Source: Cyanophora paradoxa CCMP329
Taxonomy: Eukaryota > Plantae > Glaucophyta
Direction of reading: 5' to 3'
DNA: 64,000 nucleotides
Assembly (NCBI GenBank): GCA_004431415.1
Contig: QPMI01000129.1
Span: 1-64,000 of the forward strand
This document shows, piece by piece, positions 1 to 64,000 of the stretch. Below the pieces are notes generated by a model. It searched no databases. It saw nothing but the letters and a program-made list of their open reading frames with translations, and was not told the origin of the DNA. The translations under genes and the position numbers were made by a program. Position 1 is the stretch's first letter, and every line of letters starts with the position of its first letter.

Positions 1-784
1 TTCGCTGCCCCCGCCCCGGGCACCCGGCGTCAGCGCGAGGCCGGTCTCCGGGCGGCCGCCGGCGCCGCGCGCAGCGCACCCAGGATCAGGATCATGTTGA
101 TCCATTCCAGCACACTTCGCGGGGGCGCGGGGCGCGTTAGCTGCGGCGGGGGCCGGCCGGGGCGCGGCACGGCGCCGGCGGCCGGCGGGGCGCACAGCTT
201 GCGGTGCAGCCAGAGCAGGCCTGCGCGGATCGGGTTCGCCTCGCTAAAGAGGTTCAGGCTCTTCTCCACGAGCTCGCCCTCGAGCGCCTGCATGCTCTCC
301 TTCTTTGCGGCCATGGCGATCTGCACGTGCTGGTGAGGAGACGGCTTGCGCCCGGCCCGCCGCGCCCCAGTCGCACCGCGGCGAGTGCGGGGTTGTACAC
401 GCCGCCCACCGTCGACGCCTGGACCACGCTGGCCGTCGCGTATACCTTGCGCCCATCGGGCAGCGCCAGGGCATCTGCAGGAGTGATGGGCCGGGCCGTG
501 CGAGGCGCTTTCTCCGGTAACGCAGGGAGCTCTGCAGGCGGGTCGGGATCTTTCTCCTGGGGCATTTCCGACGCCGCGGGCGCTGGGCCGCGGCCGCCTG
601 GCCATGGAGGCGGCCTGGCCGGCGTCTCGGAGGGTCGGTCAGCGGTGCCTGTGTTCGCTGCCTTGCTGGCCCCAGAAGAGCTGCTGTCCAGTGACTCATA
701 CACAGGGATCGCCGCTGGCAGCGGCGCTGGCGGCGGGCCCGCGCCGAGCGCCTCCGCAGCAGCCTCCACATGGAGCGGCCGCAT
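1..784 (-). CDS. 5' end of a voltage-gated (Cav/Nav-like) cation channel alpha subunit; gene runs off the window start
   Basis: Spliced exons (784-~377, 320-196, 114-80, 4-1) read ...KSLNLFSEANPIRAGLLWLHRKL|VLEWINMILIL|AN. This matches the pre-S1 'SLFLFSxxNPIR' and S1 'ILxxIxANC' motifs of Cav-type channels. The start codon is uncertain. Confidence 0.65.
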
Positions 785-1050
785 CGAGGGCGCTGGACAG
801 CGTCAAGGTTTGATCGGGCTCATCTTGCTCCGCCAGGCTAGGCTCCTCTCCGGTCCAGCCCTCCGCCAGGCTCCGGATCTCGCTGCGTCTCGCCGGCGTC
901 GGCAAGGGTGGAAGCTGATGACGTGAGCTGCTACTAAGGCAAAGGGAGCTCGCCGCCGCAGCTCGTGCGCCGATGTCTCCGCCGGCCGGGAAGCGGCACT
1001 GCCCGACTCCGCTAAAGGCGTACCCCCAGCGGCGGATACGGCGATACGCG

Positions 1051-3272
1051 ATGGTCCCGCTCTGGCTTCTAGCAGGCGCTGCCGTAGCCGTTCCTGCCTA
1101 TGATTTGGTGCGGAGGGTCGTGGCGCCCGCTCCACCAGCGATCACAACAGGCTCGGACCAGCTACGCGACCTCCTTGCGTCGTGTTCTGCCGTGCATCAC
1201 GGATACCATCCCACCCCGTGGCTTCCCAGCGGGCATCTACAGACCGCGCGCCTCCCCTTCGTCCGCAGCCAGCCCGGACCGAAAGGTGACTGGTCCCGCC
1301 CAGCTCCAGGCCTGCGGCTAACCCGTACGCACGACGCAGACTATTACCGGTGAGGTTTTAATCTCGCGCGCGCGCGCGCGCACGGATCCGGATGTTTCGA
1401 GATTCTAGATTTGATCAACCGGCGCGGGCGACGAAGCTTGTGCCTCGCGCGGGCCCTCCCGCGTCATCTAGCTGCGCATCGAGCGCGATCAGCTTGCTGG
1501 ACCGCCTCCCATCGCGCTCACCGCCGAAACGCCTCGCGCGCTCGCGCAGGGAGGTCTTTGAGGTCGAAGGCGGGGCGGCGGTTTTCGCCCTGGACTGGAG
1601 CACGTACGGCATAGAGTGCGGTTCCGGAAGGAGAGGGCGGAGGAGGAGTTCTCGAGGGCACGTGCAGATCCGCTCCGCCCCGGGACTCGAGGAAGCGCCC
1701 ACGCTCGTCATATTGCGTGCGCGCGCCCAATCGCCCACGCGACGCCGCCCGCCAGCGCGCCGCAGCTGACGGTGCCCCGCTCGCGCAGACGGGCTAACAG
1801 GAGGCGATCCCGCAAGGAAACACGTCGGGGTGCGCCGCGCGCCCGGCCCCGCCCCCCGCGGTCGCTCGCTCTCGCCCGCGCCCCGCCCGCCTGCACCGGC
1901 GCGTCCGCCGACGCGGTCTTCGCTTCCCGAAGGCGTCGTACGTGCACTCGCTGGTGGCGGATGCGAAGGCGCGGGGGTGGCGGGCGGTGATCCTGATCGC
2001 GCGGGGCACCCACGGCCTGCACGTCCGCTGCGCGACGGAGTGGTACAGCATCGGGCGGACGTCGGACGTGCGCCAGGCCGTGGAGCACGTGCGGGCCTGC
2101 CTGCCGAGGAGCCCCCTGCTCGGCGTCGGCTTCTCCGCCGGGGGCAACATCCTCTCCAAGTACCTCGGCGAGGAGGGCTCCCGCACCCCGCTCTCGGTGC
2201 GCCCCCGCGCCACGCGCGCCCCGCCACCATCCCACTCGCCAACCCCTCCCGACCCGATAGGCCGCCGCGACGTTCGCGAACCCTTTCGACCTCCAGGTCA
2301 GAGCCGCCCGCGCCCTGCTCGTACCCCGCCCCCTCCCCTCCCCTCCCCTCCTCACGCCCGGGCGCGCGCGCCGGCGCAGGTGTGCTTCGACGTGATGAAC
2401 CGGCGGCCGCTGCACTCGATGCTGTACGGGGGGGCGATGGTCAAGAACATGAAGCGGGAGCTGCGGCGGCACTGCGCGAGCTTCGCGGACCACCCCGGCA
2501 TCGACTTCGCCCACGTGCTGCGCGCCAGGACCGTCCGCGAGTTCCAGGAGCGCTTCACCATCCTCGTCTTCGGGTACAAGACCGTCGAGGACTACCACAG
2601 GCGCGCAGCCACTCCCGGCGGGAGCGTGTACCCCCCTGTCCTCGCCCCGGCTCGACCGCTGATTGCGCGGCGGCGTGCAGGGACGTCTCGTGCGCGCACG
2701 TGCTGCCGGCGATCCGGCGCCCGGTGGCCTTCTTCAACGCGGGGGACGACCCGATCTGCCCCCGCGAGGCCTGGCCCCTCGCCCTCTGCGCCTCCAGCGG
2801 CACCTGCGCCCTCGTCACCACCGAGACGGGCGGCCACCTCGGCTGGTTCGAGGTCCGCCCCTCCCCGCCGCCTCTCCCTCACTCAGAATCAGCGAGTGAC
2901 GGGGCGGGGCAGGGCTGGGCGGGCGTGCGGACGTGGATGACGCGCGCCGCCTCGGGCTTCTTCGCGGCGCTGCTCCCGACGCTGCCGCCCCCGCCCCCCG
3001 CCCCCGCCGCCAAGCTCCTCTCCCCCTCCTTCCTCTACGGCAGCGAGTCCGAGGGCGAGGAGGAGGGGGAGGAGGGCGAGGGCGAGGGCGAGGAGGAGGG
3101 GGCCGAGGAGGGCGGGGCAGGGGAGGAGGCGGGGGAGGAGGGCTCCAGCCTGCCCCTGGTGCCCCTCGCCAGCGACTGGGAGGAGGCGGAGGTCATCAAC
3201 TCGCCCTTCCACGGCCCCGCCCCCTCCCCGCCCGCCCCGCCACCCCTGCCCCTCGCCAGCCCCTCCGCCTGA
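1051..3272 (+). CDS. Alpha/beta hydrolase, ABHD1/3 (YheT-like) family, with acidic C-terminal tail
   Basis: Hydrophobic N-terminus, YHPTPWLPSGHLQT, nucleophile GFSAGGN, acid FNAGDDPI, His GGHLGWFE; multi-exon. Confidence 0.85.
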
Positions 3273-4081
3273 CCCCTATAGCTACCCATCCCCGCATCCG
3301 ATCCGATTTTTTTCGGGCCGCCCGAGGCCCCTTTGTGTAGTTTTTCCAATGCGTTTTGCATCGTGTACGCTAGGCAAACAATATTAATGCATATGTGCAT
3401 TGTCCGACCGTCGGACGGTTCCCTTTTGCTTGTGCTTTTGTTTCAAATTTTCCTCAAGCTCGCTTGCCCAGTTAACGTTGCTCTTGCTCGAGACCTTTTC
3501 GATTTATATGCTTCCATTCCTTTTTGATGCATATGTGCTATGTAGACCGATACCTAGATCTCACAGGTATACTTAGCGAGCGCTAGCGCTGCAGGAACAT
3601 TTAGTTTACGTGATAATAGCCTTTAATTTCCACTCATCTTCCGAAGTTCTGCATTTGCATGCCGCAGTACTAGTGACATCGCATGGCTTGGGCCAGGCTC
3701 GAGCTCCAGCCGAATTCGAAGCGCGCTATATATATGCATGCCGCGCGCAGACTGCGCGCGCAACGTTAACTGTACATGCATGCAGCTGCAGTTCGCAACA
3801 CACTTCGAATTCGCGAATTTACGCGAAGGGTTGCATCAAGGGGGTACACGTTTACTGCCCGCTTCTCCCCCCCGGCCGGCAGAGAGCACAGACCCGGGAA
3901 AGAGCCCGAGCGCTAGCAGAAGTACCGCGCGCGAGGAAAGAGATGGCAGCTGCGCATGCTAGCGCTGGGCGCTGTCATCGTGCTCTGCGCTGCTTAGCTT
4001 GGAAGTTCGACGATCGATCGCATCGATCGCATCTCCTGTTCGCGAATTCGGCGAGCAGCGCGTTGATCGGCACCGAGTGCG

Positions 4082-6462
4082 ATGGGCGGCACCGCATCGA
4101 AGATCTCGTCGTGGAAGGACGGCGCGGCCTGCGAAGCCAAGGCTAAAGGCACCGGTGCGTTTCCGAATCGATCTCCGTTTCTTCGAGGCGCCCGCCGACC
4201 TTGAGGGCGGGCGGGCTAGCGCTGGCCACCTTGAAGGTCGGAGGGCGCCTGGAGGAGAAGATTTTGAAGGCTTGCTCTGAGGAAGGCGCGACCTACTACT
4301 CTGAGCCCGACGGCGAATGCAAGGAGTGGTGCGCTCGACTTGGTTCTTCATCGATATCATTGCGCCGTGGCTGATCGCGGCCGCGGGGGCGCGCGCGCAG
4401 CCCGGCGCTGACGGTCATGGAGACATTCAGCAAGCCCGACTGCAGCGGGGAGTCAGTCTACACCGCGACGTACAACGGGGAGCTCTCGGAGCAGAACTTC
4501 GCGGACTCGTGCGGCCGCGCGGCCCGCTTCGGCAAAGTGGGCACCGCGTACTACAAGGCGGCTGCGGGCGAGATGGGCGGCACGGAGGCCGCCTGCACCA
4601 GGTGGTGCGCACGCGTCGGCCGCCGCGTCCACGACCCCGCGCCGGGCCCCGCGCCCGGCGCCGCCCCGCGCGGCGCCGGCGGACCTGACGCCCGGCGCTG
4701 GCAGCCCGCCCGTCACGGAGGTGTACGGTTTTATGAACATGGAATGCACGTCGAACTCGGATCTCTACGGGCACTACTACTACGGAATCCTTCCGAAGAA
4801 CGCCCCCGAGGTCTCTGGCGCCACGACCAAGGCCTGCGACTTCCGGAACTCGCTCACCTTCTCGGCCAAGACCTACGGTACGGAGGTCACCCAGGAGATC
4901 GTCGGCTGCACCAAATGGTGCGCGGACACGGATTCCCGGGTACCCAGGGGCGCCCCTCACGACGGCGGCGCGCGCAGCCCGGCGGTGAGCGCCGTGCGGG
5001 CGTACCCGTACGCGGAGTGCAAGGCGGAGGCGCGGGACGCGGCGCGGGCGGAGAAGGAGGACCGGCTCTGGGAGGTGGTCAAGAAGAGCGCCTCCATAGA
5101 CGAGCTGGACGACGTGATGGAGCTGCAGAACGCCGACCTCACGATCGCGGAGATCCTGCGGCAGTACGGGAGCAAGGAGGCGCTGTTCAAGGAGAAGGAC
5201 ATCGCCGAGGCCAGGCAGGCAGAGATCGATGCGGCGAAGAAGCTCGACCCGAAAATCACAGACGAAATCCATTGGTCGCAGCGCGACGCGATCAACAACG
5301 CGAAGAAATTCATGGACGCGGTGCGGCGGAGATCTAGACCGGCGGCGGGCGGAGTGCCGTCCCGCCCTCCCCGCGCGCTGGCGCTGACTCGTCCGGGGCG
5401 CGGGGCGGGGGCAGATCAACATGCGGTACAACGGGCACGGGAAGGGCCTGACGGAGGCGGAGGTGCAGGAGGCGTACAAGCTGGCGCTGGACCTGGCCGA
5501 CGACCCCGTCGACCTGAGCGTCCAGGAGCGCGTCGTCAACGTGGAGGATGCGTCGGATGCGGAGCACCTGCACGCCGTCCGCATGGAGGCCGAGGAGCTC
5601 TGCGACGGGGCCGGCGCCTTCAAGGAGTTCGCCGGCTGGGGCGCCGGGAGCCAGGCGGAGCTCCGCAACGCCCAGTTCACCAAACTCCCCACCAAGAGCA
5701 TCTCCGTGGTCAAGATGACGGACCGCGGCGAGGAGGCCGCCTGCATGCCCTGGTGCGCCCCCGCGGCCCCCGCGAGCCGGCCGGCATTCCCGTCGCGCGA
5801 TCGCGAGACCGAGGCGAGCGGGGCGGGGCGCGGCAGCCACGAGTACAAGACCGTGGTGGAGTGCTACCTCAACGGCGAGAAGAAGTTTGAGACGACTACC
5901 GACTACGAGTACGGGCGCAGCTCCTCAGCTTTCAGGCCCCGCTCGACTCGCGGCGCGCAGGTGCAGGCATCTCAACACGGACGAGGACAAGAACTACATC
6001 CCGGATAAGCCGGGCTCAGTCTCCGCCCGTATCGTGCGCGCGCGCGCCCCTCGTCGCTGGCGGGGGCCGACCGGCGGGGGGCGGGCGCGGCGCTTGCAGT
6101 TTAAGTACCACTGCACGTACTGGGGCGGCTGCGACCTTATCTCCAAGGAGTCCAAACCGATCGACGAGGTGTACCTTCGCCTGGACGAGGGGACCCAGGC
6201 GCGCGCCGCCCGGCCCGCCCCCGCCATCCCGATCCACCGACCTGACGCGGCGCGGCGCAGGAGGTCGAGGAGGAGGCGGAGGCGGCGGAGGCGGAGGAGG
6301 GCGACTACGAGGCGGACTTGGAGCTCGAGGAGGCCGGCCTCGCCGCCTGCGCCCCCGTGCGCCCGCCCCGGCGCCCCGGCCCCGCCCCCGATCGCGAGCC
6401 CCGCCCCCCCGCCGCAGGAGGCGCAGGAGGCGGAGCTGCCGGAGGGGCTCCTCGCGCAGTGA
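4082..6462 (+). CDS. Uncharacterised protein with N-myristoylation-like start and repeated Cys modules
   Basis: Splices to MGGTASKISSW...ECKE|CPAL...ACTR|CPPV...GCTK|CPAV...ACMP|CHEY...; clean codon usage; acidic C-terminus ending LPEGLLAQ*. Confidence 0.7.
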
Positions 6463-6954
6463 GGCGCGCCGGCTGCAGAGGCCGCCGGGCTTGCGGGGCA
6501 CGGGGGACGTCGACGCCGGTCAATCGGCTCCTGCGTCGCGGCGCCGCTCACGGGAGTCATATGGGCCATGCTAGCCTTCTACGGCCTCCGTCTCTGCCTG
6601 CCACGCTGAATCTGACTTCAATTTGCGCGTAATGTACTTTCTCTCAATCTTCCACGTGGTGGAGGGTGGTGGTGGTGGTTGGTGGGGAGAGGGAGCTCGA
6701 GGGAGGGGGGGCGTGGGGAGAGGGAGGGGACGTGGGGGAGAGGGAGGGAGGGGGAGCGGAGATCTAGAGGGGAGGAAAAATTAGGGGGTGGAAAAACGCG
6801 CGCGAGAATCGAAGCCATGCATGCATGCAGCCCGGCCCTGGGCATTCTTGCAATCGGCCAAGTGGATTCGAATCCACTGTCAGTGTCTCTGTTCGAAGTC
6901 CTGCTGATCATACATATGCATGAGCTTCATTGCTCTAGATCTAAGTAATCGCTG

Positions 6955-9900
6955 TCACACGCTACCATACCACTCCTGCTGGTGAAGTTTCACAGTATTG
7001 CCGGTGAATCTCCTCTGCGTTTCCTGCAATCTGATCACGATGAGGTGTGGGCGCGGCGCTCCCTCCCCGTCCGCCGCGGCCGCCACGGCCGCCGCGGCGG
7101 CCTCGGCTGATGCTGCCGCCACGATCGGCGAGGGGCGCGCCTGGAGCGCTGGCGTGCACGTGGCCTGCGCCAGCTCCAACTCCAACTCCGCCCCGGAAGC
7201 CGCCCCGCGGGGTGCCGCCCCAGCCTCCCGCGAAGCCGGGCGGGCCGTCATACAAACCGCCGGCCTCGCTCGAGCTCGCAGGGCCCACGCCGACGCCGAC
7301 GCCGCCGCCCGCGGGACTGCTCGCGCTCGCCCCCCGCTCCCGCCCGCGCCCACCGCGCTCCGCCCGGCCTCGAGCCCCGCGCGGCGCGGCCCTTCGACTC
7401 GCTGCGGCGGCCGCCGCGGCTCCTCGCGGGCCGGCTCCGCCGCCTGCAGCTGCTCGGGGGAGAGCCCCGGAGCAGCCCTCTGCGCCTCCATGGCCAGCCC
7501 CGCCAGCTGCAGCCTCGCCTCCAGCTCCGCGACGCGCCCCTCCGACGCCTCCGCCCGCCCCCGCAGCGCCCGCTGCTGCTTCGCCGCCTGCGCGGCCGTC
7601 ACGACCCTTTCGGAGGGCGGGACCGAGCAGACCGCACCCCCTTCTGCGCGGCGGAAAGGCCGCTGGCGTACGCGCGCTTGGCCTCCTCCCTCGTCGCCGC
7701 CAGCGCCTCGCGCGCCACCGCCAGGTCCCTCTGCAGCTCCTCCGCCTCCGCCAGCGCCGGCTGGACAAGCGCCGCCTGCGAAGTCTGCGACGCGCTCGCC
7801 TCCGCGCGCGCCGCGGCCAGCGCCCTGCGCGCCTCCTCCGCCTCCCTTCGCGCCGCCGCCGCCTCCGCCTCGGCGGCCTCCTTCCCGGCGACGAGCCGCT
7901 GCGCCTCGGCCGCCGCCTGCTTCTGCGCGGCCGACTGCGCTTTCCGCGCGGACGCCGCCTCCTCCCTCACCGCCGCCAGCTCGCCGCGCGCCTCCGCCGC
8001 CTCCCTCCGCGCCTGCGCCGCCTCGGCCTCCGCTGCCGACTTGGCGGCCTGGAGCGCGTCCCGCTCTGCGGCCGCCTGCCTCCGCGCCTTCTCCGCCTCC
8101 CGCAGCTGCTCCTCCGCCGCCCGCCGCCCCGCCTCCGCCTCCGCCAGCTTCTGCTTCCCGGCCTCGAACATCTGCCTGCACGGTTGTCAGCGGGCGGCGC
8201 GGAGCCGGCCCGATCTGACGGGCGCGCCTGTGGTGCTCCCGGTCGTTCCTCGCTCCCTGGGCATCTCGCTGCGCCCGCGCCAGCTCTGCCCGCAGCTGCT
8301 CCGGGTCCAACGGGTCCCCCGCGGGGCCGCTGGAGCTCCCGCTCGCCTGCGGCGCCAACTCGCCCCGCGCGTGCCCGCTGCCGCCGGCGTCCTCGGAGAC
8401 CGCCTCGCGCCCTGCCGGCTCGCCCCTCCTCGGGGGTTCCCTCCAGAGCGCCTCCCGACCGGATTCCTCCCCCGGCTCCTCCGAAAGCTGGCTCCGCGGC
8501 GAATCCGGGGCCCCCGCTGCCTCCCCCGAACCCTCGCTCGCAGAGGAGGCGGCGGCTGGGGCGGGCGGCGCCGGGGCCGGCAGGGCGGGGGGATGGGCCG
8601 GGGCGGGCGGCGGCGCGGCGCCGGCCACCTCGACGAGGAAGGCGTCGGAGACGAAGGAGAAGGGCTGCCCGTCCCTGCCCACGAACGCCCGCCCGCCGAC
8701 CGCGTAGAGCTGCCCCGCGCCGGGCAGCGCCACCAGCACGGTGGCCGAGCGCGGCGTCGGGAGGTCCCCCGAGGCGCGCAGGAGGCGCCACGGGTCGCCC
8801 GAGGCGCGCCCCGCGTCGAAGTCGAAGGACCAGCACTTGTTCGAGAAGACGTCGTCGGGGCCCACGCCGCCGAAGAGGAGGTGCGCGCCCCCGAGGCTCG
8901 CGCTCCCGGCCTCCTCCATCGCCCCGGGGGTCGAGGGCAGCCGCGCCCAGCGGTTCTCGCCGAAGCAGTAGAGCCACGTGTCGGCAACGGGCACTGCGCG
9001 CGCGGGCCCTGAACGGAGGCACGGACGGCGCGGGGGAGAAGGGGAGGCTGACCCGGGCCCCCACCCTTGTTCCGGTTGCCCCCGTAGAGAGCAAGATACT
9101 TGCCGTCAGGGCTCAGCCTGCGCCGCGCGCGTCAACGTTTGGGGCGGAAGACGCGGCGAAGCGCCGCGCACCAGCCCGCGGCGTACGCGACCGGTGCGGG
9201 CCAAGGCTGCGTGCCTCGCGGCTTGATCTCCGTCCAGGTTCTGGCGTGCCGAGTGAGTGCGCGGGCGCGAGATTCGATCTCATCGAGGGGCGCCCGCACA
9301 GGTCCGAGAAGGAGAAGACCCACAAGTCGTTCATCTGAGGCATGTCGGTGTCTTTGAACATGTCACCAGTGCCCCCGAACATGACGAGGCGGCCGCGCTC
9401 CTCGTCGACGAGCGCGAGCGCGCCCATGCGGCCCTTGGGCGCGCGCCCCTGCGTCCTCACGATCGACCACGTCCAGTCCTTCGGACTGAGCCTGCGGACA
9501 TAGGGTGATCGGGTCGAAGGAGCGCGCGCAGGCTGCGCATGCGCAAGCGCACTTTCGCATGGTCCTGTCGAACTCAAGGCGCGGTGCGTACTTGGAGCCG
9601 ACGTTCTCGCATCCGCCCCACATCCAGAGCGCTCCCCGAGCGTAAACCTGGACCGCGAGTGGGACCGGGAGCGGGGGCGCCGAGAGCACGAACGCGCACG
9701 AAAACGGGGCTCTCGCGCGCCCCCGGCTTGCTCGAGAAGCCGCTCGCTTGCACGGACGTCCAGTTTCTCGACGTGCCTTGCACGTCGTACACCCAGAGAT
9801 CGCCCAGCGGCCGCATGTCGAAGCCCATGCCACCGTAGAACACGATGCACGGCCAATCCTCGCCTTGCACGACGCGGAGGCACGCCGCCGTCGCGGCGTT

Positions 9901-9969
9901 CATGCGCGGGGGTGGCGTGTGCACGCTGCGAACGGGCAGCCGCTGGAACGTGACGGCTGGCAAGCTCAT
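6955..9969 (-). CDS. Kelch-repeat protein with C-terminal coiled coil
   Basis: Repeated kelch blades (IVFYGG...DLWVYD, LWMWGG, LVMFGG...NDLWVFS, LLFGG...KCWSFD, LYAVGG) followed by an Ala/Glu/Arg-rich helical region; 3' end approximate. Confidence 0.8.
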
Positions 9970-10306
9970 GGCTGCACCGATCCGAGCGCCCGATCGCCCA
10001 ACGCGCTAGCGCTTCGAATGCGCTCTGGATCCGAGCGGGTCGCAGCCTGCAGCTGGTCGCAGCCAGGTCGGACGTGGTCGGTCTGGCAAGGGGTATACGT
10101 ATACACGCGAGTTGGCTTGGCTCCGCTCAAATGCCGGCCTCCGAATGCCATATGCATGATGCGGGCTGATGAACAATCGTGACAAGTTAAAGCGCTATAC
10201 ATCACCGCCGCCGCCGCTGCCGACTTTCATGGCTTGATCAGCAGAAACGGCTTCAATTCGCCGAGGACGCGGACTTCTGCTGCAGCATCAGTATACGTAT
10301 ACGTAG

Positions 10307-13300
10307 ATGGAAGGAGCGCACGTTCAGAGCGCGGATTCCGGGCGCGGGTCCTCGATCGGCATTCACGGCGCTGCAGCCGCGCTGGACGAGGATCACCTGG
10401 CGGGGCTTCTGGACTTTGCGTGCCGGGAGATGCTGGAGCTGGAGGGGCCGGCGGCGGGGGCCGGCGGCGAGGGCGGCTGGCGCGTCATCCTGGAGCACCG
10501 CGACGCGAACATCGATGTTGCCGTCGAGGCGCGGTGCGGGGCACCCGCCCCCGCTCGAGCTTACGAGCTCACGCGCCCCGCCCGTGACCCGGCGCGCCCT
10601 CCTCCGCAGGCCGGTCTCGATGCCGGCGGACCCCGCCGCGCCCTTCCGCCTCTTCCGGACGAGCGTCGAGCTGCCCGACGTGCCGCCTGCGTTCGCGACC
10701 CGCGCCATCATGTCCCGCTCCCGCTTCAAGGAGTTCAACGAGGTCCGCCCGTCCCCTTCCCCCGCCGCCCCCCTGTTCCCCTGAACCCGTACCCCCCTCC
10801 CAGTTCATCCTCTCGGAGGAGCTGGTGGCGGACCTGCGGGGGCCGTACCCGGGCGACCCCGAGGAGCTCGGGCGCGTCCAGGTCTTCGCCGACAGGCACG
10901 ATTACTTCGGTGCCCCTCCGGATCCTCGCCCCCCGGAGGAGCCGATCTGACAAAAGCAACCCGCTCAGGTTGGGCCCTCCAGTCCGTGGTGCGCGGCCCC
11001 GCCCACGCTCCCGCCTCTGTCGGTCCCTGGTGCCTGCCTGGAACGCTTTCCAGAGCCAGATACGTATATACGCCCGGGTAGGGGAGGGAGACCAATCGCC
11101 TTACCCTAGCAATCGGCCTCTTTTGCCGGACGCGTGCGAGGCGGGCTCGTGTGAGCGAGCGGGCCTGCGCGGCAGATGCTCTTCTCAACGTGGCGGCTGG
11201 GCGACGGCTCGGGCCTGCTGCTGAAGGTGCCCGTCGAGCTCGAGCGCCGCCCCGACGCGCAGCCCGTCTGGTCCGGCCCCCCTCCCCCCTACCCCCCCCC
11301 TTCCCCTTTTCCCTTCCCCCTCCCCTCCCCCCTCCCGTGCCCTTCCCGACCCCGCCCCTCCCAATCACCCCCCCCCCACCCTCCCCCCCCCCCACCCACC
11401 CACCCACCCACCTACCTCCCCCCCTGGAATGTTAAAGCCGGCTCTCATGGCGAGGGGGCGGGGGCGTGGGGGCAGGACGACGCGGCGCCACCTGACGAAG
11501 ATACGCGCCGTGGTCGCCTGGCGCGTCGCCCCGGCCCCCGACGGCCCCGGCTCCAGGCGCGCCCCCGCCCCCCCGTCCGCCCCCTTCGAGCTCCCCCGTC
11601 CCGCTTGCAAACGGCGGCGCGCAGGCTGGTCTTCACGCAGGTGGACCGGAGGCGGGACCTCATGGCCTACCTTCCCGACGCCCTCCACGTCCAGGCGCCC
11701 GCCCCCTCAGCCTTAGCTTCCCCTCCGCTTAGGCCCGCCTCGGGGCGAGGGGGGCCCGACGCCGTGGCCAGGCGCCTGGGAGGCACGCGCCGGGGCCCCC
11801 TGACGCCCCCCGCGCCCTCAGATCTTCTCCCGCATCTGGGTGAAGACCAACGTGCGGGCGGTGCGCGCAGCAGGCCGGGGCCGGGGCGGCTGCGGGGCGC
11901 CGCTGAGGCCGGCGCGGGGCGGGGCAGGTGCGGCTGGTGCTCTCGGAGTACGCGGCGGCTGCGGCGGCGGCGGCGGGCGACCCGGCGCTGCGGCGGCCCC
12001 GCGACCGCGCCGGGGCCGGCTTTTCCTTCCTCTCCGGCTCCGCCGCCCCGCCCCGGGGGCTCTCGGGGGGGCCGGGCCCCCCCGGCCCCTCTGCTCCCTT
12101 CGTCGTGCACGCCTTCGCGCCCCCTTCGCCAGCCGCGAGCGGCGGCGGCGCTGACCCCGAGGGCGGCGCGGAGTCCGAGGCGGCGGCGGCGCCGCCCAAA
12201 GCCAACGAGCTCTTCTACGCCTTCGTCGGCATCAAAGTCCGCCACCCCGCCCGCCCGCCCGCCCGTCCCGCAGCGGATCCGGCGCACCCGAGCCCAGCGC
12301 GCCTGGGCTTGATTCCTTCTTGGTGCGCAGGAGGAGGGTCTGGCGGCGGAGGAGCGGGCGGCGGCGGCGGGCCCGGCGGGCGTCCACGAGACGGCCCCCG
12401 AGGTCGAGGGCGTGACCGCCCCGCGCGTCCTCTCCCGCGTGCGCGCCGCTCCGCGCGAGCGGCCTCCCGCCGCTGCGGCCCTCGCGGGATCCGAACCCGC
12501 GGGCGCGCAGGCGATGGATGCGGCGCGGGCCTCCCTGGACCTTGCCCTGCGCCTGGAGTCAATGTCCCTCGCCGGACTCGAACGCGCGCCCCGCACCAGC
12601 TCCCACCCTCCCGCGCGCGCCTCGGCCTCACGCCCGCCCGCCCCGCAGTGCCCCGGGTCCGCCGAGCGGGGGCGGCAGCGGCGACGTGGGGACGTGGACG
12701 CGCCGGCGCCGCTGCCGCTGCCGCCCTCTGCGGCCAAGGCCCTCGCCCGCCCCCGCCGGAGCCCGGGGGCGCCGCCGCCGCCGCCGCCGCTTCCCCCGCC
12801 GGTGCGCTGGCGGCGAGCAGCTCGAAGCGGCACCAGGGGGCCCCCGCCCCCGCCGCCCCTCTACCTCGCCCCGGGTCCCCCCCGCTCCCGCATCGGCCCC
12901 CGCGCCCCCGCGGCCGCCTTCGACGCCGCGCCTCCGCCCGCCGCGCTCCAGCCCATCGCCCCGCGGTGCGCGTGCCCCGCCCCGTCGCGCGCGCGCCGGG
13001 CGATGGGGGCGGGGTGGGAGGGCAGGCCGGGGCCGGCGGGGCGGGGCCGGGGAGGCCGCTGGACCTCGCGGGGATGCCGCCGTGGCGCAAGAAGCGCACC
13101 GCCAAGAAGAAGACGACGCAGCCGCCTCCAGCCGACCCCGGCCCGCAGCCGCCCGGCCCCTCGCCCCCGCCCCCGCCCCTCCCCCGACCCCGGCCTCCGC
13201 GCCCTCGCGCCCCAGTTCTCCGCCCCCGCCCTCCCCGCCTCCCCCTGCACCCCCTGCACCCGCCGCATTCCCCTACCCTCGCCTATCTGCTCATCCCCGT

Positions 13301-13379
13301 CCCTCTGGTCGTTGCGTACGCCCCGGCTCCGGCACAGGAGCCGGGCGGCGCGGCCCGGCCTCGGCGGCGGCCCCGGCCC

Positions 13380-13420
<41 letters not shown>

Positions 13421-13580
13421 CTCGCCTCTTGCTGGCGATGGGGCGGCGGCCGCGCTCTCGGACGGCTCGACCGCGGAGGGCGGGGAAGAGGAGCGGGCCC
13501 AGACGCCCGAGCTCCAGCTCGCGACCGACGCCCGCCCGCCCTCGCCCCGCCGCAGCCTCGCTTCCAATCCGTACACGTAG
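10307..13580 (+). CDS. Putative START/SRPBCC-like domain protein with low-complexity C-terminus
   Basis: GWRVILEH, FRLFRTSVEL and VAWRVAPAPDGPGS|RLVFTQVD...YLPD resemble START-domain segments; several exons uncertain. Confidence 0.45.
13381..13420 (+). repeat. (GGC)n trinucleotide tract (poly-Ala)
   Basis: About 13 consecutive GGC units visible. Confidence 0.9.
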
Positions 13581-14051
13581 TCGACGTCCATCAGTATGAC
13601 GAGTCCAGTAACCTTGAAACATATCGGCATTATGTCTCCCTTTGAACTCCCTTTGCAATTGGTTTTGTACAGTCGTCATTTAAATTTCACAATAAACTCA
13701 AAAGCCTTGAAGCACTGCGGCAGGCGCATAAACCCATGCCATAATGATCATGATCCGATGATCAGGGCAACTTGGCAAGAGGGCCCATGGCAATGGCGAT
13801 GGCTACTAGGCTAGCACAACCGTTGAACTTGGCAGGCATGCGCAGGAGCAAAGGAGCATGCATATGAGAATGTCCCCCCGGATACATGTGCCGTGGTGTA
13901 TCAATGCGACGTCCACTTTTGCAAAAAAATGAGGATGCCCCCCCGGACCCTCTAAATTTCAAGTTTGAAGCCTTGAAGCCTAGACTCAATGCATGAAATG
14001 AAACCTCACTCAGTGACTCATGATCATATCGATCAGCGACTGAAACCGTTG

Positions 14052-14223
14052 TACCGTAGTACATCAAAATCCGTGACGTCATTACCGTGGTACATCAAAA
14101 TCAGTGATCAGGATCATCGTATTCTTATTTCAAGTTCCGAAGTTCTGGAATTACTAGCTATAGTTACATTTGAATACCACGATACTATGACAGCTGAATT
14201 AATTTAAGTTTTGTACTACGGTA
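14052..14223. mobile_element. Candidate MITE-like element with 12-bp terminal inverted repeats
   Basis: TACCGTAGTACA at 14052-14063 and its reverse complement at 14212-14223; AT-rich interior; 25-bp direct repeat at 14052-14076 and 14083-14107. Confidence 0.3.
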
Positions 14224-14288
14224 ACTAATAGAAGTTCTGCCAAGTCTGTACAGTTGTTGGATGCAGGCCCCGAGGGGGCGCCGATGGC

Positions 14289-17264
14289 TCAGGCCTCGGA
14301 GCGGGCGCCGGCGTGGGCGGCAGTGCGCTCGCGCCCGGCCCCGGCCTCGGTGGCGGCGGCGGCGGCCCCCGCCTCGGGGCGGAGGAGGGAGGCGGCGTCG
14401 TCGACGTAGCCCTCGGAGCGCATGCCGAGGAGGACGGAGGAGACGCCGCGGTGGCCCAGGAGCCACCGCAGCGCGTACCGCTGCAGCGTCTCGCCCCCCT
14501 CCTCCGTCCCCCTACCCCCGCAAGCTTCAACTCAGAGAAGGCACCCGAAGCAGAAGATCGAAGGAAGGAACAGAAGGGACCGGTAGTCAAAGCCGAGCTC
14601 GCGGATGCGGTCCCCCGCGCGCTTGCCCAGCTCGTACTTCACCTGATCACGAGCCCGCGCGCTCAGGTGAGCGGGCGCGAATCAAAGAGGCGCCTACTCG
14701 CCTGGGCGACGTAGGCGTCGAGGAAGCGCTGCGGGGGGGTACGCGTCGGTCTCAACCCGCGCCCCCCCTGCGGTCCCCTGAGCGCCGCACCTGGACCACG
14801 ACCCCGAGCTTCTCGCCCTCCTGCGCGTACCCCCCCCGGGGTCAGCTCAGGCCAGGACCCGGCGAGGGGGGGGGTGGGGGGAGGGGAGAGTTGGGGGGGG
14901 CCGGGCGGGCCTCGTACTGGTCGGTGACGTGCTGCCCGCTGTACTCCGGGACGCCTGCGCCGAGCTCAGGGGTGCGGGGTAGAGCAGCATGTAAGGAGCG
15001 CGCCGGTGGGGACCATGTCCGGAGCGAAGTTGCCGTCCGTGCCCCCGACCTGCCCCGGCGCTCGGCGAGGGCGCAGGGGTGGGGTGGGTGGAAGGATTAC
15101 CTCCTCGACGAGGCGCCGGAGGGCGGGGATGATCGACCGGTACAGCGCGCTCTGGATGAGGGGGGGGGGGAGTCGGAGGGGGTACCGTCGAAAGGAAAAC
15201 AAGCGGGCGTGCCTCGAAGTGGAAGTACGACTGGAAGTGCGGCCGCAGCCGGTCAATCTGGCGGGGGTACAGTCAATGTCGGGGGGAGGGGAGGGGAAGG
15301 GAGAGCGTCTGGGGTACCTGCGTGATGGCGTCCTTCAACTGATCGAGCTCGGAGTCCTCCTCGCTCCTGGGGGTACGCCGTCTTGATGAAGGAGAGGGGT
15401 ACGGGAAAAGGGTACGCACGACTCGGGGAGCGAATCGAAGGCGTACTCCACCCGCTTCAGCGCCGCGTCCAGCGCCTGCGCGGGGTACGCGTTCAATCGC
15501 CTTGAGGGACGGGGCGCGGGGGTACGGCCGCGTGCACGTGCCTCCTGGTAGCCCACCGCGGGGGGGTACGACGCAAGGCGGAAGCTGCCGAGGGTATCGG
15601 AGAACGCTGCGGGGGGTGAGCATCAGCGAGGGGGGCATGGGATGGGCGGGGGCGCGGAGGCGCGGGCGGGGGGCGGGCGGGCCGTTGAGGGGCCGGTTGA
15701 CGATGACGCGGAGGCCGTTGGAGGCGGCCCAGTCGACGCAGGCGCCGGGCTCGAGGGCCGCCCGCTCCAGCAGGTTCGCTGGCAGCTGCACCGTGGAGAA
15801 GGCCGGCGCGCCCCGCCCCGCCTGCTGCGCCGCCCGCTCCGCCAGGCCACCAGCGGCCGGTACGGCACGTGGTGCGGGTCCCTTGGGGGGGGGGGGGGGG
15901 AGGGGGAGGGGGGGGGGATGGCGCGTCGGGTGCGCCGCGCCGGAGGCGGCGCGCGCCGAGGCGGCGCGCACGAGTCAGGCTTGCCGAAGGAGTTGCACCT
16001 GCGCAGCGCGGCCGGCGCGGGGCGGGGTGGAGCGGGTTGGTCGCGGAAACATGAAGTGGTCCGGGGCGGCGGCTGGCGCGCACGATATGCCGTAGGAGCG
16101 GATGCGGCCGCGGGCGACCTGACGGCTGCGCTTTCAGCCGGCCGCGGCGGGGCGGGGCGGGGCCGGGCGGGGCGGGGCGGGGCGGGCGCGCCTCGCGCTC
16201 GAGGGCCTCGAAGGCGCGCCCGATGCGGTCCAGCATCACCCGCCGGTGCTGCCCGCCCCCGCCCCGCCCCGGTCAGCGAGCTCGAGGCGGGGGAACGTTC
16301 GCCCCAGGGCCGTGGAGGGCCGCGCGCGCGCACCCGCTCGCCGTCGTCCCGCGGCCCCGTGATGTTCTTCATCAGGTAGTACTCTGCTCCCGCGGGGGCG
16401 TCGCCGTCGGGCGGGGCGCGCGGGGCGGGGCGCGCTGGAGATGGGGAGGGGAGCGCCAGCTGCAGCGGCGGGCGTGCCTGGATTGTGGAGCAGGAATACG
16501 TCGAGGTACGGCGTGCGCAGGCGCTGAAGAGATCGCTCCAACTGGTCCCGCAAGAAATCCGGGTGGATACCTGAGATGAACGGCGCGAATCAGTTCCGGG
16601 ACCCGGGACGCGCCCCGCCCCGGCCCCCGGTCGATAGGAATCAAGCGGCGGGACGCGCGCATGCGCAAGCGCACAGTGGAAGCAGTCGCGCTGGTACATG
16701 ACGAGCTCCGGCGGCTGGACGTACCCGGGCTCGAACATGCGCTTCAAATTGCTGCCCTGGATGTAGCCCGCCTTGCTGACGAGGACCACGTCCTCGCGGC
16801 GCAGCTTCCGCTCGCTCTGCATGTCGTGCAGAACCTTTCCTATCAGCTCCTCCGACTTCCCCTGCGCCCGCGCGCCGTCAGCTCCCCGGGAAAGCATGCG
16901 CATCGGCGCGGAGCGCGAGCGCCGAGAGAGACGGCACAGGGAGCGGGCGAGCCAGTTGGCGCCGCGCTCCGCTTTCAGCGCACATCTGCATAGTTCGTGG
17001 AGGTGTCGATGACATTGATTCCCATAGTTAGCGCCTTTCGCAGAGCCTGCGCGAAGGTCGCACGTACGCCGGTCTTCCCTCTTGATAGAGGACCCAGGCA
17101 GCGTTCTAACGCATGCACGGGCGCGAGGGGCGGCTCGCGTCGCCCTAAGAACAGGCGAGCCCTGACGCGCGCGCGGATCGGACCTTTTCGTGCTCCTCAA
17201 CGCCAAGGGCGACGCGATATGAGCCAAAGCCGACACGCGAGAACTTAGGAAGCAGCGCCGCCAT
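14289..17264 (-). CDS. Aldo/keto reductase
   Basis: [30 protein letters not shown]|[21 protein letters not shown] (D/Y/K/H tetrad), [38 protein letters not shown]; the last splice junction does not resolve cleanly. Confidence 0.88.
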
Positions 17265-18609
17265 TTTTTCTCGCTCTGGCAGGGTACGGTATTCAAATTC
17301 GCGCGATCAAATCGACGAAGATGGGTTTGCCTGAGCTTCCCGCGTATCCCGCGCGTCGCGCACCGTCTGATTGTAGGCGCGCGCAGCGTCTCGCACCCGT
17401 TCCCGCGCCCGGAAAGATGCCGACGAGGTCAACCAGCCGATGGTGTTCGACGTCCGATCCACGCAATCGAAATTGCCGAGTTCGATCGCTCTCGCGCAGG
17501 CTGAATGCGGTGTATGCGGCTCCTGGCGCAACGTGGCCCAGGTGCGCCTGCCGCGCGCGCGCCGCGCCCGAAGCGACGTCGACGTATGCGCGCGTACTAG
17601 CGCATGATTTCGAAAGCAGGACGTAAAGGACATGCTGGAATCGGAGAAGACTGTCGGTGAGCGGCGCCCGTTCGAGCTTGAGCTCGCCGCGGCCGGACCG
17701 CCGTCACTTTAATATATATTAAATTTAATTCGCGCATGCGAAGCGTTCAACTGCGCCCTCGTGAAGCGGAGCTGCGCGGAGGAATGCGATTACTGCAGCA
17801 CCTGCCTGAAGGTCTGCAGAAACTGGATCTAGTCGAATGTTGTGGCGCCGGCGCCAGTCGGCTCACGCTCGCTATCGATCGCAGACGGAAAAGAGCGGCA
17901 AAGAGGAGGGGCGCTGCCTCGAAGGTACCGTTTCGCACTGCTTAAAAAAAAGCTTGCCATGCGAAGCTTGCAAAATTGATTAGACGACTCGAGATTTAGA
18001 GCTACATATCACACGCTATAGCTATAGCTATAAATACATATAGCTATAGCTAGCGCTACTAGGCTAGCGCTCCATCGATATCTTGCGCGATACCGATCGA
18101 GATCGATGATCGATCGGGGCTCGCAGACTGCGACGGCTTCCACAAGGGGCGGCACTTCACGGCGAGCGCTGCCTCGCAGGAGCAGTCGTAACGTAATATG
18201 TAGGATTCCCGCTGCGCATGCCCCCAAGGGCCCCGGCCCGACAGGCCTGCTACAGCTGCAGCTGCAGGCTAGGGACGTCGACGTCAGCTGGAAGTCTGAT
18301 CATGAATACAATGCTTAAAACTGAATTTGGATCTAATTTCTGCACACTGCATCGCTCATGATTATGATCGCACTGTGACTTGATGGACACGGGAAATAGT
18401 ACTCGGAAAACGGGATCAGGCCTGGGCCAAATGCAATTTTCAAGCGGGACGTTCAGGGCAAGCTTAATTACAAGGTCGAGCAAAGCAAAGCAAGCGAAGG
18501 GAGCTCAAGGACTGAACAAAGTTAGCTGTCCAGACTAAACTGTGCACGGCCGCGGGCTGCATATGCATGACGGGCAGCTACGGAGTCGCCCCGGAGGATG
18601 GAGGTTGCA

Positions 18610-19578
18610 TCAGAAGGGCATCTTGAGGGAGCCGCTGGCGGTGAGGAGGTCCCATCTGCGCGCGCGGTGACGGGGGGCCGGCACGGCGAGGAGTGGCATC
18701 TCGAGGGGGACGCACGCGACGCTGCAGGTCCCGTGCAGGCACTGCAGGGTAGCCAGGAGGAAGAACTCGCCTGCGCCGCGGCACGGGTCGGACGGCGCGC
18801 GCGCGGGACTACAGCTCGCTCTGGCGGCCACGGAGGGACGCCGATGCGCGCGTACCGTAGAGGCGCTTGTTTGGCTGGCCGGACGCGTAGCCGATAGCGT
18901 ACACGATGCGGCTGCGAAAAACAGATCGAGGTTCGATTGCGAGTCAGGCGCACATCTACAGGCAGCAACGAAGCGCGTCGGCGGCGGCCGCACCCGACGC
19001 CCCAGACGAAGCCGGAGAGCGCAGAAAGTAGCGGGTACTTGAAGCCCGCGACGAGCATCAGGAAGAGCTGATTGGGCATGGTCTCCAGCATGTTCTGGTG
19101 GCCGCGCTGCGATGCGTACGCGTGAGCTGGGGCGCACGACGCGAAGAGACCACGCGCAGACGAACTTGGACGCAGTTGAACAAATACCCGTCAGAGCCAG
19201 GCTTGTCGTCGGCGCTGTACATCGCCGGGTACTGGGCGGCGTAAGAGAACGTCATGCTCGGGCGCCGCACTCGAGCGGGTCGCGCGGCGAGGGAACGTCG
19301 TTCTCCGCGCTCACCTTGACTTTGTACTTCTTCCGGGCGCCGCCGACCTGCGCGAGGATCGGCGGTCAGCTGCAGGCCGGGTCGGGCTTCGCGGTTCTAG
19401 AACAGTGTCCGCTGCTCCGTGTACGTCGACCAGGAGACGGGAGGCTTCGAAGAGCGAGGCGCGCGACGGAAAATGGGCAATGGCGCGCCTTGAAGCCGAG
19501 GTACATGTTGACAAACATGATCCAGACCCCCGCCAGCAGCACGTAGCCATACTCATCCGGGACCTTGAGCACCGCCAT
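18610..19578 (-). CDS. MGST3: Microsomal glutathione S-transferase 3-like (MAPEG family)
   Basis: VGGARKKYKVK|YPAMY...FNCVQ|RGHQNMLE...RIVYAIGYASGQPNKR. Confidence 0.9.
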
Positions 19579-19767
19579 TTCGCAAAGCTCTGCGCTGCGC
19601 TCTGCTGTTCGAGGTTGGCTGCGCTGAGTGAAGCTCTACTCCGCCTACCAGTGAAGCTCTACCCCGGTAGTTTGAAGGACTTGGCCGTGCTGAGCGGCTA
19701 CCCGGCGCCGTCCTCTGGCTGCTGGAACTCTCGCTCGAGTCGGCGGGCGCCGACGCCGAGCGGGGCG

Positions 19768-22700
19768 ATGCGGCGTCTCCGGTCCGCGCTGGCGTGCTGC
19801 CTGCTGATGGCGTGCATGTGCTGCCCGGCGGCAGCTCTTGGTGCGCTTCGTTGGCTTCTTTCGCACGCGGAGACGCTGAGGCGCTCTGCAGGGCCTGTGC
19901 CAAGTCTAAAGACGCGCTGGCTCGCCGGGAGCGGCGGACCACTCTTCGACTCCGCGAGCAGTGTGTCCGTCTCAGACGGCCTTGTCGTCGTAGCAGGGAC
20001 TTTCGCGGCTGCGATGCGGATCGACCTGGTGGACGCGCAGGGCGGGACGCAGGCGATAAGTGTCGAGGCGCAAAGCGAGCGGGACGGTTTTGTGCAGGCG
20101 CACGACGCCGCCTCGGGGCAGATTTTCTGGATCCGGCCGCTGCACTGCGGCGCCGGCGGTGTCGCGCTCTTCGCGACGGCCGCGATGGGCCCCTCTTCGG
20201 ACGCGGGCGGGCCGTTCGTGCTCGGCAACGTTTTCTCGGTGCACCTCTGCCAGGCGGCCGGCGGCGGCCACACGGCGCTCCTCTCCCGCTTCTCGGGGGA
20301 CGGGGTGCCGCTGGGCGAGACGCAGGGCCCCGCTTCCGTGCTGGGCCCGCTCCTCCTGAGCCCCCTGCCCCGCGGGGAGCCGGGCGTGCTCGTCGCCGGC
20401 GCCTGCGCAGACGCTGCGCGCTGCGCGATGGGCGGCCGCCCGCTCGCGGAGCCCCGCGCCGGCGCCCCCGCCGCGTTCCTCGCCCGCGTGGACGGCCGCG
20501 GCGCCGTCTCGCCCTCTGGGCCGCCCACGCCAACGTGCGCCGCCCCGCCGCCGCTCTGCGAGCCGGCACGCGCTGAGCGGAGGCGGCGCAGGCGTCGGAC
20601 GGGGGCGGGGCCGGGGCGGTGCGGGTGCTGGCGGTGGCGTACGACGGGCGGGGCGGCGCCGCGGTGCACCTCGCCGTCGAGGACTGCGAGGCGGACCTCG
20701 GGGGCGGCGGCGCGGCGCTGGCCTCCCCGCGGGCCGCCGCCGACGCCCTCGCGCGCCTCGAGATCGAGTTCGGGGACCTGCAGGGGCAGGGCCCCCCCGG
20801 CTCCCCCGAGCCCAGCGACTCGGCGCGCCTCGCCTGGATGCTCCCCGTCCGCTCCCGGCCCCTCAACTCCTCCGCCCGCGTCCGCGCCCCTCCCCCGCCC
20901 GGCTCCCCCTCCTCTTGACGACGCCCGCCCAGTTCTCCTTCGCGCACGACGAGGTCGGCAACCTCTTCGTCGGCGACGTGCGCACTCGTACCCCCCGCTC
21001 CCTCCTTTCCCCCTCTCACCCGCCCGCCCGCAGATCGCGCGCCTGGCGGACGTTCCCGCCGCGCTGCGGCCGCCGGGCTCGGGCGCCGGCGCCGCGGACG
21101 GGAACGCAGCCGTCATTACCCTCTCCTGCTTCTCCGACGCCGGCCAGCCCGTGCGTGTACCCCCCTTCTGCGGGATCCTGCACCCCCCGAGCCTTGGGCA
21201 GGCGTGGTTCGCGCTGGACCCGGCGCGCACGGTGGACCTGGCGCTGTTCTCCCCGGGGGAGACCTCGCTGGCCTTCTCGCCCTCGCTGCGGGTGGTGGTG
21301 GCGGCGGCGCCCTTCTTCCCGCGGGCCCCCGCGGGCCCCCGGAGCGCCTTCACGCTCGTGGCGGCCTTCAGCCTCGAGGGCGCCGTGCTCTGGCGCGCCG
21401 GCGGGCCCGACCCGACCCCCGGCAGCGGCTCCGCCTACGTCCTCTTCTCCCTCGCCGTCCCCTCCGACCCGTGCGCCTGTACCCCTCCCCCGCTCGCACC
21501 CCCCTCCTTCCATACCGTGACGCGCGGGGGCGGCAGGGGCCCGGAGGACGTGTGCGCGGTGTTCGGGGCCGGGGGGTACGGCCCCGGGCTGTGCCCCGGG
21601 GGCGGCTGCGACGGGTCGGCGGCCTTCGACCCGCTCGCAGTGCTCCCCTTCGACACGGAGTCCAAGGAGGGGGCCCCCGGGGGGTACGCCCCCGGGGCGG
21701 ACGTGGACGCGTTCGTGGCGGCGCTGCAGCGGCGCTGCGAGGCCGACCTGCTCGCCGCGTGCGCCGCCGACCGCTTCCAGCCCATCTGCGCCTGCTGCGA
21801 CGCCGCCCGCGGCGGGCTCGCCGGCGGCGCCGGCGGCTCGGGCTCGGGCGGCGCGGCCTCGGGCCCGTGGCGGGGCCGCGGGGCCCTCGGCGCAGTCGGA
21901 GTCGGCGCTGCTGCAGCTCGCCTCGATCGTCATCGGCCTCGTCCTCGCCGTCTGCATGGGCGCGCCCCTGCGCAGGCAGGCCCCGCCGCAGGCCCCCGCT
22001 CACCGCCGCGCGCTCGCCCCCCGCCCGCCGCGCAGGCTTCGGCGTGTACCTCGGCATCGCGCTGCGCACGCGCTGGGCGGCCGCCCAGGCGCCCCCCGAC
22101 CGCACGGTCTACCGCTACCACCCGGGGGGGCGCCTCAACCGCCTCCGCTACTTCGCCGTCGGGGCCTCCCTCGAGGACGACGACTCCGCCTCCGAGGAGG
22201 AGGGCTCCGAGTCCAGCGACGAGGACGACGAGGAGGGCCTCGCCGGCCGCCCCGGCGGCGGCCCCGGCCGGCCCGCCCGCGTGCCCCTGCGGCCCATGGG
22301 GCCCGCCGCCTGCCCCTTCCAGCGCCTCCCGAAGCTCCCGCTGGCGCTGCGGAGCGCGCTGGAGGGGAGCGCGGGGATCCTGCGGCCCTCGCGCCCCTCG
22401 CCCTCCTCGCCCTCCATGGCGCTGCGCTCGACCCTCTACGAGACGACCTTCCGGGGCCGCGCGGCGGCCGTGAAGGTCTACGAGGAGCGCGAGGGCTTCG
22501 AGCGCTCCGAGGAGGGCACGAACGAGCTGCGCGCCCTCGCGCTGCGGGGCGGGGCGGCGATGGCCCTCTCCCACCCGAGCCTCCTCCCCGTCCTCGCCCT
22601 CTACCGCTCCCGCTGCCCCTTCCGGCCCCGCGCCCGCCGCCTCGTGCAGGTCACCGCGTACGCGCCGGAGACCCTCGAGGCCTGGGCCCGCCGCCTCGCC

Positions 22701-23254
22701 GCCGCCCCGCCCCCCGACATGCACGAGCGCCTCCTCCGCCTCGCCGGCGGCCTCGCCTCCGCCCTCTCCCACCTCCACTTCTTCCTCCACCCCCACCGCG
22801 CCTTCGGGTACGTACCCCCCCCCCCCCCCCCCCCCCCTCCCCTTTCCATTCCCGCCACGCCCGCTCTGACGGGGGGCAGGGGCTTCCCCCCCGGGCGGGT
22901 CCTCGTCGTGGACGGCGCGGCCTGCATGCTCGCCCCATACGGCGAGCTGATATTGGCCGGGCACCCCGCCTTCGAGGTGCGGCGGCCGGCGCGCTGCGCG
23001 CGGCGCTGCGGTTCACGCCTGGTCCGCAGGAGGCGCGGGTGCGGGACGTGCGGGCGTACGGCCGGGTGCTGGGCCTGCTGGTGGCGCCGCTCGAGACGCA
23101 CCACGCCGACCTCGCGGAGCAGCTGCGCGCCGCCGCCGCCGCCTGCTGCTCCGAGGCGGAGGTGCCGCCCAGCTCCCGGCAGATGGCGCGCGCCTTCGAG
23201 GAGGCGCTGCGCGGCGGCACCCCGACCCGCGCCGCCCTTCCGCCCTCCGACTAG
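19768..23254 (+). CDS. Single-pass receptor-like protein with degenerate (pseudo)kinase domain
   Basis: Signal peptide MRRLRSALACCLLMACM; propeller-like ectodomain; TM IVIGLVLAVCM|GFGVYLGIAL; then AAVKVY, LSHPSLLPVL, LASALSHLH, LAPYG, DVRAYG. Confidence 0.6.
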
Positions 23255-23896
23255 CGCATCCATTGAGCAGAACATCCATACTCCTACGGCTGGGGCTGCG
23301 AGCCAAGCGTCTTCGCTGCGGAAGCGAGTTGACGTTGCACACCGCTCGATGTGCTGACTGCTGGCGTGTGGCGAGCCGCACGCGCCGCGGCGGGAATGCC
23401 GGGAAGTTTAGGCTACGGCTCGACGCGCCGCGAGGCCGCAGGCGGGGGTTGGAGGCGCCGCTGGCGCCAGCGATGAGGCGGATGCGGGGAGCCCACGCAA
23501 GCGCTTCACTGCGCTCTAAGACTAACTGCGCGCGCTCCGTGCATGTCACTTCTTGCCCTCGCTCGCTGTCGGCGCCGGTTCGCCCTCCTTCGCCTTTCCC
23601 GTGAGATCCGGAATCGTGAGATCGGGCTTGTAGTAGTTGTGGACAACAGTCGCGCCTGCAGGGCGCCCGTCAGCTTCGAAGCGCGCCGCGAAAGCGTGAG
23701 CGCCTACCTGCGAGCATGGAGGCCATGCCGACGGAGAAGAGCCACGTGAAGCGCGCCCAGTACCCCATGTGTCGGCGCTGGTTGAGGCCGAGGGCTTAGC
23801 CGCGGCTTGCCGGTACCCCCAGTTCGCGGCCGCTTTTCAAGAGCGCCGGTTCGTGCGTTCGTCAGCGAGTTCTTCGCAGCTTTAGAACATACAACA

Positions 23897-25501
<1,605 letters not shown>

Positions 25502-25714
25502 CCGCCCCGCCCGAGCGTCCCGTAGGCAGCCCGTCCTTTAGAGAGGAACTTATCGCTGGCGCACGCGACGGCCGCGGGCTGCGGGGGCGTCGCATGGATG
25601 CCCGGGCGCTGGCAGGGTGCTGCTACATCTAGAAAAAGAAACGCAAGGAAGGATACAACAAAAGCAGCCTGGACAAAAAGCGGGAAAAAGGGTAGGGACG
25701 CGTCGCGGGGCGTC

Positions 25715-28222
25715 TCAGGGGGGCCGCGGGGCCGGGGCGGGCCGGGCCCTGTCCGAGGCGGTGGCGGCGTAGTACAGGTCCCCCGTCGAGCCCAGGATCG
25801 TGTTGATCTCCTTCACCAGCTGCGGGGGGCGCGAAGAAGGCGCTCAGACGCAGGGCCGACGGGAGGGGGCGGGCGGGCGGGGGCGCGGGCACGTCGCCGT
25901 TGCGGTTCCATATCTCGACGACGGGGTCGCCCTCCTGGCCGAACTCGGCCTGCGCCTGCTCCAGCAGCTCCTCCAGCGTCAGCGGGCACCGTATCGCGAC
26001 GCCCCGCGCCGCGCCCCACCGCCGGACGCTGATCTCCTTCCGCATCACTGCCCGCGCCAAAAGACGTCAGCGGCGGGGCGGGCCGGGTTGGCGGCGGCGG
26101 GGGTGCGGGTGCGGGCGCACGGATCCATAGGGGCCCTTCCTGCACGACGGGGCCGGGAGGGGGAATGGGGGTGGAGGAGGAGGCGGCGACGGGGGTGCGG
26201 GAGGTCGGGGGGAGGGGCGGCTTGGCGGCAGAGATGTGGACGACGGGCACGGGAGCGTCCTCTGGTCTGGCCAGGAACGCCGGGCGCCCTGCGGGCGGGC
26301 CGCCGCCGCGTGAGGGCGTGCAAGGCGGGGCGTGGGGCGGGGAAGAAGGCCCGCACCGCCGGGGGCGCGGCGGAGCTTGGCGAGGCAGTGGGATCGCATG
26401 GCGGACCAGGGGTGGCCCGTCAGCTGCGGGGAGGGCGTCGGGGCCGGGAGGGAGGGAGGGGCGAGCAAGGGAGAGAAGAGGGGGACCTGGAGGGCCTGGG
26501 CGCGCTGCCAGACCTCGTCGGAAGCGACGTTCTGCCCCTGCGCCTGGCACTCCGTCGCGTACCGCAGCAGCCGCTCCGTCTCCTCCGTCGTCCACTTCCG
26601 GCCCCCGATCGCCTCTGCGCCCGCCCCCGCCTCGGCCCCCGCCCCGCGCACTCGGACGAAAACAAGAAGCCGGGGACGCCGCACCGTCCTCGAAGTCACT
26701 GCTGCTTCCCTCGGATTCTGCGAGCGCAGCCGCGGTCGGGAAAAGGAAGAAAGAGGAAGCGCGGCAGGGCGGACCGAGGGAGTCGTTCCCGTCGTCCTCG
26801 CCGTCGTCGGAGCCGCCCGTGGAGAGCGTCCGCTGGGCGCGGGAGCGGCCGTTGATCGGCGACGGACCACCCGCCGCCTTCCTCGGTCGGCCTCGCCGCA
26901 TTTTCCGGCCCCCGCCGCCCCCCGGCGACGACCCCACGCCCGAAGACCCAGCCGCTGACGGGTCCAGTGGAGGAAGATTCCACTCCTTCAGCGCAAACGT
27001 CCCGGGCCCATACTGCGCCGGCGCGTCGGGCGGGCCCCAACGCCCAGTTCCCGAGCCACGTACCCGGACGTACGCGCTCCTATCCTGTTGTTTGCCGATG
27101 TCGCCATTGATCGAGGCTGGAAGCGCGTCGGTCGCTGCAGCGAGGCGCCCGGGCCCGGCCCCGCGCACCGAACATGGACGTGTGGAGGGAGGCCTTGTCG
27201 GGCAGCAGACCCTGCTTCGCCGCGAGCTGATGGGACCGTGAGCGCCCTTTCAAGAAGAAGGTCATATGCAAGCGGCAGTCACCTTGGCAATCTCCTTGTA
27301 GTGCAGCGGCTGCCGCTGCTCCCGCAAAATGATTTGCGCTGCGGTGGCGTACGTGACCCGTGTCCCGTCCTCCAGCCGCCCCGCCGTCGCCACGGAGTCC
27401 TCGGCAGCGGAGCCGCCGGGAGACAGCGCGGGCGCCGGGAGCGGCGACGGGGCCGCGGTTGCCGGTTGCTGGGACGTTTCGTCCGCAGGAACGGACGCCG
27501 GCGAGGCCGAGGGGCCATCGGGCGGTGATCCGCGATTCAGGACCTCGTCGTAAGTCTTCCGGTTCTTCTCGAAGAAAGCGGCGGCCTTCGGAAGCGCGCC
27601 ATGAGCACGGCGGAGCGCAGACCGCGCGGGGGAGCAGCCGTCAGCGACTCGAACCTGTTCTGCAGTCTTTCCAGTGCCGATGTGGCCCGCGACCTTTTCC
27701 CAGGCGGTGCCATGGAGCAGCAACGCCTCGGCCAATCTGCGCAGACGAGAGATCGGCAAGCGTCAACGGAGATTCTTGGAGGGGGCGGGCGTATAAAGCG
27801 AGCGGTTCTAGGCGGAAGAGAAGCTCAGTGCACTCTATGCAGCAGCGGCGGGCCACGGAGCGAGGGATGGATCGAATGCGCCGCGCTTGCCGGATACGAG
27901 GCCTGTGCTACACAAAACGCAGGGGGGAGCTCAAAGGGGCAACGTACGAATTGCGTTCGCTTTCGGACCAGCGGGGGTTCTTTGATCCGTAGCTTTCCCA
28001 GTATGAGCCATCGAGTTCGGAGCGCTTCCCGCTACGATGGCGCTTCGTTGTCCTCCTGTCCGGATCTGACTGCCGATCACCCTCCTCGGTCTGCCGGGCG
28101 TTAGCTAGAGAACGACGTCGCGTGGTCGCGGCGGCGCCAGAAGGGCTCAAACAGCGTACTTTGACTTCCGCGGCGACTGCGGGCGCGGCCGCCGCCGGCC
28201 GCTCCGCTCCGACCGCCAGCAT
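25715..28222 (-). CDS. Chromatin-associated protein: SANT/Myb, HARE-HTH, second Myb-like domain and C-terminal ubiquitin-like domain
   Basis: WSESERNS|LAEALLLHGTAWEKVAGHIGTGKTAEQ; TYATAAQIILREQRQPLHYKEIAK...GPGTFALKEW; KWTTEETERL; CPLTLEELLEQAQAEFG; start codon uncertain. Confidence 0.7.
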
Positions 28223-28440
28223 CGGCGCCCTCGGACCCTGGTACCCCCCCAGGGAATTGTCCCCCCCAAAAACGCCCGTTTGAGGGACCCGTGAGGCCTC
28301 ATCGGGCTTATCTGACGCGTTTTATTGCGGCCAAGAAGCTCGCGAGGCTCGGGAACCACAGGTGCGGGGTTTTTGGGGCTCGCTAGGCCCGTTTCGGCCA
28401 TTTCCGATGGCCCCGGCCGCTCACTGATGAGGGAACGCAG

Positions 28441-31400
28441 ATGGAGACGGACGCGGATCTCGTGTCCAGCTGCCTCTCCTGTCTAGCTACAGGACGCTTT
28501 GTTCCGCGAGGGAGGAGGCCGATCAGGCGGGATGGGAGGGACTCTTACTACGACCGGGCCGAGACCGGGGTCTTCGACAGCTTCAACCCCCGCGGATCGG
28601 GCGAGATGGAGGTCCTTTTGAAGTCGCTGGCTGCTGGAGACATCGAAGCTGGGGCCACGGCCATGCTCCGCTTCCTGGAGCGGGTTGGGGAGTTCCAAGC
28701 GTCGGGCCGGCTGCCCGCCTTGAGCGACTCGCGGGCTCTTCAGCGTGCGATCCGCCGGTATCAGAAGTACATGACCGTCCGCCAGAGGTCAGCTCTGCTC
28801 GGCGCCCTCGAATTCGCAGGATCCTCGACTGATGAGCACGGGTCATCACGCGTAGGGACACGAATCTGCTTCCGCCTATGGATGTCGCCTTTATTTGGCA
28901 CTGGTACGCTAGCTGACGCCCGGGACCGCGGGGATTTGTCCGTGCCTTGATCGGCGGGGCGCGCCACAGCCACCTCCTCAACCCGCGCGACTACATCACG
29001 TCCTGCAACCAGGTGTACTTCAAGGTGCTTTCTTTGCTTTCTTATGGGAATCAATTCGTTAGAGCTAGTCGTCGTGGTCATGCGGTGGCCAGCCTCGCTC
29101 CGCGTGGGTCTGCAATCGCTGAATCGCACGCGGCCAGGTCGTTGAGCCGTACGACGACGTCGACTACGCCGGCACCGGCGACCAGGAGTACGCGGAGGAT
29201 ATGTGGGCGCGCAGCTTCCCGAACGAGCCCTGGGACCTCGGCAAGGGTCTCTTCGTCCGCGACGATGGTCCGCTCTCTGCGCGCCCCGCTAGCAGAGGGG
29301 CCCCAGCTAACGCGGGCGCGCAGACTCGTACGGATCGTTCTTCGCGTGCGACACGAACGCTATCCACGAGGAGGCCCTCCGCCAGGTCGGCTTCATGGAC
29401 TCGCTCCGGCGCCGCAACATCCCGTGGCAGTCCCCCGTGCGCCCGTCCGCCCGCCTGCCGTCGCGGCGTAGGCCCGTCGGATCCGAGCTGATCTTTTCGC
29501 CCGCGCCCGCGCAGGAGTTCCTGCACAACGCCGCCGTCCGCTACATGAAGTACCTGCGCCTCGCCGGCAAGTACCCGCACGTCACGATGGTGCCCCCCGC
29601 CCGCCCGCCATTCCTTGTGTGCCTTATTTATTCCTTTTCCTTCTTAGGTCCCCACGAAGGACATCGACATAATCTGGCACTCGTGCGGCCCCTCTTTCCT
29701 AGTCGCGTCCACGCCGGCTGAGCCGCTCTCGCAGGCACCTCCGCCGCCCCGGAGGCTACGCCCAGGACACTGAGAACATCGCCGGGCGTGGTGCGTTGCG
29801 GCCGCCCTCTACCCTCTGCCCCCGGCCCGGCCTCCCCGCCGACCGCGCCGGCAGTGCTCTACCACAACGACACGATCCGCGAGGACGAGCTCAACCGCAT
29901 GATGGCCGTGCGCTCTCGCGCCGCGGCCTGCTTTTGCGCGCGCCTGATGGGAGAGGGCGGGGGCAGGACACCAAGTCGCTGTGGGAGCAGGAGTACCACG
30001 AGGACTACCTGATGGGCCACCGGGCGAACCTGGCCGGCCCCGACTTCAGCATGGCCCGCGACACCTCGTTTTTCGAGGCGCCGCCCCGGCCGCAGACGCC
30101 CCGGCCCCGCAAGAACCGCTCCGAGCGCAACTTCGAGCAGCGCACCGAGGTGCCCCTCTACACCGCCCAGGCCCAGGCCCCCGTCTACACCCAGGCGCCC
30201 ATCATCGCCCCGGGCCCCATCACCACCGTCCAGCCCCAGTACCAGTACAAGGGTTCGCCGCCCCCCTGCCCCTCCCAGCGCCGCCCCAGGCGCCGCTGAC
30301 GCGTCGGCAGCCGGGTACCCCCAGCACCGCGTGGAGGACGACTTCGACTGCGGCACGTGCATATACGACTGCCTCTGCTGCAACGGCTGCGACGTGCGCC
30401 CCGCCCCGGCGCTCCCGCCCCGCGGCTGCCGGCTGACGGGGGGCGGGGGAGCAGAAGGCGTGCGACGCCTGCTGCAGCGGGTACTCTACGAACCTGTGCG
30501 GGCCGTGCGCGGACGCGTGCGCCGGCTGCGGGGCCTCGTGCGACTCGTGCAACCGGGGGTGCATCGAGTTCTGCCCGGAGCCGGACCCGCGGGTGCCCCA
30601 GATCCCGATGCCCTGCCTCGTCTTCTTCCTCATCATCCTGGGGGCCCTCTCCCTCCTCGGCGTCGCCTTCGGCATCCTCATCGACCTCACCGGCAACGGC
30701 GACACCAACGTCCGCCCCCGCCCCCGCCCCTGCCCCGCCTCCGCGCCTCGCGCGCCGCTCACGGGCGGGGCGCCGCGCGCGCAGCAATCGAACGTGCCCG
30801 TGAGCGACCGGACGTTCCGCATCGGGCACATGCTCGCCGGCACGGGGGCCATGCTCTTCTGGACCACCTGCCTCGGCCTCTACCACCGCTCCCGCCCCAA
30901 GCAGTACCTCTTCCTCCGCCTCCTCCTCTTCGTCATCGGCGGCGGCGCCGTCGGCGGCGGCTTCGCCCTCGCGGCCTACAAGGTCGACGACTGCTACATC
31001 TTCCCCGGCATCATCATGACGACCATCGGGAGCCTCCTCCTGACCTTCGCCTTCATGGGCTGGTTCCTCGGCGCCTCGACCGTCGGCTGCACGATCCCGC
31101 ACGGCGTCTTCATGGTCGCCTGGGGCATCGTCATCCTGGTGCGCGCCAACGGCACCAAGGGCCTCGTCGCCGCCCCGCCCACGGGCTCCTGCTGGCTCTG
31201 CCCCTGCGTCTACAACGTCAACGCCGGCATCTGGCTCGTCGTCGTCGGCGGCTGCCTCGCAGTCCCCTTCGTCTTCTTCTGCTGCTGCTACTACGGCTGG
31301 GCCTCGGAGCAGCGCATCGGCGTCAACGCCCAGGGCACCTACTACCGCACCCCGTCCAAGTACGACCGCTACTGTGAGCACCGCCCCCGCCCGCCCGCGC

Positions 31401-31917
31401 CGGCCCCGCCTCGCGCATCTGACGCCCGCCCCGCAGCGAACGGCTACACGTACACGAAGGCACCGCAGGGCGCCGTCGACGTGTACACTGGCGCCCCGCA
31501 GATCGTCACCATGACGCCCGCCGGCACCCCGCCGGCCCCCCGCTACAGTGCGTGCCGGGCCCGCCTCGCGGAGCCGGGCGGCCTATCGGCTGACGCGGCG
31601 GGGCAGACACGGGCTACAAGTACCACACGACGCCGCCGCCGCCGCAGCCGCTGGTTCCGGCGATGGACATCAACCCGGGGACACAGATGGTGGGCGTGAC
31701 GGGCGCGGCCCCCTCGATGGCGCTCGCCGGACCGGTCGTGGCCACGCAGCCCGTGTACGTGCAGCAGCCGGGCGTCTCGGCCGTCAACCAGGCCCTCGGC
31801 TCCGTCCGCGGCGACCCCCAGCAGCTCTACACCACCGCGACGCCCCTCCCCATCACCTACACGCCCGGCACCGTCGTCACCCCGGCGCCCCGCGTCGCCG
31901 GCAGCGTCCGCTTCTAA
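28441..31917 (+). CDS. DUF1399/GRDP1-like protein fused to a Cys-rich segment and a multi-pass membrane domain
   Basis: Two copies of the A(I/V)xRY..(P)xDxxxxWH|SH...Y motif (LLPPMDVAFIWH|SHLLNP; VPTKDIDIIWH|SHLRRP), then a Cys-rich linker and about 6 hydrophobic segments. Confidence 0.7.
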
Positions 31918-32256
31918 GCGCACGCGGCAACCCGAAACCGCAAACGAACCGAACCAAACCAAACCGCCCTCGCGCTCTCTCTGCCGCGCCGCCCTAGTGT
32001 TTACCTGTCTAGTTAGGTAGTTCTTCCTACGTGCCCTGATGTCGATTCGGCCGGCCGCGGTGCCGAGCCAGCGCGAGGTTCTCTAGAATTACATATCGTT
32101 TTCATTCCGCACGATTCGAAAGTAATCAGCAGGCCAGGCAAGCGCCAAGCGCCGCAAGCAGGTCCTTAGCAGGACAGACAGGGGGTAGAGTATTGTGAGG
32201 GACCGGTCGAAGCGTCGCGCCGAACTCCGCACTGTGGCACAGGAGCAGCCACGCCG

Positions 32257-33601
32257 ATGGGCTTCCCGAGGCTAGAGGAAATCGGCGAGCTACGCGGGCA
32301 CACGGACCGGGCGTGGTGCGTAGCATGGTCGCCCGACGGCAAGACGCTCGCGAGTTGTGGCGGCGACAAGAGCGTGCGGATATGGCGGCAGGAGGGCGGC
32401 AAGTACGTGCACAGCGCGCTCGCCTCCGGACTCCGGCACCGAGAGCGCGTCGCATAGGTGGGAGTGTAAACAGGTCCTGGACGACGGGCACCAGCGCACC
32501 GTGCGATGCGTCGCATGGTCTCCGTCCGGAGACGTGCTGGCATCGGCGTCCTTCGATGGCACGACGAACATCTGGCAGGCGAAGGACGACGGGTTCGAGA
32601 GCGTCGCGACCCTGGAGGGCCACGAGAACGAGGTGAAAGCCGTCGCATTCGACTCTTCCGGTACGTACATGCGCGCGCGCGCGCTTAGCTTTGAGCGGCA
32701 GCTGGCGTGGCCCGCGCGCCGACGGGCCGGGTGCAGGGATGCTGGTGGCGACGTGCAGCCGGGACAAGAGCGTGTGGGTGTGGGAGGGGACGCAGGACCA
32801 CGACTACGAGTGCCTCTCCGTGCTCCACGGACACGAGCAGGACGTCAAGTTCGTCGCCTGGCACCCGAATAAGGAGGTGCCGGCGCGCGCGCCGCGCCCA
32901 CCCGGCGGCGGCCCGCCCACGCCGGCGCGGCAGCTGCTGGCCTCCGCGAGCTACGACAACACGGTGCGGTTATGGAGCGAGACTTCGGGCGACGACTGGG
33001 AGTGCGTGGACACGATACAGGCGCACGAGTCGACCGTCTGGGTCCGTGCCGCCCCCGCGCGCGGGGCGCCGGCGCAGCGCGGCGCCGAGGCCGGCGGGGC
33101 GGGCGCAGAGCATCGCGTTCGACGCAAAGGGCGAGCACCTCGCCTCCTGCAGCGACGACCTCACCGTCAAGGCCCGCCGCCCCGGCCGCCCCCGGCCGCC
33201 CCCGCGCACGCGAGCGAGCGGGGGGCGGGGGGCAGGTGTGGAAGCTGCCGGAGGTGAGGAAGACGGAGGGGGCGCTGGGCCACGCGCAGTGCGTGTGCAC
33301 GCTCAGCGGGCACCACCGCCGCACCGTCTTCTCCCTCTCCTGGTCCCACGCCTCCGGCCTCCTCGCCACGGGCGCCGCCGACGACGCCATCCGCGTCTTC
33401 GCGCCGCCGGCGGGCGGGGCGCCGGCGGACGCGGCGGCGGCGAGCGCGGCCGGGGTGCCGTTCCTGGAGCTGGCGGCGGGGAAGGAGAAGGCGCACGGGG
33501 CGGACGTGAACTGCGTGGCGTGGTGCCCGTCGGACGGGACCCTGCTCGCCTCCGCCGGCGACGACGCCCTCGTCAAGCTCTGGCGCTTCCACCCCGAATA
33601 G
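32257..33601 (+). CDS. CIAO1: Cytosolic Fe-S assembly WD40 protein CIA1/CIAO1
   Basis: [75 protein letters not shown]. Confidence 0.95.
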
Positions 33602-34050
33602 CCCCGCCCGCACCCCCGCCCGCCCCTACCCACGCCCTCTCCTTAGCTTACTACAGCTAACGTAAGATATCAGCAGCGTCAACGTCGCACGCGGGGCTGT
33701 GGAAGCCTAGGGGGGCGGTGGGGGGCCGCTAGCACGGCTTCTGGACCCCCGGACGGGGGACGGTGGCTATAGCTCTCTCTGGTCCCCGGGGGCGGTTGAA
33801 GCGGTTGAAAGCAAAGCTTGATGGTGAGCAATTACAATTACAGCTGCAGGCATATGCCCGGAAAAATCATCGGATAACACCAAAATTCCGAAGCGTGACC
33901 AAAAGAAAATCCTTGAAAGAGAGAATGCACGCACGTCTACGTCACATCAAAGGAGGAGATAGCATGTATATGCATGTAAATACGTATGCGCAACCACGGT
34001 CGCGAAGCACCGCTGCACGTGGCGAAAGAAAGGGGGCTCTGAGGCTCGGC

Positions 34051-37000
34051 CTAGGAGGGGGCCGGGGCCGGGGCGGCGCGGTCGGTGGCGCCGAGCTCGC
34101 GGAGGCGGAGGCGGGCGGCCGCCTCCAGCCGCGTCGCCCCGTCCATCTGCGCCCCGCGGCGGGGCCCGGGGCCCCGCAGCCTCAGACAAGGGCTGGTCGG
34201 CGCACTGCCACTGAGATGTAGACGGGAAGGGGGCGGGGGCACCTCGGCGGCGAGGCAGACGGGGTCGTCGGCGTCGGGGGCGGCGGCGGGGCGGTCGAGG
34301 TCCCAGAGGAAGAGGCCGCCGTCCCGGCCGGCGGCGGCGAGGGCGCGGCCGCCCGGGGCGAAGGCGAGCGCGGCGATCGCCTCGCCGTACTCGCGGCGGG
34401 CCAGCTCGGCCCCCGTGGCGCCGTCCCAGAGGACGACGCGCCCCTCCCAGCCGCCCGTCGCCACCCGCTCGCCCTCCTGGCGAGGCGTCGGCGCCAGCGC
34501 CGCGGCGTCGGCCGAGAGGCCTCGGGGCGGCGGGGCAGGGGCGGGGGCGGGGGCGGGGACCGGGGAGGAGGCGAGGGCGAGGGCGTCGAGGGCGCTGGCG
34601 TGGCCCCAGAGCTGGAGGAGCTCAGCGCCCGACTCGGCGTCCCACACGCGCGCCGACTTGTCCCACGAGCCCGTCACCACCCGCGCCCCGTCCTGCCCGC
34701 CCGCCGCCCCGCATCGGCGGAGAGCCCCGGGGGCCGGCGGGGCGGGGCGGGGGGGCGCACGGCGGAGAAGGCGACGGCGGAGAGGAGGGCGGCGTGGCCG
34801 CGCAGCTCCGCCACCGCCCCGCCCGTCTCCCCGTCCAGCACCGCCCCGCGCCAGTCGTCCCCCGCCGACGCCAGCCGCTCGCCGTCCGCCGAGGCCGCGA
34901 CGGCGTTGACGGCGCCGGCGTGCGCGGCGGCGCAGATCGCCTCGGCCTGCGCGTCGCAGTCCCACACGCGCACCGTCCCGTCCCGCCCGCCCGACACCAG
35001 CCACCACTCCCCCTGCGGCCTCGGAGCGTTAGGGGGGCGGGGGCTGCTCGGGGGGGGCCGGGGGCGGGCCGGGGGCGCGGCGAGGGCGGTGACGGGCCCG
35101 GCGTGGCCGGGAGGCGGAAGGCGGGGGCGCCCGTCGCCGCGTACCACGCCCGCACCGCCCCGTCCTCGCACCCGCAGAAGAGCAGGCCCCGCTCCTGCCG
35201 CCCCCGCCCCCTCAGGAAGCTGGAGCGGGGCGCGGAGGCGGGGCGGGGCGGGGCGGGCACGGGGAAGGCGGCGAGGGCGGAGACGGGCTGCGGGGGCAGC
35301 TGGAGGAGGGGCACGCCCCTGCGGGCGTCCCACACGCGCACGACGCCCTCCTCGTCCGCCGCCGCGATGCGCTCCCCGTCCTGCGCGCCGGGCGATGCGC
35401 CGGGGCTGAGCGGGGGGCCTGGGGAGCGCGAGGGGCGTTGCCGCGCACCTGCAACCAGGCGAGGGCGAGCAGGCCGGCGGGGTGGCGGAGGGCGGGGCGG
35501 CCCCCGAGGCGGGTCCCCCACAGGTCCGCCCCGCACAGGTTGCAGCCGCGCAGGTCGGCGCCGCGGAGGTCGCAGCCGCGCAGGTCCGCCCCGCGAAGGT
35601 CGCTGCCGGCGAGGCGCGCCCCGCGGAGGACGGACCCCGGCACGCGTATGTTCCGCAGGTCGCGCCCCTCCAGCGGCACGCCCCCTGCCCGGCCCGCCGC
35701 CGTCGGCGGCGGGGCGGGGCCGAGCGGGCGGGGCGGGCGGACCGGCGACGAGGACGCTGATTGCGTTGGCGGCTGCGAGGAGGGCGGGGGCGGGGGCGAC
35801 GCGGGCGCGGCTGGCGGCCACGGCCCGCAGCAGCGCCGCCACGCGGGCGTCGCGGGGCTGGGAGCGGAGGGCCTCGCCGAGGGCCCGCAGCGCCCCGGGC
35901 TCGCCCGCCAGCGGCCGGGCACCGAGCTCGGCGGCCCCCTCGGGCCCCTCCAGCTGCACGCTGCAAAGGTCAGAGGCTAGGAGGCCGAGGGGCGGACGGG
36001 CGGGGCGGGGCGCGCCGAGGCGAGGAGGGCGTCGGCGGCGAGGCACTCCTGCAGGGGCCGTAGGGCGAAGGCGTAGCCGCGGGCGCCGGCGCTGCGCCAG
36101 CGGCGGAGCGGGCAGGCCGCCCGCACGGCCGCCGTCGCCGGGTCCCCGAGGAGCCGCTCCGCCTCCGCCTGCAGCTCCCGCGCCGCCCGCGGCCGCGCCC
36201 CGGGCCCCCGCCCGCCCCTTCGGCCGCCCCGACGAGGACGTAGGCAGCGCCCATCTGCGGGCGCCGGCGCCTCTGAGCGGAGGCGGCGGCCGCGCGGCCT
36301 CGAGGTCAAGGTTCGGCGGCGGGGGCGCACGCGGAAGAGGAGGAAGGCGAGGCGGCGGCAGAGCTCGACGCCGGCCTCCGCGAGGCGCGCGAGCTCCGCC
36401 CCGCCGAGCCCGGCGCGCCGCAGCCGCCGCTCCACCGCCTCCCGCACGAGGAGGCGGTAGAGCGCCGGCCGCCCGCCCTCGGCCCCGCCGCCCCTGCGCG
36501 CGCTCGCGTGGGGCGGGGGCCGGCGTCGGCTCTGGAGAGGGGCGCACTCGGCGAGGAAGGCGGACGGGGCGCGGGCGAGGGCGGCGAGGGCGAGGGGCTC
36601 GGCGACGAGCTCCGCGAGGTCGGGGCGGTCCCGGATGGCCTCCAGGCGGCGCTCGCCGGGGCGGCCGGCGGCGAGCCGCAGGTAGCGGCGCACCTGGGCC
36701 CCCGAGAAGGGGAGCGCGGCGAGCTGGCGCAGGGGCGGCCCGCCCTCCTCCCCGAAGAGGCGCTCGAGGGCGGGCGGGGCGAGGGGCTCGAGGAGCTCGC
36801 TGCGGCAGGCGACGGCCGTGCCGCTGGCCCAGGCGGCGATGCCGTGGGCGTCCCAGAGGCCCGGGCCGTGGACGGCGGGGCCGGCGAGCTCGTCGAAGGC
36901 GTCGAGGAGGAGGACGAGGCCGCGGGCGGCGGCGAGGGCGGGGAGGGCGGCGGCGGGGAGGCCGAGGCGGGCGGCGGCGGCGGCGCGGAGGGCCCCGGGC

Positions 37001-39420
37001 TCCTCCTCGCGCCCCGCGAGGGCCTCGGGCAGCTGCAGCAGCACCGTCACCGGCAGCCCGGCGGCCCCGGCAGGGGCGGCGGCGGCGTCGGAGCAGGCGG
37101 CGCGGTGGAGGCGGCGGAGGAGGAGGGACTTGGAACAGCCGGCGGGGCCGTGCAGCAGCAGCGCCCGCTGCGGCGGGGGCGCGCTCGAGGGGCCGGGGCC
37201 GGGCGGAGGGCGCGGAGGAAGAGGTCGAGCTCGGCGGCGAGGTCGAGCCGCTCGGGGCGCCCCGCCTCGCGCCCCGCCGGCGGCACGTACGCCCTCCGCT
37301 CCCCCTCCAGCTCCTCCTCCGCCTCGTCCAGCGCCCGCAGCTCCCGCGCCGCGAACTGCGCCCCGCCTCAGAAGGGGCCGAGCGCGCAGGCGGCGGCCGC
37401 CAGAGCCGGCGCGGGCACCTCGGAGAGGATGGAGTCGAGGGGGCCGGCGACGGCGTCGGCGTCGGCGTCGCCCGGGCGCGGGGAGGCGGCCGCGGGGAGG
37501 GCGCCGAGGGCGCCCGCCCCGCACCCCGTCTCCGCCTCCGGGGCGGCCACCGCGCCCTGCCGGCACGTCGCGCAGTGCCCGAAGCGCGCCCGCAGCGACC
37601 GGCACTCCTCCGGCGTCCCCGGGGCGGCGCTTGGGTCGGGCGGGGCGGCGCTCGGCGTGCCTGGGGGCGTGCCCCGCGGCTCGGAGGCCGCGGAGGGTGC
37701 TCCTGGCACCTTCTCCGGGGCCTCTCGGGCGGGAGCTTCAGGCAGGGTGGGCGGCCTGCCGCCGCCGCAACCGGACTCCTCCTCGGACGGCTCGGAGGGG
37801 GCGGGCGGGGGCCGCGGCGGGTCCCCCGCGGCCCCCTCGGGGACAGCCCCCGGGGCGTGGGCGCCCGCTCGGGGTCCGAGCCCGAGCCCGAGGCCCCGCT
37901 GGCTTGGGGGCCCGCGGCGTCGCCCCGAGGCGGCCTGGCAGGCGCGCAGGGCGGGCCGGGGCCGGGGCCGGGGCCGGGGCCGGGGCCGGGCCGGGGCCGG
38001 GGCCGTGGCCAGGGGCACGTGGACAGGCCAGGGGCCGGCGAGGGGGCAGAGGAACGGAGACTCGGGTGGGAGGCCGAGCGGGAGCGGCGGCGGGCGGCGG
38101 CGGCGGCGGCGGCGAAGACGGAGGCCTCGACGGCGGGCCGCGGGCGGCGCGGGCTCCCCGTCGGCGTCGACGCGAGGCTCCCCGTCGGGGTCGAGGAGAG
38201 CGACTCGGCCAGCGAGGGGCGCCGCGCGAGGGGCCACCCCCGAGCCCCGCGTGCCCCGCCGCTGCCGCCGCTGCTAGCGGGCTCCGCGAGGCCTCGACGG
38301 GACTTGGAGGAGCGGCGGCGGCCCCGCCCCTCTCTGCGCGCGCGGGGCGCTTCGGCTCAGGAGCGCGGGGAGAGAGCCGCGGGGGCGAGACGAGCCCGGC
38401 CCGACCTGCGGGACCGTGGAAGTTCGCGGCGGGGGCGGGGGCGGGGATGAGAGGGGAGGGGGGTAGCGGGTCGCCGGCCTCCACGGCGAGGTCGCGGCGC
38501 CGGCGCCGGGCGGCAGCCCTCGCGCCTGCTGGCGCCGCAGCCTCCCCGTCGGGAGCGGGGCGGGGAGCTAGGCCGGCGGGGGCCTCCCGCGGGGGCGCGG
38601 GACCGGCGGCCCGGCGGAGGGCGCCGGCGATCGCAGTGGCGACGCAGGCCGCCGCCGCCGCCCGCCGCTCAGCTTCCGATTCCGACACGCCCGCCGCGGC
38701 TGCCTCGCCTGCGACCGGCGGCTCTCGCGGCGCGCCCGCGCTGGGGCCCGACAGGGCCTGCCGGCTGCAAAAGGAACCGCCACGCGCGGGCAGGGCGCCC
38801 GACGAGCCGCGGCTGCAGCTGGCGCCCGGGTCCGCCGGCTGAGGGTCCTTCAAGGGGGAGCGCCTGGCAGTGACACCATTCGTCGCTGCTGCGCGAGGGC
38901 GCCTCGCCACGTCGCATCCAGCTGCCGCCGCCCGCTTCGCTGCCGCTGCCGCCGTAGACCCCGCAGCGCGCTGCTCTGGTGCCGGCGGCGACCAGGCGCG
39001 CGGGGAGGCGGCGCCGGCCCCGCCGGAGGCCCCAACAGCGGCCGGCCTCGAGGGGGGCTGGCGCGCCCTGATCGTCGCCGCCACGGCCCCCTCGGGCCGG
39101 CGCGAGGCCCCAGCGGCTGCCGATCCCGCCGGTCGACTTCCGGTCTGCGCGGAAGGCAACACCAGAGGCGCGTCGTCCGGAGCGCTCGCGGGGGCTGGCG
39201 CTGCGGGGTAGGCTTCCACCGCTACCACGGCCCGCGGTCTCCCGCAGGATGAAGGCGTCGCCGGCGGCGCTCCGGCAGAGGCGTCTACAGGGCCGCCGAG
39301 TGCACGTGCCGGAGATCTAGACGGCGACCGGCACGCCGCCTCGACGGCCGCGGCGGCCACGTCGGAGGCGGCCGCCTCGATCTCGGCCTCGCGCTCCTTT
39401 GCAACCGCCGCCGAGGACAT
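34051..39420 (-). CDS. NLR-like STAND protein: low-complexity N-terminus, NACHT-like NTPase, pentapeptide repeats, WD40 repeats
   Basis: LLLHGPAGCSKS, LLLDAFDE, VACRSE, FALRPLQECLAA, AAANAISVLV, LRGADLRGCDLRGADL, then WD40 units (GHAGPV...LVSGGRDGTVRVWD; VVTGSWDKSARVWD); start uncertain. Confidence 0.8.
37953..38004 (+). repeat. (GGGGCC)n tandem tract, G-quadruplex-capable
   Basis: About 8 slightly imperfect GGGGCC units. Confidence 0.8.
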
Positions 39421-40618
39421 CGCCTGCGGAGAGGCCGCCCTCGCCTCTGGCGACACGCGCGACCGGCGCCGCTCGAGCTCGAGCTCGCGCTGCGAGCAGG
39501 ATGCCGCTGATCGCTCGGGGCTCTCCGTGACATTGATCGCATCGTTGAGCACACCTGCGCGTCGCGTCGGGCTCCGCCGGCGCGCAGGAGCGAATATGCG
39601 ATCCATCCTGAACCGGCACTCACCACTCTTGATCTGCCGGGGTTGCTCCGCTCGCGCTCCTGTTATTGATGTGCATGTGTCTGGAATGGATGAGACGCTC
39701 GCGTTTACGCTGATCGACAGCGTCTCGCCATGGGGAAGCCGGAGCTGAGCGTGCTGCGCATGCCGAGATATCTGTGGGAGCTGAAACACACGTGGCTGCT
39801 GGTTCTCCGTCGCCCCCACGGGGGTGCATGTGCTGGCTGGATCGTGTAGATCGGACGCGTACGCACGCGAAACGGTTCTTCCTCGGCCGCGACCACGGCC
39901 GATTCCCAGCGCGCTGTGAGGGAGCCAAAAACACTCTCCCCTGCGCGGGCGCAACACGACAATAAGTTGATCGAAGGCCGGTCGCGCAGGTCGGCCTGGC
40001 GCCGGCTGCAGCTGCGGCGCGCGTCCCCCACAGCACAGGCTCACCTCCCCGCTGAGAGCATCGAGGTCCAGCAGACGTAGGCGTCTCCCTCGCGGCCCTG
40101 CATGACTCCGGGAGCAGCGGCCGCGGCCCGGAGCCAATTGCAACGTCACTCGAGCTCGGAGCTCCGTCACTCACTCGTCACTCACTGAGGAAGAAATCCA
40201 GCGCTGTCATCTATTCATGTCCATGGCAATTGCTGCGCATCGAGTTAAACACAGCTGGAGCGCGGCCGAAACGCAATCAGACGGACAGCTGACGAACCAC
40301 GGAGCCGGCGCGGAGTCGGCGCATCTCCAGCGCTCACAGAGCGCCTCGGAAAGGTGCGCGGAACCCTGTTCGACCGTCCTCACACACACTCCGATCATGG
40401 GGGAAGAGGCCAGGGGGGGCTACGCGCGCTTCCGAACTCCGCGAAGCTTGGCCAGGTCTGCGACCACAAGCATGCGGCAGCTGAAGAAACGAAGCTGCAG
40501 CCCTCTAGCTCGCCTTGCTCAATGTACCGGACCCGGCCTGAGCTCGCTTAGCGCAGTGTAGACGCAGCCGACAATGCTCGCTTAGCTCTGCAGCTGGGTA
40601 GGCGTAGGGCACAGCCGG

Positions 40619-43600
40619 ATGATGGCGCCCCCACTCGAGTCCAGCAGCCACGGAGCGCGTGGCATCGCTGGCCTCGTCCGGGTGCTGAACAAGCGAGGGT
40701 CGAGCAACAAGCGGGCTTCCATCTGGTCAGGAGACGTGCGCGCCCCGCCCAAGGAGCTCGTAGCACAGGAGGAGGAGCCGTTGTTGCAGTGGGACGCGCC
40801 GCGCGAGGAATGGTGTGACGAGCGCGCTGCGCTGCCTGCGCATGCTCGTGGCCTTCCTGACGCGGTCTCAGGGAGGATGCGATGCGGCGGTTCATGCCGC
40901 AGCAGCGGGTGCTGTTTGCGCTGGGGCCGGGCAACGCGCTGCGGCGGGCGTGCATGCGGCTGTGCCTGTGGCGCGGCTTCTACCTGTTCTTCCTCTTCTG
41001 CACGCTGGCGAACTTCTGCACCATCGCCGCCCGGGACCCCGTCTGCGAGGCGCAGCTCGGCGCCCAGTGCTTTCGTGGCCGCCTCCTCGACGGTGCCCCG
41101 CCCGCCCGCCCGCCTGCCCACCCGCCCGGCCCGTGACGCCCCTGACAGGGTTTGAGCTCGCATTCACGGCCGTCTTCTCCTTCGAGGTCGTCGTGCAGGC
41201 GAGCTGGCCCCGCCCCGCTACCCCCCCCCTCCCCCCCCCCCCCCAAACCCCTACCCACCTCCAACTTCCCCGCCCCCTGCCTCAACGGGGTGCAGAGCAT
41301 CGCTCGCGGGCTCTTTGTGCCGGGTGGCTTCCTCCGCAGTGGCTGGGGCTACCTCGGTCCGCCACCCGCGTACCCCCCTCTCACCCCACCCCCCCGGAAC
41401 GGACGGGGCGGGCAGACGTGGCGGTGGTGGCGCTGGGGTGGCTCTCGCTGTCCCCCGAGGTGGGCTCCTTCGGCTCCATCCGCACCCTCCGCCTCTTCCG
41501 CGCCTTCCGCGGCCTCAAGCGCTATCTCCCCGCCATCCGCGTCCGCCCCCCTCCCCCCCCTGCACGCGGTACCCCCCCGCTCAGGCGGCGGGGCAGGTGC
41601 TGGCGCGGGCGATCGGGGCGGTGGCGCCGACGCTGGGCCACCTCTTCGTCCAGCTCGGCTTCTTCTTCGCCGTCTACGCCATCGCCGGCCTCCAGCTCTT
41701 CGAGGGCACCATGACGGCCCGCCCCCGGCCCCCCTGCGCCCCCCGGGGCCCCGCCCCCCGCCCGCCCGCCCCCTCTCACTCCGCCCCCAGAACCGCTGCG
41801 TGGACTCCCTCACGGGCTCCCTCCTTCCCACCTCCCCCGCCTGGCCCGGCGAGGACGTGCGCCCCTGTGGCTGTGCCCCCGCGGCCTTCTCCGGCGCTCA
41901 CGTCGCGCAGTCGTACCCGCGGCACATGTGCTCGCTGGAAGAGGACTCGGGCCGCCCCTGCGACCCGGGCTCCCGCTGCGCCGGCGGCTTCCCGGTGGGC
42001 CCACACCCCCCGCCCCTCCTTTACCCCTTGCCTCACCACGCCGCTTCCAGCTGCCCGTGGGGGGTACGGTCGGCTTCGACCACCTTGGCGTCGCGCTGAT
42101 GACCGTCTTCCAGGCCGTCACGGTACCCCTCCCCCTTCCCTCTCCTCCAACCCGCCCTCTTGACGCTTCCCGCCCCGCAGCTCTCGCAGTGGACCATGTA
42201 CAGTGCGCGGGCTCGGGAAGCGGGGGTGCGCAGCGGCGGCCCTTGACGCGTACCCCCCTCCCTTCCCGCAGTGTACTGGACGGCCCACGCGACGAACCAG
42301 GCCATCGCCTACTGCTACTTCATCTCCCTGTACCCCCCGCTCCCCTCCAAGGGACCCCTGCGCCTCCCCCGACGCCGGCCGGCAGGGTGCTGCTCGGGGC
42401 CTTCCTCATCCTGAACATGGCCATCGCCGCCATCACGACCAAGGCGCGAGCCGCCGCCCCCCCGGCGGGGCCCCGCGCGGCGCCCGCTGACCCCCGGCCG
42501 GCGCAGTACGACGAGATCGACCAGATCGAGGCGAAGGCGGCGCGGCACAACATCGGCGCCCAGATCGTCCTCCTCGTGCGCCGCGGCTTCTGGAAGAGCT
42601 ACCGGCCCCTCCGCGTCACCCGCAAGGCCTCGGCGGCGCTGGCGCGCTCTGTGGGGGGCCGGATCGCGGGGTCGCGCATCGGGCGGGCGACGACGGCGGT
42701 GTACGAGCGGTGGCGGGGCTCGGAGGCGCGGGAGCGGCTGCGGCGCTTCCTCGCCGCCCGCCGCGGCCTCGTCTACCTCGCCCTCGTCGGCAACTACTTC
42801 CACCTCGCCGGTGCGCACACAGGAATCGCCCCTCGTCCTCTGTCGCCCCCGGGGCTCCGCTGAGGGCCCGGCCCCCGCAGTGTACGAGGCGCCCGCCGGC
42901 CCGACCGCCGCCGCCATCCACCGCAGTGCGCCCTCCCCCTACCCCCAGCCCGGGCCCCGCCCCTGCGCCTCTCGGGGGCGAGCGGCTGGCGGGGCAGGCC
43001 TCTACTACTTCTTCACTGCGCTGCTGGGGGCGAGCGCGCTGGCGGACCTCGCGCTGCGCGGGGGCGACTACTTCGCCTCCCCCTGGAACCTCCTCGACCT
43101 CGCCGCCACCGCCTGGAGCCTCGCCGAGTGCGCCGCCGGCGTCCAGCAGCCCTACGGCAACGCGCTGCGCATCCCGCTGCTGCTCCGCCCCCTCGCCAAG
43201 CTCGACCCGACCCTCGCTGTCCTCGTCGAGAACGCCTGGCGCGCCGTCCGCGGCCTCCTCGGCTTCCTCCCCTTCTTCCTCGTCGCCATTCTCGTGCTTT
43301 CGGTGCTGGGTGCGGTGCCGCCCGCGCGCGCCGCCGCTGTCGGAGCGGGCTCACCCGCAGACGCGGCGGGGCAGGGGTGCAGCTGTTCGGGGGCGCGTGC
43401 GTGTGGGCGGCGGCGTGCGCGGGGCAGGCGGCGGCCGGGGAGCGGCCCCGGCGGGCGCACTTCGACGACCTCTTCAGCGCGTACCTCACCGTCTTCCGCG
43501 TCATCACCGCCGACTCCTGGAACGACGTGCGCCCCCGCACCGCCGCCCCGCCCGGCGCCGCCCCGCCCCGGTTGAGCCCCGCCCCGCCCCGTCGGCGGGG

Positions 43601-46600
43601 GCAGGTGCTGGCGGACAGCGTGCGGGCGACGGGGGCGTGGGCGATGCTCTACTTCCTCGCCGTCTTCTTCGTCGGCCTCTACGTCCTCCTCAACGTCTGG
43701 CAGACCGTGCGCCCCCCGCCCGCCTGCATGGCGCGCCGCCGTCGCCCCTCCGCTGCCTGCGCCGCCCTCCCTCACGTCGCCGGCGGCGCTCGCAGATCGT
43801 CATCATCAACATCTGCGACAACCTGCAGACGGCGGCGCGCGGGGGCGCCGAGCGCCAGCTGGACCCCGCCCGCGCCCTCGCCGAGTCCGACGAGGAGGAG
43901 GAGGGGGAGGGGGAGGGGGAGGGGGAGGGTAAGGGGGCCTACTCGGAGGCGGGGGCGTGGTCCGAGGGCGGCTCCCGCTCCGCCCCGGCCTCCAAGCCCG
44001 CCTCCAAGCTCGCCTCGCGAGCCGCCTCCTCGCCCGCGCTCCGCCTCAAGTCCCTCGAGGGGCCCCCTCTCCCCCCCGACGCCGCCACCGCATTCCCCGG
44101 CGCCATCGCCCCGGCCGAGCCGGCGGAAGAGGACGAGGATGCCGAACTGGCGCCCCCGGGCCCGCTGCTGATGGTGCCCCTCGGGCTCGCGGAGGCGCCC
44201 GGGGCGGCGTGGCCAGAGCGCTCCGAGGAGGACTCCTCCTCCTCGTCGGCCCTCCCGCGCTCCCTCGCCGCCCTCCCGGCCCCCTCCAGCCCCGGCGCAG
44301 CCCCCTCGCCCCGCCGCGTCCGTAGCGCCCTCCGCTCGGCGCGCGGCGCGGGGGCCGACGAGGCGGAGGCGCCCCGCTCGGTGCGCTCGGCCCGCGCCGT
44401 CTTCGTGGAGCGGCGGGGGCCCGACGAGGACGGGGAGCCGAGAGGGACTCCGCCTCCGCCTCGGACGAGGCCGCCGCCCCCGCCGCCCGCTCCTTCGTCC
44501 GCCCCGCCCGCCCCGCCCCGCCCCGCCCCGCCCGCCCCGCCCCGCCGGCGCCCTTCTGACGGCCGGCCGCCCGGGCACGCAGGCGATCCCCTCGGGGACG
44601 CACCTGCGGAAGGCGGGCGGGGCCGCCCGCCGCGGCTCCTCGACCTCGGCGAAGAGCGCGGGCGGGGCACCCTCGCGGCTGCGGCGCCTCATGGGGCACC
44701 GGCGCTCCTCGCAGGCGCTGCTCAGCTGGTGGGACGCGGCCGTCGCGCGCGCCAGCCTCCGCCTGGCGCCCTTCACGGGGCCGGGGTCGGCCTCGCTCTG
44801 CTGCCTGGGGCCGGGGAACGGGGCGCGGCGGGCGGCGGGGGCCCTCGTGGAGGGCCGCCCCTGGTTCGCCCTCGTCATGGCCGCCGTCCTCGCCAACGCC
44901 GCCGTCATGGGTACCCCCCCCCCCCCCCCCCTTGCCTCGCCCGCCCGCCCTCCTCACTCTTGGCAGGGGTGGAGGTCAGCATGCCGCCGGGGGAGCCGCA
45001 TCGGGCCCTCACCGCCCTCAACTCCGCCTTCACCCTCGTCTTCGCCCTCGACCTCGCCCTCAAGGCCCCCCCGCCCCGCCCCCTCCACGCCCCCCGCCGC
45101 CCCGGCCGAGGCCCCTCGCAGGTGGTGGCGCACGGGGCGGTGCTCGGGGAGGGGGCCTACCTGCGCTCGCCGGCGGCCTGGGTGGACGCCGCCGTCGTGG
45201 CGGCCTCGCTGGCCTCGCTGCAGGGGGAGATCCTGGCGCTGCCGCAGGACAAGGCGGCGCGCGCCGTCCGCGTCGCCCGCTCCCTCTCCCTCCTCCGCCT
45301 CTTCGCCCGCCTCCGCACCGCCCGCGCCCTCTGGGCCACCCTCACCGAGGGCGGCGGCGTCCTCCTCCGCGTCCTCCTCATCAACTGGCTCCTCTGGTCC
45401 GTCTTCGCCGTCGCCGCCGTCCGCCTCTTCGGCGGCGCCATGCACGTCTGCTCGTGCGCCCGCCCCGGCCCCCGCCCGCCCTCCCCCCTCGATGACGCGT
45501 GGCAGGGACGCGCGTGTGACGCACAAGGCGGCGTGCGCGGGGCTCGCGCTGGACCCCGAGACGGGGGCGGAGCGGGCGCTGGAGTGGCGCCCCGTCTTCT
45601 ACTGGCAGTCCCTCGACAACTACTTCTACGCCATGTTCCACCTGTCCGCCCCGCCCCGCTCCGAGTTGCCTCGCGCCGCTCAGAGCTGCCTCGCGCCAGG
45701 TACGAGGTGGCGGCGCTGGAGCAGTGGTCCCTCTACCGCGAGCACGGCGAGGAGTGCGCGCCCCTGCGCCCCTGCGCCCCGCCCCGCGCGGCGCTGGCTC
45801 GAGCGGGGGCGGGGCGGGGCAGCGCGACGGGGTGGGAGACGGCGCTGCGGGAGGGGGCGCGGCCCTCGGCGGCGCTCTTCTTCCACGTCTTCCTGTACGC
45901 CGGCCTCTTCTCCGGCTTCGCCATGATCATCGGCACGGGTGCGCCAGGCCCGCCCGCACTCCGGCCGCCGTCTGAGGCGGGGCGGCGGGCCGGGCCGGTC
46001 GCGGCAGTGGTGCACTTCTTCTCGCACGCGCGGAAGGCGGACGCGGAGGGGGCGCACGAGGCGGCGGGGGAGCTCCTCACAGGCCCCCAGAAGGAGCTCT
46101 ACGACATCCTCGCCCTCGGTGAGCGCGCAGCGGGGGTACAGGAAGAGGGGAGGGGCGAGTCTGACGCGGCGGCAGCGGTGAAGCAGCGGCTGCGGAAGAA
46201 GCAGCAGGCGCCGCGGGGGCGGCTGCGAGGGGCGCTGTACCGGGGGGTGCAGGGGGCGTGGTTCGAGGCCGGGGTGCAGCTGCTCGTGCTCGGGAACACG
46301 GCGCTGCTCGCCTCGCTGCACCACCCCCGCCCCCCGGCCCTCGACGCCGCTTTCGAGTCCGCCTCTTCCTCCCCTCCCCTCCGCCCCTCGAACGCGGGCG
46401 CAGGCAGGCGAACGTCTACTTCGCGCTGGCCTTCGGGGCGGAGATGCTGCTGAAGCTGGCGGCGCTGGGCCCCCGCGTGTACCTGGCGAGCGCGTGGGAG
46501 CGCTTCGACGGGGCGATCACGGTGCTGGGCCTCCTCGGCCTCCTCGCGACGGCCGTGCGGGTGCCCTTTGTCGGGACCAACGCCCTCCGCGTCCTCCGCC

Positions 46601-48698
46601 TCGCCCGCATCCTCGTCCGCGCCCCGCCTTCCCGGCCCCCCGCCCCGCGCCCGCGCGTGACGCCGGGGCAGCGCTTCGTGCGGCTCGCGCGCTTCGTGCG
46701 GGGCGTGCAGGTCCTCATGACCACCGTCGCCCACGTCCGCCCGCCCCGCGCGCCGCCCCGCCTCCGCCCGCCCCGACGCCGCCGCTGTGCCCGCGCAGTG
46801 CCTCCCCGCGCTCTGCTCCGTCGGCCTCCTCATCCTCCTCATCATCTACGTCTACGCCATCGTCGGCGTCTGGTCCGCCCCCCGCCCCCGCCCCCTCCCC
46901 CCCCATCCTCACGCCCCCGGCCTCGGCGCAGGCTCTTCCAGGGCGTGGCGCTGGAGGGCGCCGTGCAGCTCTCGGAGGACGCCAACTTCCGCTCCCTCCC
47001 GCGCGCCCTCGTCACCCTCTACCGCATGACCACCGGCGAGAACTGGAACTGGATCGTCCGCCCCGCTCCCCGCGCTCCGCCGCGCCCCGCTCGGGGGCGG
47101 CCCCGCCTGAGGGGGTCCGGGGGCAGATGTGGGACCACATGCGAGGCCCCGAGACGGGCTGCGTGCCGGGGTCGCCCTCGCGGGACTGCGGGACGACCTG
47201 GGCCGCCCCCCTCTACTTCTGCTCCTTCGTCCGCCCCCGCCCCCGGCCCCGCCCCCCGCCCCCCGAGCTTGCCCTGCGGGGCCGCCTCACGCGGGGGGCG
47301 CGGGGGCAGATGTTCGTGACGTACTTCGTGCTGAACCAGCTCTTCGTGGCGGTCGTCCTCGACGCCTTCGAGGACGTCGCCGCCCGCGCCGAGTACCGCG
47401 TCTCCGTCCGCCCCGCCCAGCCCCCGCCCCCGCCCCCTTGCCCCCGCCGCTTCCTGAGCGGCTGCCGGCGGCGCAGGAAGCGGACGTGGAGGCGTACGCG
47501 TGGACGTGGGAGCGGCAGGACCCCGCCGCCAGCGGCTTCGTCCACGTCGCCTCGGGCCTCCGCCCCGTCCTCCGCGCCATCGGCCTCCTCCACGCCGACG
47601 CCGCCTCGGCCGGCCCCGCCCCGCCCCTGCCCACCGCGCGCGGCCTCCAGAAGACGGCGCGGAGCCTGAGCCAGGCGGGGGGGCCCGGGCGGGCGCGGGG
47701 GTCGATGCTTGCGGCGCTGCGGGCGCTGGGGGAGGTGCCGGTGGCCGGCGGCCGCGTGCACTACTTCGACCTCATCAAGAGCCTTATCGTGCGGGCCTAC
47801 CGCGAGCACGGCGTCCTCCTCCCCCGCACAGCGAGCGCCGCCTCGAGCGCCTCGCCGCCGCCCGCTTCCCGGGGCTCGCCGAGCACCGCCGGCGCGCGGG
47901 GGCGCAGGCGGCGGCGCTCGGCGAGGCCGGCGAGGGCGGCGGCCTCGTCGTGGCGTACGCGGCGGCCCGGCTGCGCGCCGCCCTCGAGGGCAACGCGCAG
48001 CGCCGCCGCCTCCTGCGCGACGCCGCCGCCGCCCCCGCCGCCGACCGCATCCCGCCCTCCGCGCCCTCCGCCGCATCTGCGGCATCGCCCCGCCCCCGCC
48101 TCCGACCCCGCCCGTGGCCGATGCCGCGGCCGGATCCGGGGCCGAGGCCGGGACCGGGACCAGGGCCGGGCCGGGCGGGGCGGCGGCCGCCCTCGCGGGA
48201 GCTCGCGCGGCGGGCCCCGTCCGGGGCCTCCGGGGCGGCGGGGGCCCGGAGGCGGCGTTCCCGAGGCAGGGGAGGGGGCGGGGTGCGGGGCGTCCCCGCG
48301 GGGCCGGGGCCGGCGGGGCGGGGCAGGGGCGGTGCGGGCGGGCATCCTCCTCGGGGGCGACCTCGAGTTCGACGACCTGGAGGCCCGCCCCCCGCCCCGC
48401 CCCCGCGAGCGCGAGCGCTGAGGGAGGCGGCGGGGCGCAGACAACAGTGCTCAAGGAGGCGCCGGGCGCGAGCTCCCGCCCCAGCAGCGACGACGAGGCG
48501 GACGCGGGGAGCTCGAAGGGGGCGGGGCCCAAGGGCGGGGAGGGGGCCGGGGCCCCGGGGCGCGCGCCGGCCGCCGCGGGGCGCCCCGAGCTCTTCGCGG
48601 TGCCCGTGGCGGTGGCGGAGCGGGCGGCCCCCGTGCAGGAGGAGGCGCCCCTCCCCGGCGCCGTCTTCGAGGCCGGCGTCGCCCTCACCCGCTTCTGA
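40619..48698 (+). CDS. Complete four-domain (4x6TM) voltage-gated-like cation channel (Cav/NALCN/Cch1 superfamily)
   Basis: Four repeats with S4 (IRTLRLFRAFRGLKR; LRIPLLLRPL; ARAVRVARSLSLLR; LRVLRLARILRFVR) and pore loops (VFQAVT|LSQW; VFRVITADSW; LYEVAALEQW; LYRMTTGENW); S6 LFVAVVLDAF; EF-like WERQDPAASGFV and VHYFDLI. Confidence 0.92.
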
Positions 48699-49099
48699 CC
48701 CCGCCCTCCATCCCGAAGTACCCGGTGACCCGTGACCAAAAGAGATCGCATTCCAAGTTTTCTATTGCTGCTGCCATGGCCACGGTATACAAGCGCTTCG
48801 CTCATGTCTAGACTGTCTAGACCTGGTACACGTAACCTTCGCCAAGGGGCCGGGGGCACTCGCTTAGAGAGTCGGGGGGAGGACGTTGACTTGGTAAGCA
48901 CAAGGAAACGAAATTTCGGCTCTTCAAAAAGTGAAGAAATTTCGGAGCGACTTCAGTTTGTTCGTTGCGTCGACGTCAAGTTGCATACTAGAGGGTAGAG
49001 CCTGCTGATAGAGGAAGGCGCGCGTCGTCGAAGAGCACACCCGCCGCGCTGCGTCCGCTAGTAACGCTAATGCGCTGGCGCACCTCTCGCGTTTGCAAC

Positions 49100-49469
49100 T
49101 TTCTCGGGAGAAGAGCCTTGAATCTCGTCGTATTGTAGCACTCAGCGTGCTTCGCTTTGTAGCACTCGCTCCAGCTTGCGCCTAGTCCTGCGCCGCAGGA
49201 CGCGCAGCATGGCCCCGGCGACAAGACCACGGCACGTCCCGGCAGATCAAGGCCGACGCGCACCTTCCAGAAGCCCTTCTCGAGCTTGCCGGCGGTCTGC
49301 TCGAAGTCGGCGGTCATGGCGGCGCCCTGAGCGACTCCTGCAGCGCGGCTCGGCACGGAGTGGGAGGCGCGCTCCATGCGCTGCCGAGACACACCTGCAG
49401 AGGCAGATCCTCCAGCGAGTCATAGGTGCTCAGGTTGAGCTCCCCCCAGCCCTCGTCGTCCGTCTTCAT
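49100..49469 (-). pseudogene. Truncated, frameshifted copy of the 5' end of the coiled-coil gene at 58005
   Basis: MKTDDEGWGELNLSTYD nearly identical to 58005. Exon 2 has a 1-nt deletion and a 6-nt insertion giving TGA at 49316-49314. Degenerate remnant AKHAECYN versus AKHGEYYD. Confidence 0.8.
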
Positions 49470-49690
49470 GGCGGCCAGTTGGCGCGGACCGTACCGCGGT
49501 GAGCTCGGTCTCTTCCTACTGACTTCCGCTCGCTCGGCAGGCCTGCATTTGCGCTGACGATTCGAAGAGCCAATAGACACGGATACGCTATTCTTTTGAT
49601 GCGAAGTTAGCTGGAAGCATCCAGCGGTCAGGCCGATGCGGTAGCACGCACAGCGGCTTCGGTAGCCTGTACAGGCATCACACAGCGCAT

Positions 49691-52600
49691 ATGGGGCCCG
49701 GGCGCGCGGGGTCGCTCCTGGCGCTCCTGGCGCTGCTAGCGACCGCTTCCGGCGCCCCATCCAAGTACCAGTGGTGCGGCCATGCCCTCTATCACGCACC
49801 AGGATCGCTCCGCGGCGAGCCCCGCGCAGGCGAGTCGACGTAGCGGACCCCGCAAACCCGAGCTCGCCGGCGCCCGCCGTGGTGCCTGGAGCGGACTACC
49901 TCCTTGTTGTTCGCGTTGCCGACGAGGCGAGCTGCGCCCGCCCGATCCGCGCGGCGAAGCTGAGCGCGCAGTAGACGGGGGCGGCGGACGCCGAGACGAC
50001 GCGAGAGCTTTCGGCGCTGGGCCTGAAGCCGCGCTTCTTCTACCAGTACGAAGCTAGTATCGAGGGGAGCTCGCTGAACACAAGCTGGGAGGCCGGTGCG
50101 GGCCCGCGGCGGTTCGGGCGCGGTGCAGCGCGGCACGGGGCTGACCCGCCCCGGGCAGCGTACCAGCCGCCGAGCGAGGAGTGGCGGGTGCCGTTTCGGA
50201 CGGGCGAGGCCGGCATCGCGCAGCTCACTGTCTTGAGCAATCACGTCGGGGCCTTCGGCGTCTACGTCCGCGCCTCCCCTCGCGCCGCGCGCGCACCGCC
50301 GCCTCACGCGCCGCGTAGCTGCCGGACAAAGTCGTGTCGTTTGCGGTGAGCCCGTTCCAGGCGCGCGTCGGCCCCGGGCAGTACCGGGTGCGCCCCGCCC
50401 CGCCCCGCCTGCCTTCCCGCGCCGGGCTCGCCGCGCGGGGCCGACGGGCGGGGGCAGTCGCTGGTGGGGGCGGAGTCGGCGGGGTACGAGGGGGGCGGGT
50501 CGTACCGGCTGCCGGGGCCGGTGCTGCAGCCGGACCTGGTGCCCGGGGTCTCGCCGGTGGGCCTCGTGCTCTTCGACGGGGGCGCGGGGGCCCTCCTCGC
50601 CTCCGCCTCGGAGTTCCGCGACTCCGTCTTCCTCGCCCCCGACCTCGCCCGCTTCGCCGCCGAGCCGCCCGCCTGCCCCGACCTCCCCGCCGCCTCTCTC
50701 CAGGGCGCCCTCGCCCTCGCCAACCGCCTCCTCCTCTCCACCCGCTACGGCCTCGTCCAGGCCGCCGCGCCGGCCTCGGGCCCCGGCGCGGGCCCCCGCG
50801 AGCTCGTCTGGAGCATCGCCCTGCGCCAGTGCGTCGCCGTCCTCTCCAACCCCGCCCAGGTCCGCCCCCGCCCCGCCCGCCCCGCCCCGCCCGCCGGCCC
50901 GCGCCGGGCGAGCGGGGCGCGCGGGCGCAGTACAACGCGTTCCGGACGGCGTTCAACGACCACCAGTTCGCGCTGACGGCGCCGCCCGAGGCGCGCGTCT
51001 TCGTCTCCTTCCCGGCGAGGAGGCTTCTCCGAGCTCCAGGCCCGCCCGCCGCCCCGCCGGAGCCCGCGCCGCCGCGGCGCGACGCGGGGCGCAGGGCTGG
51101 GCGCTGGGGCTGTCGGCGGCGACGGCGCGGCCGGTGGCGATGACGGCGAGCCTGGCGGAGCCGGGGCTGCTGCAGCTGCTGGTGGAGGCGGGGCGGGCGG
51201 GGCGCTGGGGAGCGGCGGGCGGTACGCGCTGCGCACGTACAATGTCAGCGGGCGCGCCTGGGCCGCCGCCTTCGAGTTCCCCGCCGCCATCCCCGACGGT
51301 GCGCGCCCCGCGGGCCCCGAGGGAGCGCGGGGCGGGCCGAGCGGCGGCAGACTCCTCGACGGGGACGCGCGTGGTGCACGTGCCGGCGACGGCGCCGCCC
51401 GGCGGCGTCGCCCTCGAGCTCTCCGGCCTCCAGGCGCGCCCCGGCCCGCCCGGCCGCCCCGCCGCCGCCGCCGCTGACGGGGCGGCAGTTCGCGCGCGCC
51501 GTCTCGCGGGACCTCTTCGCGACGGGCAACGCGCTCCTCTACTCGTGCGGCCCCGCGGCGCGCGCCGGCGGCGGGGCGCTGAGGCGGCGCAGGGCGTCGG
51601 GCGGGCGCTCGTGGGTGGTGCTGCGCGTCTTCGCGCCGCGGCGGGTGGCGCAGCTCGAGACCTCCTCGGCCGGCACCTATGCGCTCCTCCTCGACAACGC
51701 CGAGGCCCGCCCCGCCGCACGACCCGGGCCCGGCGCCGGCGCCGGCGCTGAGGGGCGGCAGGCGTGGTACGGGGTGGCGGGGACGGCGACGCTGGTGCAG
51801 CTGAGCGGGGCGCGGGCGGATCCGGCGGCGGCGGGCTTCGGGGCGGCGCGGGCGCTGCTCTTCGACCTCTCGTCGGCGCTCTTCGAGCTGACGCTGGCGG
51901 TGGGGCCCGGCGGGGCGCTGGCGGCGCAGCGGGCGGACCCGTACACGGCGAAGCTGGAGGAGCTGATGGCGCTGGAGGCGCTGCAGCGCGGCGAGGCGTG
52001 CCCCGTCTCCGCCGTCGCGGTCGCCGCCTCCCACAGCTCCCTCTACACGCGCCAGCCGGACGAGGAGCCCGTCGGCCTCCCCGCCGGCCTCTTCCTCGAC
52101 CGCGGCGCCTCCTACTCCTTCGCCCTCTCCCTCAACGCCTCGGAGGAGTACTGGCGGCAGCGGGAGGCGGGGCGGGCGGCCCTCCTGCAGGAGCCGGCCC
52201 TCCTCCTCCAGGTCGGCCGCACCGACCTCGTCTCCGTCACGCTGGAGCCGCTGCCCCACGACGGCTCCCCCATCTTCTCCTACCTCGCCACTGTCAACGA
52301 TCTTTCCGCGTACCCTGCGATGTCACCCCCGGGGGAGCGCCTGGAGGTGACGCCCGTGCGGCTGCTCGTCGCCGGGGCGGCGGGGGCGTGCGCGGGGGCC
52401 GTGGCGGCGCGCTACGAGACGGAGGTGCACACGGGCTGCCCGCCCGGCCGCCGCCTCGTATTCGATCCGCTCGCCTCCGGCACGGCGATCATCTGCTCCG
52501 AGAAGGCCCGCCCCGCATCCGTCCCCTTTCCCGCCCGCGCCTCTGACTCTGTTGCGTTCAGTTCGGCGTCCCGTGCTTCAAGATGGCCGACGGCGCGCGC

Positions 52601-53656
52601 GCCCTGCTGCCTTCGCTTCTGTACACGCGCCTTGACTCTGCGGCGCAGACTTCCTGCCGGTGTTCAACCTGACGGACACCGTCGCCAACACGACCGGCGT
52701 CTACCGCGGTGCGCCCCGCCGCCGTGCCCCGCCGGCCCCGCCCTCACGCTCCGCCCCGCCCCGTGCGCAGGGCGCTTCTTCCTGGAGGCGGTGGCGGCAG
52801 GCGAGACGCCCTCCTCCCTGCGCCGCTTCACCGAGGAGGAGGTGCGCGCGAGGCGAGCCCCGCGCCGGCGGCGCCGGCGGCTCGAGCGGGGGCGGCGGGG
52901 CGCAGATTACGCGCTTCAACCACGGCAAGGCCCTGACCTTCGTCCCGATCGACGACGTGGCGGTCGTCGAGGACGGCGGCGTCGAGAAGAGCGTCTACAC
53001 GCGCTCCACGAACACCATCCAGTGCGCCCGCCCTTGCGGGCTCCTCCTAGGCCGTGGTGCGGGGCTGGGGCGAGCGGGGCGGGGGCGGCGGCAGGTGGGT
53101 CTGCGCCCCCGGCAACCCCTGCGAGATCGTCTTCCCCAAGGGCGGGGAGCCCCCCGAGGTGCACCCCCGCCCCGCCCCCGCCGGCCGCCCCCGGCCCCGC
53201 GCGCCCCTGCCGGCCGACGCCGGCGGCAGCTCTACCTCGAGCTGCGGGCCACGACCATCCCCGAGCGCGCCTCCTACTGCAACCACACCGCCCGCTTCAC
53301 CGTCCGCCCCGCTCCCCCGCTCGCAACGCCGCCCCCGCCCTCCCCTCACGCGCCCCACCGCAGGTCCTCCTCACCGGCATCTCGATGGACGCCACGACCA
53401 CCTACATCAGCGTGCGCCGCCCCGCCCCGCCCCGCGCCCCGCGCGCCGCGCCCGACGCGGGCCGCGGCCGCAGGTCGGAGTCACGATCGGCTTCCTCGTC
53501 TTCCTCGTCTGCGTCTCCGCTCTCGTCCACCGCTTCCGCCACCCCGAGGCACGCCGCCCCGCCCGCCTCGTTCCGACCCGCGCGCCCACGCGCCCGCCCG
53601 CGCCGCAGTTTTTCGGCTACGAGCCACGCGCCGGGGCCCGCCCTCACGAAGAGTAG
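49691..53656 (+). CDS. CATSPERG: CatSper auxiliary subunit gamma-like protein, copy A (signal peptide, large ectodomain, single C-terminal TM; ~20 exons; apparent frameshifts near 51010-51190)
   Basis: GCPPGRRLVFD...PCFKMADDFLPVFNLTDTVANTTGVYRGRFFLEAVAAGETPSSLRRFTEEEITRFN...WVCAPGNPC...PE...SYCNHTARFTVLLTGI then TM; matches the CatSper-gamma C-terminal domain as I recall it. Confidence 0.8.
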
Positions 53657-53814
53657 CCCAACCGGTCGAATCTAGGTCTTCAGTGTTACAGATTTTATTG
53701 AATATACAAGGCTCTCTGTTCTGAATACTTAGGCTTTTCAAGTTTAGCTTTAAGTAAGGTACTACGGTATTCCATGTACACAATCAGCCAGGACGTGGAG
53801 GCAGGGGGACCAGG

Positions 53815-56800
53815 CTAGTCCTCGTGCGGGCGCGCGCTGTCTCGCGGCTCGTAGCCAAAGAACTGCGGCGCGGGGGGGCGCGTGGGCGCGCGGGTCGGGG
53901 CGAGGCGGGCGGGGCGGCGGGCCTCGGGGTGGCGGAAGCGGTGGATCAGAGCTGTGAGGAGTACGAGGAAGACGAGGAAGCCGATCGTGACTCCGACCTG
54001 CGGCCGCGGCCCGCATCGTGCGCGGCGCGCGGGGCGCGGGGCGGGGCGGGGCGGCGCACGCTGATGTAGGTGGTCGTGGCGTCCATCGAGATGCCCGTGA
54101 GGAGGACCTGTGGCGGGGCGTGAGGGGAAGGCGGGGGCGGCCTTGCGAGCGGGGGAGCGGGGCGGACGGTGAAGTAAGCGGTGTGGTTGCAGTAGGAGCC
54201 GCGCTCGGGGATGGTCGTCACGCGGATCCTGAAGAGCATCTGGGGCGGGGCGGGGCGTCGGGCGGGGCCGGCGCAGCGCGGGGTGCACGCGCCTGGGGCG
54301 GCTCGAAGTTGTGGGGGAGGACCTTCTCGCAGGGGCTCCCGGGGGCGCACACCCACCTGGCGGCCCCCCGCTCAGCGCGCCGACGGGGCGGGACGAGCTC
54401 GTCTCCTCTCCGGCGGGGGCGAGCGCACTGGAGGCTGGCGGCGGCGCGGGTGTAGACGCTCTTCTCGACGCCGCCCTCCACGGCGGTGGTCACGTCGTCG
54501 AGGGGGATGAACGCCAGCGCCGCCCCGTAGTTCACCCGCAGCACCTGCCGGCCGCCCTCTCTCGCTCCCGGCCCCTCGCCGCCCCCGCCCCCGGGGGTCC
54601 CCCCCCGCACCTCCTCCTCGGTGAAGGGGCGGAGGTCGGCCGGCGTCTCCCCGGCCCCCACGGCCTCCAGGAAGTACCGCCCTACCGCCCCCGCGTCACG
54701 CAGACTCACGCTAGGTCACCCCGCACGGGTCTGCGGGGGCGGGGCGCGGCGCGGCGCACCGCGGTACACGTCGGTCGTGTTGGCGACGGTGTCCGTCAGG
54801 TTGAACACGGGCACGAAGTCTGATCGCACGGAGGCGTCAGGGCGAGCGTGCAGGAGGGAAGGCAGCAACGCGCGCGCGCCATCGGCCATCTTAAAGCACG
54901 GGACGCCGAACTGAACGAAACAGAGTCAAAGGCCTGAGCGGGAAAGGGGACGGATGCGGGGCGGGCCTTCTCGGAGCAGATGTTCCCCGTGCCGGAGGCG
55001 AGCGGGTCGAAGACGAGGTGGCGGCCGGGGGGGCACCCCGTGTGCACGACGGTCTCGTAGACGGGGGCCGGGGCGCCCCCCGTGCAAGCCCCCGCCGTCC
55101 CGCCCACGAGCAGCCGCACGGGGGTGACCTCCAGGCGCTCCCCGGGCGGGCCCATCGCCGACGCCGACGAGAGGTCCGAAACAGTGGCGAGGTAGGAGAA
55201 GATGGGGGAGCCGTCGTGGGGCAGCGGCTCCAGCGTGACGGAGACGAGGTCGGTGCGGCCGACCTGGAGGAGGAGGGCCGGCTCCTGCAGGAGGGCCGCC
55301 CGCCCCGCCTCCCGCTGTCGCCAGTACTCCTCCGAGGCGTTGAGGGAGAGGGCGAAGGAGTAGGAGGCGCCGCGGTCGAGGAAGAGGCCGGCGGGGAGGC
55401 CCACCGGCTCCTCGTCCGGCTGGCGCGTGTAGAGGGAGCTGTGGGAGGCGGCGACCGCGACGGCGGAGACGGGGCACGCCTCGCCGCGCTGCAGCGCCTC
55501 CAGCGCCATCAGCTCCTCCAGCTTCGCCGTGTACGGGTCCGCCCGCTGCGCCGCCAGCGCCCCGCCGGGCCCCACCGCCAGCGTCAGCTCGAAGAGCGCC
55601 GACGAGAGGTCGAAGAGCAGCGCCCGCGCCGCCCCGAAGCCCGCCGCCGCCGGATCCGCCCGCGCCCCGCTCAGCTGCACCAGCGTCGCCGTCCCCGCCA
55701 CCCCGTACCACGCCTGCCGCCCCCTCAGCGCCGGCGCCGGCCGGGCGCGGGTCGTGCGGCGGGGCGGGCCTCGGCGTTGTCGAGGAGGAGGGCGTAGGTG
55801 CCCGCCGAGGAGGTCTCGAGCTGCGCCACCCGCCGCGGCGCGAAGACGCGCAGCACCACCCACGAGCGCCCGCCCGACGCCCTGCGCCGCCTCAGCGCCC
55901 CGCCGCCGGCGCGCGCCGCGGGGCCGCACGAGTAGAGGAGCGCGTTGCCCGTCGCGAAGAGGTCCCGCGAGACGGCGCGCGCGAACTGCCGCCCCGTCAG
56001 CGGCGGCGGCGGCGGGGCGGGCCGGGGCGCGCCTGGAGGCCCGAGAGCTCGAGGGCGACGCCGCCGGGCGGCGCCGTCGCCGGCACGTGCACCACGCGCG
56101 TCCCCGTCGACGAGTCTGCCGCCGCTCGGCCCCGCCCCCGGGCTCCGTCGGGGGCGGGCGGGGGCGCGCACCGTCGGGGATGGCGGCGGGAACTCGAAGG
56201 CGGCGGCCCAGGCGCGCCCGCTGACATTGTACGTGCGCAGCGCGTACCGCCCGCCGCTCCCCAGCGCCCCGCCCGCCCCCGCCTCCACCAGCAGCTGCAG
56301 CAGCCCCGGCTCCGCCAGGCTCGCCGTCATCGCCACCGGCCGCGCCGTCGCCGCCGACAGCCCCAGCGCCCAGCCCTGCGCCCCGCGTCGCGCCCCGGCG
56401 GCGCCGGCTCCGGCGGGGCGGCGGGGCGGGCCTGGAGCTCGGAGAAGCCCTCCTCGCCAGGGAAGGAGACGAAGACGCGCGCCTCGGGCGGCGCCGTCAG
56501 CGCGAACTGGTGGTCGTTGAACGCCGTCCGGAACGCGTTGTACTGCGCCCCGCGCGCCCCGCTCGGCCGGCGCGGGGCCGGCGGGCGGGGCCGGCCGGCG
56601 GGCGGGGGCGGACCTGGGCGGGGTTGGAGAGGACGGCGACGCACTGGCGGAGGGCGATGCTCCAGACGAGCTCGCGGGGGCCCGCCGCGGGGCCCGAGGG
56701 CGGCGCGGCCGCCTGGACGAGGCCGTAGCGGGTGGAGAGGAGGAGGCGGTTGGCGAGGGCGAGGGCGCCCTGGAGAGAGGCGGCGGGGAGGTCGGGGCAG

Positions 56801-57783
56801 GCGGGCGGCTCGGCGGCGAAGCGGGCGAGGTCGGGGGCGAGGAAGACGGAGTCGCGGAACTCCGAGGCGGAGGCGAGGAGGGCCCCCGCGCCCCCGTCGA
56901 AGAGCACGAGGCCCACCGGCGAGACCCCGGACACCAGGTCCGGCTGCAGCACCGGCCCCGGCAGCCGGTACGACCCGCCCCCCTCGTACCCCGCCGACTC
57001 CGCCCCCACCAGCGACTGCCCCCGCCCGTCGGCCCCGCGCGGCGAGCCCGGCGCGGGAAGGCGGGCGGGGCGGGGCGGGGCGCACCCGGTACTGCCCGGG
57101 GCCGACGCGCGCCTGGAACGGGCTCACCGCGAACGACACGACTTTGTCCGGCAGCTGCGCGGCGCGTGAGGCGGCGGGGCGCGCGCGGCGCGGGGGGGAG
57201 GCGCGGACGTAGACGCCGAAAGTCCCGACGTGGTTGCTCAAGACAGTGAGCTGCGCGATGCCGGCCTCGCCCGTCCGAAACGGCACCCTCCACTCCTCGC
57301 TCGGCGGCTGATACGCTGCCCGGGGCGGGTCAGCCCCGCGCAGAGCAGCGTCACGTCCAGAATGCCCTTATCCCGCACCGGCCTCCCAGCTCGAGTTTAA
57401 CGAGCTCCCCTCGATACTAGCTTCGTACTGGTAGAAGAAGCGCGGCTTCAGGCCCAGCGCCGAGAGCTCTCGCGTCGCCTCAACGTCCGCCGCCCCCGTC
57501 TACTGCGCGCTCAGCTTCGCCGCGCGTATCGGGCGGGCGCAGCTCGCCTCGTCAGCCACGTGAACAACGAGGAGATAGTCCGCTCCAGGCACCACGGCGG
57601 GCGCCGGCGAGCTCGGGTTTGCGGGGTCCGCTACGTCGACTCGCCTGCGCGGGGCTCGCCGCGGAGCGATCCTGGTGCGTGACAGAGGGCATGGCCGCAC
57701 CACTGGTACTTGGACGGGGCGCCGGCAGCCGTCGCTAGCAGCGCCAGGAGCGCCAGGAGCGACCCCGCGCGCCCGGGCCGCAT
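53815..57783 (-). CDS. CATSPERG: CatSper auxiliary subunit gamma-like protein, copy B (apparent 1-nt frameshift near 56190)
   Basis: MRPGRAGSLLALLALLATAAG signal peptide; GCPPGRHLVFD, PCFKMADDFVPVF, PFTEEEVLRVN, WVCAPGSPC, SYCNHTAYF, TM VGVTIGFLVFLVLLTALI. Confidence 0.8.
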
Positions 57784-58004
57784 GAGCGCTGTGTGATGCC
57801 TTTACAGGCTATCGAAGCCGCTGTGCGTGCTACCGCATCGGCCTGACCGCTGGATGCTTCCAGCTAACTTCGCCTCTTAAGAATAGCGTACCCAGATCTC
57901 GAAACGCTCCCCAAAGCCAGAGCATATGCAGGCCTGCCGAGCGAGCGGAAGTCAGTAGGAAGAGCCCGAGCTCACCGAGGTACGGTCCGCGCCAACTGGC
58001 CGCC
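57784..58004. promoter_or_regulatory. Probable bidirectional promoter, duplicated at 49470-49690
   Basis: About 220 bp, lower GC, between divergent ATGs at 57783 (-) and 58005 (+); conserved in the other arm. Confidence 0.55.
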
Positions 58005-61000
58005 ATGAAGACGGACGACGAGGGCTGGGGGGAGCTTAACCTGAGCACCTATGACCCGCTGGAGGATCTGCCTCTGCAGGTGTGTCTCGGCAGCGCATGG
58101 AGCGCGCCTCCCGCTTCGCGCCGAGCCGCGCTGCAGGAGTCGCTCCAGGGCGCCGCCGCCGACTTCGAGCAGACCGCCGGCAAGCTCGAGAAGGGCTTCT
58201 GGAAGGTGCGCGTCGGCCTTTGTCTTCCTGGACGTGCCGGGTCTCGTCGCCGGGGCCATGCTGCGCGGAGCCCTGGGCCCGTTAGCTATCCTTAGCTAGC
58301 GAGTGCCTGGGCCGGCGGCGCCATGCAAGACGCAAGGGCGTAGTTACAGCAGTCCGACGGGCGGCGGGGCGCAGGATGTGGAGGGGACGCTCACGGAGAA
58401 CCTGAAGGAGTGGACGAAGGTCTCGGGCATGCCGCGCGGCTCCGCCTTCGTCCTCAAGCAGCAGGCCCGCCGCCCCTCACGCTCCGCCGCGCCACGCATG
58501 CGCAGTAGCGCCGCTGAGCCGCGCCCGCAGCACCAAAAGCTCGAGCAAGTCGTCCTTGAGAACCTCTCGCGGAAGGAGGACACCGAGAAGGCGTTCGCTG
58601 GGAAGGCGCTCTCTCCTCGGCCGGAGCCGCCGGGGCGGCCGTCGCGCTGAGCGGGGGCGGGGCGGCAGATCCTGGAGATCGCGACGCTGGCGCTGAAGCG
58701 GATGCTGGAGGCGAAGCACGGGGAGTACTACGACAAGCTGACCTTCCTCAAGCGCCAGTACGAGATCCGCATCGAGCGCGCGCGCGAGGCGTCCCGCCGC
58801 GAGGCCCGGGCGACGGCCCTGCACCACGGCGAGCGGGCGGCGCGGGCGGCGCGGGCGCGCGAGGAGGAGCTCGCCGCCGAGATCGCGCGCCTGAAGGAGG
58901 AGGCCGGGCGCGCCTCCGAGCAGGCCGGCGAGCGCTTCCGGGCGGCGCTGGGGGCGAAGCAGGGGGAGGTGCAGCGGCTGCAGGAGGAGGTCCGGCGGCG
59001 CGACCGCGACCGGGACGGCGAGCGCGCCGCCGCCGAGGAGGCCGTCGAGCGGGCCAACGCGCGCACCCGCGCCGCGCAGGCGGCGCAGGCCAAGGCCGAG
59101 GAGGCGGCCAGGGCGGCCGAGGAGCAGGCAGCGCGGGAGCGGGCGCGCGCGGAGGCGGCGGAGCGGGCGGCCAAGGGCAAGGCGGACGAGCTGATGGAGT
59201 CGACGATGCGGCTCGGGGCGGGGGAGAAGGCGGCTCGGGACGCGCTCGCGCAGGCGCAGGCGCGGGCGGAGCATCTGCAGCGCGAGCTCGCGCAGGCGCG
59301 CAGCGGCGGCGCCAGCAGCGGCCTCGAGCAGCAGCTGCGCACCGCCCTCAAGGAGAAGGCCGAGGCCGCCAAGGAGCGGGACGCCGCCGGCAAGGAGCGC
59401 GCGGCCGCCCTCGAGCAGGCCGCCGCCGCCAGGCGCGAGGCGGAGAAGCACAAGGGCGAGGCGGAGAAGCAGAGGGCCGAGGCGGAGAAGAGCAAGGGGG
59501 AGGTGGCGCAGGCGCGCGCGGAGGCGGAGCGGCAGCGGGCGGAGGCGGAGAGGCAGCGAGCGGAGGCGGAGCGGCTGCGGCTCGAGGTGGAGAAGCACCG
59601 CACGGACTCGGCCTCCCTCCGGTGAGCGCGCGCGAAGGCCGCGCGGGGCCCGCCCGAAGCTCACCCGGGCTCTGCCTCCGGCGCGCAGGAAGGAGCTGGC
59701 CGTCGCGGAGGCCTCGGCCGCGACCGCCGCCTCCGCCGCCGTCGCCGCCGCCGCGCACGCGCGGCGCGCCTCGGCCGCGAGCCCGCCGCCGGCCTCGGGC
59801 GGCTCCCGGCGCCCCTCGGGCTCGGGCATGGGCTCCATGGGCGGCGGCGGCGGCGGCGGCGGCGGGCCCCGGCATCGCGCGGGGCGGGCGGCGTGGCGCG
59901 CACGCCCTCTCGCCAGCGGCTGGCCGCCGCCTCGCCGCCGGGCACGCCGCCCCTCGCCTCCCCGAGCACTCAGACGCCGAGTCCCCTGGCCCCGCCCCGG
60001 CCCCTCCTCCTCCTCCCTGCCCCCTCGCCCCGCCCCGCCCCCGCCCCGTCGCCTCCGCCGCCGACGAGCCGGCCTTCTTCCCCCCGGCGCCCGTCCCCCG
60101 GCCGTCGTCCCGTCCCCTCCCCCACCCTCGTCCTCCGCCCGACGCCCCTCCCGCCCCGGCCCCGCCCCGACGCCGCGGTCCAGACCGACCCCCTCCCCCT
60201 CCCCGCCGTCCTCCCCCACCGCAGGCCGCCGCCCTCCCCCTGCCTGCCCCAGCGCGGCCGCCCCGCCGTGCGCCGCCGCCGCGCGTCGAGTCGCTGAGCG
60301 TGGAGGAGGAGGCGCTGCGGGGGGCGCTGGAGGGGCCCTGGAGGGCGGCCCCGGCGCCGCCGAGGCGGCCGCCGAAGCCCTCGCGGAGGCCCTGGCGGGC
60401 CTCTCGCCGGCCGCCCGTGCCGCGGCGCTCCCCGCCGCCTGGGAGCGGCTGCGCGAAGAGGCGCTCGGGCGGGGCCGGAGGAGGCGCCGGTGCACGTCGC
60501 GCGGCTCCTCGCGTGGGGCGACGCCACCCGCCGCTTCGGGTTCGAGGCGGGGAGGGGAGGGAGGCGGGGCGCCCCCCGAGCGGCCCCCCGGCGGCGGCGG
60601 CCTCGGCGAGGAGGCCCGGGCGCAGGTCGCCGCGCTGGAGGACAAGGCCCGCCCCCTCGCGGCCCCCGCGCCCCTGCGCCGGCCGGCCCCGCTGACTCAC
60701 ACCCCGCCGACCCCCGCCCGCCCTCCACAGGTCGCCGAGCTGCAGCGGCGGCTGGCAGAGGCCGCCGACGGCGCCGGCTCGACGGACGCAGCGAGCTCGC
60801 CACCGCAGTGCGCTCCACCCGCGCCTCCTCCCGCCCCGCGCTCACCCGCATGCGTGCGGGCGCCCGGCGCGCAGGGTGCCGGCGCAGCAGCAGCAGGAGG
60901 CGCGTGCTGCGAGCCGGCCAGGGAGCGCGGGCGGGCAGGGGCGGCCGGGGAGCGGGGAGGCGGGGCGCGGGCGCGGGGGCAGCAGGGGCAGGGCGGGAGG

Positions 61001-62708
61001 AGCGCGCCGTCGTCGCCCTCCTGCTCCGCGACCTCGAGAGGCGCGCCCGCGGCCCCTCGCCCCTCCCCTCCCGGCCCTCGCTCGTTTCTGACTTGGAGGG
61101 GCGGGACAGGGCGCTGGAGGCGGCGGAGCGGGCGGAGATGTCGGCCTCGGCGCAGGGGCGCGCGGCCGGCCCCGGCGGCCGCCGCTACGCCCCGGGCCTC
61201 GTCGCCGCCCGGTGCGCCCCGCTCGACGCGGGGCTCCCCCGCGGGTCTCACGCGCTTGCTCGCGCAGGTCGTCGCTGCCGCTGCGGGCGCGGCTGGCTTC
61301 GTTGGCGGTGGAGGCGTGCGCCACGCCGGCCGAGCGCGCCCTGCACGAGCGCATCGCCGCGGTCCGCGAGGGGCGGCCCCTCGGCGCCCCCCCGCCGCCC
61401 TCGCCCCTGCCCCGCCCCGGCCTCGGGCTCGGAGGTGGAGCGGCTGGTGGAGGCGGCGGGGCGCTGCAGGCGGTGCGGGCGGAGCTCGAGGCCGAGCGCT
61501 CCCTCCGCCGCGAGGAGACGGCGCTGCTGGCGGCGCGGCTCGACGCGGCGGCGGGGCAGCTCGAGGAGAAGAACGCGCAGCTCGAGTCCCTCGCCCTCGC
61601 CGTCGAGTTCCTCCGCGGCAGGGAGCACCGCGCCCGCGCCGAGCACGCCGCCGCCGCCGCCCTCGCCGCCCCTGCCTCCTCCCCTCGGGCGGGGGCGCCG
61701 GCGGGGGCTCGCCCCCGCGCCCCTCCTCCCCGCCCCTCGCCGACGGTGCGGGGCGCTGCACGCCGGCGGCTCGGCGCGCGTGCTGAAAGCCGGGCGGCAG
61801 GGCCCCGTGCGACGAGCCTCTCCAGCCCGAGCTTCTGTAAGGCCTGCAGGCAGGCCGTCCCCATGCCCGCCGGCACCCGCGCCGTCCTCGGTAATTGCTG
61901 CACCCCACCCTTTCCCTCTTTTTCCGTCCTCTCGGCCGAGCCGCCGCGCAGAGACGGTGGGCGCCATCTCGCGGGGGCCCGGCGGGGCCGCGGCGCCCGA
62001 GCGCGGGGCCCCGCTGGCGGCGGCCGGCACCGCGCACCTGATCCCGGGGCGCCCGGCGGGCCCCGCCGGCTGGGTCGGGGGCGTCTACCGGGGGCCAACC
62101 ACGCGAGCCCCGCCGCCGTCGCCGCCTTCCTGCGGCCGGGGCGCCCGCCGCGGCCGGCCTCGGCGGCCTCGCGGGCGCTGGCGGCGGCGGCCCTCGCGGC
62201 GGCCCTCGCGCAGGAGGAGGCCGGCGGCGAGCTCGACGCCTCCTTCCTCTCCGCCCCCGCCACCGGCTCCCGCCCCGCCCGCCCCGCCCCTCCACCGCCC
62301 CCGGCCCCGCCACGCCGCCCCCGACGGGTGCGCCCTCCCCGCCCCGCCCCGCCCCCGCGCCGCGCCTCCCGCGGGCGGCCGACGCGCGGGCGGGCGGCAG
62401 GCTGCAGCAGAGCGCGTCGCTGGCGGGCCTCCGCAAGATCCCCCTCGTTCCCTCGCGCGCGGCACGCCCCACTCGCGCTCCGCCCCGACCCTCCCCGCCG
62501 AGGGGGTCGCCCCCGACGCCCCGCCCACGCCGAGGCGCGGGCGCGGCCGCGCACGCCGCAGCTGCAGCGCGGGACGGGGCCGGCGGCCGTCGCCGGCGTC
62601 CAGTACGCGCAGGCCGCGGCCGAGCAGCTCGGCCTCCAGGTCGGGGGCGCCACGCGGCACCCGCGCCCCTCCTCCGCCCCCGCCGTCCGCGCGGGCGCCT
62701 TCGGCTAG
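58005..62708 (+). CDS. Uncharacterised long coiled-coil protein
   Basis: Splices to MKTDDEGWGEL...GFWK|DVEGTL...|HQKLEQ...|ILEIATL...AKHGEYYDKL; extended E/A/R/K heptads including (AEAERQR)n; downstream exons approximate. Confidence 0.75.
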
Positions 62709-63051
62709 CCCCTAGGCCTGCCGCCCTTGCGCGCATGCGCACGTGCATCTAGATTTGTGTAATTTCAAATTTCTTTGTAACTTCTGCTTCAGGCTTGTTG
62801 CTTCAATTGCAAGTAAATGATTGAAGCGCAACATGAAAAAGAAGGGATATACACGCAATAAGATTCCATACAATACAGAAAGCAAGATCCTGTTAACGTA
62901 TCCTACTATACCGTAGATTCGATGCGGAAAAAGCTCTGGGGGCGCCGCCGGGGAGGGGCGGGGGCGCTCCGGGACGAAAGAGGGCGGGGGCGGGGGGGCC
63001 GGCGGGGACCTAGGGGGCGGGCCACGCCCCGCGCTCCGCGGCGGCGGGGCC

Positions 63052-63530
63052 TCACCGCCGGTTGCGGAAGGCGAGGGAGGCGAACGTGCGCGCCAGGCCC
63101 TCGTCCTCCTCGTCTTCCTCCGCCACCCCCGCCCCCGCCGCTCCGCCGGGGGCGCGGCCCCGCCCGGGCCCTGAGATCAGCGCCGCCGCCTCGCCGTCGC
63201 GCCCCGTCCCTGCCCCGCCCTCCGCCGGCGGGGCGACGTGGCGCCCTCCGGGAGGAGCGGCTGCCGCGGGAGGGCGAGGTCACCTCCTCGGGCCCGAGTC
63301 GGCGCCGGCGGGGGCCCGCCCCGCCGTCCGCTCGTGCGCGTGCTCCGACGAGCGCACGCGGCGGAGGGCCGGCGCGGCGCCGGCGCCGGCTGCGGCGGGG
63401 ACGTCGACGGCCGCCGCGTGGCTCGTGTCGGCATCGATGACGGCGATGGGCGGGCCGGCGGCGGCCTCCTCGCCGGCGGCGGCCCGCTCGAGGCCCGCAG
63501 CGAGGTCGGCCTGCACGGCCGGGGCCTCCG

Positions 63531-63562
<32 letters not shown>

Positions 63563-64000
63563 CGGAGGGTGCCCTCGGAGGAAGAGTGGACGGAGGACTC
63601 GCGGGAGGCGGGCGCGCTCGCCGCCGCCTTCGCCCGCACCGCCGCCACCAGCGACGGCAGCGCCCCGAATCCCGAGCTCCCCGAGCGCACCGGCATGCCC
63701 ACCGGCGGCGGGCTCGGCGCCGGCCCCAGACCCGCCAGCGGCGGCACGATGGGCCCGCTGCCCGAGTGGGGCGTCGAGGCGCCCGGGACGAGGCGCAGCG
63801 AGGCGGTGCGCGAGCGGGAGCCGGAGCGGTGCGGGAGGACTCGCGCGAGCGGTGGTGCCGCCTGTGCCCCTGCGAGGCCGCCCCGCCCGGCGTCCCCGCC
63901 CGACCGGCGTCGCCCCGCCCGCCACGAAGAACTGGGGCGGGCCCGTCGGCGAGAGCCGCCCGCTCCGCGAGCCGCCGGGCGCCGTCGCGCCCCGCTCGAC
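63052..64000 (-). CDS. 3' end of a low-complexity protein gene (partial)
   Basis: Ala/Ser/Pro-rich frame ending EEDEEDEGLARTFASLAFRNRR*, followed by an AT-rich 3' region. Confidence 0.5.

Follow-up and report, generated by a model that had tools for sequence, protein, structure and literature searches.

Two adjacent, inverted CatSper-gamma genes of Cyanophora paradoxa with a homogenised roof and divergent stems

Locus and gene models

The window analysed here, the whole 64,000-nucleotide stretch from contig QPMI01000129.1 of Cyanophora paradoxa CCMP329, carries two CatSper-gamma genes (copies A and B) arranged tail-to-tail. Self-BLAST of the window returned a single inverted duplication with 90.2% identity over 4.5 kb, its two arms separated by a 154-nt spacer (Table 1). 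Each arm holds 21 colinear exons, with introns of 47-78 nt, GT or GC donors and AG acceptors. The duplicated sequence extends to approximately 490 bp upstream of both start codons, and beside arm B an intact coiled-coil gene begins near 57997-58006 (+), head-to-head with copy B. Copy A is a local inverted duplicate of copy B plus their common upstream region. An upstream gene that encodes a channel was considered as a candidate CatSper alpha subunit and rejected, as the channel is four-domain.

Table 1. Features of the CatSper-gamma locus.
Feature	Position	Strand	Remarks
Arm A of inverted duplication, derived copy	49201..53658	+	Carries truncated piece of the gene that is intact beside arm B
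Arm B of inverted duplication, parental position	53813..58267	-	Neighbour gene upstream continues past the duplicated part
Truncated copy, first two exons of coiled-coil gene	49201..49490	-	Duplicated with the shared upstream region
CatSper-gamma copy A, 21 exons	49691..53656	+	Deposited model P0001 (EukProt tig00000498_g1590); start codon at 49691, stop codon 53654-53656
Copy A exons 1-11	49691-49773, 49830-49926, 49975-50095, 50159-50265, 50319-50387, 50458-50859, 50931-51039, 51095-51298, 51351-51433, 51489-51544, 51593-51704	+	
Copy A exons 12-21	51762-52505, 52562-52592, 52649-52708, 52771-52841, 52906-53021, 53095-53158, 53230-53301, 53364-53411, 53474-53548, 53609-53656	+	
CatSper-gamma copy B, 21 exons	53815..57783	-	Deposited model P0002 (g1591); start codon at 57783, stop codon 53815-53817
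Copy B exons 1-11	57783-57701, 57644-57548, 57499-57379, 57315-57209, 57154-57086, 57015-56614, 56542-56432, 56375-56172, 56115-56033, 55985-55930, 55881-55770	-	
Copy B exons 12-21	55713-54967, 54910-54880, 54819-54760, 54681-54611, 54544-54429, 54356-54293, 54239-54168, 54107-54060, 53997-53923, 53862-53815	-	
AT-rich spacer between both stop codons, where the convergent genes share overlapping 3' UTRs	53657..53814		Contig coverage
Homogenised tract in A (mirror in B about 57154-55185)	50319..52290	+	Beta-propeller, linker, first two thirds of Ig-like domain
Divergence peak in A, Ig end and stem	52291..53301	+	A/B divergence comparison
Three 1-nt homopolymer deletions, copy A exons 7-8 (~51015, ~51023, ~51190; net -3)	51014..51190	+	Probably assembly errors
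One 1-nt homopolymer deletion, copy B exon 8 (~56190)	56187..56191	-	Probably assembly error

The tail-to-tail pair noted in the preliminary description was confirmed by self-BLAST, the exon models, bridging DNA contigs and spliced RNA-type contigs. One DNA contig (53479-53992) spans the AT-rich spacer, and an RNA-type contig on 53607-53862 leaves the genome at the last-exon acceptors of both copies. RNA-type contigs match the copy A exon ends at 52505, 53021, 53301 and 53609; spliced contigs were also found for copy B, whose exon 18 start was set at 54239 from RNA contigs. The deposited model P0002 lacks exon 9 because the exon was skipped to get round the assembly indel in copy B.

With the frame intact, the proteins are 924 aa (A) and 925 aa (B) long. 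Close to its C terminus, each contains a single strongly hydrophobic segment (877-904), which forms a helix in the predicted model and is followed by a tail of ~20 aa, and a signal peptide was assigned to the N terminus of both copies by inspection only. The expectation of a type I membrane protein of roughly 900 aa in each arm, with one C-terminal transmembrane (TM) helix and a short tail, was therefore borne out, the signal peptide by eye. All of the motifs originally listed occur in the claimed order, but PFTEEE is confined to B (FTEEE follows R in A) and the gap from SYCN to F is four residues rather than three.

Identity of the encoded proteins

Each arm was confirmed to encode CatSper-gamma. 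The assignment, made at the outset from motif order, was upheld by Pfam, phmmer, Foldseek and structural superposition. Profile searches matched CATSPERG domains and none of CATSPERB or CATSPERD/E: CATSPERG_C was matched at E 1e-18, and the C-terminal stem domain PF22846 scored 67.7 and 68.0 bits in the deposited proteins against a curated cut-off of 27.6. The Ig-like domain PF22851 was borderline, with exon 12 alone scoring 27.4 (A) and 27.0 (B) against a cut-off of 27. Pfam scans of ORF pieces gave no match, whereas exon 12 in the correct frame and the deposited proteins did match; the stem exons are singly too short for Pfam detection. The Pfam N-terminal domain and propeller models did not match either copy. 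The predicted model aligns to mouse gamma (7EEB_F) over residues 25-902, which places an N-terminal domain and beta-propeller ahead of the Ig-like domain, and an outgroup gamma profile is matched, in the right order, by exons 2-4, 6, 8, 10 and 11.

In phmmer searches, gamma chains were the only matches (mouse gamma, E 4e-25). Mouse gamma was also the best structural match to the predicted model (Z 27.4, 805 residues aligned, rmsd 4.8), well ahead of beta, delta and epsilon. Foldseek TM scores for the copy A model were 0.67 to gamma versus 0.44-0.48 to beta, delta and epsilon, and those for the C-terminal part of copy B (pLDDT 92) were 0.75 to mouse gamma versus 0.42-0.47 to the other subunits. 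A delta or epsilon identity was rejected on these weaker structural matches and the lack of a CATSPERD/E profile match, the CATSPERD/E C-terminal domain PF22850 giving no match at E up to 1 in either copy. A beta identity was rejected for want of a CATSPERB Pfam match and on a structural Z of 22.1 against 27.4 for gamma. A feature search put a beta cluster first (0.94 versus 0.93 for gamma), with low recognition, and was not discriminating.

Divergence between the copies

The differences between A and B are highly uneven. The homogenised tract contains 3 amino acid differences in 517 codons, and its fourfold-site divergence is 2.4% (9/380), as opposed to 33/97 in the divergence peak (Fisher p 1e-17); intron divergence follows the same pattern (14/396 versus 70/286, p 1e-16). 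The observed clustering of differences was reached by no permutation. Amino acid differences amount to 0.8% in the propeller and 0% in the first part of the Ig-like domain, rising to 25.5% in the Ig end and 26.4% in the stem. The peak is ~1 kb wide, with 55 residues, and begins abruptly within exon 12, with no indel at its edge; the largest indels inside it are 12-16 nt and lie in introns. Sequence flanking the peak on both sides is more alike than the peak itself, and A and B do not differ in the N-terminal half of the TM helix. Together, these data strongly support repeated gene conversion between the arms, through which the roof stays nearly identical. Illumina reads were used to correct the published assembly, with majority rule at 95% similarity (PMC6704402), and this step may have made the homogenised tract look more alike than it is. 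Contig alleles at 55318, 55402 and 55405 in this tract were not attributed to conversion specific to one strain, since bubbles of this kind are merged in contigs.

Both stems retain all conserved cysteines, 77/105 conserved columns each and similar outgroup profile scores (179 and 167 bits), and both are predicted to fold well. Replacement differences are enriched relative to silent ones in stem exons 15-18 as compared with other unconverted parts (p 0.0005). An apparent dN/dS near 0.9 in exons 16-18 was discounted, since a GC3 of 0.99 inflates it; a fourfold-site estimate allowing for near-pure G/C third positions gave about 0.35 in the peak, and positive selection is therefore not shown. Intron 3 has diverged by 27% amid neighbours at 2-6%, so non-coding patches escape conversion too.

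Unconverted silent sites are about two-thirds saturated, indicating that the duplication event is old. A and B form a sister pair on the gamma tree, in line with the lineage-specific duplication initially proposed, and on this tree the duplication is young; the tree was built quickly, suffers from long branches and a bias in composition, and was used solely for the A+B pairing. A search with the B stem for fragments of close relatives found none, and no relative close enough to date the duplication turned up. The nearest environmental match, at 52% GC and 36% identity, lies too far away for the changes to be polarised. The locus is thus an old duplicate that retains two different 'poles' on one 'roof'.

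Integrity of the two copies

As assembled, about 45 residues of copy A are out of frame. This frame-shifted stretch is the sole long low-confidence part of the copy A predicted model, and across it the outgroup gamma profile agrees with the frame of B. Illumina contig sequence has the in-frame state over the copy A deletions and an additional G behind 56187 in copy B; contigs cannot place the in-frame alleles in A or B. The four 1-nt homopolymer indels, three in A and one in B, are probably assembly errors.

If the frameshifts were real, one copy could be a decaying, still transcribed pseudogene: the assembly has -1 in exon 8 of B, which would bring a stop in exon 12, and -2/-1 in A, and B has Ser at position 188 where the column is 91% Pro. 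This is improbable, however, given that each of the four indels removes one base from a homopolymer in a PacBio assembly and that the independent contig sequence is in frame at every site, with a state at 56459 found in neither assembled arm. Across 920 codons there are no further stops or frameshifts. The splice sites are intact, dN/dS stays <1 everywhere, and three RNA-type runs contain spliced forms of both A and B. Because the pair is a long inverted repeat, ~99% identical in part, and comes from a long-read assembly, there is also the concern of an artefact, be it a fold-back chimera or two haplotypes. This is largely refuted, and we consider it very improbable: divergence between the arms is 10% overall and about 25% in the peak, the junction is crossed by a short-read contig, contigs specific to A and to B exist in DNA and RNA-type runs, >90% of words are present in 14 DNA runs, and the genome is reported to be probably haploid (PMC6704402).

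Two isoforms and their possible roles

The gamma domain architecture is shown for both copies, and by analogy with mouse each would be a glycoprotein that crosses the membrane once. Its N-terminal domain, beta-propeller and Ig-like domain would belong to the canopy roof above the flagellar Ca2+ pore of four subunits, and its stem and TM helix would make up the pole beside one pore subunit. The likeliest reading, which we put forward tentatively, is that both arms are working CatSper-gamma genes in which conversion homogenises the roof and selection preserves two stems. Selection would prevent the two different Ig-end/stem segments from being overwritten, and the cell would therefore make two gamma isoforms. 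These may take the gamma slot alternately, giving two CatSper variants that would differ in their contacts near the membrane and at the canopy centre, and perhaps in the pore-subunit paralogues they use. Two channel variants had already been suggested; the divergence pattern fits this idea but does not demonstrate it. Peaks of divergence amid conversion have been described as a signature of selection (PMC3924837).

A close rival, if on balance somewhat unlikely, holds that the copies are functional but redundant (dosage or backup), that their 3' part drifted by chance below the similarity needed for conversion and then came under ordinary purifying selection, and that the stem differences are functionally neutral. 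Conversion ceases once substitutions accumulate, and established divergence alone blocks it (PMC3924837). The dN/dS of about 0.35, the silent divergent patch in intron 3, the location of most differences in variable columns and the derived changes in both copies all agree with such an escape. It accounts less well for the enrichment of replacement changes in the stem exons, for the greater likeness of both flanks, or for the stem being the family's best-conserved domain and yet the most divergent between A and B. Alternatively, a single canopy might contain both gammas, one occupying the gamma slot and its partner the slot opposite (delta in mammals), a formerly repeated subunit having split into two slot-specific ones. 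Delta evolved later than beta, gamma and epsilon (PMC5362262), the ring order gamma-beta-delta-epsilon sets it opposite gamma (10.1101/2024.11.18.624146), and divergence is limited to slot-facing domains. On the other hand, the Ig-like and stem parts of delta resemble epsilon rather than gamma, neither copy matches a CATSPERD/E profile, half of the TM helix is identical, and most other flagellates looked at yielded one gamma-like representative. The earlier proposal that the gammas fill two canopy positions is thus weakly supported, both copies being plain gamma and their duplication young on the gamma tree, and we regard it as decidedly unlikely.

Were the neutral reading true, the locus would be an ordinary converted duplicate, the practical gain being two corrected gene models; were the delta slot filled, the conversion-resistant residues would mark slot-specific contacts. 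If two channel variants exist, ~55 residues may set partner choice or gating. Heterologous expression of CatSper is not possible (PMC5362262), and a culturable alga with two expressed gamma isoforms that differ almost only in the Ig end and stem offers a natural domain swap. The pair also makes testable what occupies the fourth canopy slot where delta is absent.

Comparison with known systems

CatSper has previously been stated to occur in glaucophytes (PMC10120453; 10.1101/2020.08.17.240366), and gamma is ancient (PMC5362262). The nearest named match to the Cyanophora proteins is from Rhodelphis limneticus (32% identical), and gamma homologues were found in Rhodelphis, Pigoraptor, Chromosphaera, many chytrids and blastoclads, Paratrimastix, Aduncisulcus and Tritrichomonas. 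A non-animal flagellate host, as first surmised, is supported, but the statement that homologues are known in 'only a few' such organisms understated a range that takes in many flagellate lineages. Cai, Wang and Clapham reportedly described in 2014 non-animal CatSper complexes in glaucophytes, apusozoans, stramenopiles and basal fungi. That paper lay outside the literature searched, in which no description of a duplicated Cyanophora gamma was found.

Like mouse CATSPERG (auxiliary subunit gamma 2; PDB 7EEB chain F, 9UBW chain F), both copies have a signal peptide, N-terminal domain, beta-propeller, Ig-like domain, stem and one TM helix. They differ in being about 200 aa shorter, 15-24% identical and short in the cytoplasmic tail, and their host is a photosynthetic unicell with two expressed copies. 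Mouse also has two gamma genes, Catsperg1 and Catsperg2. In the zigzag row of mouse, gamma contacts gamma through a propeller loop with a Cys282 disulfide; the algal copies have only the two family-conserved propeller cysteines, with no extra one evident for such a bond.

Exon 5 of the red and green opsins likewise stands out as a peak of divergence between genes under conversion (Teshima and Innan 2008, reviewed in PMC3924837). Both cases involve adjacent duplicates homogenised save around one region, which is functional in opsin and a candidate only in Cyanophora, where the peak is about 1 kb wide, with 55 residues, and selection is inferred from this one locus. Two gamma genes per genome also occur in Allomyces macrogynus (AMAG_15935 and AMAG_06763), and share 791/910 aligned positions. 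The Allomyces pair probably stems from polyploidy. Its members lie on different contigs, whereas the Cyanophora copies are adjacent and inverted, with a conversion mosaic.

Two tail-to-tail CatSper-gamma genes

Cyanophora paradoxa is a biflagellate glaucophyte alga whose PacBio assembly has 67.6% GC, short introns and probable haploidy (PMC6704402); the window ranges from 63 to 84% GC and contains numerous introns of 47-78 nt. The preliminary description of two tail-to-tail CatSper-gamma genes was correct in both arrangement and family. Two inverted copies with 90.2% identity lie 154 nt apart, each holding 21 colinear exons with GT or GC donors, and the protein motifs listed in that description occur in both in the same order, bar two small slips. 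The deposited EukProt proteins tig00000498_g1590.t1 (P0001, copy A) and g1591.t1 (P0002, copy B) match the arms and were used for whole-protein searches and folds; our own spliced models were searched exon by exon only, and the frame-restored sequence served solely for computing its length. P0001 agrees with the predicted exon set of A, assembly indels included. Both deposited gene models probably contain assembly errors, with ∼45 out-of-frame residues in P0001 and exon 9 missing from P0002.

Coordinates of features in and around the duplicated arms
Feature	Position	Strand
ORF with Kelch-repeat matches	6958-8994	-
ORF with weak AAA_16/NACHT-like matches	35980-37605	-
Four-domain channel gene	∼40700-48698	+
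Arm A	49201-53658	+
Intron 3, copy A	50096-50158	
Homogenised tract, copy A (mirrored in B)	50319-52290	
Divergence peak, copy A	52291-53301	
DNA contig bridging the junction	53479-53992	
Arm B	53813-58267	-
Illumina contig over indel sites	56000-56565	
Intron 3, copy B	57316-57378	
Coiled-coil gene	57997 onward	+
ORF of coiled-coil gene	58702-59622	

Comparisons proposed earlier, with the canopy-subunit profiles and with the CatSper cryo-EM model, both identified gamma. Each protein matches CATSPERG_C (E 1e-18), far over the cut-off, and neither matches the beta, delta or epsilon models; exon 12 alone reaches the CATSPERG_Ig-like cut-off in each arm. Among solved structures, the sequence search matches mouse gamma only (E 4e-25), and an outgroup gamma profile matches exons in order. 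A profile of 119 relatives finds gamma at 6e-172, beta at 4e-12 and delta at 5e-8. The predicted model of A (pLDDT 79.9, pTM 0.77) is closest to the gamma chain of 7EEB, chain F (Z 27.4, 805 residues); its TM score there is 0.67, and the remaining three canopy chains score 0.44-0.48. Gamma is also the best match for the predicted C-terminal part of B (pLDDT 92; TM 0.75, rmsd 3.7).

Mosaic divergence between the copies

Divergence between the copies is strongly clustered, to a degree that no permutation approached. In the homogenised tract 3 of 517 residues differ. The assembly was corrected by majority rule (PMC6704402), which may have raised this identity but acts only on reads at least 95% alike; independent contigs collapse this tract as well. 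In the adjoining peak, 55 of 206 residues differ. By domain, the difference is 4.3% in the signal peptide and N-terminal domain, 0.8% in the propeller and 0% in the first part of the Ig-like domain, rising to 25.5% at its end, 26.4% in the stem and 13.7% in the TM helix and tail. Fourfold-site divergence is 2.4% in the tract versus 34% in the peak, where saturation lies near 52% since third positions are nearly all G or C. Introns show an equal pattern (3.5% versus 24%), which protein constraint does not account for. The mosaic is most simply explained by an old duplication, at a corrected silent distance of ∼0.6-0.7, with recent conversion over the part that encodes the canopy roof. Intron 3 forms a small unconverted patch, with 27% of its sites differing and 2-6% in neighbouring introns. 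The dN/dS ratio of the peak is ∼0.35; both stems keep the conserved cysteines, their outgroup scores are alike and both copies carry derived changes.

Origin and relatives

The duplicated block reaches ∼490 bp upstream and takes in exons 1 and 2 of a coiled-coil gene, so A was copied together with this shared region. Beside B the coiled-coil gene runs on, whereas beside A it is truncated at 49201, which makes A the derived copy and B the original location. This gene lies head-to-head with copy B, ∼200 bp from the B start codon, and a Pfam search with its ORF at 58702-59622 gave no match. The duplication had been proposed to be independent in the host lineage, and a quick tree agrees: A and B are sisters with support of 100 (tips 0.09 and 0.05, stem 1.03), making it lineage-specific.

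Homologues were found in Rhodelphis, Pigoraptor, Chromosphaera, chytrids, blastoclads, metamonads and animals. This range, with Rhodelphis, Tritrichomonas, Paratrimastix and Aduncisulcus, exceeds the usually cited lineages, contrary to the earlier statement that only a few non-animal flagellates possess homologues. Rhodelphis limneticus (P0003) is the best named match; others are from Tritrichomonas foetus (P0045), Paratrimastix (P0046), Aduncisulcus (P0047) and a Nonionella transcriptome (P0013), the last possibly a contaminant. Gamma duplicates also exist in Allomyces and in mouse, and glaucophyte CatSper is already known. The pair is less surprising than first thought, and what it adds is the stem-confined divergence. 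No report of the Cyanophora pair or its mosaic was found in the searchable literature, a scope outside which the key 2014 paper lies. That items in Fig. 2C of PMC6704402 are CatSper canopies is pure speculation.

Competing explanations

That the pair is an artefact is barely credible. One short-read DNA contig bridges the junction, the divergent parts are represented by separate A-specific and B-specific contigs, and >90% of sampled words are present in 14 DNA runs. Both copies are expressed: their predicted splice sites coincide exactly with contig ends in three RNA-type runs, each from a different study, the RNA label being a tool's guess that the splicing in the contigs supports. Exons 16 and 18 of A, for example, lie on one such contig and those of B on another. 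A further RNA-type contig runs from one last exon through the spacer into the other, which points to a probable overlap of the convergent 3′ UTRs, an arrangement common in this genome (PMC6704402). Frameshifts would suit a pseudogene, a very improbable status for either copy. In the assembly four homopolymers, three of them in A and the fourth in B, are each short of one base, and the resulting frameshifts are likely, though not proven, to be assembly errors. The Illumina contig state opens the frame at all four sites; it has one additional G behind 56187 and, at 56459, a G found in neither assembled arm. Contigs merge near-identical copies, so that in-frame alleles are not assignable to A or B. 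The out-of-frame stretch is the only long low-confidence region in the P0001 model (299-369), and over the first half of exon 8 the outgroup profile agrees with the frame of B.

We tentatively read the pair as two alternative gamma isoforms maintained by selection. Where conversion is at work, a peak of divergence is recognised as a mark of selection favouring two functions (PMC3924837), and exons 15-18 are enriched for replacement changes (p 0.0005). Neutral escape of the peak from conversion is somewhat less likely; the silent patch in intron 3 behaves in this way. The second gamma might instead occupy the delta slot, which is decidedly improbable. The mouse epsilon stem binds SLCO6C1. Also in mouse, the four canopy subunits contact each other via their Ig-like domains and every TM helix is packed against S2 of a single pore subunit (10.1101/2024.11.18.624146), while gamma propellers join adjacent channels into rows (PMC12799140, PMC9205950). 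Assembly of the algal gammas into a channel, their location and their function as isoforms are presumed; by analogy with mouse, the two isoforms would share a roof and row-forming surface and differ at the canopy centre and pole (stem and TM helix).

Other genes in the window

Directly upstream of arm A lies a four-domain voltage-gated (Cav/Nav-like) channel gene with Ion_trans matches (E 1e-15 and 0.002). Inspected by eye, its filter positions are approximately S/D/E/E, and the gene was rejected as a CatSper alpha subunit. The AAA_16/NACHT-like matches of the ORF at 35980-37605 fall under curated cut-offs, and the Kelch-repeat ORF also contains an alanine-rich repetitive, coiled-coil-like stretch.
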